From: a virus | Lineage: Duplodnaviria > Caudoviricetes | Direction: 5' to 3' (one strand) | Length of the DNA stretch: 63,905 nucleotides | Virus record (IMG/VR): IMGVR_UViG_3300023180_000052 | Span: 1 to 63,905 of that record | In this document: one piece after another, positions 1 to 63,905 of the stretch | Layout: the number at the start of each line of letters is the position of its first letter | Numbering within the stretch: the stretch's first letter is position 1 | The notes under the pieces: generated by a model | What the model was told of the DNA's origin: nothing | Seen by the model: the letters and a program-made list of their open reading frames with translations, nothing else | Databases searched by the model: none | Translations under genes and position numbers: made by a program

Positions 1-44
1 GTGTTTAACCTACTTCTCAACCCACCCACGACAAGGAGACAGAA

Positions 45-893
45 ATGAGAAGACTAGCGTCAGAAGTCCTTAGAGACTTACAATTAAGAGTGGCTCGCCT
101 TGAGCGAGAGTCTGCTAAAGTTTATACAGAAGATATGATCGAACGAGAAATACAGAATGCAGGTCGTTTATCAAACGTAGACCCTGCTTTGGCTAAGTAT
201 CTCGTGGAACATGGTGATGGAAGTCAAGATAAGATTAAAGTCAGGAAAACTAAGGTTCAAGCAGGTCGTTTAAATCCCTCACAGACTAGTATGCGTTTGC
301 CTCAGTCTGTGAGTATGGCTCTTGGTATTCTTTCAGGTGCTTTTGATACTGATCTTGGCTGTATCATTTCTAGTGATGGTCAGATTATGGACGGACACCA
401 CAGATGGAGTGCTGCTATTATCGCACTTGGACCTCGTGTGCAAGTTGGTGGTTATGTGGCAGACCTTGAGGGTCGTCATCTTCTTAAAGTTTTGAACATC
501 GTTAGTAAAGGCGAGTTCAATGAAATGAAAGGCAAGCCAGGTTCGGGTGATATTACTCAGTACACTCCACAGGCAGTAGAGAATGAGCTTAGAAAGCTCG
601 TTCTTAAGGGAAATGAGTATAATTCTCCTGAGAAAGTTAAACAACTTTTGATAGATAATTTTGGCTCTGTTGAAGAGGGTATCGCTACTATGTCTAACAA
701 TGTTAAGAGCATGAGTAAGGAAGTCCCGTCTTGGGCTCCTGATCGCTCAGAAATGCCTGTCATTGATGGCAAACAGAGGACCGAACAAGCTGCAAAAATG
801 CTTAATGATGGTGAGGTAGAGTGGAATAAGCCATACCCATCAGAAATCAGACTTGCTCGAAGAAGACGAGAGCAGTTTCGTAGACACTATTAA
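45..893 (+). CDS. ParB/Srx-like N-terminal domain protein with the shared leader peptide
   Basis: LNPSQ and IISSDGQIMDGHHRWSA match the ParB/Srx nucleotide-binding signature; begins MRRLASEVLRDLQLRVARLE; AAGGAG RBS upstream. Confidence 0.7.
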   Translation: MRRLASEVLRDLQLRVARLERESAKVYTEDMIEREIQNAGRLSNVDPALAKYLVEHGDGSQDKIKVRKTKVQAGRLNPSQTSMRLPQSVSMALGILSGAFDTDLGCIISSDGQIMDGHHRWSAAIIALGPRVQVGGYVADLEGRHLLKVLNIVSKGEFNEMKGKPGSGDITQYTPQAVENELRKLVLKGNEYNSPEKVKQLLIDNFGSVEEGIATMSNNVKSMSKEVPSWAPDRSEMPVIDGKQRTEQAAKMLNDGEVEWNKPYPSEIRLARRRREQFRRHY

Positions 894-966
894 GAGGCAC
901 TAGCTTGTTTATGTTCTCCTTGTAGGTATATCTTTATGACCTATAAAAAGACAAGGAGAGCAAGGT

Positions 967-1932
967 ATGTCTCTTACAGAGTTTAGTAAGACTTATAAGC
1001 CATTTCAGTATCCTTGGGCGATGCAAGTTGCCGAAGAACATGAGAAAATCCATTGGGGTTCTTGGGAAGCACGTCTACAAGAAGACGTGAACCAATGGAA
1101 AGGTGGCGAAATGAGTGATGATGAAAAACAACACATCACTCAGATACTCAGAATTTTCACACAGTCAGATGTCGCTGTCGGTGGCAACTACTGTGACCTT
1201 TTCATTTCTGCTTTCAAAAATAATGAGATCAGAAATATGCTCTTGAGCTTCGCTAATCGTGAGGGAACTCATCAGAGAAGTTATGCTCTTTTGAACGACA
1301 CCCTTGGTCTTGCTGAAGAAGAGTATTCTGCATTTCTGAAGTACCAAGAAATGGCGAACAAGATCGAGTTTATGACCAATGCCCCACAAGGGCTTTCTGA
1401 CAAAGCTCAGTTGGCTTTTGAGTTGGCTCGCTCAGTATGTAATGAAGGTATGAGTCTGTTCTCAGCTTTCGTTATGCTTCTTAATTTCCAACGCTTCGGG
1501 AAGATGAAGGGTATGTGTGAAATAGTAGAGTGGTCGATCAGAGATGAGACTACTCACGTTGAGGGTATGACTCAGCTATTTCACGAATACTGCAAAGAGA
1601 ACCCCGAAGTGGTGGGTGACGATCTTAAATCTTACATTTACACCAACTACACAAAAGCAGTAGAACATGAAGACGCTCTGATTGATCTTGTTTTTGTGGG
1701 TGAGGAAATGAATGAACTCACTAAGAGTGATCTCAAGACCTACGTCAGATACCTTGCAGATCGCAGACTCCTACAGCTCGGATTAAAGCCTGTTTTCAAG
1801 CAGAAAGAAAACCCTCTGAAATGGCTCGATTGGGTTGTAAGTGGTGCAGACCACACCAATTTCTTTGAGGGGGTTGTCACTTCGTATTCGGCTGATGGTC
1901 TTACAGGCGAGTTTGATTGGAACGGCATTTAA
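967..1932 (+). CDS. nrdB: Ribonucleotide reductase class I beta (small) subunit
   Basis: YKPFQYPWA start, FTQSD, EGTHQRSY, EGMSLFSAF, WSIRDETTH di-metal motifs, NFFE tail. Confidence 0.95.
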   Translation: MSLTEFSKTYKPFQYPWAMQVAEEHEKIHWGSWEARLQEDVNQWKGGEMSDDEKQHITQILRIFTQSDVAVGGNYCDLFISAFKNNEIRNMLLSFANREGTHQRSYALLNDTLGLAEEEYSAFLKYQEMANKIEFMTNAPQGLSDKAQLAFELARSVCNEGMSLFSAFVMLLNFQRFGKMKGMCEIVEWSIRDETTHVEGMTQLFHEYCKENPEVVGDDLKSYIYTNYTKAVEHEDALIDLVFVGEEMNELTKSDLKTYVRYLADRRLLQLGLKPVFKQKENPLKWLDWVVSGADHTNFFEGVVTSYSADGLTGEFDWNGI

Positions 1933-1952
1933 GAGATGAGGGGGAAATAGAA

Positions 1953-2171
1953 ATGTATTACGTTCAAAACAAGACTACAGGGCTTCCTACATATTATACG
2001 AATAAAGGCAGAGTAGAGAAATGCTACTCATTGAGACTTCTTGCAGAAATAGATGCAGAGAAGGTTGAGAAGTCCTCTCATCTTAAAACTGCCCGTATTG
2101 ATGTAGTGGAGATTTCTAAGTCAGCTAGGCTCTACATGGAGAACCAAGCTCGGCTGTTGGAGTGTCCGTAA
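1953..2171 (+). CDS. Hypothetical protein
   Basis: ORF with GAGGGG upstream of ATG 1953. Confidence 0.55.
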   Translation: MYYVQNKTTGLPTYYTNKGRVEKCYSLRLLAEIDAEKVEKSSHLKTARIDVVEISKSARLYMENQARLLECP

Positions 2172-2232
2172 TAGATTGTTTATTCTAAGTTAAATGTAAG
2201 GATATTACCTTAACAGAGAGAAGGGTTTAAAA

Positions 2233-3612
2233 ATGATGCACCACAAATACTCATCAAATTCACTAGATTTAGACTTATATGAGGGACTTCCATCTTTCCA
2301 CAGAGGGCTTGATAATCTTGCTGAGGATATTGGGGATATGTCGCTTTGGGTGGTTAAGAGAAATAAGCGTGAGTGGTCGCAGATAGCTTCAACAATCGGG
2401 CGAATGATGGCTATAAATGAGGCTGTCGGGGCGGACTTAAAAGTTTCCGAAACTCTTGAAGACCACTCTAATAGGACTGCTATAGAAGTCCTCAAAGGGC
2501 TTAGGAAATTGTTAGACCCAAGAGTGCTACTTTCGAGCTTCGGTTCAGAAGATGAATTTGTAAAGTACGTTCAAAAAAACGAGAGTGAACTGAAGCCTCT
2601 TATCGGCTTTCAGACCTACAATGCTACAGGTCTGAGATTGATCTCAAAGTTTAGGTCAATGTTTTTTAATCAGTATGCCTTAAAAATCTTAGTGACGGCT
2701 CTTGACGAGGACTTTGAATGGAACGAAGAAGAGTATGCTTGGAGCATTGATGTAGAAGATGAAGTCACTCGTTTGTTCAAAAAGTACACTAAGAATTTTC
2801 TTCGCAGAGTTGTTGGGAGTACTACTGACGAAAGAATGGAAAGTGTCAAAGGCTTGATAGAAGATGCGTTTAAAGATGCGTTAGCAGACCCTACGTTAAA
2901 TGCTGTTTCTGAGGAGGTTAAAGCTTCTATTAAGGAGAAGTTCTCGCAGAAAGTACTTTATGCTATGCGAGACGTGATTGTTGTCGATACCGTCACAGAG
3001 GATTCTCCATTAGTTGCTCAGTTCTTTGAATATATGATTAAGTTTAATGTGGGCATATTTGACTCTATTAGTGGCTTCTCAACAGAAGTTGGTGAGACTC
3101 AGCAAGTCATCTCTAAAGTTATTTGGAGTAGCCTTGCTGAGTACATTTCTTCTAGTCCTAAAAATCTTGCTAAGTTCAAGAAATGGCTTAAGACCGTTGT
3201 GAGATACAATATCAGTCAGATTGATAATTCTGAAGCAGAAGCTGGTTTAACGAGAGCAGTACATGACCATTACGCTAATACGAGCAAGGGGAAGTTGCCT
3301 GCTACTATCTTTGAAGAAGCTGAAAACGCTTATCGCTTGTTCATAGGTCGTAAATCAAACCAAGCAACTAAGTCTATCCTAAAAGGTAAATTAGGTAGTG
3401 AATTCTTAGAGGGCACTCTAAGAAGGGAACCGAAAATAAACGAGGTTGTTTCTGATGTGTATGAATACGCAAAAGAAGAGTTGATGAGAGCGTTCCGTTT
3501 CAAAGCGTATGTGGAGGACATTGGGGAACTCATTTCAGATAAACCTAAATATAACACAGAAAGACTGTATGAGGAGTTCATGGCTGAACTTTCGATTGAA
3601 GGTATCTATTGA
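2233..3612 (+). CDS. Hypothetical protein (459 aa, helical)
   Basis: Long ORF preceded by the recurrent upstream motif; no family recognised. Confidence 0.7.
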   Translation: MMHHKYSSNSLDLDLYEGLPSFHRGLDNLAEDIGDMSLWVVKRNKREWSQIASTIGRMMAINEAVGADLKVSETLEDHSNRTAIEVLKGLRKLLDPRVLLSSFGSEDEFVKYVQKNESELKPLIGFQTYNATGLRLISKFRSMFFNQYALKILVTALDEDFEWNEEEYAWSIDVEDEVTRLFKKYTKNFLRRVVGSTTDERMESVKGLIEDAFKDALADPTLNAVSEEVKASIKEKFSQKVLYAMRDVIVVDTVTEDSPLVAQFFEYMIKFNVGIFDSISGFSTEVGETQQVISKVIWSSLAEYISSSPKNLAKFKKWLKTVVRYNISQIDNSEAEAGLTRAVHDHYANTSKGKLPATIFEEAENAYRLFIGRKSNQATKSILKGKLGSEFLEGTLRREPKINEVVSDVYEYAKEELMRAFRFKAYVEDIGELISDKPKYNTERLYEEFMAELSIEGIY

Positions 3613-3696
3613 GGGTGTCTTTTGAGAAGATAGTCGTGTTTTCTTAAGATTCTGATATGTAGTACACAAAGAAAGTCTCTGCGAAAGGAGAACAAC

Positions 3697-5766
3697 GTGT
3701 ACTGCGTAGCAAAAGTCTTAGGGCAGATATTTGCCAACCCTCCATTTTATGTGCTTCGGTGTCTTGTGTCTCATGGAGACGAGACTACTTCTTCAGTCGT
3801 TAAGGGCAAGATAGCAGGTCCTGTCGGCAGAGGGACTGTCTTTACTTTTAAGGGTAAGAAAACCTTCGACAAGGAAGGTCGTCCTGCCATTGAAATAGAT
3901 CGTACTCCGATTAACCCTAAATTCTTACAGGGGAACTCTCTCACGCAGTGGGCTGATTGGTCTGACCCTTCTGTGCAGGAAAGCATTGAAATATTCGCTA
4001 CGCTTGCTGAGTCGGGAGCTAATGTTTCGGTGCTAAACTCCCTGTGGAGAGAGGTCAGTCAGAACCCTCAGATTATTTCCAAGAACCCTTGGTTTCTAGT
4101 CCAAAAAGGTCTGACCTTCAAGGTCGCAGATAACATAGCCCAACGACTAATAGGTGACTTTGAGCCTGCTTGTAAAGAGCGTGTATCAGCATCAATCTTA
4201 TGGTCACTAAAACAAGCTACAGCACAGGGTCACTGCTATCTCGATTCCACCACGACATTTCGAGATGCTTCTATCTTGACAGGTATTTCTGAAGTGCGAG
4301 AAATAGCTGAAGTGGTCAAGCAACTCAAAGAAGATGGGAGCTTGGTAGTAGACAAGATAGGAGGTAAGAACGCTCTCTACTTACCCTCAATACATAAGAT
4401 GGAAACGGAAGTGTCAGAATATCTCATGTCTGTTGAAAGAGATACAAACTCCGACTCCCTATACGAGGAAATAAAAGATGAGGAAATAACCAAGTTATCA
4501 AGGTTTACTCTGACTGAGGAACAGATCAGAGCAGTAAAGCAAGGTTTGATTGAACCTGCGAGTATTGTGACAGGGTTGCCTGGCACAGGGAAAACTACGA
4601 TTCTGAACACTCTCTGTAAGGCTCTGATTGAAAGGAAAGAGAAGATACTTTTAGTTGCTCCTACAGGGATTGCCGCTAAGCGTGTTTCAAGTCTTACAGG
4701 TATTGAAGCAATGACTATCCACCGAGCTTTCGGTGCAGGTATGCCCGATGATGATAAAAAAGAGAAGTCGGACTATGAGGGTATTAAGAAGTCTGAGGAC
4801 GATAGCTTGTCTACTAAAGCCGAGTCGGACAGACATAAAGAGCATTGGAAATACAACCCACATAACCCTCGACCCGAAAGCGTAGTCATCATAGACGAAG
4901 CGAGTATGGTGGACTTACACTTAATGTGGAGATTGCTAAGGGGTATTTCACCCTCTTGTCGTGTTGTTATGGTTGGAGACATAGCACAGCTTCCCCCTGT
5001 CGGAGCAGGGTTCGCTTTACAGGAAATCATCGAGTCTGAAGCTCTTCCTCGTATTCACCTAGACACCATTTTCCGACAAGGTGAGGGAAGTGGTGTGGTG
5101 AAAGCCGCCCATAAGATTCACGCAGGGGAAATACCAAACGAAGAGGGTGAATATGAAATGGTTGATAGATACACAAAGTTTGATGTCCTCGATTTCATCT
5201 TGGAGAAATGCAAAGAGCTTCAACTTGACGGAGTGGATTTCCATGTGATGAGTCCCACACATCATGGAGTATTAGGTGTGACTAATCTAAATAGGGAGCT
5301 AAGGTCTGTTTTGAACCCCAACGCTTTGGGTCACAGATCAGTCAAGGTAGGAAATGATGAAGTTCGTATTGGTGATCGAGTGATGTTCACTAAGAATGAT
5401 TATGATCTTGAAGTGTTCAATGGCGATGTTGGTGTGATTCATCACATTTCAGGTAGTGACGTTGAGGTGCTGATTAAAGGAGGAAATAGTCAGCTTGTGA
5501 GCTTGCCTATAGAGAGGGTGGGTAGCCTTCTCAGATTAGCCTATGCGACAACTGTCCATAAGGCACAGGGGCAGGAATACCATACGATTCTTATGCCTAT
5601 GTCATGCGATCATGGGGCGAACTTGCTCCAAAGAAGTTTACTCTATACGGCTGTGACAAGAGCGAAAGAAAAAGTGTACTTGGTAGGAGAGAGAGACGCT
5701 GTAGCTATTTCCGTATCGAATGTGTCTTCTGATAATCTTATGTGCGGCTTACACTCACGTTTCTGA
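3697..5766 (+). CDS. recD2: RecD2-like SF1B helicase
   Basis: Walker A GLPGTGKT, APTGIAAKR, TIHR, IIDEASMVD, GDIAQLPPVG, NGDVG, AYATTVHKAQGQE, LLYTAVTRA; N-terminal NPW/FKVAD region of RecD2/TraA. Confidence 0.92.
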   Translation: MYCVAKVLGQIFANPPFYVLRCLVSHGDETTSSVVKGKIAGPVGRGTVFTFKGKKTFDKEGRPAIEIDRTPINPKFLQGNSLTQWADWSDPSVQESIEIFATLAESGANVSVLNSLWREVSQNPQIISKNPWFLVQKGLTFKVADNIAQRLIGDFEPACKERVSASILWSLKQATAQGHCYLDSTTTFRDASILTGISEVREIAEVVKQLKEDGSLVVDKIGGKNALYLPSIHKMETEVSEYLMSVERDTNSDSLYEEIKDEEITKLSRFTLTEEQIRAVKQGLIEPASIVTGLPGTGKTTILNTLCKALIERKEKILLVAPTGIAAKRVSSLTGIEAMTIHRAFGAGMPDDDKKEKSDYEGIKKSEDDSLSTKAESDRHKEHWKYNPHNPRPESVVIIDEASMVDLHLMWRLLRGISPSCRVVMVGDIAQLPPVGAGFALQEIIESEALPRIHLDTIFRQGEGSGVVKAAHKIHAGEIPNEEGEYEMVDRYTKFDVLDFILEKCKELQLDGVDFHVMSPTHHGVLGVTNLNRELRSVLNPNALGHRSVKVGNDEVRIGDRVMFTKNDYDLEVFNGDVGVIHHISGSDVEVLIKGGNSQLVSLPIERVGSLLRLAYATTVHKAQGQEYHTILMPMSCDHGANLLQRSLLYTAVTRAKEKVYLVGERDAVAISVSNVSSDNLMCGLHSRF

Positions 5767-5816
5767 TATATAATAAGCAAACACTCAATCCCTTGTGGGA
5801 GAAACGGAAGTCGAAT

Positions 5817-6170
5817 ATGACTCAAGAGCAACTTGCCCAACTAAAAGAAAAAATCACCATGATTAAGAACGGTACGAAGGTATCACAGATCATGGTTTCT
5901 CGTATTGTAAAAAGCCCTCGTAGTGGTGGTGACGTATTTCTGTCAATGACAGCGAACTATGGAAACCCTACTGATTCTGACGACTCGGAAATGCTATCTA
6001 TCGAAGATGCTAAGATCGCTTCACATATCCTTGCGAAAGAGGTGAATATCCTTGCCCACGAGCAGGCTTCAGCAAGTGGGTTGATTACTCAGAATCAAGC
6101 AGAAATGGTTAACAAAAAAATTAAGGGGAACTTCTCTTACTTGATCTCTAAACTAGGTGAAAATAAATGA
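5817..6170 (+). CDS. Hypothetical protein
   Basis: ORF; ATG 5817 preferred to the overlapping upstream start; stop overlaps the next start. Confidence 0.6.
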   Translation: MTQEQLAQLKEKITMIKNGTKVSQIMVSRIVKSPRSGGDVFLSMTANYGNPTDSDDSEMLSIEDAKIASHILAKEVNILAHEQASASGLITQNQAEMVNKKIKGNFSYLISKLGENK

Positions 6171-6925
6171 GCGTGGACTTGAAATATATAGAGAGCATAT
6201 ACAAACAGCTTTCTAAAATGGACGTTGAGTTAGACCCCGACCCGATTGAGTTTGGACCGTCTAGGTTAAATAATAAGACGGCTGAGTCGAGGAAATATCT
6301 GTCTCAGACTGAGAAGGTTTTTTTGCAGGTTTCTCAGAACCTTCACAAGTACAAGCGAGACTTACTTGTGGCTGAAACTCAGTATAATCTTGAGCAAACT
6401 CGACTCATGGCAGAAGACCCTCATGTACGGCAAGGTCGCTCACAGCAAGAGCGAGAAGCGTTAGCGTCAACTCAGCTCGTACATATTCAGTCTAAGATTA
6501 ATGAGTGTCGTCTTGCCGTACATGACCTTGAAGACGTACTGAAAGTAATCAAAGCCAAGCGTACTGACCTCAAAGATTTACAAGGTCGTATTCGAGATCA
6601 GTTGAAGCTATGTCAAGAGCAGATCGCTCTTGGTCAGCGTTGGGGTCAGAAGATTGATAAGAATGTCTTTGGGGACGTTATTTCTGTTGATGACTTTGAG
6701 ACAGAATCAGATGTACTCATTAAGGCAGACGCTTCATTGAGAAATGACACTCAAGATTTTGTCGATGATCTTTTGAGTGAAGCTACGGGTGAGGAGATTA
6801 TTTCTGAGCCTGCTCAAACTTCAAGTGAGGAAATAGATACATTTCTTTCTTCTCCATTAGAGCGTGTAGATCACGCTAAGATCGAGGAATTTGACCTTGA
6901 TTCTCTCCTTGACGACTTTTCTTAA
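6167..6925 (+). CDS. Coiled-coil protein with acidic tail, possibly a recombination mediator
   Basis: Helical heptads, C-terminus EEFDLDSLLDDFS, located between helicase and SSB-like gene; function is inference. Confidence 0.45.
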   Translation: MSVDLKYIESIYKQLSKMDVELDPDPIEFGPSRLNNKTAESRKYLSQTEKVFLQVSQNLHKYKRDLLVAETQYNLEQTRLMAEDPHVRQGRSQQEREALASTQLVHIQSKINECRLAVHDLEDVLKVIKAKRTDLKDLQGRIRDQLKLCQEQIALGQRWGQKIDKNVFGDVISVDDFETESDVLIKADASLRNDTQDFVDDLLSEATGEEIISEPAQTSSEEIDTFLSSPLERVDHAKIEEFDLDSLLDDFS

Positions 6926-7060
6926 AAAAAGTGAAAAAAATTCGTCAGAACCTTTTCCTTTCCTATATACACTAACTGAGCAAAGGCAAATCACTTCGGA
7001 AGAACGCCCAAGCTCTTTCTCTTAAACAGCCGAAAGGCACAACAAACAAAGGAGTCCCAC

Positions 7061-7762
7061 ATGAGTGGTTTCTCAGATTTTTCTCTCGGTGGCAGTAGCC
7101 CAATTCTTTCAGCAGGCAAGGCTCGTTGGAAGCCACAAAAGGGCAAGTATCGTGTGTCCTTCATCGCATTACCAGGTCTTGAGAACGGCAACCCCGATCT
7201 TGACGCAGATGCACCCTCATTCAAAGGTGGTCGCAGACTTTATCAAAAGGGTGTTGGTTATTTCTTAGATCATGGACCTGAGTATCAGAAGATTGCAGGT
7301 GGACCTTCAAAGACAGCGATTGCTACCACCCTTTGCTTTTGGCCTGTTGATGCGAATGGTATGCTCGACAAGACCCGTCTTGGAAATGGCGAGTTTGAGA
7401 TCAAGACTTGGGTGTTCTCACTCGACAAGTATCGTCAGCTTGAGGCTATCCACGCTGAGTTCCCTCTGACTAAGCATGACCTTAATGTGGTTGTGACAGA
7501 CCCACAGTATCACAAGATGACTTTCAGTCCTTGTCGTGACTCTCTTCTCGTCACTCTGAAAGACAAGAAGACTGATCTGTTCAACAGCGTTGTTGATGTT
7601 GCTAAGGGAGTTCATGCAAATCTGCAAAATGATATTGCACAGGACTTGACCCTCGATCAGATTCGTGAGAAGCTCTCAGGTGAAGTTGGTTCTCCCGTTG
7701 GAAATAGTTCAATGTCATCTAACTTAGACGTTGATGATGTACTTGATGATGTTCTTGGGTAA
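7061..7762 (+). CDS. Probable single-stranded DNA-binding protein (gp32-like)
   Basis: Aromatic/beta-rich core, acidic tail LDVDDVLDDVLG, strong RBS, own terminator, replication context. Confidence 0.6.
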   Translation: MSGFSDFSLGGSSPILSAGKARWKPQKGKYRVSFIALPGLENGNPDLDADAPSFKGGRRLYQKGVGYFLDHGPEYQKIAGGPSKTAIATTLCFWPVDANGMLDKTRLGNGEFEIKTWVFSLDKYRQLEAIHAEFPLTKHDLNVVVTDPQYHKMTFSPCRDSLLVTLKDKKTDLFNSVVDVAKGVHANLQNDIAQDLTLDQIREKLSGEVGSPVGNSSMSSNLDVDDVLDDVLG

Positions 7763-7783
7763 GAGTTAGCGTGTAGTTGTTAG

Positions 7784-7860
7784 ATTGACTCCTTCGGGAG
7801 TTGGTTGATGTGTAGTAGAAGCCCTCATTAAGTTCGTCTTGGTGGGGGCTTCTGTTATTT
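7784..7860 (+). terminator. Two hairpins after the SSB-like gene (C-UUCG-G loop, then a 16-bp stem with U-rich tail)
   Basis: attgactcc-ttcg-ggagttggt (7784-7805); agaagccctcattaag/cttggtgggggcttct (7817-7853) followed by gttattt. Confidence 0.7.
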
Positions 7861-7904
7861 CTTTATATCTCCCTTGTTTTATATTAAGACAAAGGAGATA
7901 CGAC

Positions 7905-8432
7905 ATGAGTGACTTTTGGGACAGCATTAGCTTCGGCAGTGTGAAAACGGCTAGTATGGACGAGGTTCTGAATACTAAGATTTCAGACCTCACCGATTAT
8001 GGTCGTAAGGTGCATAAGGATACCTCTTCATTTACTGATGGTATGAGGGTCTACGCTACAACGAATAACGGTCTTCTAATTCCTAATACCCTCCCCTCAG
8101 CAGGCTCAAAGGGAACGGTTGTTTCTGTACGGACAGCTTCGGGTGATGTGACCTCTATGGAAGGTGAGGTTTTTGTTCAATGGGACGGTAGGGGAAATAA
8201 GATTGATCGAGTTCCCGTAGATTTCATTAGATTGGCTAGTATGCGAGTCGCTAACCTTGACAACTTCATTGTCTTATCAGGTCCTTCCCTAACTATCCCC
8301 AACTCTACACAGGGGACAGGTGAGCTAGTTCATAAGTCTACTAAAGACCTTTGGTCTGTTAAAGTGGGTGAAGACGGCTCATACGAAATAGAGAGACTTT
8401 TTGATGACAATGGAGAACCTCTGAAGGTTTGA
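7905..8432 (+). CDS. Hypothetical, probable virion protein
   Basis: AAGGAG RBS before ATG 7905; contains KTAS, RTAS, RLAS, RVAN motifs. Confidence 0.65.
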   Translation: MSDFWDSISFGSVKTASMDEVLNTKISDLTDYGRKVHKDTSSFTDGMRVYATTNNGLLIPNTLPSAGSKGTVVSVRTASGDVTSMEGEVFVQWDGRGNKIDRVPVDFIRLASMRVANLDNFIVLSGPSLTIPNSTQGTGELVHKSTKDLWSVKVGEDGSYEIERLFDDNGEPLKV

Positions 8433-8435
8433 GTC

Positions 8436-8594
8436 ATGTCTCGTTCAGAGATAGAAATATGCCCTTGTTGCGAAGCTGAAATAGAGTGCGATTGCATACC
8501 TAGATGCCTAAAGGGAGAACATGAGCATGAATGTTTCTACTGCCAAGAAACATTAGATGAGGAAGACGAAGAAGGGGCAGAAGGCGATGACTAG
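8436..8594 (+). CDS. Small Cys-rich, acidic-tailed protein (52 aa; absent from the ORF track)
   Basis: Hand translation MSRSEIEICPCCEAEIECDCIPRCLKGEHEHECFYCQETLDEEDEEGAEGDD; fills the gap between flanking genes. Confidence 0.55.
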   Translation: MSRSEIEICPCCEAEIECDCIPRCLKGEHEHECFYCQETLDEEDEEGAEGDD

Positions 8595-8811
8595 ATTTAT
8601 TTTAATATTTACGATGACCCTCCTCGCTTCTTGTGACGATACGGATTCTCCAAACACAAAGACTCTTTGCGAGCAAGTCGCAGATAAGATTTCTGAGTGT
8701 GTGGGGGGTCGAATTCCCCAATTGAACTCTTGTAGCCAACCTATTTCTGAGCAAATCCTTTCTTCTAGTTGTGAAGACGTTCTGAGGCTCATTCGTGGAG
8801 AGGAGCTTTGA
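8587..8811 (+). CDS. Small lipoprotein
   Basis: MTRFILIFTMTLLASC lipobox plus four further Cys. Confidence 0.7.
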   Translation: MTRFILIFTMTLLASCDDTDSPNTKTLCEQVADKISECVGGRIPQLNSCSQPISEQILSSSCEDVLRLIRGEEL

Positions 8812-9702
8812 ATGTCACACAAGAAGAAGCCTTTCTATGACATAGAAATGAAGGAAAGATACCTAGCGATAGTCTTATTAGACATCATAGGTTCTACGGC
8901 TTTCGTTCAAAAGGTCGGTGCGAGAACAGCGGCTCAATGGTTTCAAGTGCATGACCGTCTCGCTCGCAGTCTTTGCTATAAGTTTAATGGTAGAGAAATA
9001 GATAGGTCCGATGGTTTTCTCTTATCTTTTGAGACAGTTCTTGACGCTGTGAACTTTGCTCTGAAATACCAAAAGACGATTCCTCCTAAAATCAAGCTTC
9101 AGACTAGGATTGGAATCCATTGGGGGAAGATCATAGAGGTGAAGCAAGATGACTTGTTTGTAGGGGTAGGAGCAAAGCGTGTCGAACTTGAGGGTCTTGC
9201 TAAGAATATAGCCGCTCGTACTATGAGCCTTTGCCAAGCAGGACAAGTCTTACTCACTAAAGAAGCTATGCAGATAGTGAAGCATAGGGTTAATATACAT
9301 ACTCCCAAAAGCACTCGATACGTCTGCGTAGGTATGTATAAGTTTAAGGGCGTTAGAGATCCTCAAGAGGTGTATGCCGTAGGTGAAACCATTGAGTCAC
9401 TCCAACCTCCTCCTGGTTCAGATAAAGTAAAGAGACTAGGAGGTCCGAAATACATCAAGTCAAGAATTAGGGATAGAAAGTTCAAAGAGTGGTTTTGGTG
9501 GTTTGTATGGAGGGCAGGAATCTTATCATTTCTATTATGGTCTTGGATTTTAATACCAATGATCTTTTCCCCAACAGGCAGGTACTTGTTAGGTTTGCCT
9601 TACTCTATGCCTTGGTTAGATGCCATCGGTGATTTCTTTATTTACTTCTTTGAAATAGTTAAAGATGCTTTTGAAGTAGTTAAGAAAGATTTAGAACCAT
9701 GA
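8812..9702 (+). CDS. Class III nucleotidyl cyclase with C-terminal membrane segment
   Basis: LLDIIGST and SDG metal-binding Asp, RIGIHWG, NIAAR, GQVLLT, FKGV; hydrophobic stretch after the domain. Confidence 0.88.
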   Translation: MSHKKKPFYDIEMKERYLAIVLLDIIGSTAFVQKVGARTAAQWFQVHDRLARSLCYKFNGREIDRSDGFLLSFETVLDAVNFALKYQKTIPPKIKLQTRIGIHWGKIIEVKQDDLFVGVGAKRVELEGLAKNIAARTMSLCQAGQVLLTKEAMQIVKHRVNIHTPKSTRYVCVGMYKFKGVRDPQEVYAVGETIESLQPPPGSDKVKRLGGPKYIKSRIRDRKFKEWFWWFVWRAGILSFLLWSWILIPMIFSPTGRYLLGLPYSMPWLDAIGDFFIYFFEIVKDAFEVVKKDLEP

Positions 9703-10220
9703 ATGATCTGACAAACAAACAGTTTACCAAGAGTGATAAAGCCAAACGTGGTTGGTGGGCTTCTGTCGTCTTTATGTTAATGATTTGTGAGCTTATCTAT
9801 TTCTTATCTACTACGAAGATAGTAGAAGAAAACCGAGACATACTTATAGGTATTATAGGTATGTTGACGGGTTCTATTTCTAGTATGTTGGCGATAGCTA
9901 GTGGGCGTGACCCTTCAGAAGTAGAGGAGCTGAAGGATAAGCTTGCTAGTGCAAACGCAGACCGAGAAGCCTTGATAGGTAGACTCCGAGACGCTCAGAT
10001 TCAAATGCAGTTATTGAGACAGCAGATATTTGAGCTTCAAAGTGCTGTGATTGAAAAGCTCTCTGTATTTCATGGGAGTAGTCCTATTAGGACAATGGAC
10101 GAAGATTCGGTTATTCTCCCTAAAGTAGTCGATCAATGGACTCCTAAGAAAGAGGAAGTCCCTCCTGTTCAAGAGACACCATTTCCTTCTAAGCCTGAAG
10201 ACTCTAAGAAAAAGAAATAG
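9699..10220 (+). CDS. Two-TM protein with coiled coil
   Basis: Two hydrophobic helices then heptad repeats; ATGA overlap with the cyclase. Confidence 0.7.
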   Translation: MNDLTNKQFTKSDKAKRGWWASVVFMLMICELIYFLSTTKIVEENRDILIGIIGMLTGSISSMLAIASGRDPSEVEELKDKLASANADREALIGRLRDAQIQMQLLRQQIFELQSAVIEKLSVFHGSSPIRTMDEDSVILPKVVDQWTPKKEEVPPVQETPFPSKPEDSKKKK

Positions 10221-10229
10221 GTATTAGCT

Positions 10230-11450
10230 ATGGACATCTTTGATAAGATCGCTTCTGAGTATATAAAAGAAGCTCGTATTCCGTCAGCAGGAAATATCAA
10301 ACGAGTGACAAACCCCAAGAAGCCTTGGCATAAGACCAAGAATAATTGCCTTCCTAGAACCAAAGAAAACTGTGGTGTTTGGACTCAGAAAGAAGTCGAT
10401 CAGAAATACGAGGAGTGGAAGAACCAAAAGAATATAGGTGACGGTTTGTGGACTTGGCAGAAATACGAGGGTGCTATGTCACCTGGTTCTCAAGGTCTTA
10501 GCCAAGAGAGAATTAATAAGAATCTTCAGGAAATAGAGGGTTTCGCTAATAAAAAAGAGAACCAATTTACAGTTGGAGACAAGGTTAATCGCTTCTTTGG
10601 GAAGAAGAAGAAAGTCGAAGACTTTACAAAACTTAATCGTGGTATCGGTGGAGATGGCGACCCTCGTAAGAAGAAGAAACGACAAGAACTAAAGAAGAAG
10701 AAGGAAATGAAAAAGCAGAACAAGAAAGCATCTGCAATAAGAGTAGCGAGTCTCTATCTTCAAGGTATGAGCATGACTAAAGAGGGTGCTTGGGCAGGGG
10801 GTAGCTATGGAGGAACTCTGTCTCCTGTCACTACTGAGCCAGGGGAGGGTTATAAGATTGTACGTTCGGGGGGTACTTTGCATGGTTGGGATAAGTACGT
10901 TCAACTAGTAGCAGAACATTACGCAAGTCTTCCTAGCTACACCTCAGAGGGTGAGAAGTCTTTTGTCGCTCTTAAGGGGCATATCATTACGATGTTCCAA
11001 AGGCAGAACAGTAAGATTGATGTTGTCTTTGTAGATTACGACCCCTACTCAAGTGCTGAGGAAATGAGAGAAGACGTACTCAAGAACAATGTTCTAAAGA
11101 TTACTGAACTTTACAACCAAGACGCTTGGTTTGGACCTGACGTAAACTTAATGCTGAGAGCTGTTCACGATTTCCAAGCTCACTTGGGTGCGAACCCTAA
11201 GAACAAGCCAAAGAGCTTTGGTATGAAAGGTGAACTTCAAGCTTATAACAAGCACATGAATCTAGTAGGTAAGACTAGTAAAGCTGTGCCTGCTCTGTTT
11301 ATCGAGATTATCGGTCAAGCGGCTCACTTTTGGTACTATGGAGAATTCCCCGATCAGAAGATTGCTTCTATGGGGGATAAGTTTGATATGGTCAGACTTG
11401 GAAATGTAAAAGGGTACGAGATTGTAAATGGTGACTTGGTTAAGGTCTAG
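10230..11450 (+). CDS. Multi-segment protein with possible metal-binding C-terminal domain
   Basis: Basic N-terminal half, KKASAIRVASLYL junction, then LRAVHDFQAH..GE motif. Confidence 0.6.
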   Translation: MDIFDKIASEYIKEARIPSAGNIKRVTNPKKPWHKTKNNCLPRTKENCGVWTQKEVDQKYEEWKNQKNIGDGLWTWQKYEGAMSPGSQGLSQERINKNLQEIEGFANKKENQFTVGDKVNRFFGKKKKVEDFTKLNRGIGGDGDPRKKKKRQELKKKKEMKKQNKKASAIRVASLYLQGMSMTKEGAWAGGSYGGTLSPVTTEPGEGYKIVRSGGTLHGWDKYVQLVAEHYASLPSYTSEGEKSFVALKGHIITMFQRQNSKIDVVFVDYDPYSSAEEMREDVLKNNVLKITELYNQDAWFGPDVNLMLRAVHDFQAHLGANPKNKPKSFGMKGELQAYNKHMNLVGKTSKAVPALFIEIIGQAAHFWYYGEFPDQKIASMGDKFDMVRLGNVKGYEIVNGDLVKV

Positions 11451-11851
11451 TTGTATAGCTTATAGACCTCTATATCAACTTCACCATTTCCATGACTTGC
11501 TTTGCGTACAGAGAACTGAATAAGTCTAAGTTTAGTCCATTCGTAAATCACTTCTTCTGTAGGCTTTTTCAGTTGGTAGCCTTTCTCAAAGTTGTAGGTA
11601 CTGACCTTCACTAATCTCTTTGATTCGTCATAAGTGCATTTGTGAATCTGAGCAACAGGGACAATGTGTCTAACTTCTGTTCTGATGAAGCGTACTTCCC
11701 TAGTAGGATAGTTGCACCCTTTAGAGAGAGGGAGCGACCATACCACAGTTTTTATTTTCTGTGGCGTAGATAGAAATAAGACTGAAGTGATAGTAATGGC
11801 GAGGGTTAACATCAATTTGGTTGTGTGTTCTTGAGTCATAAGGTAGGTCAC
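11447..11851 (-). CDS. Hypothetical exported or membrane-anchored protein
   Basis: N-terminal hydrophobic helix; GAAAGGA RBS on the minus strand. Confidence 0.6.
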   Translation of the reverse strand: MTYLMTQEHTTKLMLTLAITITSVLFLSTPQKIKTVVWSLPLSKGCNYPTREVRFIRTEVRHIVPVAQIHKCTYDESKRLVKVSTYNFEKGYQLKKPTEEVIYEWTKLRLIQFSVRKASHGNGEVDIEVYKLYN

Positions 11852-11905
11852 TTTCCTTTCGGTTTGGGTATAAGCTATACCTCACATACTTCAAGGAGAT
11901 TGTAA

Positions 11906-12658
11906 ATGTCAGTGGACTTCTTAGACAGGAAAGTCGATATATTTAATGACGGTATCGGAGGGGTTGCACTCATTCAGAGTATGGGTGATGACTTGACTAT
12001 CGTAAATGCTGCGAGAGCAAGTCTCGATCAGATTTCAACAGAAATGGGAGAGCGAGAAGAGAGGCTTTCAAACTTCTTAATTCGCTCAGGTCACACCTCC
12101 ACAACAGAACATAATGTAATCACTTTTTGGATTAAAGTTCCTATGTTCGTAGCTCGTCAGCAGATGAGACATAGGACTTTTTCTTATAACGAGATTTCTC
12201 GCAGATATACCTCAGAGAAGTTAGAGTTTTACTTGCCTCAAGAAATGAGGAAGCAAGACGAGAAGAACAGGCAGGCGAGCTTAGATGAAACCTTCAATCC
12301 TACGATTGAGTATGACCCTTATGACTATCCTAAGTTCTTAAAGTTAGACGCTGTGTCTGCAATCAAGAACCATGTTAGTGACTCAGTAAGGCTCTATAAT
12401 CAGATGATTGATAAGGGTGTTGCAAGAGAGCAGGCTCGTATGGTCTTGCCTCAGAATATCTATACTACTTATTGGGCAACAGGCTCACTTCACAATTGGG
12501 TGAACAGCTTCATTTCCAAGCGAGATCACGAAGATGCTCAATGGGAAATCAAGCTCCTAGCTCGTGAGATAAGCCGTCAGATCGCTGAGGTATGGCCTCT
12601 TGCCCACGCTAACTTTGTGAAGCATGGGAAGATACCTGCCTTAGATTCTGAAATATGA
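11906..12658 (+). CDS. thyX: Flavin-dependent thymidylate synthase
   Basis: RQQMRHRTFSYNEISRRY signature, AREQARMVLP, AQWEI. Confidence 0.96.
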   Translation: MSVDFLDRKVDIFNDGIGGVALIQSMGDDLTIVNAARASLDQISTEMGEREERLSNFLIRSGHTSTTEHNVITFWIKVPMFVARQQMRHRTFSYNEISRRYTSEKLEFYLPQEMRKQDEKNRQASLDETFNPTIEYDPYDYPKFLKLDAVSAIKNHVSDSVRLYNQMIDKGVAREQARMVLPQNIYTTYWATGSLHNWVNSFISKRDHEDAQWEIKLLAREISRQIAEVWPLAHANFVKHGKIPALDSEI

Positions 12659-12731
12659 ATGACTTTGAAATACTTTTGTTATGTTGCATACCTTTTTTGA
12701 TTATGATTGCTAAAGATTTTTGAGGTTTAGT

Positions 12732-12962
12732 ATGCCCCCTTTATTAAGAAATGAAATAGAACCTAACATTCGAGATATAAACATAGAGATACAAGCCCTA
12801 GAGCGAATGATTGACTTCTATGTTAAGTACGAAGAAAAGCATGGTGAGCATGAGTACACTACTGAGCGAATTACAAAGCTAAACAACAGATACGCAGAGT
12901 TTCTGATTGCGGCTCAGATTACAAGGGGAGGGGCTGAGGCTCCTCGTCTGATAGGCGACTAA
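12732..12962 (+). CDS. Hypothetical protein
   Basis: GAGG before ATG 12732. Confidence 0.55.
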   Translation: MPPLLRNEIEPNIRDINIEIQALERMIDFYVKYEEKHGEHEYTTERITKLNNRYAEFLIAAQITRGGAEAPRLIGD

Positions 12963-13010
12963 TAACTTTTCTATCTACCTCAGCTAGAAATAGAAAAGTT
13001 GAGGTGGCTT

Positions 13011-13577
13011 ATGTGTGTAATCGGACAAGGCGAATACGCAATTCTTCTTAAAGGTGGATTAGTTAAGCTCAAGAATGGTGATGTCTATCACTTATCTGAC
13101 TGTACGTTGGAAGCAGGAGGGAGACTTGCTCTTTCTATAGGGCAAGTAAGCTCTACTAAACCCCCCCGAAGTAAACCTCCTAAAAAAGTCATTAAGGGGG
13201 AAGTTCTTTTTAGTGATTCTGAGGAAGTTCATTTCTTGGAGGAAGGGCTTCGAGAACCTGTTGTCGTACTAAAAGAAATACGACAGGAAATACAGCAACC
13301 ACCTCCTCTACCCCCACCTGCTGAAATCCCTTATTCTCCTTTTGTAGTTATGGGAGGGATTCTCATGTTTGTTCTTAAAAAGGTAGCAGGTCTTGATCGT
13401 GTCTTGAAAGCAGGAACTTGTGAAATGAGGCATCAAGAAGCAATCTTCCGTATTGCTAAACTTGAGGGTAAAGTCTTGAGGAAGCAAATCGTGGATGGGG
13501 CTAAGGGTGTTAAAGGGGCTAAAGAGAAATGGGACAGCAGGAAAGCTAAGGAAGAAGACTCCTCGATAGATTCTTAA
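13011..13577 (+). CDS. Hypothetical single-pass membrane protein
   Basis: Pro-rich linker then hydrophobic helix; GAGGTG RBS. Confidence 0.6.
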   Translation: MCVIGQGEYAILLKGGLVKLKNGDVYHLSDCTLEAGGRLALSIGQVSSTKPPRSKPPKKVIKGEVLFSDSEEVHFLEEGLREPVVVLKEIRQEIQQPPPLPPPAEIPYSPFVVMGGILMFVLKKVAGLDRVLKAGTCEMRHQEAIFRIAKLEGKVLRKQIVDGAKGVKGAKEKWDSRKAKEEDSSIDS

Positions 13578-13686
13578 TCTCTTTATCGTAGGTAGTGTTT
13601 TAACCAAATTCACACCACCTACGGTAAGGAGCGTAAGAAATGAAACGATTAGCTTCAGAAGTTCTAAGAGACTTGGAAATAAGAGT
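13554..13686 (+). repeat. Direct repeat copy 1: promoter-like motif, RBS and leader-coding cassette
   Basis: Near-identical to 14623-14754. Confidence 0.95.
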
Positions 13687-14587
13687 CGCTCGTCTTGAAA
13701 GACAAGTCGGTTTTGGGTTCAATCGTATGTCAAAGTCTTCTTCTCACAACAAGAGTGCAGTCTTAAGTGGGCTTGCCTCGAAAGTAGAAGACTTTTATGT
13801 TTACTTGAAGAGAGAGTTGCCAGGTGAGAAAGAAAGGAAAGAAATACTTTCTAAGATTGTTTCTGACCTTGAAGATGAACTGATTAATTCTATTGAGAGC
13901 TTTCAAGGGGATGGTTGGGTAGGGAAAACTAAAGGTAGAGTCAAGTGCTCAATCCAATCGGGTCAGTTAGTCATAAGCATTTCTGTAGATACCCTCAATA
14001 ACGAGGACTCTATCACTCTTAAAATCTCTGAAATGTCTGATCTTATACCCTTAAAGATGTATGTTTGGGACCTTAAGACCGAGTGGACGAAAGACTCTTG
14101 GACAAGAAGGCAGGTTACCAGAAGAATCCCTTTTGAAGTGTGGGATATGATTTTGAGAATAATCACTGAGACTCTTGAAATGCCACTATTCTTACCCATG
14201 CTTCAAGGCGATTTAGCAACACTTGCTGATCGTGTTGACGCATCTCTTAGAAAAGAGTTTGAAAAGAAATTTTGGGATAGACTTGAGAGGTACTCATCAG
14301 TAGCCGCTAAGGTGCTAAAGGCTATTGCTAAGATTGGGGTAGGGGCTTTAGTTGTAGGGCTTTGCATTTCTGTCTTTATGCTTATCCCTTGGGGTTTGAT
14401 TGGAAATTTGTTGGTAATGCTTCTGAAATCAATCGTAGCCGCATTAGCGATTATGGCAGGTGGCTACCTCGGCACAATCATCGGTGGAGGGTTAGGTTCT
14501 TTGAGGGTGGCTAACGAAATACCTGACGACCCCGAAGAGAGGTTAGAGCTTTTCTTAGAAGTTCTTGAGCAAGAGGGGATTGCTTAA
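13640..14587 (+). CDS. Leader-bearing hypothetical protein with C-terminal hydrophobic helices
   Basis: MKRLASEVLRDLEIRVARLE; Gly-rich TM-like segments near the C-terminus. Confidence 0.75.
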   Translation: MKRLASEVLRDLEIRVARLERQVGFGFNRMSKSSSHNKSAVLSGLASKVEDFYVYLKRELPGEKERKEILSKIVSDLEDELINSIESFQGDGWVGKTKGRVKCSIQSGQLVISISVDTLNNEDSITLKISEMSDLIPLKMYVWDLKTEWTKDSWTRRQVTRRIPFEVWDMILRIITETLEMPLFLPMLQGDLATLADRVDASLRKEFEKKFWDRLERYSSVAAKVLKAIAKIGVGALVVGLCISVFMLIPWGLIGNLLVMLLKSIVAALAIMAGGYLGTIIGGGLGSLRVANEIPDDPEERLELFLEVLEQEGIA

Positions 14588-14622
14588 TAATGATTAAGCT
14601 ACAGCCTCTCCCATACGAATAT

Positions 14623-14754
14623 GAAGACTCCTCAATAGATTCTTAATCTCTTTATCGTAGGTAGTGTTTTAACTAACTTCACACCATCTACGGTAAGGAG
14701 AGAAGAAATGAAACGATTAGCTTCAGAAGTTCTAAGAGACTTGGAAATAAGAGT
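14623..14754 (+). repeat. Direct repeat copy 2
   Basis: Near-identical to 13554-13686. Confidence 0.95.
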
Positions 14755-15439
14755 TGCCCAACTTGAAAAGTCATCATCAGACGATGATTGGCTCGTGAAT
14801 GAACTAGAGTTGTTCATCACCAACGAGTACAGCCTCTACGGAATGATTCAGGCAGTTGTTAAGAACCAAGCGAAGCACTACCAAAGAGGTCGTTGGAACG
14901 AAGCAGGTGCTATCAAGGGCTTTATGAATGTCGTAAACGCAGGTATCAAAGAGTATCGCAGACAGGGACTCGACTTACCTACTCGCATTTCTCGCCAAGT
15001 AAAAGAAGAAGTCGCTAAGAATCTCTTTGAATTCTATGAAGAAGACATCAATGACGCTATTGGAACTCCTATTCGTAGTGCCTCTTTAAGAAATGCAGGT
15101 CGCAGATTTGACGCTGATGAGTGGGTCTTCTTTATCCATGAAGAAACAGGGCTTGAAGATGATCGCAAAGGTCATAGAGCAGCTGAAACTCTGAGAAAGA
15201 GATTTGAAGATCGTCTTGAAGACGTTTGCGAAAGAAATAACCTCAGCATCTGTTCCGATGAGGGCGTGAGTGAAACGGCTTGGAAAGCGTTTGCTTCTAT
15301 CGTAGGGCATGGTACGGGCTTGTGGGATCACGATCATGCTGAAGCTAAGATTCTTGAGGAATTGGTCTTCAAAGATCGTCTGCTCACTAGCGTTGCTCAA
15401 GACATTGACAACCTACCTTATGAGCTAGGTTTAGCGTGA
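14708..15439 (+). CDS. Leader-bearing two-module hypothetical protein
   Basis: MKRLASEVLRDLEIRVAQLE; internal IRSASLRNAG junction. Confidence 0.75.
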   Translation: MKRLASEVLRDLEIRVAQLEKSSSDDDWLVNELELFITNEYSLYGMIQAVVKNQAKHYQRGRWNEAGAIKGFMNVVNAGIKEYRRQGLDLPTRISRQVKEEVAKNLFEFYEEDINDAIGTPIRSASLRNAGRRFDADEWVFFIHEETGLEDDRKGHRAAETLRKRFEDRLEDVCERNNLSICSDEGVSETAWKAFASIVGHGTGLWDHDHAEAKILEELVFKDRLLTSVAQDIDNLPYELGLA

Positions 15440-15443
15440 TCTG

Positions 15444-15839
15444 ATGAGAAAGCTCGCTGAACTAGAAGCTCGAATAGCTCGGTTAGAGAAGCGAGCTACA
15501 AATAAGGTTTACCCTATCTACACGACATTTCAAGGGCATGATGAACGCACGATCAAGATCATTCCACTTCCTAGAGTCTTAGAGGCGATGGTTCAAGACC
15601 GAAGAATAGATGAAGATCAGATCATAGAGTACATGACACTCAGAAAGAAATACACTGTCGATTTTGTCGCTGATATGTTTATTATGTTTTGCGAATCTCA
15701 AACAGGTAAGTCTTTTCCGATTTCTTTTAAGGACGACAAAGAAGTTGTCGTGGATATGAGTGAATGGCCGGAAGATGATGGCTTTGATCGTTGGTTTAAG
15801 GATTGGGCTGAAACCTACTTGGTTAACATCATCGACTGA
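15444..15839 (+). CDS. Hypothetical protein with shortened leader
   Basis: MRKLAELEARIARLEKRA. Confidence 0.7.
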   Translation: MRKLAELEARIARLEKRATNKVYPIYTTFQGHDERTIKIIPLPRVLEAMVQDRRIDEDQIIEYMTLRKKYTVDFVADMFIMFCESQTGKSFPISFKDDKEVVVDMSEWPEDDGFDRWFKDWAETYLVNIID

Positions 15840-16316
15840 TTACCAATTCTTGGTGTACTTGTCGGCAACAGCCGAAGCCCCCCAAGATTTCGGTTTTATT
15901 TCTACCTCAGAATATGCGTAGCCTCTGACTAAACTCATCATAGCGTTCGCATACTTCGAGGTCTTATGTCGTGAGTTTTCAGGGCTTACGTCTAAGTGTA
16001 TTTCTATGCTCGCATCAGAGCTTATTTCTTTCACCTCCTCAGCCACTTTGATACTCGCCATTGTTTCAGAGTAGAGCCTCTCATATAGACTGATCTTGTG
16101 AGTATAACGCTCTTTTTTGCGATGATAGAAATACCTTCGGTGATGGCAGTTTTCAGAGGAAATGAGACATATAGCCGTCACAACGACCACCCCACTTCTG
16201 AACGGCTGACTGTCACTTCCGATGATGATCTTGTGGTTGGATTCGCAGACACTTGTTAAGATGTCTTTGATCTCTTCCCAAGTCGTGTCTTCAGAGTCAG
16301 CTCGTTTCCAAGTCAT
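15840..16316 (-). CDS. RNase H-like YkuK (DUF458) family protein
   Basis: IIIGSDSQ, RLYSET, EIHLDV, KPKSWGASAVAD. Confidence 0.8.
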   Translation of the reverse strand: MTWKRADSEDTTWEEIKDILTSVCESNHKIIIGSDSQPFRSGVVVVTAICLISSENCHHRRYFYHRKKERYTHKISLYERLYSETMASIKVAEEVKEISSDASIEIHLDVSPENSRHKTSKYANAMMSLVRGYAYSEVEIKPKSWGASAVADKYTKNW

Positions 16317-16348
16317 TTCATTTCCCTCGCTTTCTGAGGGATTATACC

Positions 16349-17635
16349 TTAGAGCAAGTCTGCGGCAATATCGGAAAGTTCTGAGCGTTCAGATTTGTGT
16401 AGGCTAGTGTACCCAAAGATCGGCTGACCTTTCATCTTCTCGACTACATAAGTAAGTCCATTAGACCTTGTGTCTAAGTAAGGGTTGTCGATCTGATAGG
16501 GGTCGCCAAGTAGGACTACTTTTGTACCTTCTGCCGCTCTTGTGACAATACTCTTAATCTCATGTTTGGTGAGGTTCTGAGCTTCATCAATAATCATAAA
16601 GGCGTTCTTGAGAGAGCGACCTCTGATTGAGTTGATAGGCTGTATTTCAATGTGGTTCTTCTCGAAATAGAAGTTCCTTTCCTCGCCTTGTTCCATGTCC
16701 CAATAAGGGTTAATCTGATCGAGGTTGTCGAAGAAAGACTGCATCCAAGGTTCGAGCTTTTCACCAACAGCCCCAGGCAGAAATCCGATACCTTTGCCGA
16801 CATCAACTACGGGCTTAGAAAGTAAGATTCGTTGGTAAATCGCTTTCTGATGTAGAGCTGCGGCTAGGGTCAGAAATGTCTTCCCTGTGCCTGCTTTCCC
16901 AAGTAAAGCCACGAGCTTAATATCCTCATCAAGAAGCAAGTCAAGAGCGACTGTTTGCTCTACATTTCTAGGCTTAACTTTTTCAGTTCTGACGTTTTTC
17001 TTCTCAATAGGGAAGAAGCTGTGTTCCTTATACTGAAAGATGTGAGTCTTCTGTTTGTTGTCTACAAAGGTGACATATTGGTTGTCATGTAAAGGGTAAT
17101 CAAAGCACTCTTGTTCCGTAAGTCTGACAGCCCCCTCCCAATATGACTTCTGTAGCTTCGCCATAAGCAAGGGGCTAGGTGTGATCGTTTCGATCTTGCC
17201 TTCTAGGGTACTTTCAGAAGACCCGTCTTTGACATAACCCTCAGAGCGAATACCCATACTTTCACACAAGATTCTGAGATTGGTGTCTCTTGTGATGAGC
17301 GTGAAGTCTTCAAGCTCCTCGTGGTATCTCATAGCTGTCTTGAGGATAAGTAAATCCACATATCGTATTTCAGACGCACTATCGAGTGACTTGATGTCGA
17401 GCTCTTCTGTGTGTGTGACGACTTTGACGTGATCTCCATTATCCATTTCGGTAAGAATGAGATGGCTCGATTTCCGAGCGAGGTGAGACACATGGTTCTT
17501 TTTGTCTTTGAGGACATCAAGCTCCATGATGACGTAAATAGGTATGAGAACGTCAGCTTCCTTGCAGAAGTCTAGCAGGGAAGTGGGTTCATGGATTAAC
17601 ACAGAGGTATCAAGCATAACTGTTTGTTTAGACAT
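16349..17635 (-). CDS. phoH: PIN-PhoH family protein
   Basis: PIN LDTSVL..ELD; GKAGTGKT, GFLPG, RGRSL, IIDEAQN, GDPYQID, ERS. Confidence 0.93.
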   Translation of the reverse strand: MSKQTVMLDTSVLIHEPTSLLDFCKEADVLIPIYVIMELDVLKDKKNHVSHLARKSSHLILTEMDNGDHVKVVTHTEELDIKSLDSASEIRYVDLLILKTAMRYHEELEDFTLITRDTNLRILCESMGIRSEGYVKDGSSESTLEGKIETITPSPLLMAKLQKSYWEGAVRLTEQECFDYPLHDNQYVTFVDNKQKTHIFQYKEHSFFPIEKKNVRTEKVKPRNVEQTVALDLLLDEDIKLVALLGKAGTGKTFLTLAAALHQKAIYQRILLSKPVVDVGKGIGFLPGAVGEKLEPWMQSFFDNLDQINPYWDMEQGEERNFYFEKNHIEIQPINSIRGRSLKNAFMIIDEAQNLTKHEIKSIVTRAAEGTKVVLLGDPYQIDNPYLDTRSNGLTYVVEKMKGQPIFGYTSLHKSERSELSDIAADLL

Positions 17636-17698
17636 TTCTTATCTCCAATCCTTGTCCTATTATGGAATACATAACTACTCTATTAAGGAGAGAAACTT

Positions 17699-18166
17699 AT
17701 GATGAATCCCAAACATTTAAAAATAAGACTCCAACAATGCGATTTAATCGCCTCAGCGTCACCTTGTGGGCGTAGGAAAGTTGGTGCGTTAATTTTAGAC
17801 CCTCTTTCAAATATTGTAATAAGTGAGGGTTATAATGGAACGCCACGAGGAAACAGGTCGCCCTTGTGTGGAGGTCATACTTGTAAGAGAGATACTCTGA
17901 ATGTAGCGAGTGGTACGAGAAATGATGTGGGTTGTCATCATGCAGAAGCGAACGCTATACTTAATGCCTGTAGAGTGGGTCAGACTACTATGGGGAAATG
18001 GTTAATAGTAAACTGTGACCCTTGTTTAATGTGTGCGAAGATGATTCATCACGCAGGCATAGAAATGGTTATCGCACCTTTAGATCATGGTGGGGTACAT
18101 GGAGAGGGGCTGTCTTACTTGTTAGAAAACCAAGTCAGAATCAAAGGGTTTTCCGAGTTCTTTTAG
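17699..18166 (+). CDS. dCMP deaminase
   Basis: RKVGA, GYNG, HAEANA, PCLMC. Confidence 0.92.
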   Translation: MMNPKHLKIRLQQCDLIASASPCGRRKVGALILDPLSNIVISEGYNGTPRGNRSPLCGGHTCKRDTLNVASGTRNDVGCHHAEANAILNACRVGQTTMGKWLIVNCDPCLMCAKMIHHAGIEMVIAPLDHGGVHGEGLSYLLENQVRIKGFSEFF

Positions 18167-18222
18167 CTTCTTTATAATGCTCTTAGAGGAAAACATAGTG
18201 TTAGTTTATTAGGGGTAGCTTT

Positions 18223-19365
18223 ATGTCTTTAGCAGAGAACAAGAAATACATTCGACTAGCCTACTTAAAGTCTAGGTATGGTTCGGATAGCTTTGGTTAT
18301 GACTCTTATAGTGATGAGGACTTTGCCTTTGAGAAGATAAGTGACGAGATGTTCGCTGATAGCGAAAGACCTCTTAAGAATCCTAGAATGCCAGGCTGTG
18401 ACCCACATAAAGTCCCAAGTAAAGGTTCGGGTGATGGTGAGTGTTATCAAGTCCACAAAGACTATGGCACAGCTAAATCGGGCGAGAATGGTAGTGACGA
18501 GCGTAAAGAATACATGGTCAATTATCGTAAGCATCACTACGACTATAAGACAGGTCCAAAAGACGGCATGGATAGTAGGAAAATCGTACCTAAGCCAAAA
18601 GGAGATAAGCTTGATCGCTCTCAGAAGAAAGAGGCGACTCTCATTTCTGAGCTTCGCCAAGAGCGTATGGGGCTTTTGAAGATGGCTTACGAAAACCCAC
18701 ATTTGAGGGGTGAAATAATGCCTCTTCTTAAAAAAAAAGCATATAGGAAAAGCAAGTCCGAGAAAGTGAAAAAGCCCTGTAAGCCTTTGAAAAGTTATGG
18801 GAAAGGCAATACTCCTACGAAAGAAGATAAGCTCCAATACTTAAAAGACTATGCAGACGGCAAGTACACAGGTGGGGAATGTTATAACATTTACCACGAA
18901 TGGGGCAATGCTCCGGGAAAAGGTGGGGACAGGAAGAAATACTTTGAGTGGTATAACAGCGAAGTGAGGGGGAAAAACCCCTCAGCTCAGACTATTCAAA
19001 GGTCGCCTGAAAATAAAAGAGAGATAGCAGACGCAAACTTTTTCACCTTTTTTGAAGGTAAGAAATCTCCTCAAAAAACAGTTCAATCTATTAAATGGTT
19101 TTTAAAATCTGAAGGAGTCTCAGAAGACGAATGGGGCGATTATTTACCAAAAGGTGTGAGTCAAGGCACTTCCCCTAGTAGTGATAGTAGTAGTGATAGT
19201 AGTAGTAGTTCAAAGAAGAAGAAGAAGAAGAATAAGAGTACTTCTACGCCTTCACAGACTTCTACGCCTTCACAGACTTCTACGCCTTCACAGACTTCTG
19301 CACCTTCCTCAAGCAGTAGTCCAAAGAAGACAATAGTACAAAGAAGAAATCGTAGAAGGGATTAA
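18223..19365 (+). CDS. Lys/Ser-rich hypothetical protein with AY tag
   Basis: IRLAY at the N-terminus; LLKMAYENPHLRGEIMPLL; low-complexity tail. Confidence 0.7.
   Translation: MSLAENKKYIRLAYLKSRYGSDSFGYDSYSDEDFAFEKISDEMFADSERPLKNPRMPGCDPHKVPSKGSGDGECYQVHKDYGTAKSGENGSDERKEYMVNYRKHHYDYKTGPKDGMDSRKIVPKPKGDKLDRSQKKEATLISELRQERMGLLKMAYENPHLRGEIMPLLKKKAYRKSKSEKVKKPCKPLKSYGKGNTPTKEDKLQYLKDYADGKYTGGECYNIYHEWGNAPGKGGDRKKYFEWYNSEVRGKNPSAQTIQRSPENKREIADANFFTFFEGKKSPQKTVQSIKWFLKSEGVSEDEWGDYLPKGVSQGTSPSSDSSSDSSSSSKKKKKKNKSTSTPSQTSTPSQTSTPSQTSAPSSSSSPKKTIVQRRNRRRD
19240..19307 (+). repeat. 18-bp coding tandem repeat (TSTPSQ x3 plus partial)
   Basis: acttctacgccttcacag three times. Confidence 0.95.
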
Positions 19366-19369
19366 GCCG

Positions 19370-20035
19370 ATGAGTAACGAAGTAAGAAATGAGCTGAATC
19401 GTAGGAAAATGGTCAGAACAGCAGGTGAAGTTCGCTTCATCAAAGATCATGGTGATGACTCTAACGCTTGGGCTTGGGGTCAACACCCACCTTCACAGCG
19501 TGTTATGGACATAAACCACACCTACAATAAGAAATGTGTAAAGAACCTCTCTAAAGTTCTCAAGTCTACTCTTATGAGTCTTGGTCACGCTATGTCTGCG
19601 TACACCGTATTCGCTAAGATGAAGTCTCGTGATATTTCCCCTGACGGCAACTTAGGGGGTCGTGGTTATATCATGGAAATCAAAGCAATCCGTAGACAGT
19701 ACATGAATGTAGTAGAAGCCCTCTCAGCTATGTCTGACACGATCTATGATGAGATCACAGCAGACCATTGGGCAGACGCTCAAGGTCGTTTAGTTCAAGA
19801 AGTCTTAAACGAGGTCGAGGAAATAAAAGACGACCCAGAGGCTTGGGCTGAAACACAAGAAGATATGACCACCCTAGTAGATAAAGCACATGAAAAAAGG
19901 GAACAGGCTAAGGCTAAGAAAAAGCCCGAAGACCTCAAACCCGAAAGAGACTTTTCTTCATCTAGGGGTAAGACGGCTAACCTTTCAACTTCAGCCACTA
20001 GGGTGGCTCAGAAATACATGAGGGAAATGATATGA
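19370..20035 (+). CDS. Hypothetical, probable virion protein
   Basis: Operon position upstream of the terminase; ends TRVAQKYMREMI. Confidence 0.7.
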   Translation: MSNEVRNELNRRKMVRTAGEVRFIKDHGDDSNAWAWGQHPPSQRVMDINHTYNKKCVKNLSKVLKSTLMSLGHAMSAYTVFAKMKSRDISPDGNLGGRGYIMEIKAIRRQYMNVVEALSAMSDTIYDEITADHWADAQGRLVQEVLNEVEEIKDDPEAWAETQEDMTTLVDKAHEKREQAKAKKKPEDLKPERDFSSSRGKTANLSTSATRVAQKYMREMI

Positions 20036-22659
20036 GTAATAGCAAACTTCCTAATGGGGGCTACTCCCTCACTAATGGTTCTAACTATATGTTAGACGGA
20101 TTTCAGTTCGATACAGAGTATGGAAATGGAGTCTATGAGAAAGCAAGGCTACCCGAAGCTAAGGGACTAGCTACGCTTCCTAGTGGAATGATACCTCCTG
20201 ATTCACCCTTAACCTCAGACTTGCCGACAGGGGTGGAAGTAGACCTCGATCTCGACTTGTCTGACCTAACAAAAGATGCTTCCGAGCAACTTATCCCTCT
20301 AGTAGATCACTCTTGGTTAGCGTCTAACCCACAAGAGAATCTTGATGGTATGCGTACTCACGAAGAAATCTTAGAACAATTTGCTGAGGGTCGTTTTGAA
20401 CACCCTCAAGCCAACCAACTCAAGACCCTTGAGGAGTCTTGGGCAGATGGCTCGACAACAGGATTAGAAATAATCCCCAATAGCCAACGCACTCATCAGA
20501 AATACACAAATCCGTACCATGAGCATCAATCAGAGTTGCCAGGGGACGATTATCGTCAAAAGGTAGAACAAGGCTCTCGTAAAGTGGCTTACGGAAATGA
20601 GACTCTTGATGAAATAGTAGACAGCCTTTCATTAGACGGCAAGACTGCTAGTAGACTCATGTCAGACTTATCTGATGAGTATGGTCTGCATGGTCGAGTC
20701 TATGTAAAGGAAGCAAGTTTCCCTGGTCTCTTTAATGGGCGTTGGGACGAGGTAATCAATAAGCGTTGTGCTACCTCTATGTATATTATCCCTAGTAAGT
20801 CTGATTGTGCCTTTGATCGCTTCTTGGGCATGAAGGTAGTCGCTTCAGTAGAGGACATTCCTTGGAAAGAGGCTTATCAGACCCTCATGCCTAAACTTGA
20901 GACTTATGGTGTCACAAAGGTGTCGGGGTCTAGCTATGCTTCAATGCTTCGCCAAGCGTTCGTTGACGTTATGGAAGGTCGTATTGAGTCTCCTGTGCAG
21001 TCCTCTACTTGGTTTCAAGTTCAACCCGATCAGACGAATCTTATTTCTATTGATCGAGCTAAGGTTGCTCTTGAGCAGTTTGAGGTGGACAACCCTTTCA
21101 TAGAGACGCAAGAGCAAAGACACCTTTCAGCTACCGAGTCTCGCCTTAATAGGATTGCGAAACAGCTTGTCGATCAGCATTTAGTGGAAGGCGAAATCGT
21201 TGAAGACGTTCTTCAGAGTGATCGCACAGCGAGTGCTAAAATTGATCGTCTTTACGAGATCGCTTCACAGCCTGTAGTCGCATCTTCGTATGAGGGGCAA
21301 GGCAAGGAAGCTAAGTTGCTCAACCCTTACAAGTCTACTCTCGACCCGAACGCTAAAGTCATTTCTGCCACTCAGAAAGACAAGATCGCTTCAGCGAAGA
21401 AATGCCAAGAGAAAGTCGCTAAGCTCATTCAGCAAGGCTTGATCTCTATTTCTGAGGTAGAGGAAGTAACCAAGACAGCTTCAACTCCTGAAGCGAAGTT
21501 GGCTTCTGTTTACGAGTTCCTTTCTCGTCCTGCACAGGTTCAGAAATACATGGGGGAGCAAGAAGCCCACTACATGACTAAGAAGTCTACTATTGACCCT
21601 AACGCTCATGTAGATAACAAAGAAGCTCGCAACCTCGCACAGAGAAATATTGTAGCTCAGACTAAGATCGCTAAGATGATCGAGAGTGGGCTTATTTCCT
21701 ATGACGAAGTAGCCGTTGCAATCAAGGGTCAGAAGACTCCCGAAAGCAAAGTCGCTTCCGTATTTGCTTTCCTTGCGAAGCCACAAAAGACTGCTTCCTA
21801 CAATCAGTATAGTGTGACAGAACATCGCATGGTTAAGAGTCGTAATAAGCCTCTTGATGAAGTCCCTAATATGGAGAAGCGAGCGAGTGCCAACCTTTGG
21901 AAAGAAGCTCACTCTAAGGTAGATCGTCTTGTTAGTGCAGGCTTGCTTTCACAAGAGAAGTACGAGTCATTAAGTGGTATTTCTGACCCGAATGACTTTG
22001 TACGCAAAGCGTTTGATATTGCGTCTAAGCCTAGTGAAGCCACCGAGTATCAAGGTGGTGAAACAGCTCATTTCCTTAACAGCAAAAAGTCAGCTCAGAT
22101 GACAGAATCTGAAGTGCGTGTAGCTACATGGCTTCGACAGAAGATGTCAGAGGGTTCAGCAGGCGAGGAACTTGACATCTTACTCTCTACTAGGTTCTCT
22201 CAGAATGTTCTTCAAGATCACCAATCTCGTATCGCTTCACTTAGAAATGAACACGAGGGTGTTTCGGGTCATGCTTATGTAGACGCAGAAGCCTACATGA
22301 CACAAGGTACAGAGGGTTGTGAGAAGGGTGCTCTTATTCACAGAGCAAACCAAATCCCAACACTTCTTAAAACAGCGAAATGTGGTACTTGCGTGTTCAA
22401 CTCAGGAGGCTCTTGTCAGAAGTACAACAAGGTTGTAGTGGCGAGTGCTTCTGAAATCGTTGAGGACAAAGAGCAGTATCAGAAAGAAATGATTAGGCTT
22501 GCCAATGCGAGTGACGCAGAGCAGACGGCATCTCTTTTCGTAAATAACTACGATGAGTCTGAGTTTGGTTTGACCCAAGCAGGCTCGAATGTAGATTTCT
22601 CAGATTCACCGACAACAGCTACCGTAGGTGATGTTCTTTTCGGTGGCTTTGAAGTGTAA
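20032..22659 (+). CDS. Large protein with four internal helical repeats and Cys-rich C-terminus
   Basis: Repeats KxxKL(I/V)xxGL(I/L)S..E; C-terminal CEKG..CGTC..C. Confidence 0.75.
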   Translation: MSNSKLPNGGYSLTNGSNYMLDGFQFDTEYGNGVYEKARLPEAKGLATLPSGMIPPDSPLTSDLPTGVEVDLDLDLSDLTKDASEQLIPLVDHSWLASNPQENLDGMRTHEEILEQFAEGRFEHPQANQLKTLEESWADGSTTGLEIIPNSQRTHQKYTNPYHEHQSELPGDDYRQKVEQGSRKVAYGNETLDEIVDSLSLDGKTASRLMSDLSDEYGLHGRVYVKEASFPGLFNGRWDEVINKRCATSMYIIPSKSDCAFDRFLGMKVVASVEDIPWKEAYQTLMPKLETYGVTKVSGSSYASMLRQAFVDVMEGRIESPVQSSTWFQVQPDQTNLISIDRAKVALEQFEVDNPFIETQEQRHLSATESRLNRIAKQLVDQHLVEGEIVEDVLQSDRTASAKIDRLYEIASQPVVASSYEGQGKEAKLLNPYKSTLDPNAKVISATQKDKIASAKKCQEKVAKLIQQGLISISEVEEVTKTASTPEAKLASVYEFLSRPAQVQKYMGEQEAHYMTKKSTIDPNAHVDNKEARNLAQRNIVAQTKIAKMIESGLISYDEVAVAIKGQKTPESKVASVFAFLAKPQKTASYNQYSVTEHRMVKSRNKPLDEVPNMEKRASANLWKEAHSKVDRLVSAGLLSQEKYESLSGISDPNDFVRKAFDIASKPSEATEYQGGETAHFLNSKKSAQMTESEVRVATWLRQKMSEGSAGEELDILLSTRFSQNVLQDHQSRIASLRNEHEGVSGHAYVDAEAYMTQGTEGCEKGALIHRANQIPTLLKTAKCGTCVFNSGGSCQKYNKVVVASASEIVEDKEQYQKEMIRLANASDAEQTASLFVNNYDESEFGLTQAGSNVDFSDSPTTATVGDVLFGGFEV

Positions 22660-22669
22660 GGAGTAGGAA

Positions 22670-23335
22670 ATGCCATTACCTCAGTATCTACAAAAATCGA
22701 CAGTCACAGCCCCTTTTAAAATGCTTGTGGCTCATCATACGAGAGCTTCAGACCCGTCTAAGGGAGAAGCAGGTAATCCTGTTAAGATTCGTAATGGCTT
22801 TGAAATGCAAGTCGTGACGACACAGCATAGAACAGCCGTCTTGGGCTATCTACAAGAGAACACACCTGTTCTTGTTATTAAGGTTAATAGTGCTGACTTT
22901 GCTAATCCTGCGATTGGCAACCCTCCACCTTATTATGACCTTGATACTATCCAAGCTCTTGCGAGTGACATTCAGAAAAGCGACCAAGTGAGTCCTCTTT
23001 CAGCAGGTGTCCATTTCGGTCAAGCTCATGGTCATGGTGTGGGGGCTATCCCTGTACTAGCGAGTGAGTTAGCTGTTGCTCTTAACTCCCTTGATGGTAT
23101 TGAAGCGAATGTCAGCAATCTTGATAATACTAAGGTTGAGATTTCCACTTCAGCAGTAGATGACGCACTTATTCTAAATGTAGTGAGCTACTCGTACTTG
23201 CTACTTAACGGTGTCCCACCTTTCACGATTGAAGACACAGATGGAAATACTCTGTATGACCCTGCTATTGCAGGGACTTCTTCGGGTACTATAAAGGCGA
23301 ACAGTAAGGACATTGGCTCGATTAGAAGCATTTAA
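22670..23335 (+). CDS. Hypothetical, probable structural protein
   Basis: AAGGAG RBS; composition and position. Confidence 0.65.
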   Translation: MPLPQYLQKSTVTAPFKMLVAHHTRASDPSKGEAGNPVKIRNGFEMQVVTTQHRTAVLGYLQENTPVLVIKVNSADFANPAIGNPPPYYDLDTIQALASDIQKSDQVSPLSAGVHFGQAHGHGVGAIPVLASELAVALNSLDGIEANVSNLDNTKVEISTSAVDDALILNVVSYSYLLLNGVPPFTIEDTDGNTLYDPAIAGTSSGTIKANSKDIGSIRSI

Positions 23336-23353
23336 TCAGAAAGGACATTTCCC

Positions 23354-24016
23354 ATGCAAAACTTAATTCCTAAAGGGGCAACCCGTGTTCAAGTGACAGA
23401 CGAAGTAGGGAAAGTTGTGTGGAGAAAGCCCTCTGATGTACGCACAACGGATTCGATTAAGTTTAATCCGAATACAGGCGAGCCTTATGTTATGTTCGGG
23501 ACTCCTGGGGTCGGTCCAAAAACAGCAAGCACCCCTACGCAACTACCTCCCTCTAATGCTGTCATTTCAGCGATTAAGACTCGCAAGAAGGACAGCCTAG
23601 ATGCTGACGAAATAGTTCAAGTCACCAAAGCTAACCCCGACTCGTCTAATGTACTGACCAAAGTCATTGAGGGTTTAGCAGAGGAATCGGCTTCACTAGC
23701 TTTTGAGAGACAAGAGGCAGAGCGTAAGGGTGAATCTACTTCTCAGATTAGTATGCGTAGAGTCCAAGCACTCAAGGCTGTTGGAGATACTTGGCTCAAG
23801 AAGAAAGAAATCATTTCTTCAAAGGGTGTAGACCTAGAGTCGCCTTCATTTAAGATTATTTTTACACATATCGCTGAGACATTCCGTAAGGCTTGTGATG
23901 AAGCAGGTGTCAGACCCGAAATGGCAGAGAGTGTCTTTGCTGAGTTCGGCAAGTTAGTTGACGATCAAGATTGGATAACTGAAGCTAAGGCAAAAATGGA
24001 GAAGGGTGACGACTAA
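23354..24016 (+). CDS. Hypothetical protein, candidate small terminase
   Basis: Helical, directly upstream of the large terminase; function inferred from position only. Confidence 0.4.
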   Translation: MQNLIPKGATRVQVTDEVGKVVWRKPSDVRTTDSIKFNPNTGEPYVMFGTPGVGPKTASTPTQLPPSNAVISAIKTRKKDSLDADEIVQVTKANPDSSNVLTKVIEGLAEESASLAFERQEAERKGESTSQISMRRVQALKAVGDTWLKKKEIISSKGVDLESPSFKIIFTHIAETFRKACDEAGVRPEMAESVFAEFGKLVDDQDWITEAKAKMEKGDD

Positions 24017-24018
24017 GA

Positions 24019-27000
24019 ATGAGTTTTTCCTCTTTAGCTATTTCAGCGAGTGCGAGGGCAGGAAAGCAGTCAGAAAAGAACGCAGATATTATCGAGTTCG
24101 TGGAAGCCCCTTGGGGCTTGAAGATGAAGCTATTTCCTGTTCAGCGAGTGATCTTAAAAGTTCACTACGGGCTTGAATTAGATGATACCAAGACCTTTGA
24201 AATATCTGATTGGCGAAGGCAGAACGTAGAAGTACATACTGAAAAATCTTATCTCAAGAAACTTTATGACGAAGGTCGGTGCAACGTAGGTGAGGTAATC
24301 CCTGGCAAACAACGTAGGGAAATGATCTTGTCAATCGGTAGACGTTCGGGGAAATGCGTCACAGGAGACACTCTTGTCACTACAGATAGAGGACTCGTCA
24401 GAATAGATTCTTTAGGTGATGTGAATGGGGCTGAGTTTCAGCCTCTTTCTGTGTCCGTTACTCAAGAGGGAGGTCGAGTTTCAAGGTCTGCTTATTTCTA
24501 TAATGGTGGTGTTCGTCAGACGAAGTACTTTAGAACCAAGTCGGGATATGACCTTGAGGGAACAGGCAACCATCGAGTGAAAGTCCTTACTCCCGAATGT
24601 GAGATCAAGTGGAAGTTTCTCCAAGATATTTCTGAAGGAGATATGGTTGGTATCAACAGGAGCAATAACCTATTTCCTTATAACTACTTATGTCTCAGCA
24701 AGTATAAAGAGGGACTCACTGACCAAGAACATCTCCCTAACTACTTAGACGAGAAATGGGGTCAGCTTCTAGGTATTTTAGTGGGTGACGGCTTATGGAC
24801 AGAACATAGATGCGTTAAAGTTTCTGTGGGGGAAAGTGGCTTTGACAACTACCTAGTTAACTTCTTTAAGAGTTTGTTTAAAAGAGTCTCTTACTACCCT
24901 GACTTGAGAACCGAAAATGCAGGGTCTGTAGTAGCAAATGGTTCATATAACCGACTTTTCTTAGACCGACTAGGTTGGGTTATAGATGTCACTTCTAGCA
25001 CGAAAGAAATACCTCATTCAATCAAGGCTTCTCCTGCTTTAGTTCAGATGGCATTTCTGAGAGGGTTATTTGAGACAGATGGCTGTGTTTCAGGGCCGAA
25101 GATAGCTTTCAGCACAGTGTCGTCAGAGTTGGCTCGTCAAGTTCAAGTGATGTTGTTAAACTTAGGGATTACTTCGAGCCGATCTGAGAGAGTGCGTTCT
25201 AAAAAGAACCACTCAAATGAGTTCGTTGTTTCTATTAAAGGCTCAAGGTCTAAGAGAACTTTTGCACAAAAGATCGGGTTTATTTCTGAGAGGAAAAAGA
25301 AGCTACTTCAAGAGCTAGTTTCGACCCTCACATATCGGGAGTCGAGAGAGGGCGTTCCGTTCTTCCTAGACCTCTTGAAGAAAGAGGGTTTGAACCTTTA
25401 CTCTTATGATAAGAACACCATTCCTTATTGGAAGCTCAAGGAAATCCTTCCTCAGCTTAGGGGTGAGATCAGACAGAAATGTGAAACGCTAATAGACGCT
25501 GACTACTACTTTGACCCTGTAGTTGAAGTGAGGGATTCTGAGAATCGGGTGTATGACTTGAATGTGCCTGATGGTTCGAGCTTCTTGGCGAATGGCTTCA
25601 CTAACCACAACACGACTATTTCTGCGTGTATTGCGGCTTATGAGACGTACAAACTCATCAAGAAACAAGACCCTCAGAAATACTACGGACTTCCTGCGAG
25701 CAATAACATTCAGATCATTTCGGTGGCGACAGATAAAGACCAAGCAGGGTTGCTCTATCAAGAAGTGTCGGGTCACTATCGCAACTGTTCTTTCTTCGGT
25801 CCATACACAGCGAATAATACTCTGAGCTATGCTCGATTTCAGACCCCTGCCGATGTTGAAAAGTACGGTAGGTACATTGAGAATTCGAGTGCGAAAGCAA
25901 CGCTCAAAGTCACCTTCAGATCATGTGTCGCTAAGGGTCTTCGTGGTGCAGGTAATATATGCGTTATTCTTGACGAGGTTGCTCACTTTACAGAGTCGGG
26001 TCAATCGGGTGCTGAGGAAGTGTATAACGCTGTTGTGCCTTCGACCTCAGCATATTCACCGAAAGACCCCGACAACCCTACTGTTCCTATTGGAGAAGTA
26101 GAGGGTCGTGTTATTCTCATTTCTTCGCCACTAGGTAAACAGGGTCTGTTCTATAATCTATTTCAGATCGGTATGCGAGGAGGTAAAGCGAGCGAGAATA
26201 TCCTTGCCGTTCAAGCTCCTACTTGGGAAGTAAACCCCACCGTCCCTGCTGAGGAATTCGAGAAGCATTATCTTAAAAATGCGGCTGTCTTCTTTACGGA
26301 GTATGGTGGCGAGTTTACAGATCGTACTAGGGGTTGGATTGAAAAGTCTGAGGACTTGTTTGCCTGCGTTGATGTCGGTCTTAGAGCAAAACAGAAAGCT
26401 CCTGCGAGGAAACCTCATTTCATGGGGATTGACTTGGGTCTTGTAGGTGACGGCACAGCGATAGCAATCGGGCATCTTGAGGAAGATAAGATTGTTGTGG
26501 ACTTGGTGACACAGATCAAAGCAGGTGAGGGAGAGTATGCTGAAAAAGATCGCTTAGACTTTGATGATGTAGCTGATTGGATTCTTGAAATGACCAAGAA
26601 GTTCTATGTGGTTGAGGGTATCTTTGACCAATGGGCAGGTATCCCCTTAGAGCAAGCGTTGTCGAAGCGTGGTTTAGGTCAGATGAAATCGGTGCAGATG
26701 ACGAAGCAGTTGACCTCTCAGATTTTCCAAAACTTTAAGGACATGATGTGGGACGAAAGGCTTGGTTTATATGACCGACCTAACCCTGAAGAAGATGGAC
26801 ATGAGCCTTACATACAAGAGCTTTTAGAGCTTCAAGCGAAGGTTCAGAGTAAACACCTCATTACTGTAGAAGCACCACAAGTACAGGGCAAACATGACGA
26901 TATGTCAGACGCATTAACTCGTATGATTTGGATAGCTTCTCAGCAGATAGGGAAGCAGAGGTATTTCGCAGGAGGTTCGGGTAGATCATCAATGGGCAAC

Positions 27001-27138
27001 TATTCTAGTGGGAAAGGCTTTGCAGGAGGCACAAGACTTAGAGGAGGCTCAGACCCTCGTAGAATTGCTCCCCGAACGACAAACCGATCTGACAAACACA
27101 GCATAAGAAATCGAATCTTAGGAAATAAAAAGAGGTAA
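24019..27138 (+). CDS. terL: Terminase large subunit (intein-containing)
   Basis: Spliced Walker A GRRSGK/T, Walker B ILDEVAHF, ISSP, nuclease GIDLG..D and HDDMSDA. Confidence 0.92.
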   Translation: MSFSSLAISASARAGKQSEKNADIIEFVEAPWGLKMKLFPVQRVILKVHYGLELDDTKTFEISDWRRQNVEVHTEKSYLKKLYDEGRCNVGEVIPGKQRREMILSIGRRSGKCVTGDTLVTTDRGLVRIDSLGDVNGAEFQPLSVSVTQEGGRVSRSAYFYNGGVRQTKYFRTKSGYDLEGTGNHRVKVLTPECEIKWKFLQDISEGDMVGINRSNNLFPYNYLCLSKYKEGLTDQEHLPNYLDEKWGQLLGILVGDGLWTEHRCVKVSVGESGFDNYLVNFFKSLFKRVSYYPDLRTENAGSVVANGSYNRLFLDRLGWVIDVTSSTKEIPHSIKASPALVQMAFLRGLFETDGCVSGPKIAFSTVSSELARQVQVMLLNLGITSSRSERVRSKKNHSNEFVVSIKGSRSKRTFAQKIGFISERKKKLLQELVSTLTYRESREGVPFFLDLLKKEGLNLYSYDKNTIPYWKLKEILPQLRGEIRQKCETLIDADYYFDPVVEVRDSENRVYDLNVPDGSSFLANGFTNHNTTISACIAAYETYKLIKKQDPQKYYGLPASNNIQIISVATDKDQAGLLYQEVSGHYRNCSFFGPYTANNTLSYARFQTPADVEKYGRYIENSSAKATLKVTFRSCVAKGLRGAGNICVILDEVAHFTESGQSGAEEVYNAVVPSTSAYSPKDPDNPTVPIGEVEGRVILISSPLGKQGLFYNLFQIGMRGGKASENILAVQAPTWEVNPTVPAEEFEKHYLKNAAVFFTEYGGEFTDRTRGWIEKSEDLFACVDVGLRAKQKAPARKPHFMGIDLGLVGDGTAIAIGHLEEDKIVVDLVTQIKAGEGEYAEKDRLDFDDVADWILEMTKKFYVVEGIFDQWAGIPLEQALSKRGLGQMKSVQMTKQLTSQIFQNFKDMMWDERLGLYDRPNPEEDGHEPYIQELLELQAKVQSKHLITVEAPQVQGKHDDMSDALTRMIWIASQQIGKQRYFAGGSGRSSMGNYSSGKGFAGGTRLRGGSDPRRIAPRTTNRSDKHSIRNRILGNKKR
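24355..25611 (+). mobile_element. Intein (419 aa) with LAGLIDADG homing endonuclease
   Basis: Starts CVTGDTLV, block B TGNH, LLGILVGDG and FLRGLFETDG, VYDLNV, ends THN-like NHN followed by Thr. Confidence 0.95.
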
Positions 27139-27142
27139 TATC

Positions 27143-27370
27143 ATGCTCCCTAGAGAAAGAAAGACAGCAGATCATCGAGTGCTTGGTAGAATACTAGAAC
27201 TTAGCTTTGGACAAAAAGAGCCTAAAGATTCGACAATCAACTTTATTTCTGAGCTATTTATGCGTATGGGAGGAAGTTGGGTAGGTTTTTTTCAAGGCGA
27301 CCCCAAGCAAGTAAGATTACTAAAACAATGTTCGGCGGCAGTCGTTAAGAGAGAAAAAGAAAATGAGTGA
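27143..27370 (+). CDS. Hypothetical protein
   Basis: GAGG RBS; coupled to the portal start. Confidence 0.65.
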   Translation: MLPRERKTADHRVLGRILELSFGQKEPKDSTINFISELFMRMGGSWVGFFQGDPKQVRLLKQCSAAVVKREKENE

Positions 27371-29033
27371 TGATTCCGTAGAAGTAGGGAAGATACTCCC
27401 TCGATCAAAAGCTATTTCACGCTCTTTGACGGCTTCAGAAATGAAGTCTCGTGTGAAGATAGCGATGACTACATCAGGGACTCAGATGGGGTCGGGTGGT
27501 AACTTTTACTCGCCTGAACTTTCTACTGATTTCCTTGAGCTTCCACAGAGCCAAGACGAACAACGCAACTATTTCAGATTCTTCTATCGTACTGACCCTT
27601 TCGTGGGTCAAGCTGTTGACTTACATACTGAACTACCTCTCTCAAAGATTAGGCTCGGTATGCCCAAGTCGAGAAATAGACAGATGGCAGAAGCCTCTCT
27701 CAGATTTTGCGAGAAATGGGCTAAGCGTATCGGTCTTTTACACAGGCTTATTGAGATTCTCCATGAGTATAATCTACTCGGTGAAGTGTTCGTTTTCTGT
27801 GAGGATAATAACCCCGATGTGCCTAGAGAAGTGACTCATAACAAAGTCAATGAGATCACAGAAGAAGGAGCTGAGGTTAAGTATTACAAAAAAGACGATG
27901 CTGATGACTTGGCTTATAAGTGGATGAAGAAGAACTACAAGGGGTGGACAGCGATTAGAATCTTGCCTCCCGAACAAGTTCACATGGAGTCATTTCCTTT
28001 CACAGATGAGAAGATCATTTCTTTAGTGCCTGACTCTAAGACTAAAGATGTAGTCGAGCGTTCAGCGATGCAAGACCCTGACGCTATGCGTATCGTGGAC
28101 TCGATGCCCGAAAACGTAGTGGAGTCGATTAGAGAGGGGCGAAATATTCCTCTTAATACTGACCCCACATTAGGTTCTTTCTGCTATTTCATGGCTCGTA
28201 AGAAATCGCAGTATGAACCTCGTGGTCACTCTATGCTTGAGAGATGTCTCAGAATCTTGGTGTATCGAGACAAACTCCGACAGGCTCAGACCTCTATTGC
28301 TTCTCGTCACATGACTCCTATTCGTCTTGTCTATGCAGAGGATATGGACATGAATGATGTGGAAGCGTTGAGAGAGCAAGTAGACTTAGCACTCCAAGAC
28401 CCCGACTACTCGATCATCGCTAACTTTCAGATTAGTTGGGAAGAAATGGGTGCTGACCAACGCTTGCTTGATCTTGGGGGTGAGTATGATATGACTGACC
28501 GACAGATGTACGCAGGCTTGGGGGTTACGGAATCACTCTTATCGGGTGAGTCTAGCTATTCGGGAGATCGCATTAACCTAGAGGTGATTAACACTCGCTA
28601 TATGTTAATGAGAGAGGTCTTGCAGGAAATGGTTGAGGAAAACATTCTGAAACCAATGTGTAGACGCATGGGCTTCGTGGAGGAAGATGAAGACGGTGAG
28701 GAAGTGGTGGTACACCCGACTCTGAGCTTCACTCGTCTTGGTTTGCGAGATAACCAAGATACCTTTGACGCTCTGTTCAACCTTTATCAAAAGGGGTCGT
28801 TGGACATTGACATTATTCTTGAGCTTCTCAACGTAGACCCTGAGTCCACAAAGAGGAAGTTAGAACGTGATATGTGGACGATGAATGACTCTCAATTCAA
28901 TGAGGTTCTGCGTGGCATTTATGGTGAAGCAGGTCGTATGCTTGCAGAGAACTCTGAGGTTATTGAGAAGATCGCTGCTAATCTCGGTTTGGAATATACA
29001 CCACCTGCTGAAGATGAGGGTGGGCGTTTCTAA
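27363..29033 (+). CDS. Portal protein
   Basis: 556 aa after terL; FFYRTDPFVGQAVDLH, EYNLLGEVF, RGHSMLERC, GLGVTESLLSG portal-like pattern. Confidence 0.8.
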   Translation: MSDDSVEVGKILPRSKAISRSLTASEMKSRVKIAMTTSGTQMGSGGNFYSPELSTDFLELPQSQDEQRNYFRFFYRTDPFVGQAVDLHTELPLSKIRLGMPKSRNRQMAEASLRFCEKWAKRIGLLHRLIEILHEYNLLGEVFVFCEDNNPDVPREVTHNKVNEITEEGAEVKYYKKDDADDLAYKWMKKNYKGWTAIRILPPEQVHMESFPFTDEKIISLVPDSKTKDVVERSAMQDPDAMRIVDSMPENVVESIREGRNIPLNTDPTLGSFCYFMARKKSQYEPRGHSMLERCLRILVYRDKLRQAQTSIASRHMTPIRLVYAEDMDMNDVEALREQVDLALQDPDYSIIANFQISWEEMGADQRLLDLGGEYDMTDRQMYAGLGVTESLLSGESSYSGDRINLEVINTRYMLMREVLQEMVEENILKPMCRRMGFVEEDEDGEEVVVHPTLSFTRLGLRDNQDTFDALFNLYQKGSLDIDIILELLNVDPESTKRKLERDMWTMNDSQFNEVLRGIYGEAGRMLAENSEVIEKIAANLGLEYTPPAEDEGGRF

Positions 29034-29090
29034 TCTAATAGCCTCTTTATCTTTTAGTATAATGTAAATTAAGGTAGTGAGGTTATTAGT

Positions 29091-32000
29091 ATGAGATATG
29101 CAAGTAAAGAAGAAGTGGCTAAAGGGATTCTCCCTGTTATGAACCCTCTGTTCAATCTTAGAGAAATTTGTAAGCAGTCTGCTCTTTTGGAAGATCATCT
29201 CAATAACCCAAGAAAGAGATGCCCCGACTGTATTAGGAAGCATTTCTTAACCATTGAAGCATTTTATGAGGAAGCTGTCTCTCTTGATAAAGAGTTCAAG
29301 TTTGATGAGTACCTAGACGGCAAGGCTGAAATGATGAGGGAGCTTCAAGCTGAGTGGCTTGACGCAAGAGATACTAAGAAATATGGAGATGTTTGTACTG
29401 ACATTTCACAGAGACTTAGAGTCATTAGAAAAGACTTTGCCCCTGAGTGTTTTGATCTCAGGAAGATGGCTAGTCTGAGAGAAATAAAAGCACCTAACCT
29501 CTGCCGTCACATGAAGCTTTCTTCAAAAGATTATAGTGACTTTGAAGACCACATGGACATCATTTTACATAACTTCAATAAAGGTAAGAATACTCTTTAT
29601 GTTGATATTGAAATGGAGAATGCAGATTACTTTGGGTCTTTTGACGGTTTTTTCCCTCCTGAAAAACCCTCTCATATTAAGGGTCTTTACCTTTTGGCTA
29701 GAAATGAAATGCCACGCCAATACGAGACGAGTTTGATGGGTGCTGAGTACTTCTACAAGTCTGAGTATATCCCTATGGTAGAGGCTATAATCAAGGGCTT
29801 GAAAAAAGAAATAGAAGAGATTGAGGAAGAATACCCAAATAACTCGGTGACTTTTCGCCTCGAAGAACATCTTGAGGACTTTCAAGATCAGCTTAAAAAA
29901 CTAAAGAGAAATAGAATGGCTACCCTCTCTCAGACCGAGAAAGAGGAACGGGAAATGGAACGGCTTGTTAAGAAGAAGCCAAAGAAGAAGCCACCTCGTA
30001 AAGACCTCATGCGTAAGCGTGTAAAGGTTGAGGACAAAGACCTTGAAAACTTAGGGGCAGGTGCAGGGGGTGATAGAGACTTGTCTATGAACCATAAGCG
30101 AGTGGCTCATCTAGTTGCGTCACGCTACTTAAGAAAGTTGGCAGAGGAAGGCGAGCAAAAAAAAAAAGAACCTAACTCAGACTTTTATAATCAAGCAGTT
30201 GAGGAGCTAAGTCGTAGTGACAGGCAACTCTATGACTCTGAAGCAGAAAATGGAGGTCAGGTCAAGTTTACGACAGCTATCTCCTATGACTCTAAGAGCA
30301 AGGGTTATCAGCAGGCTCAGAAAGCGATAGCGTCTTTAGCAAAAACTAAGCAAAAAGCTAAGGTTTCTGAAGAAGCCACTAAGCGTAAAGTAGAAAAGGC
30401 AAAGAAGAAGAAGACAAGAGTAGGTCTTAAAAAAGTTTTAGGTGAAGACCCTATGACTTTTGTCTTGCTCGCTCAAAATGGTAGCCCTACTAATGAGGCT
30501 GATGAGTTTATCGAAGCCATCGCAGAAATGACACTTTCCGAGAACTTTGAGGACAGCGTTGGGTTTCCTGCTGTTGAAGTTTTGAGCCAAGGAGAAAAGG
30601 CTAATCGTGACAGTCAGCTATATAAGCTCAACCAACAACTTGAGGGAGCTACAGACGAGACAGTTAAAGAATCTTTAGAGGGTCAGATTCAAGACCTCAA
30701 AGAGAAGTTCCACGAGGAAGATTCTGATAGAAATGAGAGAAACCTAGAGGCTCGTAAGGAAAAAGTAAAAGAGCTTTTAGCAGGGGCGAAAGACGTTTTT
30801 GGGTTAGAAGCGAAACGGAAAGCTAAAGAAGATCGACTCGCTGAGTTAGAAAGTAAGTTAGAAGGTCAGACTCAAGAGGGTCAAGAAGGTCAGGGTCAAG
30901 AGGGGCAAGAGGGAAATCAGCAATCTACAGAAGAAATACAGAACGAGATAAAACAACTTAAGAAAGAGCTAGGCATTTCAGACGAGGAATTCCCTCATTA
31001 TCATAGTCGGCAACAAGATGGAGAAGACTCTAAAGCGAAGTCTCTTAAAGAAGAGAGTCTAGCTGTCCTTGAGGGAGATACGGAAGACGCTCGGAAATTG
31101 GCTGAGGAAAGCCCAACGCTCAAATTCTTACAGGATTTACATAAGGCGAACACCTCTACACAGATTTCTGATGAAGAAGACACTTTAGAACGTAGAGAAG
31201 CAGACCTAATTAAGAGAGACTTTGCTACCAAGCTGAAATCAGCAGTCGGTCAACTAGAAGTTTTTGGTGACTCACGACTCCGTAGGGCAGTTGATAAGAT
31301 TATAAGTGAGCTAGATGATCTACCTGCCGACAAGATGCAGAAAGTCCAAGAGGGGTTCTTTGAGGCTTCTAAGAACTTGTCAGACGCTTTTATGGGGCAA
31401 TCTTCGTTTACTGACTCTGTTTCTGCGATAAAACAAGCGATTGAAGATAACGACTACGAAGACAAAATTAGTGGTAGCTCTCAACCTAGTGACATAGGGG
31501 CAACCATTGCTACTATGGCGATGAAAGCCGCATTCTTAGATAACTTCGATTATGGAGTTCCCTCTGACGATGACCTAACCATTACTTCCACAGATAGTAA
31601 TGGTAGGACAGACAGCGTTATCAACTCGGCTAAAGTTGAGGGTTTGGTTGCTTCTCAAGCATTAAGGTTTAGAGGGACAAGAGATGATGACAAAGACAGG
31701 AGGACGGAGGCTCTAGCAAGTTATAAAAAGAAAATGCAAGAGGCAATAGACCAAGGAAATGATGCTTCTGTAGCTAAGTATAGAGCGTCTTATAACGGAG
31801 TGCTTGCGGCGAAGCTGATGGAGGGTGATGCAGATGTCCCCGCAGGTCTTGCTAAAGTAGATTCCTTTTTCTTAGAACACGCCCGACAATCGAATCACCC
31901 CACAGCAATACAGTTAGTCGCAGAGCTTGCACAGAGTGGGTCTGTTTCAGACCCTAGAATAAGACGTAAAAAGCTAGAATACCTTAACGAGCTAGACCAC

Positions 32001-33116
32001 GATAACTTTGCCCAAGCTGTTGGAGGTGATCGTGGTGACTTTACAGACTTGATGGAAGTGATTGACCCTGAGTATTGTCCCGACATTCCTTTGAACGGAG
32101 ACTCGGCAGGTCGTAAAGTACCTACCAAGGATTGTCCTGTACCCGTAGCACCTGAAATCAGAAAGGCTATCCGAGAAACCATTTCTAAAATGGTTGTGGA
32201 TTTGTACTCGATAGACCCAAGTGGAGACTTCCGAAATAGCAAAGGAGGTCGTGGTGGTTTTGGTGACGATGATGATGAAGGTTCAGAGTCAACGAAAGCC
32301 TACGACAAGCTACTGAAAACAAATAAAAAAGAGTTAATCAAGGCTCTTGGTATGCCTACAGGCGAAGCTAGAGAGAAAGCACTTGCTTGGCTTATGTTTC
32401 AGATGAGGAAGGCTAGTTTTGAACATAAATTTAGCTTTAGTGATTCTTTCTCAGAGCTTGATAAGGCAGAGAAGGGACTTGATGAAAAGAAGCTACTAGA
32501 GTTCAGAGTAAAAAAGCTCAAAGAGTTGTTTGAGAAGGCGAATGAGGGCGACAATGTTGAAACTATTAACAAAGTCTTAGAACAGATCGAGGAAGAACTG
32601 AACACTGAAACAAGCAGTGGAGGCTATAGTAATAGGTTTAGTCGTCGTGCAAGTGCAAGACGCATCGCTTCAGTTAAATTTGTAGCTCAGAAATTTATTT
32701 CTAATACTATGTTTATATCTACCTGCTTATCTAGTGACCCCGAAGGAGATACACCTATGCGTAGACAAGCTACATCTTATGTAGATTATCAGCAGAGAGC
32801 ACGCCAGTTTGAGATTGGTATGCGTGTGTACCCCTATTTCGGAGGGAAGCCTGACAAGTCAGGTGTAGTAGTTCAGATTTTCCCTGCTATCGGCATGGTC
32901 GATGTCCAATTCCCTCATGGAGTTTCACGATACCCTGTAGAGGATTTAGTCTTAGATACTTCAGGTGACTATGAGAACTTAGCAAATACCCCCGACTCTA
33001 TCCCTGGCGGTAGAGGGGTCGTTCCCGTTTCTTCGGGTTCTGCTAAATCTCTTATAACTGATAGTTCTAAGAAGCGTGTTGCGAGCCTCTACATGAAAAA
33101 ACTTATGAGGAGATAA
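29091..33116 (+). CDS. Large multi-module head-associated protein
   Basis: Between portal and protease; modules separated by RKMAS, RVA..VASRYLRKLA, RRASARRIAS. Confidence 0.7.
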   Translation: MRYASKEEVAKGILPVMNPLFNLREICKQSALLEDHLNNPRKRCPDCIRKHFLTIEAFYEEAVSLDKEFKFDEYLDGKAEMMRELQAEWLDARDTKKYGDVCTDISQRLRVIRKDFAPECFDLRKMASLREIKAPNLCRHMKLSSKDYSDFEDHMDIILHNFNKGKNTLYVDIEMENADYFGSFDGFFPPEKPSHIKGLYLLARNEMPRQYETSLMGAEYFYKSEYIPMVEAIIKGLKKEIEEIEEEYPNNSVTFRLEEHLEDFQDQLKKLKRNRMATLSQTEKEEREMERLVKKKPKKKPPRKDLMRKRVKVEDKDLENLGAGAGGDRDLSMNHKRVAHLVASRYLRKLAEEGEQKKKEPNSDFYNQAVEELSRSDRQLYDSEAENGGQVKFTTAISYDSKSKGYQQAQKAIASLAKTKQKAKVSEEATKRKVEKAKKKKTRVGLKKVLGEDPMTFVLLAQNGSPTNEADEFIEAIAEMTLSENFEDSVGFPAVEVLSQGEKANRDSQLYKLNQQLEGATDETVKESLEGQIQDLKEKFHEEDSDRNERNLEARKEKVKELLAGAKDVFGLEAKRKAKEDRLAELESKLEGQTQEGQEGQGQEGQEGNQQSTEEIQNEIKQLKKELGISDEEFPHYHSRQQDGEDSKAKSLKEESLAVLEGDTEDARKLAEESPTLKFLQDLHKANTSTQISDEEDTLERREADLIKRDFATKLKSAVGQLEVFGDSRLRRAVDKIISELDDLPADKMQKVQEGFFEASKNLSDAFMGQSSFTDSVSAIKQAIEDNDYEDKISGSSQPSDIGATIATMAMKAAFLDNFDYGVPSDDDLTITSTDSNGRTDSVINSAKVEGLVASQALRFRGTRDDDKDRRTEALASYKKKMQEAIDQGNDASVAKYRASYNGVLAAKLMEGDADVPAGLAKVDSFFLEHARQSNHPTAIQLVAELAQSGSVSDPRIRRKKLEYLNELDHDNFAQAVGGDRGDFTDLMEVIDPEYCPDIPLNGDSAGRKVPTKDCPVPVAPEIRKAIRETISKMVVDLYSIDPSGDFRNSKGGRGGFGDDDDEGSESTKAYDKLLKTNKKELIKALGMPTGEAREKALAWLMFQMRKASFEHKFSFSDSFSELDKAEKGLDEKKLLEFRVKKLKELFEKANEGDNVETINKVLEQIEEELNTETSSGGYSNRFSRRASARRIASVKFVAQKFISNTMFISTCLSSDPEGDTPMRRQATSYVDYQQRARQFEIGMRVYPYFGGKPDKSGVVVQIFPAIGMVDVQFPHGVSRYPVEDLVLDTSGDYENLANTPDSIPGGRGVVPVSSGSAKSLITDSSKKRVASLYMKKLMRR
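32757..33116 (+). CDS. Probable in-frame internal start product (119 aa)
   Basis: AAGGAG RBS before in-frame ATG 32757 and an upstream motif at 32705-32716. Confidence 0.6.
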   Translation: MRRQATSYVDYQQRARQFEIGMRVYPYFGGKPDKSGVVVQIFPAIGMVDVQFPHGVSRYPVEDLVLDTSGDYENLANTPDSIPGGRGVVPVSSGSAKSLITDSSKKRVASLYMKKLMRR

Positions 33117-33119
33117 AAT

Positions 33120-34520
33120 ATGGGATTTCTAAAGTACGCAAAAGCTGAGGTAGTACGACCTCAGCTACATGGGCTAGAATGGGATAAGATTCGAGTTGCT
33201 TCGGGGGCGAAAAAGCTCGACATTTCTCTCAAGAAAAAAGCCGAGGAAATACTTGGCGAGCCTTTTACACCTGATCGTTTCCTCTTAACTCACTCGACAA
33301 TCGTCTGCTCTGTAGACGCTGTTTCTGTTCCTAATACTAAGACAGGTTCGGTTGAGGAAGAGGGTCAGCAGATCAACAGGAAATACGCAGACTACCGAGT
33401 CACCTCAGAGACAGATAAGTACATCAATAACAACCTCGACTGTTGGTCAAGAGGGGTTATCAAGAAGTCTTATAAGACTTTTGTAGGGGCTCATAATTTT
33501 GTGGAACACGTTCAAGTCGAAGAACTTTCTAAAGGGCGTATTATTGACGCTGTTCTTAGAGATGTTGGTGAGTCTATTTATGTGGATATTCTTGTAGCCA
33601 CAGATAGAAAACACGAGGACTTAGTTCGCCAAATCTTATCAGGCGAAATGAACGCTATGTCTATGGGGTGTTCTGTAGACTTTACTATTTGTACGAAATG
33701 TGGACACGTTGCGGCAGATGAGCCACAGATGTGTAAACACGTTAAGTATGAAAAGGGAAATTGGTTCTACGATGAGAGTGGAAATAAGCACCGAGTTGCA
33801 GAGCTTTGTGGTCACGAGACTACGGGTGAAACAGCAGGTGTCACTTTCATTGAAGCGTCTTGGGTTGCAGTTCCTGCCTTTAAGGGAGCTGTCGCTAGAA
33901 ATACGCTTGAAATACCTTCGACTGATGCTAACCCACAGGAAGCTACTCTTAATGAAGTTCCTGCTCAATGGTTAAGCAAGTCAGCTTCTTCTAAGCTCGG
34001 ATTTGATTTCGGAGATGAAGAAGAAGAAGAAAAAGAAGAAGAACCAAAGGTAGACCCTGACGCATCAATCTTAGATCAACTTGAGGGCGTTGTTACTGAG
34101 GCTTTAATCGAGAGACTTCGTAAGAAGCTCGATAATGAGATTAAGCAAAGCCTTGTCGAAAAAGCAGTTAACCTTCCTGCAACTTCTGACGCTACTCAAA
34201 CAGACGATACGATCATTAAAGAGGGTACAAATAAGCGTAAAGAGACTCTTTACCTTATGGCTCTTGATCGTGCTGTGAAAATCGCTTCTTCTCAGAGACA
34301 AGCGATTGAAAACATCAGACTTGTCAATGACAGGTTTGACGTTTATCTTCCTTCTTATTTATACAAGATAGCAGGACAAATAAAAACTGCTGACAAGTAT
34401 AGTAAGGTCGGTAGTTTTATTTCTGACGCTGAACGTGTTCATGGTCAGAAATTGACTCAAAAAGATTCCCTTCGCTTGGTGCGACTTTCCAAGCTTCTTT
34501 CATTCATACACGGGCGATAA
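33120..34520 (+). CDS. Prohead maturation protease with Zn-finger insertion
   Basis: FVEH, GRIIDA, AMSMGC, CTKC..C.H, FIEASWVAVPAF resemble the HK97/assemblin-fold serine protease pattern; canonical position. Confidence 0.75.
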   Translation: MGFLKYAKAEVVRPQLHGLEWDKIRVASGAKKLDISLKKKAEEILGEPFTPDRFLLTHSTIVCSVDAVSVPNTKTGSVEEEGQQINRKYADYRVTSETDKYINNNLDCWSRGVIKKSYKTFVGAHNFVEHVQVEELSKGRIIDAVLRDVGESIYVDILVATDRKHEDLVRQILSGEMNAMSMGCSVDFTICTKCGHVAADEPQMCKHVKYEKGNWFYDESGNKHRVAELCGHETTGETAGVTFIEASWVAVPAFKGAVARNTLEIPSTDANPQEATLNEVPAQWLSKSASSKLGFDFGDEEEEEKEEEPKVDPDASILDQLEGVVTEALIERLRKKLDNEIKQSLVEKAVNLPATSDATQTDDTIIKEGTNKRKETLYLMALDRAVKIASSQRQAIENIRLVNDRFDVYLPSYLYKIAGQIKTADKYSKVGSFISDAERVHGQKLTQKDSLRLVRLSKLLSFIHGR

Positions 34521-34551
34521 GCCCACCCCCCCACAAGAAAGGATATTTCTC

Positions 34552-36336
34552 ATGGCTAGAAATAATCGCTTCCGCAGGGCTAACTCAGGGCTCCCTGGTT
34601 ATGATAACCTTGGCTTTGAGAGTTTCGGACACCCTGCTTCACAGGCACAGCCTTCTGTTGATTCTTATGGCATTGACTCCGAGTTCGGAGAAGGTGTACG
34701 CAAAGGTCCATATAAGAGTGGTCCTGCACCTGCTTCTTATGCTTGGACTCCCGATCACCCTGCGGCAGATGATGAGATCATTGACGATTTCGCAGAGACT
34801 CGTGATCTTTACGAGCAGAATCTGAAACTCGCTATGGAGCGTAAAGCGGCAAAGTGCATCGAGATCGCTGAGAGCCGTCTTGGTAAGACTGCTTCACAGG
34901 GTGAGATCGAAGACCTCGCACTTCGCTACATGGACTTGCCTTCTCGTCAGATTAACGCAAAGCTTCAGAGCCTTGCTTCTGATTTCCTAGCAGGTGACGA
35001 AATGCAAGAAGCTACAGGCTATGAGGGCGATGATGTCGGCCCTGGCAACGTAACTGCTGAAGACACCACCGTTGCTGAAGACCTCGCTGAGGAAATCGCA
35101 ATGCTTAAAGCGGCTAACGCTCGTCTTACTCGTCAAATGCGTAGACTCGCTGAAGATGTTGTCCAAAAAGAGACAGGCTACGAGGGTACTGATGAGAGCG
35201 TAGAGACTCTTGACTCAACTGAGTCTGAGGGTCCAACCAAGAAGCTCGCTTCTGAGGCAATGGCTGAGGACATGGCTATTCTTTCTGAAATGATGGCTGA
35301 GGCGGCTCACATGGGCGATTCAGCTCGTATGGCTGAGATCATGGCTGAAATGGATCTTGTAGCTAAGACTTATCAGAAGCACAATGCTTATGGTGAGGCG
35401 GCTCCAGGCTTCGGTTATCAAGACCCTGATACTCGTGCTGAGAACCGTTCTACAGGAAATAAGGATTGGAACAAGAAGACCAAGCATTTCCACAACCTCA
35501 ACTATTACACAGCAAACAAAGAGCTTTGGAAGAAGGCAGACTTCATGGCTTCTGACATTCTTAGCGATGAGGAGTTTGCTGAGGTAATGGCAGAAATGGA
35601 AGCAATGGCTTCTGAGGAAATGGCAGGTGGTAAGGGTTCAGGTGGTAACTCTAAGGGTTCACGCAAAGTCATCAATCAGTATGGCGAAGCGGCTCCAGGC
35701 TTCGGTTATCAAGACCCTGACGTTCGTGCTCAGAATCGTGCCAACAGAGATAGTGATTGGAACAAGAAGACCAAAGAGTTCTACAACAAGAACTACTACT
35801 CTGAGAATCGTGGCAAGATTGAAGGTTGGCCTACCCCTGCTAATCCTCGTGTAGCTGAAATGGAAATGGCTGACGATCAGCTTGCGTCTGAAGAGCAGGC
35901 GATGCTTGACGAGATGCTCGCTGAAATGGAGAGCATGGCTAATCAGAATACCATGATGGCTTCTGACGAGGTGGCTTCTGACGAGGTGGCTTCTGACGAG
36001 GTGGCTTCTCACCACATGAGCGAGAGCGTTGAGTCTAGTGACATCATGGGTCTTGACCTTATGTCTGACGAAATGGGTCTTGACCCTAAGCTCGCTCGCA
36101 TCTTCCAAGCCGCTGAGGAAGTAGCTGAGGATTCTGAGGCTTCTGAGGAAGTAGCTGAGGAGACTGCTGAGGAAGCTGTTGCTACCAAGAAGTCTGCTTC
36201 TTTCCGTCCACAGACAACTGCTCGCCAAGCGTCTGTTAAGACTCTCGGAAATATTAGCCGTGAAGCAAGCTCTGCTTCTGACGAACTCAGCAAGCTTTGG
36301 GAGTCTGCTCCTGACGTTTCTAAGTTCTTCGGCTAA
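34552..36336 (+). CDS. Scaffold-like acidic protein
   Basis: E/A/M-rich low complexity, between protease and capsid genes. Confidence 0.6.
   Translation: MARNNRFRRANSGLPGYDNLGFESFGHPASQAQPSVDSYGIDSEFGEGVRKGPYKSGPAPASYAWTPDHPAADDEIIDDFAETRDLYEQNLKLAMERKAAKCIEIAESRLGKTASQGEIEDLALRYMDLPSRQINAKLQSLASDFLAGDEMQEATGYEGDDVGPGNVTAEDTTVAEDLAEEIAMLKAANARLTRQMRRLAEDVVQKETGYEGTDESVETLDSTESEGPTKKLASEAMAEDMAILSEMMAEAAHMGDSARMAEIMAEMDLVAKTYQKHNAYGEAAPGFGYQDPDTRAENRSTGNKDWNKKTKHFHNLNYYTANKELWKKADFMASDILSDEEFAEVMAEMEAMASEEMAGGKGSGGNSKGSRKVINQYGEAAPGFGYQDPDVRAQNRANRDSDWNKKTKEFYNKNYYSENRGKIEGWPTPANPRVAEMEMADDQLASEEQAMLDEMLAEMESMANQNTMMASDEVASDEVASDEVASHHMSESVESSDIMGLDLMSDEMGLDPKLARIFQAAEEVAEDSEASEEVAEETAEEAVATKKSASFRPQTTARQASVKTLGNISREASSASDELSKLWESAPDVSKFFG
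35957..36009 (+). repeat. 15-bp coding tandem repeat (VASDE)
   Basis: tggcttctgacgagg x3 plus partial. Confidence 0.95.
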
Positions 36337-36482
36337 GAAATGTAATAAAGGTTCTTTTAGTTCCTTTATAATGACACGCTTTATTATTGAAACCCTTTCG
36401 GGGGGTTGGGACTTTCCCTCCCCTTTCTTAACACACACTACTCTCTTGGAAACAGAGAGTATGAGCTTCTAGGAGAAATACT

Positions 36483-37109
36483 ATGGCTCTACTTGGACAA
36501 GCTAGTGGTGGGTTTACTGAGTCAAGTTCGGCTCTCAGAATTCTGCACGTTGGTGTTCGTAACACTGTCGGTCAGCTTTCTGCGAACGCATTCACTCAGA
36601 CTAACCCCCCAATTTCATCAACCGGTGCGGCTATGCCTGAAATCAATAAAACTGAGGCTTCAGGTCTTCTTGACGGTCTAGTTCGTGGCGTACTTAGTGG
36701 TTCTGTTGCTTTCGCTCAGAATACAGGCTCTAACGAGCATGGTGGACCTCAGAATGCCGTTGCTGTTCTTGGTGTCTTCCTCAACAATGCCGCAGGAAAT
36801 GCCTTTGAGAATCAACCTGGCGTTGCTTCTAACAGAGGACCTTACGTTTCAGCTCAGGGTACTTATGGAAATAAGCTCTATGAGACTAAAGGTGATCTTT
36901 CTAATGTTGCTGGAGCTACTGACTTTACTTACTCTGTAGGTGATAGACTTATCGCTTCTGTTAACGGTTATCTTACATCTGCTGATAATGGTACTGTTAC
37001 AGACGCTGACGCATTCGGTGGTGCTAAAGCTTCTGCTACCACTATCGGTATTCTTAAAATTGTTCCTGACTCAAACTCTGATGAGTTAGTCTACGACCAA
37101 CGCATCTGA
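36483..37109 (+). CDS. Probable head decoration (cement) protein
   Basis: G/A/T-rich 208 aa directly before the capsid gene, strong RBS and biased codons. Confidence 0.6.
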   Translation: MALLGQASGGFTESSSALRILHVGVRNTVGQLSANAFTQTNPPISSTGAAMPEINKTEASGLLDGLVRGVLSGSVAFAQNTGSNEHGGPQNAVAVLGVFLNNAAGNAFENQPGVASNRGPYVSAQGTYGNKLYETKGDLSNVAGATDFTYSVGDRLIASVNGYLTSADNGTVTDADAFGGAKASATTIGILKIVPDSNSDELVYDQRI

Positions 37110-37128
37110 TATTAGAAAGGAGCCTACA

Positions 37129-38007
37129 ATGAGTAATACAGTTGATAACGCAGTAAAGCAGAAGATCATTGCTGACTACATCAAGACCCCACAGGGTCGT
37201 AGCAAGCTAGCCGCTTCAATGACACAACCACTTCGTCTTCGTCGTGACTATACGAGTGTTGGTCGTAAGACTTTCCTCGTAGAGCAACTTCCTGATGGTG
37301 CTTTGCCGATCTACGACAAAGACCCTGACGTAACTGCTTTCGTAGTTGGTGAAGAAGGCGAGAACATTCTTGCTATCACCAAGCCACGTCGTGTCATTTT
37401 CCCTCTCTTTGAGATCGCTTCTAACCCTGAGATTCCATTGACTCAGATTAAGGAAAGACGCTTCGATCTTATCGAGAGAGCACAGGATTTGGCTCGTGCT
37501 CAGATTCAGGCGGCAGAGGACGAGCGTGTATTCGCTATCCTCGATGCTGTTGCGACTCAGGGCTTCGACTCAATCGCAGGTCAGACTAACGCTGACATTC
37601 CTGTTATCGCTCCTCTTAACGGTGCTGTTCTCGCTGACGCATACGCTCAGATTGAGCGTCACGATCTTCGTGTAGCTCGTGTCTTTATGAATGCTCGTGA
37701 CTACGCTGACATCCGTAAGTTTGGTCGTGATATTCTTGACATCGAGAGCCAAGCGGCTCTCCTCAAGACAGGTCTTCAGGCTACCCTTTGGGGTGCTCAG
37801 ATTATCACTAGCCGTCTCGTTCCTGTTGGAACTGTTTACGTCTGCTGTGAGCCTGAGATGTTCGGTCGTATTCCTGTTCGTACCGAGCTTACCGTTCTCT
37901 CTGCTGACGATCCAAAGGCTCGTACAATTGGATTCAGCGTATTTGAGAATTTGGGTATTGGAGCCTACAACCCTAAGGGTCTAGCTCGCCTTACCGTTAC
38001 TCGCTAA
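37129..38007 (+). CDS. Major capsid protein (HK97 fold)
   Basis: Position, strong codon bias, FEIASNP, IQAAEDERVF, LWGAQII pattern; followed by a terminator. Confidence 0.82.
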   Translation: MSNTVDNAVKQKIIADYIKTPQGRSKLAASMTQPLRLRRDYTSVGRKTFLVEQLPDGALPIYDKDPDVTAFVVGEEGENILAITKPRRVIFPLFEIASNPEIPLTQIKERRFDLIERAQDLARAQIQAAEDERVFAILDAVATQGFDSIAGQTNADIPVIAPLNGAVLADAYAQIERHDLRVARVFMNARDYADIRKFGRDILDIESQAALLKTGLQATLWGAQIITSRLVPVGTVYVCCEPEMFGRIPVRTELTVLSADDPKARTIGFSVFENLGIGAYNPKGLARLTVTR

Positions 38008-38065
38008 TCTTTAAGAAATAGCTAGTAAATAAGCCTACTTAGGTGGGCTTAGGTAATCTCAGATT

Positions 38066-38098
38066 AAACCTCATCTTCTTCGGGAGATGAGGTTTTTT
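38066..38098 (+). terminator. Intrinsic terminator after the capsid gene
   Basis: aaacctcatcttc-ttcg-ggagatgaggttt plus T-run. Confidence 0.9.
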
Positions 38099-38120
38099 CG
38101 TATCTAGGTGAAATAAATCT

Positions 38121-38189
38121 TGACCTCTTTAGGTTCTTAGTGGTACGAATGGTACACAACCAACCACACTAGAACCTAAAGAGAGGTCA
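38121..38189 (+). promoter_or_regulatory. Long inverted repeat covering the RBS of ORF 38194
   Basis: tgacctctttaggttcttagtg ... cactagaacctaaagagaggtca. Confidence 0.7.
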
Positions 38190-38193
38190 GAGA

Positions 38194-38523
38194 ATGAACG
38201 CTTTTGAACGCATATATGAAGGTATCGGGCTTGCCTTAGCAAAGGTAGGATATTTCCTCCTTACTCTTGTGTGCCTGTATCTTTGTGTCGGGTCAGCTTG
38301 CATCTTAGGATTCATTGTAGGGGGTATGCTTGGCTACTTTAGTTTTGACGACTTTGTAGGGTGGGTCTTATGGTATGTGTTCCCCTTACCTCTTGGGTGG
38401 GGGATTTTCGTAGGTGTTTTGTACGCCCTTATCTGTGGGTTTATTGCGTTGTTTGGGGTGACATACGAACTGCTAACTAGAAGAGAACTTAAAGGTGTCC
38501 TATATCACATGGAGTCACTATGA
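38194..38523 (+). CDS. Small membrane protein
   Basis: Two to three hydrophobic helices; ATGA overlap with the next gene. Confidence 0.6.
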   Translation: MNAFERIYEGIGLALAKVGYFLLTLVCLYLCVGSACILGFIVGGMLGYFSFDDFVGWVLWYVFPLPLGWGIFVGVLYALICGFIALFGVTYELLTRRELKGVLYHMESL

Positions 38524-39431
38524 GAGCGATACCTTGCCCTATCAGTAGAGAGAGGTTTGTAGACCTCTATGTGAACCAATGCTTAACCGAGAAACAGATC
38601 AACGAGCTTTTGATTTCTGAGGGTCTTGACTCAAGCATGAAGCGTATTCGTAGTTGGAGACTACGCTATGAGATTGAGACAGTTGCGAAATATGATCGGC
38701 TTGATTTACCTAAGATTGAGGGAGAGCTAAAGTCAATCCTTATCGGGTCAATGCTTGGTGACGGTCGTATTGCCTTTAGGACGAACGCTTCGCATTATGA
38801 GGAACGCCACGCACCTAATCAGAAAGAGTATCTTGAATGGAAGCAAAAGAAATGGGGCAAGTGGTCTAGTGGCGAGTTGACCACAGCCATGAGTCGAGAG
38901 TTTACTTCTTATATCTTTCGCACCCATGCTCACCCTATGTTGAATGAGTACCGAGACTTGTTCTATGAGGAAAGGGATAAGGGTTGGAAAGTAGTTAAGT
39001 ATGACATTGTAGATCAAGTAGACGAGTTAGCATTTGCGATGTGGTATCTTGATGATGGGTTTAGTGGTCATTGGCCTTGTATCACTTTTGGAGCTAAAGG
39101 GGAGAGTCGAGCGAACGCTTACTTAATCTTTGAGAAGTTTGGTTTATCCCCTAGATGGAAACTCAGGAAAGGTGAGACAGGAGAGTTCCATTTCCGAGAG
39201 GAAGATGCTGAGAGGTTTATTGAGATCGTTAGCCCTCATGTACCCGACTGTATGAAATACAAGTTAGACTTTGGATTTCAAGGTCGCAACAATGCTGTTA
39301 AGAAGAAGATGGACAAGGACTTGTTATTAGAGCTTAGGGGTAAGGGTTGGAGTCAGCGTAGGATTGCTAAGTATCTTGATTGTGGTGCGAGCACAGTTGG
39401 TCGTTGGTTAGTGAAGTTTGGAGTAGACTGA
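38520..39431 (+). CDS. Free-standing LAGLIDADG endonuclease with terminal HTH domains
   Basis: LIGSMLGDG and FAMWYLDDG; QKEYLEWK; C-terminal SQRRIAKYLDCGASTVGRWL. Confidence 0.88.
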   Translation: MRAIPCPISRERFVDLYVNQCLTEKQINELLISEGLDSSMKRIRSWRLRYEIETVAKYDRLDLPKIEGELKSILIGSMLGDGRIAFRTNASHYEERHAPNQKEYLEWKQKKWGKWSSGELTTAMSREFTSYIFRTHAHPMLNEYRDLFYEERDKGWKVVKYDIVDQVDELAFAMWYLDDGFSGHWPCITFGAKGESRANAYLIFEKFGLSPRWKLRKGETGEFHFREEDAERFIEIVSPHVPDCMKYKLDFGFQGRNNAVKKKMDKDLLLELRGKGWSQRRIAKYLDCGASTVGRWLVKFGVD

Positions 39432-39437
39432 TTCTAG

Positions 39438-39492
39438 GGGATAGAAAAGTCTATACTTAACAACAAGTGCATACTTTTCTATCCCTTTTTTT
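39438..39492 (+). terminator. Long-stem terminator-like hairpin
   Basis: gggatagaaaagt ... acttttctatccc plus T-run. Confidence 0.7.
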
Positions 39493-39552
39493 GTTTGTTT
39501 ATCTTCTCTATTAGGTGTTCCTTTAACCTTTAGCTCATACGGAGAAATGATT

Positions 39553-39918
39553 ATGAGAAGAACAGCATCAGAAGTCCTTAGAGACTTAGAAATAAGAGTA
39601 GCCAACCTTGAAAAACAAGCGAGTATCATTGCTAACACCATAGTTCAACAGCTTGGTGGTAGTCGTAGGCTTCAAATTTTCATTGGGTTAAAGCAGATTC
39701 TTACTGCGTCTAATGCCGTTACCTTAGTATTTCCAAAACCTAAACATAGAGGTGCTGTGAATAGGGTTCGTATCACTCTTAATGGTAAAGACCTCTATGA
39801 CATGGAATTCATTCGCACTCATGGTCATAGCGTAAAGGTAGTAAAAGAGTTCAATGATGTTTATGCAGAGGACTTGAAAGATCGGTTTGAAGATGGTACA
39901 GGACTCTACATTCGTTAA
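39553..39918 (+). CDS. Leader-bearing hypothetical protein
   Basis: MRRTASEVLRDLEIRVANLEKQAS then a compact alpha/beta domain. Confidence 0.75.
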   Translation: MRRTASEVLRDLEIRVANLEKQASIIANTIVQQLGGSRRLQIFIGLKQILTASNAVTLVFPKPKHRGAVNRVRITLNGKDLYDMEFIRTHGHSVKVVKEFNDVYAEDLKDRFEDGTGLYIR

Positions 39919-39937
39919 TGATAGAGGAAGGTGTATC

Positions 39938-40483
39938 TTGAAATATTTATCGTTAATGATTCTGAGCTTAGTTCTTCTATTTCCCACGACTACTCTAGCA
40001 GAGGAAACAGTAGAGGAAAACAATTGGGAAGTGAGCTTCGGCACGACTCAAATGTTTATCGGTTGGTACGACAAGGGTTCTTCACCTGTACCGACTGCTT
40101 CAGCGACTCTTATTCTTTCTCGTAAGGTTTTTGGAGACTTTGCCCTATGGGGTGTGTTTAATCTCCCACTTGTACCTAATAAGAGAGTAACAGAAGACGG
40201 TTTACTAGTAGAGACTCAGACACCTCCAACATTTATGTTAGGGGCGAGCTATGAGCTTATGAGTTATGAGATCAGTAAAACTAAGAGTTTGGGTATAGAC
40301 GCAGGTGCTTCTGTGGGCAGACCTTTGACGCTTGACGGGCAGTTATTTCCTGTGGGTGCTTTCCGTTTCAAGATTCTTACCTCTCAAGACAGCACGATGT
40401 ATGCAGGGGTTACGACTTCGCCTTACAATGCTGAGGGTGATCTTGTTTGGGGTATCATTTACGGAGCAGGTACGAGGTTTTAG
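39938..40483 (+). CDS. Probable outer-membrane beta-barrel protein
   Basis: TTG start after GGAAGG; signal peptide ending TLA; amphipathic strands; C-terminal YGAGTRF. Confidence 0.6.
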   Translation: MKYLSLMILSLVLLFPTTTLAEETVEENNWEVSFGTTQMFIGWYDKGSSPVPTASATLILSRKVFGDFALWGVFNLPLVPNKRVTEDGLLVETQTPPTFMLGASYELMSYEISKTKSLGIDAGASVGRPLTLDGQLFPVGAFRFKILTSQDSTMYAGVTTSPYNAEGDLVWGIIYGAGTRF

Positions 40484-40487
40484 CTTT

Positions 40488-40919
40488 TTAAGTCAGAAGC
40501 TCTAAGGCTCTTTCGAGGTTTTTCATATTAAACCCGTAATCTTGGTATTTCTTATGTACTCGTTCTAGGTATTTGAGTGAGGGCGTGTTCATTTCCTCAC
40601 TATCTACATAGTAAACTTTAGCTCTAACGAATCCCCCCTCGTCTGTAAGTATGTCCATTTCAGATACTTTAGACTTGTTTATTGGCGAAGGTAGCTCTTT
40701 AGAGTCTACGGTATAAAGAACACCCTCTACATAGTCGTTGTACTTGCTAGGGGAAATAGAACAGAACCCTTTACCTGTTTCTTTATCCTTACCTGCAAAG
40801 ACGAGTCTGAACCCTTTTAGGGTTGCGAACTTGTAGAACTGTGCAGAGGGGTACTCTGTTGTCATTCTAAACTCTTCTAGGTTTAGTCCATATGCAAAGT
40901 AAAAGGTAGGGGATTTCAT
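40488..40919 (-). CDS. Gamma-glutamylcyclotransferase-like protein
   Basis: YFAYGLNL, L.GFRLVF, VEGVLY, PSLKYL. Confidence 0.8.
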   Translation of the reverse strand: MKSPTFYFAYGLNLEEFRMTTEYPSAQFYKFATLKGFRLVFAGKDKETGKGFCSISPSKYNDYVEGVLYTVDSKELPSPINKSKVSEMDILTDEGGFVRAKVYYVDSEEMNTPSLKYLERVHKKYQDYGFNMKNLERALELLT

Positions 40920-40990
40920 ATTTCTTATCCTTTCTTTATCGAGAGTCATTATAATAATACAGCATATATAGTTTACAAAAGAGGTGAAGC

Positions 40991-42718
40991 ATGAACGAGA
41001 CATTAGCTCAATTAATTAGGTTAGCGTATGACAACCCTGACCTGCGTAGTTTATTGCTTCCGATTATCATTTCTGAGATCGACCCTCAACTTTTGCTCAA
41101 GACAGGTGCTTCCACGAAGTCACAGAAGCGAAAAAAGAAAAAAATAAAGGAAAGAGAGAGGGAGAAGGAGCAAGAAAGAGAGAGGGAGAGGGAGAGGATT
41201 CAGAATGCTACGATAGAAGAAATGCTATCTGACTTTGAGTTTATTGCTCACATCAAGAGAACTCAAAAAGACAATACTTGGGTAGACCCAAATACTAACC
41301 TAGAGAATAACATTAACTCTATTCTTTCTAAAGCTCGTGGGCAGTCTGATATTTCTGGTGAGAATATTAGTCAAGAGTGGGCAAGTGGTATTATTTCTGA
41401 GCTATATAAACAACATAGAGAAGAAGTATCTGTAGACACCGCTTATGGTGGAGATCAATATAAAGCCGAGTTAGATCAGCTTCACGAAATGCTTGATGGG
41501 TTAGCTAATACAGGAGCACTTGATGAGCTAAGAAAAGATTCGAGAAGAGTTTGTACCTTAATTTCTAGGAAGATGTCTGAGGGTGCTTTCGTAGAGCGAT
41601 CAGGAGCCATTTCTAAAATGGCTGACAACTTCCTATGGGGTCTTGAAAGACAGGCTATTCCGATTGCCGATCTCCTTCGTAAGTTGAATGAGCTAAAAGA
41701 AAAGATGAAAGAGAAAGACCGAGAAAGCCTGTCAACGACAGGTGAGCTTCAACCACTTGATGATGTAGTCTTTGAGGAAGTTGCAAAATTGTTAGGGAAA
41801 GGGACTTATGCCGTTGTAAATTTAGAATATGAGGCTCAGATAGAAAAACTGCAAAATGATTTAGGCGATCTGTTAGGGAAACAAATACTTAAAGGGATTA
41901 AAGAGTATGGTAAGGAAGCTATTTCTGAGGGGACTATGGCTGTTTTAGAAGCTACAGTGGGGGCTGTGGGAGGGGGTGTTGTAACTGCTATTGCAAATGC
42001 TTTCGGTTTTGAACATAAGATGAGAAAAGTGAAAGGAAATGTGGTTGAGGTGGTAGGTCGGGGGGTAGACAAGATGAGAGGGACAAAAGGTTCGGGCGAA
42101 CATTGGGAAGAAAAATTCTTACAAGCTACGATGACACCTGCTTCGATTAATGATGCTTATCAAGGCAGAGTAGATGAGATTTCAGCTAAAGTTAAGGAAG
42201 CTGAAACTAGAGAAGATATACTTTCTTTAATCGGAGAAGTGAGAAATACTACTGACCAATACTATACAGAAGCTAAGGTTGATATAGATAGGTCTATCCA
42301 AAGGTCAGTGGTTTACAAGAGAATAGACTCTGCGAGGAACAGGGGTAATCAGGAGATTCAGAATACGCCTAGAGGTCAAAGAGACACCTCTGTTTCAAGG
42401 CAGTTAGACAGAGCCATAGCAGGAGTCTCTAACTTAGCAAATCTTGTTTCTAAGGCAGAAGCGAAGACTGAAGATTTAAGGAGTAAGTTTGCTTCAGAGC
42501 CAAAACACGCAGGCATTTCTTTACTACTCATACAGAGAGAACTAGAGCAGGCATACGCAGAACAAGAGATTATTTCTGCTTTTGAGTCTGAGACACCAAA
42601 AATGTTTGAAAGGTCAATAGATATACTTAAAGATCGTGACAAACGAGACTTGATCTTTGGTGTTAAGGACAAAGAGATCAGAGATTCTTTCAATAAGTTG
42701 ACTGAGGCTGAAGTTTAA
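40991..42718 (+). CDS. Helical hypothetical protein with N-terminal AY tag
   Basis: LIRLAYDNPDLRSLLLPII; GAGGTG RBS. Confidence 0.75.
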   Translation: MNETLAQLIRLAYDNPDLRSLLLPIIISEIDPQLLLKTGASTKSQKRKKKKIKEREREKEQERERERERIQNATIEEMLSDFEFIAHIKRTQKDNTWVDPNTNLENNINSILSKARGQSDISGENISQEWASGIISELYKQHREEVSVDTAYGGDQYKAELDQLHEMLDGLANTGALDELRKDSRRVCTLISRKMSEGAFVERSGAISKMADNFLWGLERQAIPIADLLRKLNELKEKMKEKDRESLSTTGELQPLDDVVFEEVAKLLGKGTYAVVNLEYEAQIEKLQNDLGDLLGKQILKGIKEYGKEAISEGTMAVLEATVGAVGGGVVTAIANAFGFEHKMRKVKGNVVEVVGRGVDKMRGTKGSGEHWEEKFLQATMTPASINDAYQGRVDEISAKVKEAETREDILSLIGEVRNTTDQYYTEAKVDIDRSIQRSVVYKRIDSARNRGNQEIQNTPRGQRDTSVSRQLDRAIAGVSNLANLVSKAEAKTEDLRSKFASEPKHAGISLLLIQRELEQAYAEQEIISAFESETPKMFERSIDILKDRDKRDLIFGVKDKEIRDSFNKLTEAEV

Positions 42719-42794
42719 TAGTTTCTTGTTGTTTAGTATGATGTAAACTATATGTAGGTCGGTATAACTGACCAATCTTCTACTTAAGAAAGAA

Positions 42795-43778
42795 ATGGAG
42801 AACACAATGGAGTTCATTCGAGGAACATTCCAAACTTTTGAGTCACAAACTACTGTTCATCTTGGTCGTTTGGAAAGAAATCTTTCTAAGGGCGATCTCG
42901 TTGAGTTTGATGGCTATACTCTGAAGTTTGCAGGGAAAGAGACTGTTATGCCTGAGTTGAAGGCGGGCATTAAGCGTGGTTGGTTGAAGCATACAGAGGC
43001 TTCAGCTTCTACTGTTGTTGCCGAGCCTGTGGTCGAAGCTCCTGCACCCCCTAAGAAAGAAATGAAGATCGACACCGTGTATGACGAGGAGAGGTCTGTC
43101 GCTGAGATCAACCCCACTAAGACTGAGGAAACAAAGAAGTTCCCTATTGTTGTTGAGTCACAAGACGATGATATGATCGCAGTCTCTAAGGTAGAGAATA
43201 AGAGTGGTGCGACAATCAATAACGCTTCTAGTGCCGAGACAGGTGGTGGTATCGCTGAGTCTCAAGGTGCTGAGTCAGTGGGCAAGATCAAGATCAAGAC
43301 AGCTTCTAAGCAGAAGACCGTTATTTCTGACGGGTCACAAGCAAGCTCTGAAATCTCTCGCCTAGAGAACCTTTCTCGTGACGCTGTGAAATCTGAGTCT
43401 ACTACTGAGGCTTCTGTTGAGAAGATTGCTTCTGAGATCAACGATCAGATTGAGGAAATCGATGAGGAGCTAGAACTTATTGATCTTCTTGAGGAAGAAG
43501 CTCCTGCCGTTGATGACCAAGCACTAGAGGCGGCTCAGATTCTTGCAGCTGTTGATGGTGAAGTACAGCCAACACAAGGTGCTGTCACAGTCGGTAAGGA
43601 TACCTCAAAGGTGAAGTCTTTACCTGTAGGCATTGATTGGGATATGGCTCCCCATTGGACGAAGCGAGCAAGCCTAGCTGTTGAGCTTTATCGTGACCAC
43701 CCTGAAATCTTAGAAGCGATTATGGCTGTAGAGTCTAAGGGCGTTGTTAACTCTATCAAGAAAGCGATTGAGGCTTAA
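42795..43778 (+). CDS. Acidic hypothetical protein
   Basis: Long ORF; start may be the second Met. Confidence 0.7.
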   Translation: MENTMEFIRGTFQTFESQTTVHLGRLERNLSKGDLVEFDGYTLKFAGKETVMPELKAGIKRGWLKHTEASASTVVAEPVVEAPAPPKKEMKIDTVYDEERSVAEINPTKTEETKKFPIVVESQDDDMIAVSKVENKSGATINNASSAETGGGIAESQGAESVGKIKIKTASKQKTVISDGSQASSEISRLENLSRDAVKSESTTEASVEKIASEINDQIEEIDEELELIDLLEEEAPAVDDQALEAAQILAAVDGEVQPTQGAVTVGKDTSKVKSLPVGIDWDMAPHWTKRASLAVELYRDHPEILEAIMAVESKGVVNSIKKAIEA

Positions 43779-43830
43779 TAATCTCTTGATATATTCCCTT
43801 CCTTGAATAGTTTTTGATAGGGAGAGAACC

Positions 43831-44412
43831 ATGAGAAATAAGAAAGCCTCAAGCCAAGCTTCTTGGTCGATTTTAGCAGGGGGCGTTTCAGACGCTAGAG
43901 TTGAAGCGTATAAGATCAGAATAGCAGTCAATCAGATGGTTGAAGCTCTTAAAGATTCCCCTGCTATTGAAGAAGTTTATCGCCTTTGTGGTGATACATT
44001 TCTCTCTATTCCTGATAGTCTTGCTCTCCTTGAGAGACATTTAGATAAGACTAATTATGCACTTATTACAATGGGTGCTGATTTCTACCGTCAGCGACTG
44101 CCCCATAGTGATCGTGAGACTGTAGATATTGCTTCTAAGTATAATCCTGCACCTCATGCGGCTCGTATGATTAACTCGGAAATGATCTCCAAAGAAGCAG
44201 GTACTTCAGGTGAGTTTTGGGAAGAGATTGCTGATCTCATTTCTGAGAAGATAGAGAATGGAGACAAAGAGATTACTATTTCTCGCAGAGAGCTTTCAGA
44301 CCCTAGTCAATATGGTGCGTTGGTTTCTTTTGAGAGAGAGGGTCTTGTTCAGAATTTTGGCTCGTATCTTGTGGTGACTCAAGATGGTATTCGTGCATTC
44401 CTACACGGGTAA
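43831..44412 (+). CDS. Hypothetical, probable virion protein
   Basis: MRNKKAS start; upstream motif and GGAG RBS. Confidence 0.7.
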   Translation: MRNKKASSQASWSILAGGVSDARVEAYKIRIAVNQMVEALKDSPAIEEVYRLCGDTFLSIPDSLALLERHLDKTNYALITMGADFYRQRLPHSDRETVDIASKYNPAPHAARMINSEMISKEAGTSGEFWEEIADLISEKIENGDKEITISRRELSDPSQYGALVSFEREGLVQNFGSYLVVTQDGIRAFLHG

Positions 44413-44483
44413 AACAAGGTAGGTCTTTTCTCATCGGACAAGATACTTTAAGCGTATTGCCACATCGCCAACAGATGAAGTGC

Positions 44484-44720
44484 TTAGGGTTTTTCTGAGG
44501 GGTTAGCTTCATTGCTTTTACGCTCCATTTCTCGTTGGAGATACCATATTGCTTTACTGATGTCCTCTTCAAAGGACTCATTGGGTTTAGACCCTGCTCT
44601 CAGAATATACTTGATGGCAGAGCCGAGTGAAAAGTTCAAATCATAGGCTTCGATTACGTCTATGGCTTTCATTCCATTTCCTTTATAATGGTCGGGTTGG
44701 TTTATCTTTTCATATCCCAT
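44484..44720 (-). CDS. DUF3310-type protein (related to T7 gp1.7/SaV)
   Basis: INQPDHY, AIDVIE, FSLGSAIKYILRAG.K, DISKAIWYL. Confidence 0.85.
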   Translation of the reverse strand: MGYEKINQPDHYKGNGMKAIDVIEAYDLNFSLGSAIKYILRAGSKPNESFEEDISKAIWYLQREMERKSNEANPSEKP

Positions 44721-44770
44721 TTATGTGAGCCTTTCTTAGAAGAAGCATTTATATTTTGAGGTAGGTTAGC

Positions 44771-47700
44771 ATGGCAAAGCACATAGACAAAGAAGCAGGG
44801 TTGGTAAAGCCACCACCTGCACTCTTCAGATTAGTGACACAGATCGCTCAAGGTGTATTAGCTGACCATGTTACTCGTAGTATATACAGCACCACAGTCG
44901 GTATGGAAGAAATAGAATATCTTGAAGAAGTAAACGAAGAAATACTTAAAGTTCTGAACAACTACGAAAAAGCTGACATGGAGGATTTCTTTGAGCTTGT
45001 TGATAGCTTTCGTATCGAATACCACGATGTTCTCAGAGTCATTCTTAACGACTATGAGGATTATCCAGAAGACGTTCAAATTAAAGAAGATGCAAAGTTC
45101 GGGTTGAAGCTTGTCGAGGAAATTACAAGATTCCACGACATAGAATTCAAACCTTACTCTAATAGAGACTTAGAGAAGCTCAGAGAGAGTAAGAGAGCAG
45201 TACAACTACTTGTTGCCGCTCTTTCTTTTGTCACGAAGCAACTAAGACTCAAGAAAGAAAGAGAACCTTATGAAGATAAGGACAGCTTTGAACGAGCTTT
45301 ATCTCAGCTTCCTAGAGAGTATCTCATAAGCAAGTACACCCACTTAAATTTAGGCGTTAAAGCAGAAGTTACTTACAATGACTTTAACCACCCAATAAAG
45401 CTAACTTTTAAGTTCCAAAACTCTAGGGTTTTGGGCAGTCATAGTATGGTTGGGAATTACCACCATATTCTGATTACTATGCCCGACAAACGGAAATATA
45501 GTCAGCAAGATTTAGATGCTGTTGAAGATACTGTTAGACATGAGTTAGTTCATGCTGTGCAAGAGGAAATAGCCACACGCAACTTATTAGCTGAGAGTGG
45601 TGGGTTGCCTTTCTCTAAGAGAGATCGAAGATTCAGACAGCATGACCAAGCAGGCGAGCGAAGAGTCCGTAATGAATTAAGGCAGTTAGGCTTAGACCCC
45701 AATTTAGCTAACTTTCATGCCCTTGATGATGTGGAATTCTACACAAGACTCTTAGACGAAGTTGAGGGCTTTAAGGACGAACACCCGAACCCCGACAATC
45801 GAACTATTTCTAGGTATATTAATAATAGACCTTTCTTTAGATCGCTCAAACACTTTAAGAAGAAGTATTGGGACAAGGCTGTGGGTCTGTTTTATCAAGC
45901 TGTAAATGAGGGTTCAGAAGCTCGTGTAGCGAGACAACTAATACAAGACCTTGCAGGCGTACAGACATGGGTAAGTAAGACTCGTCAAGATCAAATAGAG
46001 AACGACACTTCGACACCCGAACCTAGCAGGGCTGACTACCAAGACGGGAAGCCTCAGAGAGACAGGGTTTTACCCTTACCTAGTGGACACCCTAAAGGCA
46101 GAGATGAGGTAAGGGCAGGGCCACCTGTTTCTAACACTCCGTCTGATAGTGCAGGTTCATCTCTTAATCATAATACTCCGATGAACCCTAATGCTATTCC
46201 GAACCAACCCGATGGGAAACCACTTCATCAGCGACCTCGTTCTTCAGGGCTTCCTGGAGATGAATACGGACACCCTTACATAGACGCTAAGAATACAACA
46301 GGGTTGTCGAGGAGAACCTTCAAAACTGCTTTTGAAATGGACTTATCAGAGGGTGATGACCTTGATTATTTCCTTGAAGACGATGGCGACTTTTCTAACC
46401 GAGAAGGTGTGGGTCGAGCTAAGATTAATTGGAGAAGACCAAAGGTTCGACAACGAAAGTGGCAAGGTCAGCTCAAGAGAGAATACAAAGTTAATCGGGC
46501 TAGAACTAAGCGTAAAAACCTTAGTAAAAAGATTAATATGCGTAAGAGGTACTACGAAAGAAATAAGCACTTGATTCTGAGGTATCAAAAACGCAGGAGG
46601 GAGCACCCTGAACAGCATAAACGGTTTAAGGGAGGTCCTTCTACTCAAACTCAAAAAAATAACAGAAGCAAGAGAGCTGAAATGATGAAAGACACCTTGG
46701 CTTTGGTTCAGAATGTGGACATCTTCGATAGAATGGCAGAGGAAATGGAATCGTCAGAAATCATGGCGAAGCCTCGCTATCAAAGTGGACCTGGTTCGAG
46801 AAGTACCCACAAGCAACAGAAAACTAGACGTAAGCGTAAGAAGTTGAGGAACTCGAACTATACGAAATTGCGTAGGGCGAGAAAGAGATATTATCGCAAG
46901 AACAAAGCTAAGATTAAAAAGAGAGTGAAGACTTGGAGAAGAAAACATAAGCAAAGGCTCAAGAGGTATAAGCCTATGGGCAAGAAAGCTTCAATGTTCT
47001 TTGAGTACCCATTTCTTTTAGAGTGTTCTATTGAGGGTATGCCTCTTTGTGTCGAGCGTATTTCACCTTGTACCTCTTTTATAATTCTCAGTCATCAGAA
47101 CGATGAGTCTGATCTTTATGAAATGTCGCTTTACGACTTCTATTGGGAAGCCGAGTGGAATGATGAAGAAGATGAATGGGACTTTGATGACTTTGTAGAG
47201 GAAATAGCTGAAATGAAAAGAATTGCTAAGAATGTTCCGAACGACCCTAAACTGTGGGGGCAAATTATAGAGCTTGCTAAAGGGGAACGTAAGACTCCTG
47301 TAGAAAAAGGTGGGGTTAGCGTTTCTCCTGTTAGAGATGGTGAGGGGTTTCAGAAATACCCAAGTGCCTATGCAAATGGGTGGGCTTCAAAAGCTTATGG
47401 GGACTTAGGTGGTACTTGGTCTAAGCAAGCTAGTCAGCGTGATATTTCCTTGCCTACTTTACAGGTTCTCTTAGCTATTCTGAGAGGAGCACATTGGGCT
47501 CATTGGACAAGCCATTGGCAAGTCAAGGGGCAGAGCTACTATGGAGATCATCTATTACTAGAGAGAATCTATGAGTCTTTGATTGAGGAAATAGATACCC
47601 TCGCAGAGAAGATCGTAGGCACTTACGGTGCGATGGCTGTAGCTCCTGTCGAGCAGGCTCAGATTATGGCGAACACTCTTTTACCTGTAGCTGAGGCACA

Positions 47701-47887
47701 GGCAGAGAATGACCCTATCCGTAGAGCTTTAGTCATTGAAGAAGCGTTGCAGGTTGTCTTTAAGAACATCTATAAATCTCTCAAAGAAATGAACACTCTC
47801 ACTTTAGGTATGGACGACTTTTTGATGTCTATGGCTAATGCTCACGAAACAAATCTATATCTGTTACGACAAAGAACAAGGGGTTAA
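44771..47887 (+). CDS. Polyprotein-like: zincin-like domain, basic segments, ferritin/Dps-like C-terminal domain
   Basis: VRHELVHAVQ; HWQVKGQSYYGDHLLLERIYE..IDTLAEK. Confidence 0.7.
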   Translation: MAKHIDKEAGLVKPPPALFRLVTQIAQGVLADHVTRSIYSTTVGMEEIEYLEEVNEEILKVLNNYEKADMEDFFELVDSFRIEYHDVLRVILNDYEDYPEDVQIKEDAKFGLKLVEEITRFHDIEFKPYSNRDLEKLRESKRAVQLLVAALSFVTKQLRLKKEREPYEDKDSFERALSQLPREYLISKYTHLNLGVKAEVTYNDFNHPIKLTFKFQNSRVLGSHSMVGNYHHILITMPDKRKYSQQDLDAVEDTVRHELVHAVQEEIATRNLLAESGGLPFSKRDRRFRQHDQAGERRVRNELRQLGLDPNLANFHALDDVEFYTRLLDEVEGFKDEHPNPDNRTISRYINNRPFFRSLKHFKKKYWDKAVGLFYQAVNEGSEARVARQLIQDLAGVQTWVSKTRQDQIENDTSTPEPSRADYQDGKPQRDRVLPLPSGHPKGRDEVRAGPPVSNTPSDSAGSSLNHNTPMNPNAIPNQPDGKPLHQRPRSSGLPGDEYGHPYIDAKNTTGLSRRTFKTAFEMDLSEGDDLDYFLEDDGDFSNREGVGRAKINWRRPKVRQRKWQGQLKREYKVNRARTKRKNLSKKINMRKRYYERNKHLILRYQKRRREHPEQHKRFKGGPSTQTQKNNRSKRAEMMKDTLALVQNVDIFDRMAEEMESSEIMAKPRYQSGPGSRSTHKQQKTRRKRKKLRNSNYTKLRRARKRYYRKNKAKIKKRVKTWRRKHKQRLKRYKPMGKKASMFFEYPFLLECSIEGMPLCVERISPCTSFIILSHQNDESDLYEMSLYDFYWEAEWNDEEDEWDFDDFVEEIAEMKRIAKNVPNDPKLWGQIIELAKGERKTPVEKGGVSVSPVRDGEGFQKYPSAYANGWASKAYGDLGGTWSKQASQRDISLPTLQVLLAILRGAHWAHWTSHWQVKGQSYYGDHLLLERIYESLIEEIDTLAEKIVGTYGAMAVAPVEQAQIMANTLLPVAEAQAENDPIRRALVIEEALQVVFKNIYKSLKEMNTLTLGMDDFLMSMANAHETNLYLLRQRTRG

Positions 47888-47890
47888 GAA

Positions 47891-49507
47891 ATGACTGCTA
47901 TTTCACTTAGAGGCGAACTAATCCGAGTAGCTTATGAACATGAGGGTGTTCGAGCTTTAATTTTACCTATCCTTACAAGTAGGGTTGCAAGTACGGAAGT
48001 TAGTTTAAAAGCGAGGGCTATTAGACTAGCGTATGCTCACCCTGAGTTGAGAGGTTTAGTCTTACCTTGTATTAAAGTTGCCGATACAAGAAAGCGTATG
48101 AACCAACAGAGGAAGAAGAATCAGCAAAGGTCTGAGCGATCTAAAAAGAGAGATGCTGAAATCGCTGAGAATAATGCGGCGAGAGACGCTACCAAAGCAG
48201 GTGAGGGTTTAGTTGAGGCTCTAGGTAAAGGCTACAAAGTACCTTGGAAACATGGTCGTAGAGGTGAGATTACCTTAAAGACTCTTATTTCTTATGCAGG
48301 GGACAAAAACCACCCTAAAAGACAAGAAGCTCAAAAGCTCGTAGAGCAACTTAGGAAAAAACAAAGGAATGACAGAATTAAAGGTGCGATTAAAGACACC
48401 TCTAAGAAAGCCCTAGCAGGAGCGAGCCGACTTTTAGCTGAGGGTGTTAAAGCAGGTCTAGGAGCCGCTTCTGAGCTTTCAGATGGTATCGGAAACATGA
48501 TCTTAAGTGGTTCAAGAACACCAGGCGAAATAATGTCAGAAGCCGTAGGAAAGATTTCTGAGCAACTTGAAAAAGATAAAGCTAAGAATGAAGGTCATTA
48601 TAATCAAGCTATGCAAAGCTTAGGCGTTCAAGACTTCCAATCTGCGAGTTCAATGATGATGGCAGGTAAAAAAGTCGGTATGGGTATGATGAAGACGGCA
48701 GGGGCTAAAATAGGTTCGGCAGGGGTAGGTGCTCTTAAGGGGGCAGGTGAAGCCGCTATGGGTGGTGTGGGTTCGGGTGCTCTTTGGATAGCAGGAGGTG
48801 CTTTCAAAGCTCTTGGAGGAGGACTTAAAGTCTTACAAAAGGGTGCAGAAGTCGCAGATAGAGTCAAACTTGCGAGCGATGTTGACGCTACTGTAGACGA
48901 GTTACTTGACAATATTTCTGAATATCTTGGAGAGATCGGTCCAAATGAGTTGGAAGCTCTTGAGCCATATATTCAAGATGACGGTAACTTTGACGTAGAA
49001 GCCTTTAACAAGGATTTAGAGGAGCAAGGTGCTGAAGCAATCAAAGCTCTTGAAGAATACTTGAGTGAGGTTGTTGAAGACGAGGAAGATTCTGAGGAGA
49101 CAGAGGAGACAGAGGAGACAGAGGAAGCTGAGGAAGATTCTGAGGAAGCTGAGGAGGTAGAGGAAGCTGAGGAAGCTGAGGAAGCTGAGGAGACAGAGGA
49201 AGCTGAGGAGATAGAGGAAGATTCTGAGGAAGCTGAGGAGACAGAGGAAGCTGAGGAGACAGAGGAAGCTGAGGAGACAGAGGAAGCTGAGGAAGATTCT
49301 GAGGAGACAGAGGAAGCTGAGGGTGTTTCCGATGAGGCGAAAGCTAAGGCGAACGAAGCTATCCAAAAGGCTCTGTCTAAGAAAGCTCTCGTCAGAGTTG
49401 CTTACGAGAACCCCAAGTATAGACCTGTTCTTCTTGATCTGATTAAAGACGGAAGAAATAGATACCCTGCTTCTGAGATTAGAAGCGTGTTAATGAGTGC
49501 TTTATAA
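47891..49507 (+). CDS. Protein with three AY tags and a Glu-rich repeat
   Basis: LIRVAYEH, IRLAYAHPELR, LVRVAYENPKYR. Confidence 0.75.
   Translation: MTAISLRGELIRVAYEHEGVRALILPILTSRVASTEVSLKARAIRLAYAHPELRGLVLPCIKVADTRKRMNQQRKKNQQRSERSKKRDAEIAENNAARDATKAGEGLVEALGKGYKVPWKHGRRGEITLKTLISYAGDKNHPKRQEAQKLVEQLRKKQRNDRIKGAIKDTSKKALAGASRLLAEGVKAGLGAASELSDGIGNMILSGSRTPGEIMSEAVGKISEQLEKDKAKNEGHYNQAMQSLGVQDFQSASSMMMAGKKVGMGMMKTAGAKIGSAGVGALKGAGEAAMGGVGSGALWIAGGAFKALGGGLKVLQKGAEVADRVKLASDVDATVDELLDNISEYLGEIGPNELEALEPYIQDDGNFDVEAFNKDLEEQGAEAIKALEEYLSEVVEDEEDSEETEETEETEEAEEDSEEAEEVEEAEEAEEAEETEEAEEIEEDSEEAEETEEAEETEEAEETEEAEEDSEETEEAEGVSDEAKAKANEAIQKALSKKALVRVAYENPKYRPVLLDLIKDGRNRYPASEIRSVLMSAL
49082..49321 (+). 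repeat. 9/12-bp coding tandem array (EEA/EET/EEDS)
   Basis: gaggaagct, gaggagaca, gaggaagattct units. Confidence 0.95.
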
Positions 49508-49938
49508 TGAGTACGACCAAGTTAAAGCGAGAGCTACTACAATACTTTAACTCATTTCCTGATGAGGTGAGAGATGTATTAGCCCCTCGTGTAGATACCA
49601 CATTAAGAAATGCACTAGCGAAAGCTCGTACAGGTATGATTATTCGCCCTGGGGCGAACAATCTTAGAATTGAGGGTCTTCCTAAAATTACAGGTTCTCA
49701 CCTCTTAGAAATCAAGGCTCACAAGAATCTCCAACTAGAGGGTCTTAGAGTTGTCAGAGCTGAGACAGACCCGACTTTCAGTGCTGGTGTCTTATTTCAT
49801 CTTTCTTTACCTTTTAGGATAGAAATAGAGGACACAACCTATAAGCCCATACTTCGGGTAACAGAAGCCTTGAAGGTGGACTTAAAGTTCTCAGATGAGA
49901 TCAATGACATCTATTTCGACTACTTGAGTGATCTTTAA
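49507..49938 (+). CDS. Hypothetical protein, paralogue A
   Basis: Ends DLKFSDEINDIYFDYLSDL. Confidence 0.7.
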   Translation: MSTTKLKRELLQYFNSFPDEVRDVLAPRVDTTLRNALAKARTGMIIRPGANNLRIEGLPKITGSHLLEIKAHKNLQLEGLRVVRAETDPTFSAGVLFHLSLPFRIEIEDTTYKPILRVTEALKVDLKFSDEINDIYFDYLSDL

Positions 49939-49947
49939 GGTAGTGAT

Positions 49948-50418
49948 ATGCGTTGGACGTTGAATCGGTCATTAAGAATACTTTCTAATGAGTTGGAAGC
50001 TTACTTGATTACTTTCCCTAAAGAACTCTTTTCTATGGTGGAAGAAATAGTAGACTCTAACGATTTCAAAAAAGAAGTAGACGATGCCCTCAACTACCCA
50101 CATGGTCCGAATCAGTATCAGAATGGTCTTTTTAACTTTATCAATTTACCCGTACCAAGGCTAAGTGAAAGCTTCTCTTGGCGTATTGATAGCGTTGATC
50201 GAAATATCCACTTTATAAGTGTTATAGACCTTAAAGAAGTTCCAACATTTCAAGCAGAGGTCGAGCTTGGCATTTCTTTTGAGATGACTTTGATTTATTG
50301 GGCTAATGGTAGAGCGAGGCACACTATTTCAGTAGAGACTAAGATACCCATTTCTCTTGATTTGAAGTTTTCAGATAAGATTAATGACATATATTTCGAT
50401 CATTTGAGTGATCTTTAG
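49948..50418 (+). CDS. Hypothetical protein, paralogue B
   Basis: Ends DLKFSDKINDIYFDHLSDL. Confidence 0.7.
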   Translation: MRWTLNRSLRILSNELEAYLITFPKELFSMVEEIVDSNDFKKEVDDALNYPHGPNQYQNGLFNFINLPVPRLSESFSWRIDSVDRNIHFISVIDLKEVPTFQAEVELGISFEMTLIYWANGRARHTISVETKIPISLDLKFSDKINDIYFDHLSDL

Positions 50419-50429
50419 GGGGGCTAGAT

Positions 50430-52814
50430 ATGAGAAGAAAACACGCAGACTTTTACAGGGAAGTTTCCCCTCCCGACTCACTTTCTTCTCTTTCAAATGG
50501 CTCACCCGTCTCTGTTTCTGAGAACCCTGACGGCACTAGCTCGCACAGTGCTTTGCCAAATGGCGAGGTGGCTCGAAATATAGGCAGACCCTCACCTGAC
50601 TCTCCGAATCTGAAATATAGAAATCTTGATCGAGCAGAAGCCAATGGGAGAACACCTGCTGAGGGTCAAGACTTCGGCTATGTGCATGATAGTGGTAGTG
50701 GTTCAGCGAGAGTAATCCCTTATGATAGTGGTTTCACTAACAACGGGTCTGCGATAAGAAAAGCAGGTCTGACGGGTACTTTAGAGCAGTCGCTGAGATC
50801 ACTAGAAGAAAGATTAGAGAGTCGCTATCAAGGTCTTGTTTTGATGACGAGCCTCTTATCGGGTGGGGACGAGTACGAGCCTCCCATTGTCAGGATTATG
50901 ACAGTTCAGATTCCCGCTGATAGCCGAAAGCAAGGCTTGGGGTCAGAGGTCATGTTTCAGATTATTTCTTGGGCTGATGGTCATGGGGTTATGCTATCTC
51001 TTTCTCCCTCGACAGACTTTGGTGCGAGTTCTGTTTCTCGTTTGACTAAGTTTTACAGGAGGTTTGGGTTCAAGCCCAACAAGGGCAGAAACAAAGACTT
51101 CAGAACAAGAGACACCATGCTCAGAAACCCTTCTCTGAGAAAGAGTTCTGCCACTTACAAGATGCCTCGTAAGTGGGATAGAGAGCATTGTGAGTCTAAA
51201 CCCTGTGACGAGATGGGTTTCTCTGAGAAGGCTTCTTGTCGTCCATATGTTGACTGTTATGGGGATAAAACAGGGTCTAACAGACAAGATATGATCTCTA
51301 AGGGTAAGCAAGCGTCTTCTAAAGCTAAACTTAGGTATTTAGGTTCAGAAAGTGGAGTGATGCCTTACGACTTCTACTTTATGCGAGTAGAGAATGACTA
51401 TTACTATCACTACACATATAGAGATCGTGCTGAGGAAATAATTGAAGACGGCTTTTTAAGACCTAACTTCTATAAAGATCAGCCTGGTGCTGTTGGAGCT
51501 TTTGCTATTTCGGGTTCTTATGGGCAAGAGGTCACAAGTCTCCAAGTCAGTGGTTCTAGGAAAGACCACATGGACAAAATCGTAGCTCTTAAATTCAAGA
51601 CTCGGACAGAGCCGAAGTATGGATTTCCTGAAGAAGTGAAATGGGATAAACCTGTGAAGCTCATTAAGCCTGAGATTGTAAGTGTCTCGGAAGTCATTTC
51701 TGATTTAAGGAAGAATGAGGACTTGGGGGAGTACTTCAAAGTTTTTTACGACTTTAAGGAAGCGATTGAGATCAAAAAGAAATATGGTCAATCTTCAAGG
51801 GTTGCGTCACGCTATTTGGAGTCAGCGAAGCGAGATGATTCTAAACTGAAAAACACAGGGCATGGGGGCTTAGATACTTGGTTTGCAGGGCATGGTGGTG
51901 GTAAACCCGATGAGAGAGCAACTTGGGGTGATTGGATAGCGATCACACCGATAAAACACACGATAAAAAAAGAAGACGGGGAAGATAAGACTTATGACGC
52001 AGGAGACATTGTTGGCCCATGTGCCGTATCTAGTGAACCAAGTTGGAAAAGCGTTACAAACGGAGGAAAGAACCCCCTTAAATGTATGCCTAGAGACAAA
52101 GCCCACGACCTCACGAAAGAGCAGAGGGCTACGTTGGCTCGTAAGAAGAGGCGTGAGGAGAGCAAAGCTAAAGATGGGCAGAAGCCCGTTCACACCCCTA
52201 CTTTTTCTGAAAAGGGCAAAGAGATGATTGAGAAAAAATCTTCCAAGGTGCAACATAAAGTTAAGTTTGATCCTACAGGAAATAACAAGCTAGACATAGC
52301 TCTAGCTCTTGCTCATTCCAAAAAGCAAGGCTTCATTTCTCTTGTGGGGCATGATGTGTATGAAGACATTATTGCAGGTATTTTAGCAGATGCTCATACC
52401 ATGCTTTACACACGAAATTTAGACGTTGGTCGCTATCAGAATATTAGACCTTATAACATTTCTATTTTTCAATGGAAGAAAGACTACGAGCGTTTGAATG
52501 TTCAAAAGTCTAGGTACAGAGCAGGCAACGCTCACATATGGGGTGAAGCACCTAAGATTTGGGTAGAAGCTGCTACTTTAGGTGCAGAACTCAAAGTAGA
52601 AATGGAAGGGAGTCAACCTTCCATAAAAGGGGAGGTAAAGGTTCATTTCCCCATCACATATACGATACTTGAAGATCGAGGAGCTCACCCTTATAGATTA
52701 ATAGAAAGAGAGGGGATAAAGTTTTACAGTACAATTCCAATAGAAATAAATCTTAGAAATAGCGATGCTTTTAATCGTCTTTATTTAAGTTGGTTAGAAG
52801 GTAACTTTGACTGA
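50430..52814 (+). CDS. Polyprotein-like: GNAT acetyltransferase plus several small domains
   Basis: RKQGLGSEVM and FYRRFGF GNAT motifs; YHYT..IIEDGFLRP; Cys-rich mini-domains. Confidence 0.7.
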   Translation: MRRKHADFYREVSPPDSLSSLSNGSPVSVSENPDGTSSHSALPNGEVARNIGRPSPDSPNLKYRNLDRAEANGRTPAEGQDFGYVHDSGSGSARVIPYDSGFTNNGSAIRKAGLTGTLEQSLRSLEERLESRYQGLVLMTSLLSGGDEYEPPIVRIMTVQIPADSRKQGLGSEVMFQIISWADGHGVMLSLSPSTDFGASSVSRLTKFYRRFGFKPNKGRNKDFRTRDTMLRNPSLRKSSATYKMPRKWDREHCESKPCDEMGFSEKASCRPYVDCYGDKTGSNRQDMISKGKQASSKAKLRYLGSESGVMPYDFYFMRVENDYYYHYTYRDRAEEIIEDGFLRPNFYKDQPGAVGAFAISGSYGQEVTSLQVSGSRKDHMDKIVALKFKTRTEPKYGFPEEVKWDKPVKLIKPEIVSVSEVISDLRKNEDLGEYFKVFYDFKEAIEIKKKYGQSSRVASRYLESAKRDDSKLKNTGHGGLDTWFAGHGGGKPDERATWGDWIAITPIKHTIKKEDGEDKTYDAGDIVGPCAVSSEPSWKSVTNGGKNPLKCMPRDKAHDLTKEQRATLARKKRREESKAKDGQKPVHTPTFSEKGKEMIEKKSSKVQHKVKFDPTGNNKLDIALALAHSKKQGFISLVGHDVYEDIIAGILADAHTMLYTRNLDVGRYQNIRPYNISIFQWKKDYERLNVQKSRYRAGNAHIWGEAPKIWVEAATLGAELKVEMEGSQPSIKGEVKVHFPITYTILEDRGAHPYRLIEREGIKFYSTIPIEINLRNSDAFNRLYLSWLEGNFD

Positions 52815-52861
52815 CCCTCATTGGTAATGTGGTTGTGTTCAATCTTAGTAAAGGAAATAAT

Positions 52862-53908
52862 ATGAGACATACGATTGCAGAGTACATTTGGATTGATGGT
52901 GGCAACCCCACCTCTCGTGTTCGTTCAAAAACAAAAGTCCTACCTCACATTTCTGAGGACAGTCTTTCAGGGCGTAGTCTTTTAGAGCAACTTCCCGAAT
53001 GGTCATTTGACGGGTCTTCTACTATGCAGGCAGAGGGTGGTTCTTCAGATTGTATTCTGAAGCCTGTCTTTGTTACGAGTGACCCTATTCGTGGTGGCTT
53101 TGATAATTTTCTTGTTCTCTGCGAGGTTTTCACAAGTGATGGAAAGCCCCACCCTACAAATACGAGAGCGAAGTTGAGAGAGCTTTTAGAAGCTAACTCT
53201 GACTTGGGAGCTTGGATTGGTTTTGAGCAAGAGTACACACTTTTTGAGGGTTCTCGACCTCTAGGTTTTCCCTCAGAAAGACGCTTCCCTCCTGCTCAAG
53301 GGCCATACTACTGTGGCGTAGGTTCTGATGAAGTTTCGGGTAGAGGCATGGTAGAAGATCATCTTAGGAAATGTATTTCTGCTGAGTTGTCTATACAGGG
53401 AGTAAACGCAGAAGTAATGCCAGGTCAATGGGAGTTTCAGATTGGTGGACCTGACATTGACCCTTTGCGAGCAAGTGATGAGCTTTGGGTAGCTCGTTGG
53501 TTGCTTTATCGTATTGGTGAGGATTACAACATTTCTGCGACTCTTGACCCAAAGCCCGTGACGGGAGATTGGAATGGTGCAGGTATGCACACTAATTTCT
53601 CGACTAATAAGACTAGAGCTGAAGGCGGAATGGCAGCTATCGAAAAAGTCATGGACTATCTCGCAGGAAATATTTCCGAGCATTTAGCAGAGTATGGTGA
53701 TGGCTACGAGATCAGACTTACAGGCAAACACGAGACTTGTCGCTACGATGAGTTCAAGTGGGGCGTGTCTGATCGTACAGCGAGCGTCAGAATTCCTGTG
53801 ACAACAGCTCGTGATGGTCATGGCTATTTCGAGGACAGACGACCTAACTCAAACGCAGACCCTTATAGAGTTTCTCTTGCCTTAGTTAAGGCAGTTATTT
53901 CAGCTTAG
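52862..53908 (+). CDS. glnII: Glutamine synthetase type II
   Basis: EYIWIDG, WSFDGSST, GFEQEY, QGPYYCGVG, NAEVMPGQWEFQ, DWNGAGMHTNFS, RLTGKHET, YFEDRRP. Confidence 0.95.
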   Translation: MRHTIAEYIWIDGGNPTSRVRSKTKVLPHISEDSLSGRSLLEQLPEWSFDGSSTMQAEGGSSDCILKPVFVTSDPIRGGFDNFLVLCEVFTSDGKPHPTNTRAKLRELLEANSDLGAWIGFEQEYTLFEGSRPLGFPSERRFPPAQGPYYCGVGSDEVSGRGMVEDHLRKCISAELSIQGVNAEVMPGQWEFQIGGPDIDPLRASDELWVARWLLYRIGEDYNISATLDPKPVTGDWNGAGMHTNFSTNKTRAEGGMAAIEKVMDYLAGNISEHLAEYGDGYEIRLTGKHETCRYDEFKWGVSDRTASVRIPVTTARDGHGYFEDRRPNSNADPYRVSLALVKAVISA

Positions 53909-53957
53909 TTCTTCTATATCCGTCAAGTTTAAGAAATGACGGATATAGGAGTTCAAG

Positions 53958-54164
53958 ATGAAAGAAGATAAAGACCCTCATACAACCACTCAGCCTGTGA
54001 TTCTGATTGGTGTAGATCGTCAAGAAGCCCCTGAGTTTGAAAAGCTTACTGTCATTGTAGAAGATGAAACAGGGCTGAAAGTGACTGAAAGTCATTACAA
54101 TGGTATAGTCTCTGTGGAAATGAGAAATGACCGACTTTTGATTTATGTCTCTAAAAAGGGATAG
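53958..54164 (+). CDS. Hypothetical protein
   Basis: AGGAG RBS. Confidence 0.55.
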   Translation: MKEDKDPHTTTQPVILIGVDRQEAPEFEKLTVIVEDETGLKVTESHYNGIVSVEMRNDRLLIYVSKKG

Positions 54165-54173
54165 GAGATTCTT

Positions 54174-55286
54174 ATGTTTCAGCACTTAACTTTAGCAGTT
54201 CGAGATAGGGTTATAAAAGAGCTTAGAGACTATTGGTCAGACCACCCTAGATACCCTGATTTTGCTCAGAATATACAGGGGAAATATAGCTTTGATGAGC
54301 GACCTCAGTTTGGCATGGTAGTTCGTACAGGAGGGGCAAACAATGTAGTTTTAAGCCCCGATAACTTCATAGGCACAGTTGAGGGTTATGTCTCTCTCGC
54401 TAAGATACCGAGCAAGCCTTATGGTGGTTCAATCGAGTGGGTCAGAGAAGATGTAAATGGTGCTCCTAAGAATCCTGGCGTTTATGTCTTTTCAGTTTAT
54501 GAGGCTGAGGGTGTAGACCCTGCTACCCGACAGCATGATGTGTATTATCAAAGGTATCGTAGGGCAGTAGAGACTGAGTTGATGTTTACAAGCCCCTCAG
54601 AAATAATGTTAGCAGGCGAGCCGATTGAGGAATCTTTGAGGTTGATTGAAGACCCTTCAGGTCGCAATCTTGGGGCTTCAGAGTTTGCTGTAAATGGGTC
54701 TATGGTTACGCTCGCTGAGGAAGTACCTAGAGGACTCAAACTAAAAGCTCTCTACACCGAGAAGATGGAGCAACAAGGTCCATTCAGAGTCAAACCTGCG
54801 ACTGCATACAGAAATATCATTGAGGGTGTCGTGGTTGTCTTTGGGAGAAGACTTCGAGTAGGTGACGAAATGGCTGTGATTGTAGCAGAAGGTCGGGAGG
54901 AAATAGCTCACGAGTATGGGGGTCGTTGGGACGTAAGTGTGGACATAGACTTAATTACAAGAGATGTTCACTCACAAGCAGATATAGCAGACCAAACAGC
55001 GATATGGTTATGGGCGAACCTTAGACCCAAGCTCGCTAACTTGGGGTTAGATATTTCTGATGTCTCTCTAGGTGGCGAAGCTGAAGAAGTTTATGATGAT
55101 AATGGAGATGATTATTTCTATACGGCAAGTATGAGCTTCTCAATGCAGGTAGATTGGTTTATACATTTCCCGTTAGTTATCCCGATTCAGAGTGCTTTTG
55201 AAAGGGGTATTGTTTTAGAACCTTTAAGTCAACCGATAACAGGGATTGGAAATAGATCGGCTGACTTTATTCAGCGTCTTTTATAG
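54174..55286 (+). CDS. Probable neck or tail-completion protein
   Basis: Beta-rich, upstream of the sheath gene; inference. Confidence 0.45.
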   Translation: MFQHLTLAVRDRVIKELRDYWSDHPRYPDFAQNIQGKYSFDERPQFGMVVRTGGANNVVLSPDNFIGTVEGYVSLAKIPSKPYGGSIEWVREDVNGAPKNPGVYVFSVYEAEGVDPATRQHDVYYQRYRRAVETELMFTSPSEIMLAGEPIEESLRLIEDPSGRNLGASEFAVNGSMVTLAEEVPRGLKLKALYTEKMEQQGPFRVKPATAYRNIIEGVVVVFGRRLRVGDEMAVIVAEGREEIAHEYGGRWDVSVDIDLITRDVHSQADIADQTAIWLWANLRPKLANLGLDISDVSLGGEAEEVYDDNGDDYFYTASMSFSMQVDWFIHFPLVIPIQSAFERGIVLEPLSQPITGIGNRSADFIQRLL

Positions 55287-55325
55287 TTCGTCTATCTTTA
55301 GTGGGATAGATAGAAGGAGACTCCT

Positions 55326-55760
55326 ATGCCTATACTCAGATTTCAATGTTCATCATGTGGCTTATCCTCAAAGAAGAGGGTGAGCAGAGGTACGGAAAGT
55401 GCCAAGTGTGATTGTGGTCAGCAAGCATACTTAGATGGACATATTTCTGCGTCAGTCGGGTTCACCTCTAATGTAGATCAGAGTTTGAAAGTGCAAACCA
55501 CAGGTGTGGATTCTTTTGACTTGGACTTTGATCGAGTTATTGGGGAAGATGCTCGTCAGAAATGGGAGCAAATCTATCAACGTCGCAGGGATAAGTGGGA
55601 CTTGATCGAAAAGCACAAAGTATCGGGTCAAGACTTGATACGCATGGAAGATCAAACCTACGAGGTCTTGCCTGAAATGGGAACTAATCTTCGTACTAGT
55701 AGAATGTCTGCTATGGAAAACATTAAGTCTGAAAATTCTAACACTCAACAGGAGAAATAA
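55326..55760 (+). CDS. FmdB-like zinc-ribbon protein
   Basis: MPILRFQCSSCG ... CDCG. Confidence 0.7.
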   Translation: MPILRFQCSSCGLSSKKRVSRGTESAKCDCGQQAYLDGHISASVGFTSNVDQSLKVQTTGVDSFDLDFDRVIGEDARQKWEQIYQRRRDKWDLIEKHKVSGQDLIRMEDQTYEVLPEMGTNLRTSRMSAMENIKSENSNTQQEK

Positions 55761-55762
55761 TT

Positions 55763-58700
55763 ATGGCTATTCGAGGAGGCTATGCACCACCTGGGGTCTA
55801 CACCGAGACAGTATTCGAGTCTCCGACCCCTCAGAATAACTTTTCGGGGAGAATTCCTCTCCTCATTGGCTCAGGTACTGAGTCTTTTGCTCAAAACGGC
55901 TTAACTGTTGTCCGAGGGTCATCTGCTACGATAGATCAGCAGATCGTAGAAGAAGATGCAACAGGTCGGTCAGTCTTATTTCAGAACCCCGATGGGTCGT
56001 ACTCACTAGGCGACTTTGATGGTACTTCTAATGTCGTTAGGGTTCGTCAATGGCCTATCGTTAATGGTGACGGAACAGGCACTACTGCTACAACTGCCTC
56101 AGTAGTTACTGCTTCGATTAACGGACAGGCTACTGTTGTTCTAAGTATTAATGCGAAAGAGGGTCTTGTCACCCTAGCTTCATCTCCTGATGAGGGTGAT
56201 GATGTTCGCATTTCTTACTTCTTCAATCGTACTGACAACTTTGTAGATAGTGAAGATGTCTCAACTCAAGTTACTTCTGAGGAATCAGACCTCTATGCAA
56301 CTTTTGCTGATATGGCAATCACTCCTACTACAAGAACACTTGTCGCTACCATTGATGGCGTAGTTCATGTAATCGACTTGCCTATCAAGTCAGTTAATAC
56401 CACACGCACAGAGCACTTAGGCTTTATCGTGTCTAAGATCAATGCTCTTGAGATTGGTACTTTGGGTGCAAGCACCTACGTTGACCACAGAGGAAATACA
56501 AACCTCCTCTTGTCTGCAAGTGGGTCAATCTTAATCGGTGCAGGTACTGCTAACCCTCACATCGGTGTCTTTGAGGGCATGACAGGGACAGCTAGAAATA
56601 CTGTTTTCTACACAGCCCACAACCCGATTGTAGACGGTACTAATGGTGGTATCGTTACGTCAGAAGTATCTGACGTAGTTGTTAAAGTAGATGGTGTTGA
56701 GGTGACTCCTATTTCCCTCGACCCAACTACAGGTGCAGTCACTCTTGCCGTTGCTCCTCCTGTTGGTGCTGAAGTCACTATTTCTTATTACTTCAACTCG
56801 TTCAAAGACAACTTCGACTTTATCCCAAGTCGTGATGTTCTTTCTGTGAGCCGAGTTTCCCTTGTGCCTGAAGGTGGTGGTGACGCCGCTCGCTACTATG
56901 AGGGTGTTAGTTGGGTTCTCAAAGACGATAAGATTTATTGGGGTACTTTCGTAGATGCTTCTGTAGGAAATATCCAAGAGGGTCTTGTTAGCTTTGGACC
57001 GAATCAGATTACGACAGCCCTTAGAGATGAGCGTTTGTTCCTCGCTGAGTGTGCTAATGTGACGGACACTTCTGTAGTCCCACCTCGTACTCTCCCTAAT
57101 GTTTTCAAGCTACCTCATCAGCCTACTGACGGCACAGGTACAGCGACTGCGACAAGTAACCCTGCTCTCGTACAGGTCAGAGTTGGTACTAGCATTTCAG
57201 ATGCTCTTGAAAGATCAACCGTTGCTGTGACTCGTGTAAATCCTGCTGATAGTACGATTACTCTGAGTCAGCCTGTTCCTTTCGGAAGCAAGGTCTTTGC
57301 TACTTTCTACTACAATAACATTCAAGATGAGTTTGATATTGCAGGTGGTGGCTATGAGGTACAGGTTGCTTCTGTTGGTGGTTCAAATGTCGGTACTTAC
57401 ACCCTCTCTCGTTCGGGTCTTCCTCTCTTTGGAGCAACCTATGAGGGTAAGGGTTCAGACTTGTCTCTTACTGCGATCAACTTCCCATCAGGAAGCGAAG
57501 CACAGTCAGGTGTGAGTCTGAGTGCAGGTACTCCTGTTGAGGAAACAGTTACTGTTAAGTTTGCGAGCTTCGAGCCAACCCCTGCGATCTTTACTGCTCC
57601 AAAGGCGGCTCCTTACTCATTCTTAGAGACTACTTCAGACACCATTTCTGTGAACCTAGATAATGCAGGTGCTTTGAATGTAGAGCTTGTTAATCCTACA
57701 GGTCTAGGAAATAAGGGCTTGATGACTTATATGGTCAGCGAGCCACTTCCTTATACAGCTTCTTCTGACAATGCTAATCTCGGCACAGTTGATGGAGACT
57801 TGTTCCTTAAGATTGATGGCGTAGAAATGAGCATTGATCTTAGTGGTGGAAATGCAATCGCCAATGCGACAGCGGCTTTGATTGCGGCTGAGATTAACAC
57901 ACAGGCTAAGGCTATCGGTGCTTCGTACACAGCGATGACTCCGATTGGACCGTACACTGTGATTGCAGGTGAGAACGACCTTCTCACCTTCCACTATGAA
58001 GACAATACCCAAAACCTCGTTCCGATTACACTCACTTTAACCCCAGGTGAGTATTTAACAGCAGACGCTATTGCTACTGAGATCAATGCTCAGATTACTA
58101 TTGATGCTACTTTCGACCCTGCTACTCAGTTTGGTGCTTCTGCTGTAGACGGTAGACTCGTATTCACTCTGAAGTCACTTCTGGCAGGTGACTTTGGTTA
58201 TGTCGAGTTCATCGCCCAAGGCGACCCGACAGACGATTTCGCTCGTGTTGCAGGTATTGATGTAGGTGCTGATGGGGGAAGTCAGACTAAGTTCGGCATC
58301 TTGCCTATCGCATACTCAGTCGCAAACGATCTTTCAGCAGTTGTCGGAAATGACGCTAGTAAAGATCGCCTTATCCTCAGAAATAGAACTCTGATCGGTG
58401 AGTCATACTTCCCAACTACGACTCTCGGTATCGAGGTTATTGGTGGTAGCGTTCTCACTCAGCTTGGTCTTGAGGTAGAGGAAGTCATTTCTCCACGTCA
58501 AGCAGTTGTGGAAGCACCTTCACTCTTACTTCGTGCAGGTTGGAATGCTCAAGACGCTGTGTCAGGCTCTCCAAGTGTTACTTTCTATGACGGTACAGAT
58601 ACCAACTTCCCTGCCAATAATGTTCTTACTCTGAACATTAATGGTGACTCATATTCAGTCACTTTTGTAGGGTCAGCTCAAGGTACTTCTACTGTTCTTT

Positions 58701-60556
58701 ACACGACTGTACTTACAGCGATTAACACTCAGCTTACAGGGATTGCTACAGCAACGATTGAGGGAGCGAACCTCAGAATCACTCCGAACAGCTTCGATGA
58801 TGACAGCTTCATTTCTGTTCTTGATGGTTCAGCAAATGATCTGTTTGCTCTTACACAAGGTGCGTCCGTTACTTCAAGACCTGTTAGTGCAGACGCTCTA
58901 AGTTCTGCTTTCATGCAAGCAGGTGCTTGGGCTTCTGTTAAGTCGTTCTTAACTGACCCAGCTGCGGTAGCAGGCTCTTATAGAGCTGATGCTATTTCCT
59001 ACGTTACTGTTGATGGTGCGAATAGACGCTATGTCAACTTCGAGACTCTCTCAACAGGCACTCAGACTTCAATCGCCTTTACAGGTGGTGACGCTATTAC
59101 AACTGTCTCAACTAATCTTGGTATCAAGGTGAATGACGGGGCTGTTGGTGAGGCTTCTTATCAAGGCTTCTATGTCACCTCTACTCATGCTAGTGGTTCA
59201 GGTACTGCAAACACCTCGACTCTGAATGATGGTACAGGTGCAGACGGTGTTGTCGGTCAGACTTATGTGGATAGCGTAACGGGCTTGACCTTTACTATTC
59301 TCCCTAGAGAGGGTAGTCAGCCTTACCCAACTGGTGCGAACTCTACCCTTACTTTCAAGGTGGGTCGGGTTCTCACAGCGAATGCTAACATTCCTGTCAA
59401 TGCGATTGCAGGCGTTAGTCTGATCGTAGCGAACACAGTAGGTACTGAGGTTGGTGATACAGCACTTGTTGAGACTTTCCGAGCATCTGAAGTAGAGAGA
59501 GAGCCTTCAATCGGAACACCTTATTTCTTAAATGTGACTCGTAAAAAGGCTTCTTTCGCAACGGGCGTATTTAATCGTATTGCTGACGTAGTTGCGGCGT
59601 ATGGACCTATTTCTGTGGACAATCCACTTTCGTTAGGTGCTTATATCGCTTTCCTCAATGGTGCGAGTGTTATTGCTCTCAAGCAAATCTCTCTTGATGA
59701 GGGTCAATCTGAGCCAACTGAAGCTCAGATGGTTGACGCTCTTGTAGAGGTTGAGGGTGAGATCAGTTCGGGTCTTTCACCAAGCGTGATTGTACCTCTC
59801 TTGCCTGCAAGCTCAACGCTTCTTGCAGACATTTCTTTGCATTGCGATGTTCAGTCAAGTCTGAGGTATCGTTCAGAGCGTACTGCGATCTTGGGCTGTC
59901 CTGCTGGGACTTCACCTGAGCAAGCGGCAACTCTTGCAAGAAATGTAGGAAATAGCCGTGTTCGTCTTGTCTACCCTGACATCGTTAGTTTATCAGTAAC
60001 TAACACGAATGGTGTGACTAACAATCTTATTGTTGATGGTCGTTATCTTGCTGTGGCTCTTGCCTGTGCGACAACTTCTTCAACAGTTGATGTGGCTACT
60101 CCTTGGACTAATAGAAACCTTTTAGGCTTCAATGGTCTTTTGAGAACCCTAGACGCAGTAGACGCAAATAAGACTGCTTCAGCAGGTGTGACTATCCTAC
60201 AGCAACAGGGTGCTTTGATTAACATCAGACAGGGCTTGACTACTGACGTTAGCTCAATCCTTGCGAAGACTCCTACTGTGATTCAGATTGCAGACGAGGT
60301 ACACCTCAGAGCGAGAAACCTACTTGCAGGTTATATCGGTCAGAAATACCTCCCAAGCGTTGTAGGTCAAGTAGAGGGTCGTGTGAACATGATGTTCAAG
60401 GACTTAGTGAAGGAGCAGATCATTGATTCTTACACAGGTCTTTCGGTCATTCCTGACCCCGAAGACCCAACGAGCTTGCTTGTTGATGTGTACTACAAGC
60501 CGATCTTCCCACTTCTCTACATTCAGTTCACATTTAATGTGAGAAGCTCGATCTAA
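55763..60556 (+). CDS. Contractile tail sheath protein (1597 aa)
   Basis: YAPPGVYTE start; C-terminal sheath core RVRLVYP, AGVTIL, IRQGLTT, VYYKPIFPLLYIQFTF. Confidence 0.88.
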   Translation: MAIRGGYAPPGVYTETVFESPTPQNNFSGRIPLLIGSGTESFAQNGLTVVRGSSATIDQQIVEEDATGRSVLFQNPDGSYSLGDFDGTSNVVRVRQWPIVNGDGTGTTATTASVVTASINGQATVVLSINAKEGLVTLASSPDEGDDVRISYFFNRTDNFVDSEDVSTQVTSEESDLYATFADMAITPTTRTLVATIDGVVHVIDLPIKSVNTTRTEHLGFIVSKINALEIGTLGASTYVDHRGNTNLLLSASGSILIGAGTANPHIGVFEGMTGTARNTVFYTAHNPIVDGTNGGIVTSEVSDVVVKVDGVEVTPISLDPTTGAVTLAVAPPVGAEVTISYYFNSFKDNFDFIPSRDVLSVSRVSLVPEGGGDAARYYEGVSWVLKDDKIYWGTFVDASVGNIQEGLVSFGPNQITTALRDERLFLAECANVTDTSVVPPRTLPNVFKLPHQPTDGTGTATATSNPALVQVRVGTSISDALERSTVAVTRVNPADSTITLSQPVPFGSKVFATFYYNNIQDEFDIAGGGYEVQVASVGGSNVGTYTLSRSGLPLFGATYEGKGSDLSLTAINFPSGSEAQSGVSLSAGTPVEETVTVKFASFEPTPAIFTAPKAAPYSFLETTSDTISVNLDNAGALNVELVNPTGLGNKGLMTYMVSEPLPYTASSDNANLGTVDGDLFLKIDGVEMSIDLSGGNAIANATAALIAAEINTQAKAIGASYTAMTPIGPYTVIAGENDLLTFHYEDNTQNLVPITLTLTPGEYLTADAIATEINAQITIDATFDPATQFGASAVDGRLVFTLKSLLAGDFGYVEFIAQGDPTDDFARVAGIDVGADGGSQTKFGILPIAYSVANDLSAVVGNDASKDRLILRNRTLIGESYFPTTTLGIEVIGGSVLTQLGLEVEEVISPRQAVVEAPSLLLRAGWNAQDAVSGSPSVTFYDGTDTNFPANNVLTLNINGDSYSVTFVGSAQGTSTVLYTTVLTAINTQLTGIATATIEGANLRITPNSFDDDSFISVLDGSANDLFALTQGASVTSRPVSADALSSAFMQAGAWASVKSFLTDPAAVAGSYRADAISYVTVDGANRRYVNFETLSTGTQTSIAFTGGDAITTVSTNLGIKVNDGAVGEASYQGFYVTSTHASGSGTANTSTLNDGTGADGVVGQTYVDSVTGLTFTILPREGSQPYPTGANSTLTFKVGRVLTANANIPVNAIAGVSLIVANTVGTEVGDTALVETFRASEVEREPSIGTPYFLNVTRKKASFATGVFNRIADVVAAYGPISVDNPLSLGAYIAFLNGASVIALKQISLDEGQSEPTEAQMVDALVEVEGEISSGLSPSVIVPLLPASSTLLADISLHCDVQSSLRYRSERTAILGCPAGTSPEQAATLARNVGNSRVRLVYPDIVSLSVTNTNGVTNNLIVDGRYLAVALACATTSSTVDVATPWTNRNLLGFNGLLRTLDAVDANKTASAGVTILQQQGALINIRQGLTTDVSSILAKTPTVIQIADEVHLRARNLLAGYIGQKYLPSVVGQVEGRVNMMFKDLVKEQIIDSYTGLSVIPDPEDPTSLLVDVYYKPIFPLLYIQFTFNVRSSI

Positions 60557-61128
60557 TCCTTACGAACCCAATGGGTTCTGAGATCGAATTCTGAGCGAGT
60601 GACGGGGGCGTAGTGGAAGCCTGCTTCTATTGCGTCCCCGTCTTCATTTCTGCTCCCGTCAGCGTTGACTTTTTGGTTGTGGGTAGCCTTATTTCCACAT
60701 AGAGAAAACGTAGCTATTTCTTCTATGTTATCAGCCCATGCCATCATGTATGTACTGCCCTCAAAGGGATTGCCTTGAAAGTCAGTTCGGAGTCCGTAAG
60801 CATATACAGGGATTTTGAGTTGGTCAGCGATTTCTGTGAAATGTAAGACTTGCTCTTTAGAGAGAAATTGAGCTTCGTCTACGAAGATGACTTGGGGCTT
60901 GCTACTCATGTCAGAAATGATCGCATAAGCGTTGTCAGTCTTGGATAGTGAAATAGCTTTTTGAGTGAAGCCGACACGAGAAGCGACTTGATTGTCTCCA
61001 TCTCTTGATGAGGCGACTTCAGGGACAAAAATCTGAAATGGGATTTTGTATTCAGAGCAGGAGTAGGCTCTCATCAAGAGGTTGGCTGACTTACCTGCAT
61101 TGACTGTAGAATAGGTAAACTTTAACAT
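60553..61128 (-). CDS. tdk: Thymidine kinase
   Basis: YSTVNAGKS, VASRVG, FVDEAQFL, YGLRTDFQG. Confidence 0.93.
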   Translation of the reverse strand: MLKFTYSTVNAGKSANLLMRAYSCSEYKIPFQIFVPEVASSRDGDNQVASRVGFTQKAISLSKTDNAYAIISDMSSKPQVIFVDEAQFLSKEQVLHFTEIADQLKIPVYAYGLRTDFQGNPFEGSTYMMAWADNIEEIATFSLCGNKATHNQKVNADGSRNEDGDAIEAGFHYAPVTRSEFDLRTHWVRKD

Positions 61129-61772
61129 GGATAGTCCTGAGCGTAAGGTTTAAGAGTTTTGCGAATATCCTCTATGTACTTATTTACCTTACGAGTGTCC
61201 ATGCTTCGTCTGCGAGAAATGTGGCTGACTTTATACCCCTCCATGAGATCATCGAAAATGTCAACGAGGTGTTCTTTTAAGCTCTCTCTTGCTTGTTTTA
61301 GGAACAGCACATTTTCAGCATCTGGAGAAGTGCTACATTCAGCTATGATGTAGTCTTCATCTTCAACGCTTGACTCTTTCCCGTAGACCTCTCTCTCCTT
61401 TTTCTTAGACATCTTGTTTATGTAGTTAATCGTCACGCATTTTGACACCATGACAATGTAAGTGCTGAACGCTGACTTGGTTTCATCAAAAGGACACTTC
61501 CCTCTATTTCTGATGAGTATTCCTTTGTAGACTTCTTGGAGTACGTCTTGAGGGTCGCAGTTTTTTTCGAGGCACATATGAGCACAATGCTTCATAAAGA
61601 GCTTCTTCACTTCTTCGTGCTTGAGATTTAGGTTTATTCCTTTTGGTTTTAAGTTGTTTACCTTTAATTTCGTGGTCTTTTTAAAGTTAAATTTAAGTTC
61701 GCAAAGTTCAATCACACCAACTTGCCACTTTTTCAGCACTTTGTTGGGTAAATTCTGATATGAGTACGTCAA
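61122..61772 (-). CDS. Phage sigma-70 family factor
   Basis: Region-2-like DVLQEVYKG..FDETKSAFSTY; C-terminal HTH-like; AAAGGAGG before TTG 61772. Confidence 0.72.
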   Translation of the reverse strand: MTYSYQNLPNKVLKKWQVGVIELCELKFNFKKTTKLKVNNLKPKGINLNLKHEEVKKLFMKHCAHMCLEKNCDPQDVLQEVYKGILIRNRGKCPFDETKSAFSTYIVMVSKCVTINYINKMSKKKEREVYGKESSVEDEDYIIAECSTSPDAENVLFLKQARESLKEHLVDIFDDLMEGYKVSHISRRRSMDTRKVNKYIEDIRKTLKPYAQDYPC

Positions 61773-61822
61773 GACATACCCTCCTTTAGATAATTGAAGA
61801 GTTATTTCATTTATTGCTGACA

Positions 61823-62806
61823 ATGAAAGGAAGTCAAGTGGAAGTTTCCAAACTAATAAAGACTCTTGGAGAGTTAGAGAAGAAAGGGGTCTTTAACCCC
61901 ACAAAAATGATCTCAACTCATGGGCTAGAGAAAGTAAGCGAGGCTATAGAATCTTATCTTGTAGGAGTGTCTTATGGGATACCCGAAGACGTTTGTTTGA
62001 GTGTTCTTGAAAAGCTTTCCTCACCCCAAACGAATAACTATTTCTTAGGTGACGAGGAGGTACATAACCTCCTGTTAAAGTACTCAAGAGTGGCTCATGG
62101 TCGAGAGGGTTATCTCTACATGAACGTGAGAGATATTTGCAAGCTCGCTTGCGTAGAAGCCAATCAAACAAATACCTCAGAAATAGCTAAAAACCTAGAG
62201 AGGCAAGGGTATGTTAGCACTTCTGTAGCCGACCCCACGAAATTCACAAGAACAAGGGTGAAGCAGTTTCATTTCGACTTGTCCTGCTTACCTGACCTGT
62301 CTTCTTTATGGTCTTACTTAGGGGAGCTAAAGGACTCTGCGACCTTACCTATCAAGGTTTCAGACTTTCTCGATGGTACTGAGGACAACTATAACTTAAG
62401 GTTTAAAAAAGAGGACTTTGCTCTTGTTGTTCCAAAAGAGTGCCTACTGCATTTCCGAACTTACTTGTGTGACTTTGTAGAGGCTATTTATGAGGAGGAC
62501 TCGTCTTCTTCTTATATGTATTTAGAGAATACAGGGTTTAATCGCTTCCTACTTTCACAAGTGCTTTGTAAGGCATTTCCTAGAGTGAGTCTAAGAGACT
62601 TGGTGGCTCGCTCCTCTAAGAACATACCTCCAAAAGAAGTGACACCTATAGTGGACTATATAAGAGAGAGACTCCGAGCGACTCAGGTAAATCAAGGCAT
62701 CTTTAATGCTAAGTGGAACTTGATTGACTCAAATATTTCGGGGTATGTCTACTTACTTTCTTATATGTACCTAGAGTATTACCTAGAAGAAAATCCGATT
62801 ACATAG
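61823..62806 (+). CDS. Hypothetical protein
   Basis: Long ORF divergent from the sigma gene; start uncertain. Confidence 0.6.
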   Translation: MKGSQVEVSKLIKTLGELEKKGVFNPTKMISTHGLEKVSEAIESYLVGVSYGIPEDVCLSVLEKLSSPQTNNYFLGDEEVHNLLLKYSRVAHGREGYLYMNVRDICKLACVEANQTNTSEIAKNLERQGYVSTSVADPTKFTRTRVKQFHFDLSCLPDLSSLWSYLGELKDSATLPIKVSDFLDGTEDNYNLRFKKEDFALVVPKECLLHFRTYLCDFVEAIYEEDSSSSYMYLENTGFNRFLLSQVLCKAFPRVSLRDLVARSSKNIPPKEVTPIVDYIRERLRATQVNQGIFNAKWNLIDSNISGYVYLLSYMYLEYYLEENPIT

Positions 62807-62818
62807 AGAGGAGAGGAA

Positions 62819-63580
62819 ATGTTAAGTTTAATAATCTCGCTTGCTTTAACTACACCACAACAATGCTTTTTAGAAAAACTTGAGTGGGCGAGTCACATTG
62901 AGATCACTAAGCCTTTTAACTTGAACACCACCTACAGAGGTACAAGTAGGAGATTTGTTAAGAGGCTGTATGAAGAGGTGATTAAGAAAGAGGGCGAGGC
63001 TGACCCTCGTTATTTCGCATTGGCTTGGATGGAGAGCAGGTTGCGACCTCGCCCCCCTATTGGAGATCGGGGTAAAGCGTGTGGGATATATCAAATTCAT
63101 GCTCGCCACACTTACCCTATGTTTCGTAGGAAAGGGGGGTATGTTGGTTGGGACGAGAAAGACCCTAAGAGCAAGCGAATCATTAGAGGAGAGTGTGGTA
63201 AGTTAAGAACGACACCTTATGCTGTCGATACTTTATCTCGCTTATTAAACATACTAGATGATAAAGGTCTACCTCCTTGTCATCACAATAGTGGCGTATA
63301 CGGGAAATGTAATCCTTGGTATGCCGAAAGAGTTGACTTTTGGGTCGGCTACTTCACAATCGCAAAAATCTTATGCTCTGAAAAGGTGATAACTACTATG
63401 GCTATGATGAAAACAGGAAACCCCGTAGCGTCTGCTCCTACAGACAAGGTACAAGGCTATTTAGACTTTATGGCAGGGAAAGACCCTCAAAAGAAAGAAG
63501 ATGATGTCTATATGTCAGGGTACTCCCTCGCAGAAAAAGTTAAGAGTGGTGAGGAGACAGCTCCTGTATGGGCAATATAG
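62819..63580 (+). CDS. Lytic transglycosylase-like protein with signal or anchor peptide
   Basis: ALAWMESR catalytic Glu motif and ACGIYQI; hydrophobic N-terminus. Confidence 0.65.
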   Translation: MLSLIISLALTTPQQCFLEKLEWASHIEITKPFNLNTTYRGTSRRFVKRLYEEVIKKEGEADPRYFALAWMESRLRPRPPIGDRGKACGIYQIHARHTYPMFRRKGGYVGWDEKDPKSKRIIRGECGKLRTTPYAVDTLSRLLNILDDKGLPPCHHNSGVYGKCNPWYAERVDFWVGYFTIAKILCSEKVITTMAMMKTGNPVASAPTDKVQGYLDFMAGKDPQKKEDDVYMSGYSLAEKVKSGEETAPVWAI

Positions 63581-63905
63581 GTTCATGGTTGACGGAGGGA
63601 TTTGGCGATCTCTCAAAAGACCATCAGACTTACCTCTTAAAAAGAGGTGTCGATGAAAAAACGTCTGTGTCATTTCATACATGGACAACACCTAAAAGTC
63701 CCTGCCCCTGCCCTCGCTTCAAAGCTAACTTTGGAGACAATGGCTTTAAGCTAAGGGGTCAACTTGTGACACCTATATACTCACCAAGAGGTGCGATTTT
63801 AGGTATGGAAGCTCGGTCTTTTTCTGAGGACGGGTCAAAGCGAGTGCTTCAATATCGCACTAATAATGCTCAATGGAATCCCTATTTCTTGGGGGCTGAG
63901 AAAGC
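63568..63905 (+). CDS. Probable DnaG-type primase, 5' part (cut by window end)
   Basis: Hand translation open to the end: YLLKRG, LVTPIYSPRGAILGMEAR; GAGGAG RBS. Confidence 0.6.
   Translation, partial: MGNIGSWLTEGFGDLSKDHQTYLLKRGVDEKTSVSFHTWTTPKSPCPCPRFKANFGDNGFKLRGQLVTPIYSPRGAILGMEARSFSEDGSKRVLQYRTNNAQWNPYFLGAEK

Follow-up and report, generated by a model that had tools for sequence, protein, structure and literature searches.

In Pycsar systems, the class III-type cyclase PycC is encoded next to a transmembrane (TM) or TIR effector, and the cyclic nucleotides of host defences are known targets of phages, which degrade or sequester them. A cyclase domain of the same subtype as that described below is found in the NCBIfam family TIGR04510 (mod_pep_cyc, 'putative peptide modification system cyclase', length 814), the genomic neighbourhood of which presumably includes a modified-peptide precursor, going by the family name only; a search of the literature for this family, or for a phage class III cyclase with a two-TM partner, returned nothing. 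The nearest solved structures are those of Rv1900c (LipJ; 1ybt, 1ybu) and Ma1120 (4wp8 and others), at E values of 2.6e-07 by sequence and 5e-12 by fold. XC_0250 of Xanthomonas campestris combines a class III cyclase domain (1-220) with subsequent TPR repeats and is reported to make cGMP, not cAMP, in vitro (EMBO J 2013, PMC3770947). The conserved gene pair described here, as judged from its sequence, most likely provides a phage-made source of cyclic nucleotide in the inner membrane, together with a protein to which this source is coupled and whose family is associated with lysis.

The window analysed, a stretch of 63,905 nucleotides, is an IMG/VR phage record (IMGVR_UViG_3300023180_000052) rated approximately 20% complete by CheckV. 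The record and the terminase, portal and protease genes on board bear out the phage origin assumed in the preliminary description. The phage is an uncultured giant phage, and the source was a salt marsh. The four abutting or overlapping genes are present on one strand at exactly the positions first described (Table 1): the stop codon of the lipoprotein gene directly abuts the start of the cyclase, the stop of which is overlapped by 4 nt by the start of the gene for the two-TM coiled-coil protein, given the working name tm2. Between the terminator-like hairpin upstream of these genes and position 12000, no further terminator-like sites were found on the plus strand. The neighbours of the cyclase-tm2 pair in the window are nucleotide-metabolism and replication genes (helicase, ThyX); there is no adjacent endolysin, and family profile searches gave no lysis-family match among these neighbours. 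Contigs from two RNA libraries run from the lipoprotein gene into that of the cyclase (8689-9258) and from the cyclase gene into tm2 (9387-9731), which is a weak sign of expression, as carry-over of DNA is possible. The cover of the RNA libraries is patchy, positions 9926-10233 for instance being bare, and such gaps do not indicate silence.

Table 1. Positions of the features of the cyclase locus within the window.
Feature	Position	Strand	Basis or remark
Terminator-like hairpin, 20-pair stem then T run	7813..7857	+	May mark upstream limit of transcription unit
Cys-rich peptide ORF, 52 aa, 8 Cys, acidic tail; rare accessory	8436..8594	+	ORF list
Small lipoprotein, 84 aa (74 aa from ATG 8587), four further conserved Cys; accessory	8557..8811	+	Lipobox
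Tail-anchored class III nucleotidyl cyclase, 296 aa; core part	8812..9702	+	PF00211, TIGR04510, fold matches
Catalytic cyclase homology domain, residues 19-209, predicted cytoplasmic	8866..9438	+	Extent of TIGR04510 and PF00211 matches
Membrane-adjacent invariant linker, residues 197-215, LQPP..KVKRLGGPK.I	9400..9456	+	(Near-)invariant columns of cyclase alignment
Single C-terminal TM helix of cyclase, residues 228-256	9493..9579	+	Hydropathy, charge, AF2
tm2, two-TM coiled-coil partner, 173 aa; core part	9699..10220	+	Conservation, cyclase pairing, short homologues
Two TM helices of tm2, residues 17-43 and 46-70, short conserved loop between	9747..9908	+	Hydropathy, AF2
54-residue helix of tm2, residues 72-125, after invariant GRDPSE, predicted cytoplasmic	9912..10073	+	AF2, alignment

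The PF00211 profile matches residues 19-190 of the cyclase with 29.1 bits (E 9e-07), above the gathering cut-off of 21.9, and 767 relatives of the protein were found at E <= 0.001. The resemblance to TIGR04510 that was suggested in the preliminary description was confirmed by the HMM comparison: the cyclase part matches at 158.2 bits (E 3.4e-46), over profile positions 7-204 only, and EIDRSDGF and the G-A-K..E..G..K..AAR block are common to the two. The phage protein falls far below the 400-bit cut-off of this family, which is exceeded by two of the six cellular proteins scanned (L052, 433; L037, 419). Over the domain, its identity to eight cellular proteins with this subtype of cyclase is 30-35%, and a quick tree places 31 of its 32 phage rows in a group of their own, apart from 50 cellular rows. 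A Foldseek search with the AF2 model of the cyclase (pLDDT 79.9) gave 188 PDB matches at E <= 0.001, of which the top-ranked matches listed are cyclases; the first is Rv1900c (E 5.3e-12), and the TM-scores of Rv1900c and Ma1120 are 0.83-0.88 on the target. The same model has a helix at residues 219-252, where the TM helix is predicted with a hydropathy peak of 1.91; the flank preceding it carries 7 K/R vs 2 D/E and that following it 1 vs 1, and the tail of approximately 40 residues beyond is predicted to lie outside the cytoplasm. The linker ahead of this helix is retained in the divergent cyclase of locus L095 and partly in that of L122, and may be a contact site.

Catalytic positions were assigned through a HMMER alignment onto Rv1900c. 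In an alignment of 27 cyclase sequences D24, D64-F69, E125, E127, G128, K131, N132 and R136 are all invariant; these include the metal-binding pair D24 and D67, N132 and R136, so that the Asp pair and the NxAAR motif are kept just as was first reported. The second metal Asp can be regarded as intact because SDGF, within EIDRSDGF, is placed by HMMER over the GDGF of Rv1900c and Ma1120. The substitution of EIDRSDG for a Lys-containing motif, to which the preliminary description had also drawn attention, is equally real: D64 occupies a site where Lys is usual, and the purine-specifying positions are Asp64 and Glu125, an atypical combination from which the canonical pair is absent. Canonical purine pairs are Lys/Asp for ATP and of the Glu/Cys type for GTP. 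As Asp64 and Glu125 are both carboxylates, the Lys/Asp adenine pattern is disfavoured and GTP would suit the site better.

The cyclase looks active. The alternative is that the domain lacks catalytic activity, or that its product is not a cyclic mononucleotide, its role at the membrane being structural or that of a binding module. The non-canonical specificity positions D64 and E125 would fit such a role, as would the residues found at the Asn position elsewhere: Pro in all eight aligned cellular forms of the same subtype, where the phage cyclase has Asn, and Ala in the cyclase of L122. Against this stands the invariance of the metal Asp pair, Asn and Arg throughout the 27 sequences, and both Asn and Arg are also present in L095, a fast-evolving branch in which the position of Glu125 is Asn. 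Furthermore XC_0250, itself a class III cyclase with TPR repeats, has activity in vitro; the published report gives Leu and Ala where Asn and Arg would stand, and its metal Asp residues, D41 and D71, lie 30 apart (PMC3770947). On balance, only a slim probability is attached to this alternative. Compared by these reported residues only, the phage cyclase differs in having Asn and Arg, and in Asp residues that are 43 apart; because residues and spacing differ, and the reported numbers have no simple mapping to this domain, cGMP is only a lead for the phage product.

The cyclase is closely associated with tm2. Of the 80 viral loci recovered with tm2, 78 also carry the cyclase; the two genes are directly adjacent (gap <= 200 nt) in 73 and separated by 1.5-3.2 kb of other genes in five. 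Conversely, 17 of 18 loci seeded with the cyclase contain tm2, the remaining one ending inside the cyclase. Hence the co-conservation of the cyclase and the two-TM gene is upheld, and the four-gene operon as a unit is not, since only these two genes form a conserved pair. In 14 tm2-seeded loci the cyclase is down to 38-47% identity and tm2 is still at 66-85%, and in one locus (L015) the order of the pair is inverted. Third-codon identity is 44-52%, near saturation, against protein identities of 64-86% for tm2 and 39-75% for the cyclase; as the proteins are conserved at this level of silent divergence, selection acts on protein, not on DNA. Four giant-phage records, the completeness ratings of which include one of 100% and one of 95%, each contain one tm2-family member, always beside the cyclase. 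The pair is abundant, with hundreds of protein clusters on contigs as long as approximately 375 kb, the samples being of salt-marsh, estuarine and marine origin, and has been seen in viral contigs only; the cellular relatives found are matches to the cyclase domain alone within proteins of 830-1457 aa. Searches of the cultured phages in INPHARED with 4.7 kb of DNA, the cyclase, tm2 (limit E 1) and two short relatives gave no match. The ESM Atlas returned only viral clusters without names, and a search of named entries gave no usable match. No fused cyclase-tm2 forms were found among tm2 relatives of 304-2000 aa, which is weak evidence, and predictions of a complex from the alignments of cyclase and tm2 gave 0.00 in both runs, a value that counts neither way on binding.

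The second member of the pair has 1441 relatives at E <= 0.001. The mean column identity of 22 tm2 sequences is 68%, and the helix at residues 72-125 is invariant at nearly every residue. AF2 places helices at residues 6-38, 46-67 and 72-125; hydropathy peaks at 1.83 and 2.09, and the N-terminal flank carries 5 K/R vs 2 D/E. As there are two TM helices and a positive N-terminal flank, the coiled coil is predicted to be cytoplasmic. Overall, conservation is much stronger in tm2 than in the cyclase. Were the cyclase the sole partner of tm2, this would be surprising, and it hints at another constraint, for example self-assembly or a host target.

A cyclase gene beside that of a small TM protein fits the logic of Pycsar, and a related proposal is that the locus acts in superinfection exclusion: the cyclase would sense a rival infection, its nucleotide would open tm2 as a membrane disruptor, and the lipoprotein would add envelope exclusion. 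In keeping with this, a lipoprotein of inner-membrane type adjoins the pair in some phages, and 18 of the 22 giant-phage tm2 sequences match the model SLATT_fungal, of the two-TM effector domain SLATT (PF18142), at E <= 0.1, the best at 0.0013. These SLATT matches all lie below the Pfam cut-off of 26.5 bits and come from sequences that are approximately 75% identical to each other, and SLATT is not among the top families of 19 short tm2 relatives; it is kept as a lead. The PADLOC HMM for PycC gives the phage cyclase just 14.9 bits (E 0.0033), with no stretch passing. Family profile searches identified no cNMP-binding or other nucleotide-sensing domain in tm2, and a CAP-type cNMP receptor (PF00027) is absent from five giant-phage records, a search for which the control matched 11 of 14 genomes. 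The analogy with Pycsar drawn at the outset is unsupported as a matter of membership, because PycC is matched only negligibly and the searches turned up no cNMP-binding domain; taking into account that the pair is seen in viral contigs only, a module of this kind appears very unlikely.

A different affinity for tm2 emerged from a profile search with its alignment, which gave 105 representatives, some of only 108-145 aa. These short forms are recovered by hmmsearch with the tm2 alignment at E values of 4e-15 to 1e-3, and a reverse profile built from them finds giant-phage tm2 at 1e-25 to 2e-27. The unannotated family phrog_9990 matches 14 of 19 short members, and the homology of tm2 to the phrog_9990-like proteins of small marine phages takes in both TM helices, the coiled coil and the turn G-[RK]-[DN]-P-[DSE]-E. 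Six of the seven small-phage loci examined have an M15 endolysin (phrog_894) within approximately 1 kb, and three of these six also have a three-TM holin (phrog_3427) nearby; a locus seeded by P0273 was left out of this set, as its identity of 28% is weak. No cyclase accompanies the tm2 relatives of small phages, two records of which have completeness ratings of 98% and 100%, nor those of two further phage records, 98 and 133 kb long. This implies that the tm2 family has a function that is independent of the cyclase. An endolysin of the PF08291 type is absent from four giant-phage records, the control search matching 3 of 14 genomes; a search for the PF11351 holin was uninformative, matching neither the giant-phage records nor the control genomes.

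It could be, then, that two independent functions share an operon, with tm2 acting as a holin, antiholin or other control of lysis, and the cyclase serving separately in host takeover by raising a second messenger of the host. The presence of short homologues in lysis cassettes that lack a cyclase fits this; each giant-phage record has a single tm2-family member, the conservation of tm2 does not follow the divergence of the cyclase, and in five loci the two are set apart by other genes, 1.5-3.2 kb in extent. Nevertheless, the linkage in 78 of 80 loci survives divergence of the cyclase to 38% as well as the inversion in L015, and is much tighter than that of other neighbours. Furthermore, few proteins of the region are as conserved as tm2, whereas lysis genes usually evolve fast. 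Separate functions appear rather unlikely.

The remaining two genes are associated with the pair far less regularly. The likelier start of the lipoprotein is the ATG at 8587, from which a signal peptide leads to the lipobox L-A-S-C, with Asp at +2. Homologues detected by tblastn, at 35-42% identity, are present in 13 of 18 cyclase-seeded and 21 of 80 tm2-seeded loci; among the loci read the Cys pattern is conserved, and Asp is found at +2 in the window and in three of seven relatives. By the E. coli rule, Asp at this position is a signal for retention in the inner membrane. The lipoprotein has no family match in Pfam, NCBIfam or PHROG; a resemblance to Rop (E 0.013) is below the cut-off and was dismissed. 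The Cys-rich peptide is matched by no family in the Pfam, NCBIfam, PADLOC and PHROG profiles and is not co-conserved with the cyclase: tblastn detected it in none of the 18 and none of the 80 loci. By eye, a Cys-rich ORF can be seen in three of 11 loci read, as a recognisable relative only in L010 and L019 and as a different ORF in L011. Consequently neither belongs to the unit in the way first supposed (0/80 for the peptide and 21/80 for the lipoprotein by tblastn), the lipoprotein being an occasional and the peptide a rare accessory.

That a lipoprotein and a coiled-coil membrane protein are encoded in the same cluster, and that tm2 has relatives within lysis cassettes, also raises the idea of a spanin pair split by an unrelated gene, in which the lipoprotein would be the outer-membrane subunit and tm2 the inner-membrane subunit with a periplasmic coiled coil. 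A lipobox scan of seven small-phage cassettes gave one candidate (L084), leaving six without a separate lipobox ORF, which could be taken in favour of such a pair; this result says little on spanins. However, tm2 has two TM helices where an inner-membrane spanin has one, and with its positive N-terminal flank the coiled coil is predicted to be cytoplasmic; its extreme conservation is not spanin-like; and the lipoprotein is detected by tblastn in just 21 of 80 tm2 loci, with an Asp at +2 that would mark it, on the E. coli rule, for the inner membrane. A spanin pair is extremely unlikely on account of the predicted topology of tm2 and the patchy distribution of the lipoprotein. The suggestion that the two-TM and lipoprotein genes might turn out to be holin and spanin has thus divided: short tm2-family members do sit between endolysin and holin, while its spanin half finds little favour.

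The domain identity of the cyclase, its intact catalytic residues, its near-obligate pairing with tm2 and the relationship between tm2 and proteins of lysis cassettes are established. We are roughly evenly divided as to whether cyclase and tm2 act together, tying a phage-made second messenger to the membrane and to late, lysis-type events. On this preferred reading, both proteins of the conserved unit would reside in the inner membrane of the host; their topology, product, physical contact and direction of control we infer as follows. The class III cyclase, presumably a homodimer, would be anchored by its single C-terminal helix with the catalytic domain facing the cytoplasm, where it would most likely convert a nucleoside triphosphate to a 3',5'-cyclic nucleotide. 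The phage would thereby probably make its own signal molecule at the host membrane. For its part, tm2 would form a two-helix hairpin with its long helix facing the cytoplasm as the catalytic domain does, having descended from the family kept in the lysis cassettes of small phages. Either tm2 would set cyclase activity by the state of the membrane or the cyclase would govern tm2, and the receptors that read the messenger may be those of the host or of an unknown kind. A more specific version, in which the two proteins form one membrane complex that acts as a cyclic-nucleotide switch on a holin-family protein, the messenger or the conformation of the cyclase timing the membrane breach or reporting the membrane state and so controlling lysis timing or inhibition, is quite unlikely; to our knowledge, control of lysis timing or inhibition by a second messenger has been described for no phage.

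If the preferred reading of a cyclase and tm2 acting together is true, a phage-made cyclic mononucleotide at the membrane with a dedicated partner from a lysis-associated family would represent a new layer of control over the infected cell. It would also offer a first approach to the function of the TIGR04510-type cyclase domain, whose Asp/Glu specificity positions are unusual, and of phrog_9990, an unannotated family of lysis-cassette membrane proteins. The pair comprises two small genes, and is cheaply testable.

Compared with known systems, the module resembles each in part. With Pycsar it shares a common logic, a cyclase gene beside that of a small membrane protein, but Pycsar sits in bacterial defence islands whereas the cyclase-tm2 module is phage-borne. 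Cellular forms of TIGR04510 have TPR or kinase regions following the cyclase domain, approximately 600 aa long or longer, where the phage cyclase instead stops at 296 aa with a TM helix. Rv1900c and Ma1120 have in common with the phage cyclase the xDGF second metal site, at an identity of just 21-24%, but occur in soluble or other domain contexts, with neither a C-terminal membrane anchor nor a tm2-like partner. Finally, the phrog_9990-like short forms are variable proteins of 108-145 aa beside endolysin and holin, without a cyclase; giant-phage tm2 is, by contrast, longer and almost invariant, with the cyclase alongside.

The pairing of the cyclase gene with that for a two-helix membrane protein, tm2, is much more constant than the association of either with its other neighbours. 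Of the 18 loci retrieved with the cyclase, 17 include tm2 and the eighteenth terminates within the cyclase gene; the order of the two genes is reversed in one (L015). In the best 80 of 243 confirmed loci retrieved with tm2, some of which share contigs with the cyclase-seeded set, the cyclase is found in 78, separated from tm2 by no more than 200 nt in 73 and by 1.5-3.2 kb in five. One of the two loci lacking it has just 106 nt of upstream DNA, and the other has 4 kb upstream that is free of a cyclase. Identity to the window's cyclase drops to 38-47% in 14 of the 78, while that to the window's tm2 is 66-85%. By tblastn, the lipoprotein was detected in 13 of the 18 cyclase-seeded loci and 21 of these best 80 tm2-seeded loci, and the Cys-rich peptide in none of either set; inspection of 11 loci by eye identified a recognisable relative of this peptide in two (L010 and L019), and L011 has a Cys-rich ORF of another kind. 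The lipoprotein retains four Cys residues beyond the lipid-bearing one, and its +2 residue is Asp in the window and Asp (three), Glu (two) or Ala (two) in the seven relatives read.

That the four genes abut or overlap, as stated in the preliminary description, was borne out by four ORFs on the same strand (see table). The lipoprotein is more likely to start at 8587; the signal peptide then ends L-A-S-C, with Asp-Asp next. A hairpin of 20 pairs with a T run, lying between the genes for the 233-aa and 197-aa proteins, is the sole plus-strand terminator-like site in 6800-12000, so the transcription unit may begin with the 197-aa gene and continue beyond tm2. As this hairpin covers the listed TTG start of the 197-aa gene, the true start may be further downstream. 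Contigs from two RNA libraries span 7943-8653, 8689-9258 (lipoprotein to cyclase) and 9387-9731 (cyclase to tm2), and hint weakly at expression, given that DNA may have been carried over into these libraries. The 406-aa gene just 3' of tm2 encodes a protein that is rich in Lys in its middle region and whose residues 224-383 match the unannotated phrog_3170; weak relatives of it follow tm2 only in L010 and L019.

Features of the window discussed in the text
Feature	Position	Strand	Source
233-aa gene	7061-7762
Hairpin with T run	7813-7857	+
197-aa gene (TTG start)	7839-8432
Cys-rich peptide, 52 aa, acidic tail	8436-8594	+	ORF listing
Lipoprotein, 84 aa	8557-8811	+	ORF listing
Cyclase, 296 aa	8812-9702	+	ORF listing
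tm2 membrane protein, 173 aa	9699-10220	+	ORF listing
406-aa gene	10230-11450
1039-aa ORF	24019-27138

Since relatives of these genes sit on viral contigs as long as 375,691 bases, the window, an entire IMG/VR virus record of 63,905 bases with a completeness of about 20% (CheckV), is a fragment of a giant phage. It encodes a Dda/exonuclease V-type helicase, a terminase, a portal, a head protease and ThyX, and no tRNA genes were found in it. The 1039-aa ORF is an unusually long or composite terminase: its matches to terminase large-subunit PHROGs are confined to residues 498-915 or so, and residues 1-424 match a family of unknown function (phrog_9666) and, weakly, a helicase family. Near-identical DNA was found in sequencing runs from salt marsh, estuary and marine samples, and no similar DNA or protein among 50,697 deposited phage genomes. 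The longest of the contigs with relatives, IMGVR_UViG_3300033182_000980 (classed as 'linear'), carries the cyclase at both of its ends, L012 and L018 (residues 15-295 at the start and 9-150 at the end); because the ends share approximately 400 nt, this genome is probably circular or complete.

The cyclase passes the cut-off of Pfam PF00211, and its best NCBIfam match is to TIGR04510 (E = 3.4e-46). The likeness to this family noted in the preliminary description holds for the domain but does not extend to membership, which was excluded because only positions 7-204 of the 814 in the profile are matched, with a score of 158 bits, far under the family cut-off of 400. The nearest solved structures are the cyclase domains of Rv1900c (LipJ) and Ma1120, both by sequence (E = 2.6e-07) and by fold (Foldseek E = 5e-12, TM 0.83-0.88 on target, using a model with a pLDDT of 79.9). 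As S-D-G-F of the phage enzyme falls on G-D-G-F of these two proteins in the HMMER alignment, the second metal-binding Asp, D67, is in place. In the same alignment, D64 occupies the site at which adenylate cyclases carry Lys, E125 the second base-specifying position, and N132 and R136 are the transition-state pair. Carboxylates at both base-specifying positions are at odds with the adenine pattern and would suit a hydrogen-bond-donating base, such as guanine. The residues D24, D64, D67, E125, N132 and R136, and the entire GREIDRSDGF block, are invariant among 27 relatives of 62-93% identity; that the domain is inactive, or acts otherwise, seems improbable. It is followed by an invariant linker, LQPP..KVKRLGGPK.I (residues 197-215), a basic stretch, a single strong hydrophobic helix (228-256) and a tail of about 40 residues. 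Because a bias towards K/R precedes the helix (seven against two D/E, compared to one against one after it), the catalytic domain is predicted to be cytoplasmic.

Searching protein collections with the cyclase gave 767 proteins with E ≤ 0.001 among 1550 candidates, and the 120 relatives listed are 63-93% identical and 238-303 aa in length. A scan of 185,579 species genomes identified 54 cellular loci with the cyclase-domain pattern, from Rubrivivax and other Burkholderiales, Lysobacteraceae/Xanthomonadaceae, Sumerlaeota and one Vicinamibacterales genome, all of which match the cyclase domain only (32-46% identity). Of 22 checked for length, three gave no start codon and one ORF (506 aa) runs off the end of its contig; the remaining 18 encode proteins of 833-1457 aa. 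When six of these proteins were scanned against TIGR04510, two exceeded the cut-off (433 and 419 bits) and one fell narrowly below it (395 bits); in the other three, the same cyclase domain is joined to a TPR or kinase body. One Rubrivivax MAG (contigs JANNQO01...) has at least eight loci of this subtype (L024, L026, L028, L032, L039, L045, L065 and L067), three of them on one 51-kb contig, so that paralogues have expanded greatly within a single cellular genome. EIDRSDGF, K122, E125, G128, K131 and R136 are common to the phage enzymes and eight aligned cellular sequences of the TIGR04510 subtype, whereas the latter have Pro at the site of N132.

A quick maximum-likelihood tree was built from 82 domain sequences (32 phage, 50 cellular), retained from 143 after dropping fragments, sequences with stops and those at least 90% identical to one kept. 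It places 31 of the 32 phage sequences in one group (support of 100) and the 50 cellular sequences on the opposite side; the tree is unrooted and the direction of transfer cannot be read from it. Most of the 14 divergent cyclases form one fast-evolving branch within the phage group; that of L095 retains the metal-binding Asp residues, Asn, Arg and the linker, with Asn replacing E125, and three tandem paralogous genes (2520-3976; 150, 161 and 170 aa) separate it from tm2. The remaining phage sequence, L122, lies between the two sides on a long branch and has Ala at the Asn position; upstream of its gene is a 353-aa ORF (1745-2806) with a long Glu-Pro-Lys-Pro repeat.

A short conserved loop connects the two hydrophobic helices of tm2 (17-43 and 46-70), and beyond them lie an invariant G-R-D-P-S-E, a helix of 54 residues (72-125) and a tail with little conservation (model pLDDT 65.5). 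Given the two transmembrane helices and a positive N-terminal flank (five K/R against two D/E), the long helix is expected on the cytoplasmic side, alongside the catalytic domain. This predicted topology, and the patchy occurrence of the lipoprotein across loci, make a split spanin pair highly improbable. Mean column identity is 68% across 22 sequences, with the long helix almost wholly invariant. It is the protein that is conserved: in codons for identical residues, third positions agree in only 44-52% of cases, as they also do in the cyclase. No family was matched above threshold by tm2, for which 1441 relatives were found at E ≤ 0.001. The SLATT_fungal two-helix effector model gave sub-threshold matches to 18 of the 22 sequences, which are close kin (best E = 0.0013), and for the short relatives of tm2 SLATT is not one of the top families. 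The Pycsar-like or exclusion module that had been proposed is quite unlikely, as the match to PycC is negligible and tm2 is without a sensing domain. One hit, P0280 (1156 aa), matches positions 55-104 of the tm2 profile in nine separate stretches, which may reflect either internal repeats or a coiled-coil artefact.

A profile of giant-phage tm2, searched against 1.84 billion representatives, gave 105 hits at E ≤ 0.001, many of them proteins of 108-145 aa with both helices, a G-[RK]-[DN]-P-x-E turn, a coiled coil and a V-I-D-K-L-S end. In reverse, a profile of 19 such short forms, 14 of which match the unannotated phrog_9990, recovers giant-phage tm2 (E = 1e-25 to 2e-27). With the short form P0281, 17 loci were retrieved from viral contigs of 20-69 kb; seven of these loci, from about three lineages, were examined. 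Six have an M15 endolysin (phrog_894, PF08291) no more than about 1 kb from the short tm2, and a holin with three transmembrane helices (phrog_3427, PF11351) is nearby in three of the seven, the order in L075 and L078 being endolysin, short tm2, holin; in the seventh, L084, the single neighbour tested had no lysis match. No cyclase was found within 6 kb in 20 loci (L074-L093), or anywhere in five whole records, two rated 98% and 100% complete. A 205-aa relative (L092 and L093, 6001-6636; 43% identical to tm2), encoded near dCMP deaminase and ThyX in two phage records (98 and 133 kb) that contain no cyclase, is intermediate between the lysis-cassette proteins and giant-phage tm2. Four giant-phage records (two rated 100% and 95% complete) have exactly one tm2-family member each, beside the cyclase. 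No PF08291 endolysin was found in four giant-phage records; the PF11351 holin search had no match in giant-phage records, nor in control genomes.

What is firm is the core of the cluster: a tail-anchored class III cyclase that looks active, and the near-invariant two-helix protein of a lysis-associated family that accompanies it. The two may work together at the inner membrane, with tm2 reporting the state of the membrane to the cyclase, or the cyclase governing tm2; a cyclic nucleotide made by the phage would thereby be linked to membrane events late in infection. We favour such joint action over the alternatives and give it an even chance. As no CAP-type cNMP-binding domain was detected in five giant-phage records (the control search was positive in 11 of 14 genomes), the signal would have to be read by a protein of the host or by an unknown fold. 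Joint action is countered by the higher conservation of tm2 than of its supposed partner, by the tm2 family clearly functioning elsewhere without a cyclase and, weakly, by the failure to find a fused form of the two proteins; that they have independent functions and share one operon is unlikely.

According to its published description (PMC3770947), XC_0250, in which TPR repeats accompany a class III cyclase domain, produces cGMP rather than cAMP; its metal-binding Asp residues are given as lying 30 positions apart, and Leu and Ala as taking the place of Asn and Arg. Because the residues named there do not map simply onto the phage domain, cGMP as the product of the phage enzyme would be only a lead. 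The literature searched contained nothing relevant to a tail-anchored cyclase that phages carry together with an obligate partner of a lysis-associated family; the enzyme family, and the logic of a cyclase plus a membrane protein, are already known.

Follow-up and report, generated by a model that had tools for sequence, protein, structure and literature searches.

A duplicated cassette in a phage G-related jumbo phage appears to accept new cargo genes whose proteins probably enter the capsid

How can two neighbouring phage genes begin with almost the same DNA, untranslated sequence included, and then encode different proteins? This question arose in 63.9 kb of DNA, here called the window, from an uncultured jumbo phage that is a relative of Bacillus phage G and was sampled in salt marsh and estuary. 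The DNA at 13000-16000 had no match in the phage collection that we searched. In its relative LR745208.1, with a capsid protein 88% identical, tblastn and hmmsearch detected no leader of the kind described below. The window also has ThyX and PhoH genes (nucleotide metabolism), and leader-bearing (tagged) genes adjoin such genes. The features discussed are collected in Table 1.

Pairwise alignment of the two cassette copies (13554-13700 and 14623-14768) revealed nine mismatches and a one-base gap in 147 columns, with flanks that could not be aligned. The repeat search paired 13554-13631 with 14623-14700 (95% over 78 nt) and returned a 66-nt family of four copies at 13635-13700 (the reference), 14703-14768 (94%), 40-105 (79%) and 39548-39613 (73%). 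The longest exact runs common to copies 1 and 2 measure 52 nt (13635-13686) and 39 nt (13566-13604), and since the window contains only five direct-repeat families of ≥40 nt, the repeat is no chance match. In order, it takes in the upstream gene's stop codon, the T-rich motif TTTAT, a hairpin in which the SD sequence is buried and the first 20 leader codons (MKRLASEVLRDLEIRVARLE), and identity stops at codons 19-21 of the ORFs at 13640-14587 and 14708-15439. Copy 2 also includes the tail of gene A (ORF 12999-13577), namely its seven final codons plus stop, as GAAGACTCCTC[G/A]ATAGATTCTTAA, and the mini-ORF ending in this copied tail is a remnant of the duplication junction. Thus, the initial annotation, made from the sequence alone, was borne out in describing a near-identical repeat of about 130 bp that ends near the end of the leader, in placing the last codons of the gene upstream of copy 1 within copy 2 and in noting diverged versions elsewhere, which we found as weaker copies at 1-105 and about 39490-39613. 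The 5′ part that the third cassette misses has the same 30-nt core as copy 2 in run X1 (loose ends 14640 and 14669). A gene A homologue adjoins a tagged gene at another viral locus, L056.

Table 1 Positions of the cassettes, tagged genes and head genes in the window.
Feature	Position	Strand	Remarks
Third cassette, diverged, cut by contig start	1..105	+	3′ half of 5′ UTR, SD AAGGAG, leader codons 1-20
Tagged ORF, 282 aa (MRRLASEVLRDLQLRVARLE...)	45..893	+	Cargo matches phrog_2859 (unknown function)
Gene A, 192 aa, untagged, upstream of copy 1	12999..13577	+	Last codons and stop inside repeat
Cassette copy 1	13554..13700	+	Gene A tail/stop, TTTAT (13582-13586), hairpin, SD, leader codons 1-20
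RNA hairpin	13579..13631	+	5′ arm holds TTTAT, 3′ arm SD AAGGAG
Tagged ORF 1, 315 aa, C-terminal third hydrophobic	13640..14587	+	Orthologue P0033; unit missing from X17 strain
Mini-ORF, 18 codons (MIKLQPLPYEYEDSSIDS, stop)	14590..14646	+	Ends in copied gene A tail
Cassette copy 2	14623..14768	+	From repeat search and pairwise alignment
Tagged ORF 2, 243 aa, no known family	14708..15439	+	Orthologues P0005-P0007, P0061
ORF of 131 aa with degenerate half-leader (MRKLAELEARIARLEKR; ELEARIARLEKRA)	15444..15839	+	Starts 4 nt past previous stop; without own cassette
Head-maturation-protease-like gene	33120..34520	+	phrog_18299, E 6.9e-16; candidate tag-removing enzyme
Scaffold-like protein, acidic, Met/Glu/Ala-rich	34552..36336	+	Candidate docking partner
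HK97-fold major capsid protein	37129..38007	+	Tagged genes gather downstream
Fourth cassette	39437..39621	+	Terminator-like hairpin with T run (39437-39492), TTTAT (39498-39502), TTTAACC, SD, leader
Tagged ORF, 121 aa	39553..39918	+	Cargo in phrog_9437 (residues 27-123 = profile 2-97 of 98)

We then considered what the untranslated part of the cassette might do. TTTAT sits about 55 nt 5′ of the ATG. Of 47 distinct regions upstream of tagged genes, 40 had it between -85 and -35, compared with 11 of 49 untagged window genes, while TTAACC (-50 to -15) occurred in 16 of the 47 and in one of the 49. Because TTTAT precedes untagged genes too, such as that of the RNR small subunit, no late-gene or head-specific timing follows from it. 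The UTR motif GTNTYYTTAACC was rejected as a window-wide enriched element (8 matches, 5.15 expected). The cassette had been annotated as carrying a promoter motif, an RBS and a leader. TTTAT, the SD AAGGAG and the leader are indeed in place, whereas a sigma-70 promoter is not found at either cassette, a consensus scan of 13554-13640, 14623-14708 and 39490-39553 having yielded no site; TTTAT is probably the phage's own promoter. The hairpin of copy 1 folds well beyond expectation (fragment 13570-13645, -30.3 kcal/mol, z -7.6, 0 of 200 shuffles as good), as does that of copy 2 (14639-14713, -28.2 kcal/mol, z -6.3), and the two may serve as translational switches. An SD-burying hairpin was not found in the fourth cassette (z +1.0), and a strong one is present in only 9 of 48 cassettes.

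The translated part encodes most of a 23-residue leader with the consensus M-R-R-T-A-S-E-V-[IL]-R-x-L-E-x-R-[VI]-A-R-L-E-[RK]-Q-[AS], 20 codons of which lie in the repeat. In public data, a leader profile matched 1057 representatives of 50%-identity protein clusters at E ≤ 0.001; among the best 150 of these 1057, the match started at residue 1 in 140 and the motif stood at the protein start in 141. The logo of 141 proteins is conserved at nearly every position of the helix, polar faces included, and falls from near-invariant to no conservation past position 23, within two residues. The leader is predicted to form an amphipathic helix (hydrophobic moment of residues 4-21, 1.57 versus 0.77 in shuffles). 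Among 69 distinct leader DNAs, up to six synonymous codons were used at invariant residues (for Ser6, TCA in 31 and AGT in 27), therefore selection acts on the peptide and not on the RNA. Four related genomes contain 31 (376 kb), 13 (275 kb), 17 (290 kb) and 12 (227 kb) tagged ORFs, scattered genome-wide; the 31 are among 451 greedy ORFs of a genome rated 100% complete. The window itself holds leader copies in four ORFs plus one half-copy, which scored E 0.074 in one search and E 7e-4, at model positions 11-23, in another (ORF 15444-15839). A 26-aa leader query returned a single row (E 5) from the phage collection; no phage deposited there carries the leader at this sensitivity. A protein homologue search with residues 1-40 of ORF 14708 gave only four proteins, its word index being ill-suited to so short a query. 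In a search of open-access full texts, we found no description of the leader.

Behind the leader, the proteins are diverse. After removal of the first 24 residues, the 45 tagged proteins compared, drawn from 40 viral loci and the window, formed 27 BLASTP clusters, and by BLASTP the cargoes are unrelated in sequence to each other; a Pfam family was assigned to none of the best 150. In 141 proteins, cargo lengths range from 40 to 346 aa and isoelectric points are bimodal. Hydrophobic segments are few (window ORF 13640; 2 of 141), and WGR-domain cargoes occur at L039 and L044. For four of the five tagged window ORFs, the only matches in Pfam, PHROGs and NCBIfam were two PHROGs of unknown function; for the cargoes of ORFs 13640 and 14708, the phage collection gave no match at E ≤ 1 and the ESM Atlas no usable lead. 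The expectation that these two ORFs carry different cargo genes, rather than being full-length paralogues, was supported, as BLASTP found no match at E ≤ 1e-3 beyond residue 24. Orthologues of ORF 45..893 occur at L032 and L040, with about 60-62% identity. The cargo of ORF 39553 has relatives that lack the leader: the other members of phrog_9437 are without it, and the LR745208.1 homologue begins directly at the cargo. Furthermore, the fusion proteins P0011, P0048, P0009 and P0012 hold internal half-leaders between two cargoes and look like scars of exchange within the leader.

Related strains show the cassette-bounded unit as a variable piece of DNA. In run X17, from a metagenome other than that of the window, a contig (record 27, 3890 nt) joins position 13556 to 14633, leaving gene A, one cassette and the 14708 cargo; therefore, exactly one cassette-plus-cargo unit, that of ORF 13640, is absent in this strain. 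The single X17 cassette beside gene A aligns better to copy 2. A contig of run X13 (record 19) returns from 14624 to 13477 across 21 additional letters, as either a circle or a tandem duplication that left a longer remnant would, and a longer gene A remnant lies behind the 13640 cargo in this run. Both joints stand in assembled contigs of other strains and show variants, not the recombination event; the cover gaps of run X12 and the small-share runs X18-X24 were left out of the evidence. At loci with capsid proteins 94-99.5% identical, one to four tagged genes lie alongside, and the tagged gene that was clustered (one per locus) differs at every locus. Tagged genes also form arrays: genome G001 has 11 neighbouring pairs ≤2 kb apart where 4.6 are expected (P 0.001), four consecutive tagged genes occur at L033, and three at L053 and at the L052 type. 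The gene content of relatives is thus variable, as the initial annotation had foreseen, both in the X17 strain without the 13640 unit and at the capsid loci. Its proposal that recombination at the cassette creates an expandable cargo array is supported by the unit indel and the arrays, and the modular DNA behaviour of the cassette is well supported; the promoter role it gave the motif lacks a sigma-70 site. Copy 1 had moreover been suggested as the template of copy 2, which we could not uphold: the X17 cassette is nearer to copy 2 and X13 has the longer gene A remnant, and an unequal exchange of two alleles fits equally.

These results bear on two sceptical explanations. The tandem arrangement could be an assembly artefact of repeated sequence, because the Logan contigs of run X1 span neither repeat copy (pieces end at 13595/13657 and 14664/14725) and the window contig itself begins in the third copy; since no single X1 contig bridges the copies, the unit order rests on the original assembly and the X13 pieces. 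We give such an artefact a very slim chance: the longest exact shared run is shorter than usual reads, one X1 piece (13657-14664, 0 differences) runs from the 13640 cargo into the gene A remnant and the 5′ portion of copy 2, the X13 pieces come from a diverged strain with the same unit order as the window, and close orthologues of both cargoes exist elsewhere. Alternatively, there may be no module at all, only one old family of paralogues whose N-terminal helix evolves slowly and whose remainders evolve fast, in which the 147-nt repeat is merely a recent local duplication. The lack of Pfam families among the best 150 leaves room for such hidden common ancestry, yet we consider it improbable in view of the leaderless relatives of the ORF 39553 cargo, the WGR-domain cargoes, the wide range of cargo lengths, the loss of conservation within two residues, the non-coding sequence and the tail of another gene within the DNA repeat, and the fusions with half-leaders between two cargoes.

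What, then, could the peptide be for? The head genes offer a lead. A tagged gene lies ≤4.5 kb downstream of the scaffold gene in four of five genomes (P 0.015 by chance), and tagged genes lie downstream of the capsid gene in four of five; at L028 one is found between the portal gene and the next head gene. In G002, one of the five, no tagged gene was found near the head genes. A helix, LAEEIAxLKAANARLxRxxRxLA, is present in all five scaffolds from leader genomes and was not found in the leaderless relative, a co-occurrence seen in too few genomes to carry weight. The idea that the leader is a copy of this helix was rejected (hhalign probability 4.8%, only 9 aligned columns). The protease-like protein was modelled with pLDDT 39.9, then 52.6, and the second, low-confidence model had T4 gp21 (5jbl) as the top Foldseek row (E 0.06); its superposition on gp21 (VIA Z 3.6, rmsd 4.3, 126 aligned) tied with unrelated chains, and a PDB sequence search with the protein found nothing. 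The strings [RK]Q[AS] and LE[RK]Q gave few scattered matches in other head proteins, including RQAS before the conserved scaffold C-terminus, too little support to call them cleavage sites. LR745208.1 builds its head without any such leader, an observation that counts against a head-loading role, as does the spread of tagged genes over the genome.

We propose, as a reading that we judge evenly poised, that the cassette is a portable start module whose units recombine in the manner of the PeSL (promoter-early stem-loop) elements of T4-type phages and whose peptide is most likely a head-docking address tag for injected cargo. The module would span the stop of the preceding gene, TTTAT, the RBS-burying hairpin and the first 20 leader codons, so that a gene landing behind it would gain expression signals and the peptide at once. 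Because a single genome carries many cassette copies, recombination between them, or between alleles in co-infecting relatives, could add, remove or swap units and build tandem arrays. By this tag, numerous small proteins, quickly changing as a set, would be docked into the head during its assembly, from where they would travel with the DNA into the next cell, comparable to the T4 internal proteins with their capsid-targeting sequence (CTS), and the head protease may remove the tag by a cut behind Leu19-Glu20, which is invariant, or inside the conserved [RK]-Q-[AS]. Tentatively, and with more doubt than confidence, we extend this to the clade: the leader may be the general cargo-loading address of a large clade of estuarine and marine phage G-related jumbo phages, docking on a conserved part of the scaffold (the helix given above being a candidate) and serving a private, rapidly exchangeable set of 10-30 small injected effectors.

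Head docking has to be weighed against other uses of the same peptide. The leader could instead be a helix for docking or oligomerisation whose hub is not in the capsid but, for example, in the tail or baseplate, in a compartment or membrane complex built by the phage, or in a host protein, with the cargo acting unpackaged in the infected cell. The near-complete conservation of the helix, on its polar faces too, suggests a specific partner, not necessarily a head protein, and the spread of tagged genes over the whole genome, the bimodal pI and unrelated sequences of the cargoes and the few with hydrophobic segments would all suit this idea. Nevertheless, we regard it as unlikely, because tagged genes cluster downstream of the capsid gene and one even stands between portal and head genes, and because we met no hub candidate outside the head module, where our search was not systematic. 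We consider it less probable still, though a little more credible than a single paralogous family, that the leader is a control signal, for instance a degron, a chaperone or export signal or the site of a translational regulator, that gives a regulon of small proteins shared timing or turnover. The tag is accompanied by a motif of its own upstream (40 of 47) and, in some cases, by a hairpin that buries the SD (9 of 48), therefore co-regulation is built into the module. The synonymous codon use, however, points to conservation of peptide and not RNA, nothing in this analysis pointed to a protease adaptor or export system, and the degrons known to us are shorter and less specific than a 23-residue amphipathic helix conserved on all faces.

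If the tag loads the head, the phage would gain a new injected protein in one recombination step that brings transcription signals, RBS and address together. The cargoes, which make up at least 1057 clusters (50% identity) and have no Pfam family among the best 150, would then comprise candidate early host-takeover or anti-defence proteins, a reservoir of more than 1000 families of injected effectors of both kinds without a known domain; as the leader is easily recognised, it can be used to mine such proteins from metagenomes. The tag would also be a ready handle for loading foreign proteins into capsids much larger than that of T4. Should the capsid reading fail, the strain from which exactly one unit is missing would still offer a clean example from nature of cassette-bounded gene gain or loss outside the T4 group.

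Parts of this organization resemble known systems. In the T4 late genes e, soc and I-TevI, a hairpin buries the RBS when the transcript is long, and the RBS is free when transcription starts from a promoter inside the hairpin. Similarly, the hairpins of copies 1 and 2 carry the promoter-like motif in the 5′ arm and the SD in the 3′ arm, and a transcript starting from the motif is predicted to be without the 5′ arm; here, though, a strong hairpin is present in only 9 of 48 cassettes. To our knowledge, the leader and the T4 CTS peptides are unrelated in appearance. In the papers cited here, as far as their accounts go, the CTS is carried by IPI, IPII, IPIII and Alt, suffices for loading into the scaffolding core and is removed by the head protease (Mullaney & Black 1996, cited in PMC9026906 and PMC3012670), and it loads unrelated and even foreign proteins into the head (PMC3012670, PMC9026906). 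Like it, the leader is a short N-terminal peptide common to otherwise unrelated, fast-changing small proteins, the set of which varies between relatives. It differs in length and form (23 residues in a predicted amphipathic helix versus 10), in the number of tagged genes (12-31 per genome and more than 1000 cargo clusters versus a handful in T4) and in its phage, which is related to phage G, not T4. Where the gp21 cleavage logo is Leu/Ile-x-Glu, given as 'LIE' (PMC9026906), the leader has no such conserved site: Glu20 is invariant with Arg at position 18 in 129 of 141 proteins, and Ile/Leu9-x-Glu11 occurs in at most 22 of 141. Likewise jumbo phages, the giant phages phiKZ and SPN3US package tens of different proteins, a subset with N-terminal propeptides cut by the prohead protease after Glu (PMC10052503, PMC5694885); in these reports, the propeptides differ from protein to protein rather than being one shared sequence moved as a DNA cassette.

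At the DNA level, the cassette resembles the PeSLs of T4-type phages, described as mobile regulatory cassettes (Comeau et al. 2014, PMC4122927) that drive indels and mini-circles (Arbiol et al. 2010, PMC2839356). In these descriptions, the PeSL is a repeated intergenic module of upstream stop, AT-rich stretch, promoter, stem-loop, SD and start codon; such modules flank ORFans in variable regions and bound the indels between close relatives, and recombination of neighbouring copies can excise units. The cassette shares the upstream stop, AT-rich stretch, stem-loop, SD and start codon, and the X17 joint and the capsid loci show indels and replacements bounded by it. As portrayed there, PeSLs have a strong sigma-70-like early promoter with -35 and -10 boxes, whereas our cassette lacks a sigma-70 consensus, and in some copies the hairpin is formed by pairing of the SD with the promoter-like motif rather than serving as a terminator. 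Moreover, the repeat described here runs about 60 nt into the coding region, and a protein tag moves with the signals. The locus is best read as a mobile regulatory cassette, similar to the PeSLs of T4, to which a targeting tag similar to the T4 CTS is fused and through which new proteins may be addressed to the capsid.

The initial annotation reported a duplicated cassette, and the duplication is real: 13554-13700 (copy 1) recurs at 14623-14768 (copy 2), the two differing by nine mismatches and a gap of one base, and the match stops sharply at either end. From 5′ to 3′, the cassette comprises the tail and stop of gene A, an untagged ORF, a T-rich stretch with TTTAT, a hairpin, AAGGAG, and the beginning of the following ORF (its ATG and first 20 codons), which starts with a predicted 23-residue N-terminal helix, the leader. 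The ORFs behind copies 1 and 2 (315 and 243 aa) have only MKRLASEVLRDLEIRVA[RQ]LE in common. Diverged versions also exist as proposed, with weaker copies opening ORFs 45-893 and 39553-39918, and half a leader opens ORF 15444-15839. The last codons of the upstream gene do lie within copy 2, where the gene A tail closes an 18-codon mini-ORF (14590-14646); this remnant marks copy 2 as derived from a locus with the cassette behind gene A.

Features of the window, and tagged genes (starting with the leader) in related viral-contig loci
Feature	Position	Remark
Gene A (ORF)	12999-13577	last seven codons and stop inside repeat
TTTAT in T-rich stretch	13582-13586	copy 1
Hairpin	13579-13631	copy 1
Large terminase	24019-27138	PHROG profiles
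Portal	27363-29033	PHROG profiles
Head maturation protease (putative)	33120-34520	PHROG profiles
Major head protein (capsid protein)	37129-38007	PHROG profiles
Locus L033		four tagged genes beside capsid gene
Locus L053		three tagged genes beside capsid gene
Locus L031		two tagged genes beside capsid gene
Loci L056, L066		one tagged gene each beside capsid gene

The genome record is a single contig of 63,905 bases. Its capsid protein is 87.9% identical to that of the uncultured 485-kb phage LR745208.1, 47% to that of Tunturiibacter phage Tunturi_5 and 38% to gp27 of Bacillus phage G, and related viral contigs reach 227-376 kb, one being rated 100% complete; judged by these relatives, the window is a jumbo phage fragment. 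PHROG profiles also identified nucleotide-metabolism genes (RNR small subunit, ThyX, dCMP deaminase, thymidine kinase and PhoH). The locus is present in public runs labelled salt marsh, estuary and lagoon metagenomes, and in 12 of the salt marsh runs half or more of the sampled words were present. An adenylate/guanylate cyclase-like gene (8812-9702; PF00211, E 9e-7) is conserved beside tagged genes both in L052-type loci and where the complete related genome G001 begins. ORF 47891-49507 contains a 9-nt-period array (49057-49361; 19 overlapping copies in the repeat search), giving a tripeptide repeat in the protein. The neighbouring ORFs 49507-49938 and 49948-50418 share a 62-nt ending (49879-49940 and 50359-50420; 84% identity), so that their common C-terminal peptide mirrors the common N-terminal leader.

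Scanning viral contigs with four window leaders matched 73 stretches, 44 of which were confirmed, yielding 40 loci. After removal of the first 24 residues, the 45 tagged proteins (40 loci plus five window ORFs) fell into 27 BLASTP clusters, in which the cargoes of ORFs 13640 and 14708 were both singletons and not paralogues. A profile built on 29 leaders and run against 1.84 billion cluster representatives matched 1057 proteins at E≤0.001 (65 at E≤1e-10), and the match began at residue 1 in 140 of the 150 best. In the logo of the 141 of these 150 that begin with the motif, positions 1-23 are almost fixed as M-R-R-T-A-S-E-V-[IL]-R-x-L-E-x-R-[VI]-A-R-L-E-[RK]-Q-[AS], with Ala5, Leu12, Leu19 and Glu20 invariant, and conservation is lost by position 25; the proteins have a median length of 139 aa (range 40-346). 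Leu12 and Leu19 are spaced one heptad apart with Val8/Ile9 and Val16 in between, the hydrophobic moment of residues 4-21 is twice that of shuffles, and we read the leader as an amphipathic, coiled-coil-like helix. Selection acts on the peptide: the 69 distinct leader DNAs use several synonymous codons at invariant residues (four for Ala5, six for Arg15), Ser6 is encoded by TCA (31) or AGT/AGC (33), and contigs are 54% identical at third positions.

In ORF 39553, the match to phrog_9437 begins at residue 27 of the ORF and at profile position 2, and the LR745208.1 homologue starts at the cargo; the leader has therefore been added to the tagged proteins and is not one of their old domains. No leader was found in the whole LR745208.1 genome. 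None of the 150 best profile matches hit a Pfam family at E≤1e-4. Among 25 cargoes taken from loci, two contained a WGR domain (L039:3001-3813, E 4e-13; L044:3001-3792, E 3.5e-15), followed by ~140 unassigned residues, and the remaining matches were either weak or without a known function. The WGR domain occurs in poly(ADP-ribose) polymerases, and these cargoes are of interest given that T4 Alt is an ADP-ribosyltransferase and likewise capsid-targeted.

Four large related genomes (G001-G004) carry 31, 13, 17 and 12 tagged ORFs. The 31 in G001, among 451 greedy ORFs, have a full leader at the start in 27 cases and are spread genome-wide on both strands, yet clumped, with 11 neighbouring pairs at most 2 kb apart versus 4.6 expected (P 0.001). 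In four of five genomes (the window, G001, G003 and G004, not G002; chance probability 0.015), the 4.5 kb downstream of the scaffold gene include a tagged gene, just beyond the genes for decoration and capsid proteins. Where the capsid protein shares 93.8-99.5% identity with that of the window, loci have one to four tagged genes at this place, and the cargo, clustered once per locus, differs in every one of the five tabulated. In locus L028, a tagged gene separates the portal gene from the head gene that follows, a place where the window carries none. Between its capsid gene and the tagged gene, the window has a gene for a LAGLIDADG homing endonuclease (38520-39431; PF03161, E 3e-19); the same gene is present in G001 (95% aa), and the stretches examined of L033, L066 and L031 (capsid proteins 96-99.5% identical) contain no match.

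Gain and loss of whole units were followed by aligning contigs of four runs to positions 11000-18500 of the window. A contig of public run X17 (3890 nt, depth 8.15) joins 13142-13556, via four letters, to 14633-18103; this strain has gene A, a single cassette and the cargo of ORF 14708 but is without the 13640 unit. Together with the varying number of capsid-side tagged genes, this means that gene content is not fixed among relatives; as the two cargoes are not paralogues either, neither outcome that the initial annotation named as refuting its reading was observed. A run X13 contig (1039 nt) continues through the 13640 cargo to 14624 and, after 21 other letters, into gene A sequence (13477-13524), which may represent either a longer gene A remnant behind this cargo or a circular piece. 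Run X1 is identical to the window and its pieces break at the repeats; among its loose ends, the cassette at the contig start has the 30-nt core of copy 2, which accounts for where the contig starts. Four database proteins (P0011, P0048, P0012 and P0009) and the G001 ORF at 191916 (minus strand) carry a second leader, whole or half, between two cargoes, and tandem double leaders also occur. We read these internal leaders as probable traces of exchange within the leader; should the end of the leader be a protease site, the fusions would be small polyproteins. The cassette is very probably a portable unit that gives a gene its signals and tag, its copies marking unit gain and loss. The proposal that it confers expression and tag in one step is thus well supported as to the portable DNA, whereas its promoter function is something that we infer.

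Of 47 distinct regions upstream of tagged genes, 40 have TTTAT at a distance of 35-85 nt from the ATG (peak 50-59), versus 11 of 49 for untagged window genes, and 16 have TTAACC 15-50 nt upstream of the ATG, versus 1 of 49. In many cassettes, TTTAT is immediately preceded by a hairpin with a T run, e.g., at 39437-39492. Since a sigma-70 scan of the cassettes found no site, the putative promoter would be phage-specific. In copies 1 and 2, a strong hairpin (-30.3 and -28.2 kcal/mol, equalled by no shuffle) has TTTAT in its 5′ arm and the SD in its 3′ arm, so that a transcript begun at TTTAT would omit the 5′ arm and leave the SD unpaired. Such a predicted switch resembles that of T4 genes e and soc, a precedent for an SD freed on transcripts without the 5′ hairpin arm. 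Strong SD-burying hairpins occur in 9 of 48 cassettes and also before untagged genes, namely the RNR small subunit at 967 (hairpin 894-966, -23.6 kcal/mol) and a 1341-aa head-module protein at 29091 (29034-29090, -19.5 kcal/mol), again with TTTAT in the 5′ arm and the SD paired; the possible translational switch may therefore be a general feature of the phage.

Loading of the cargo into the capsid by the leader is the best single explanation, to which we would give about an even chance. The product of 34552-36336, next after the protease, is acidic, rich in Met, Glu and Ala and highly conserved in its C-terminal 35 residues, as expected of a scaffold. All five genomes with the leader conserve its helix LAEEIAxLKAANARLxRxxRxLA, and no counterpart was found in LR745208.1; a profile comparison of leader and scaffold helix was not significant. 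The middle region of the scaffold-like protein differs greatly between relatives, and an 80%-identical direct repeat in its gene (35382-35508 and 35673-35799) gives the protein a duplicated module (YGEAAPGFGYQDPD...DWNKKTK...NYY). In the protease-like protein, invariant Cys and His residues (C184, C191, C194, C205, C230, H196, H207, H232) form a cluster that looks like a metal site; 1657 proteins belong to its family at E≤1e-5, none of them named.

The closest working model for the leader is the capsid targeting sequence (CTS) of T4. This N-terminal peptide of 10 residues directs a variety of internal proteins, and even foreign ones, into the scaffolding core, after which gp21 cuts the peptide off (PMC3012670, PMC9026906). 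The T4 site Leu/Ile-x-Glu, however, is not conserved in the leader logo of 141 proteins. The open literature searched does not seem to describe the fusion of a CTS-like tag with a cassette like the promoter-early stem-loop (PeSL) cassettes of T4-type phages in one repeat, nor this leader or its scale; the kind of system is already known from the T4 CTS plus the PeSL cassettes (PMC2839356, PMC4122927).
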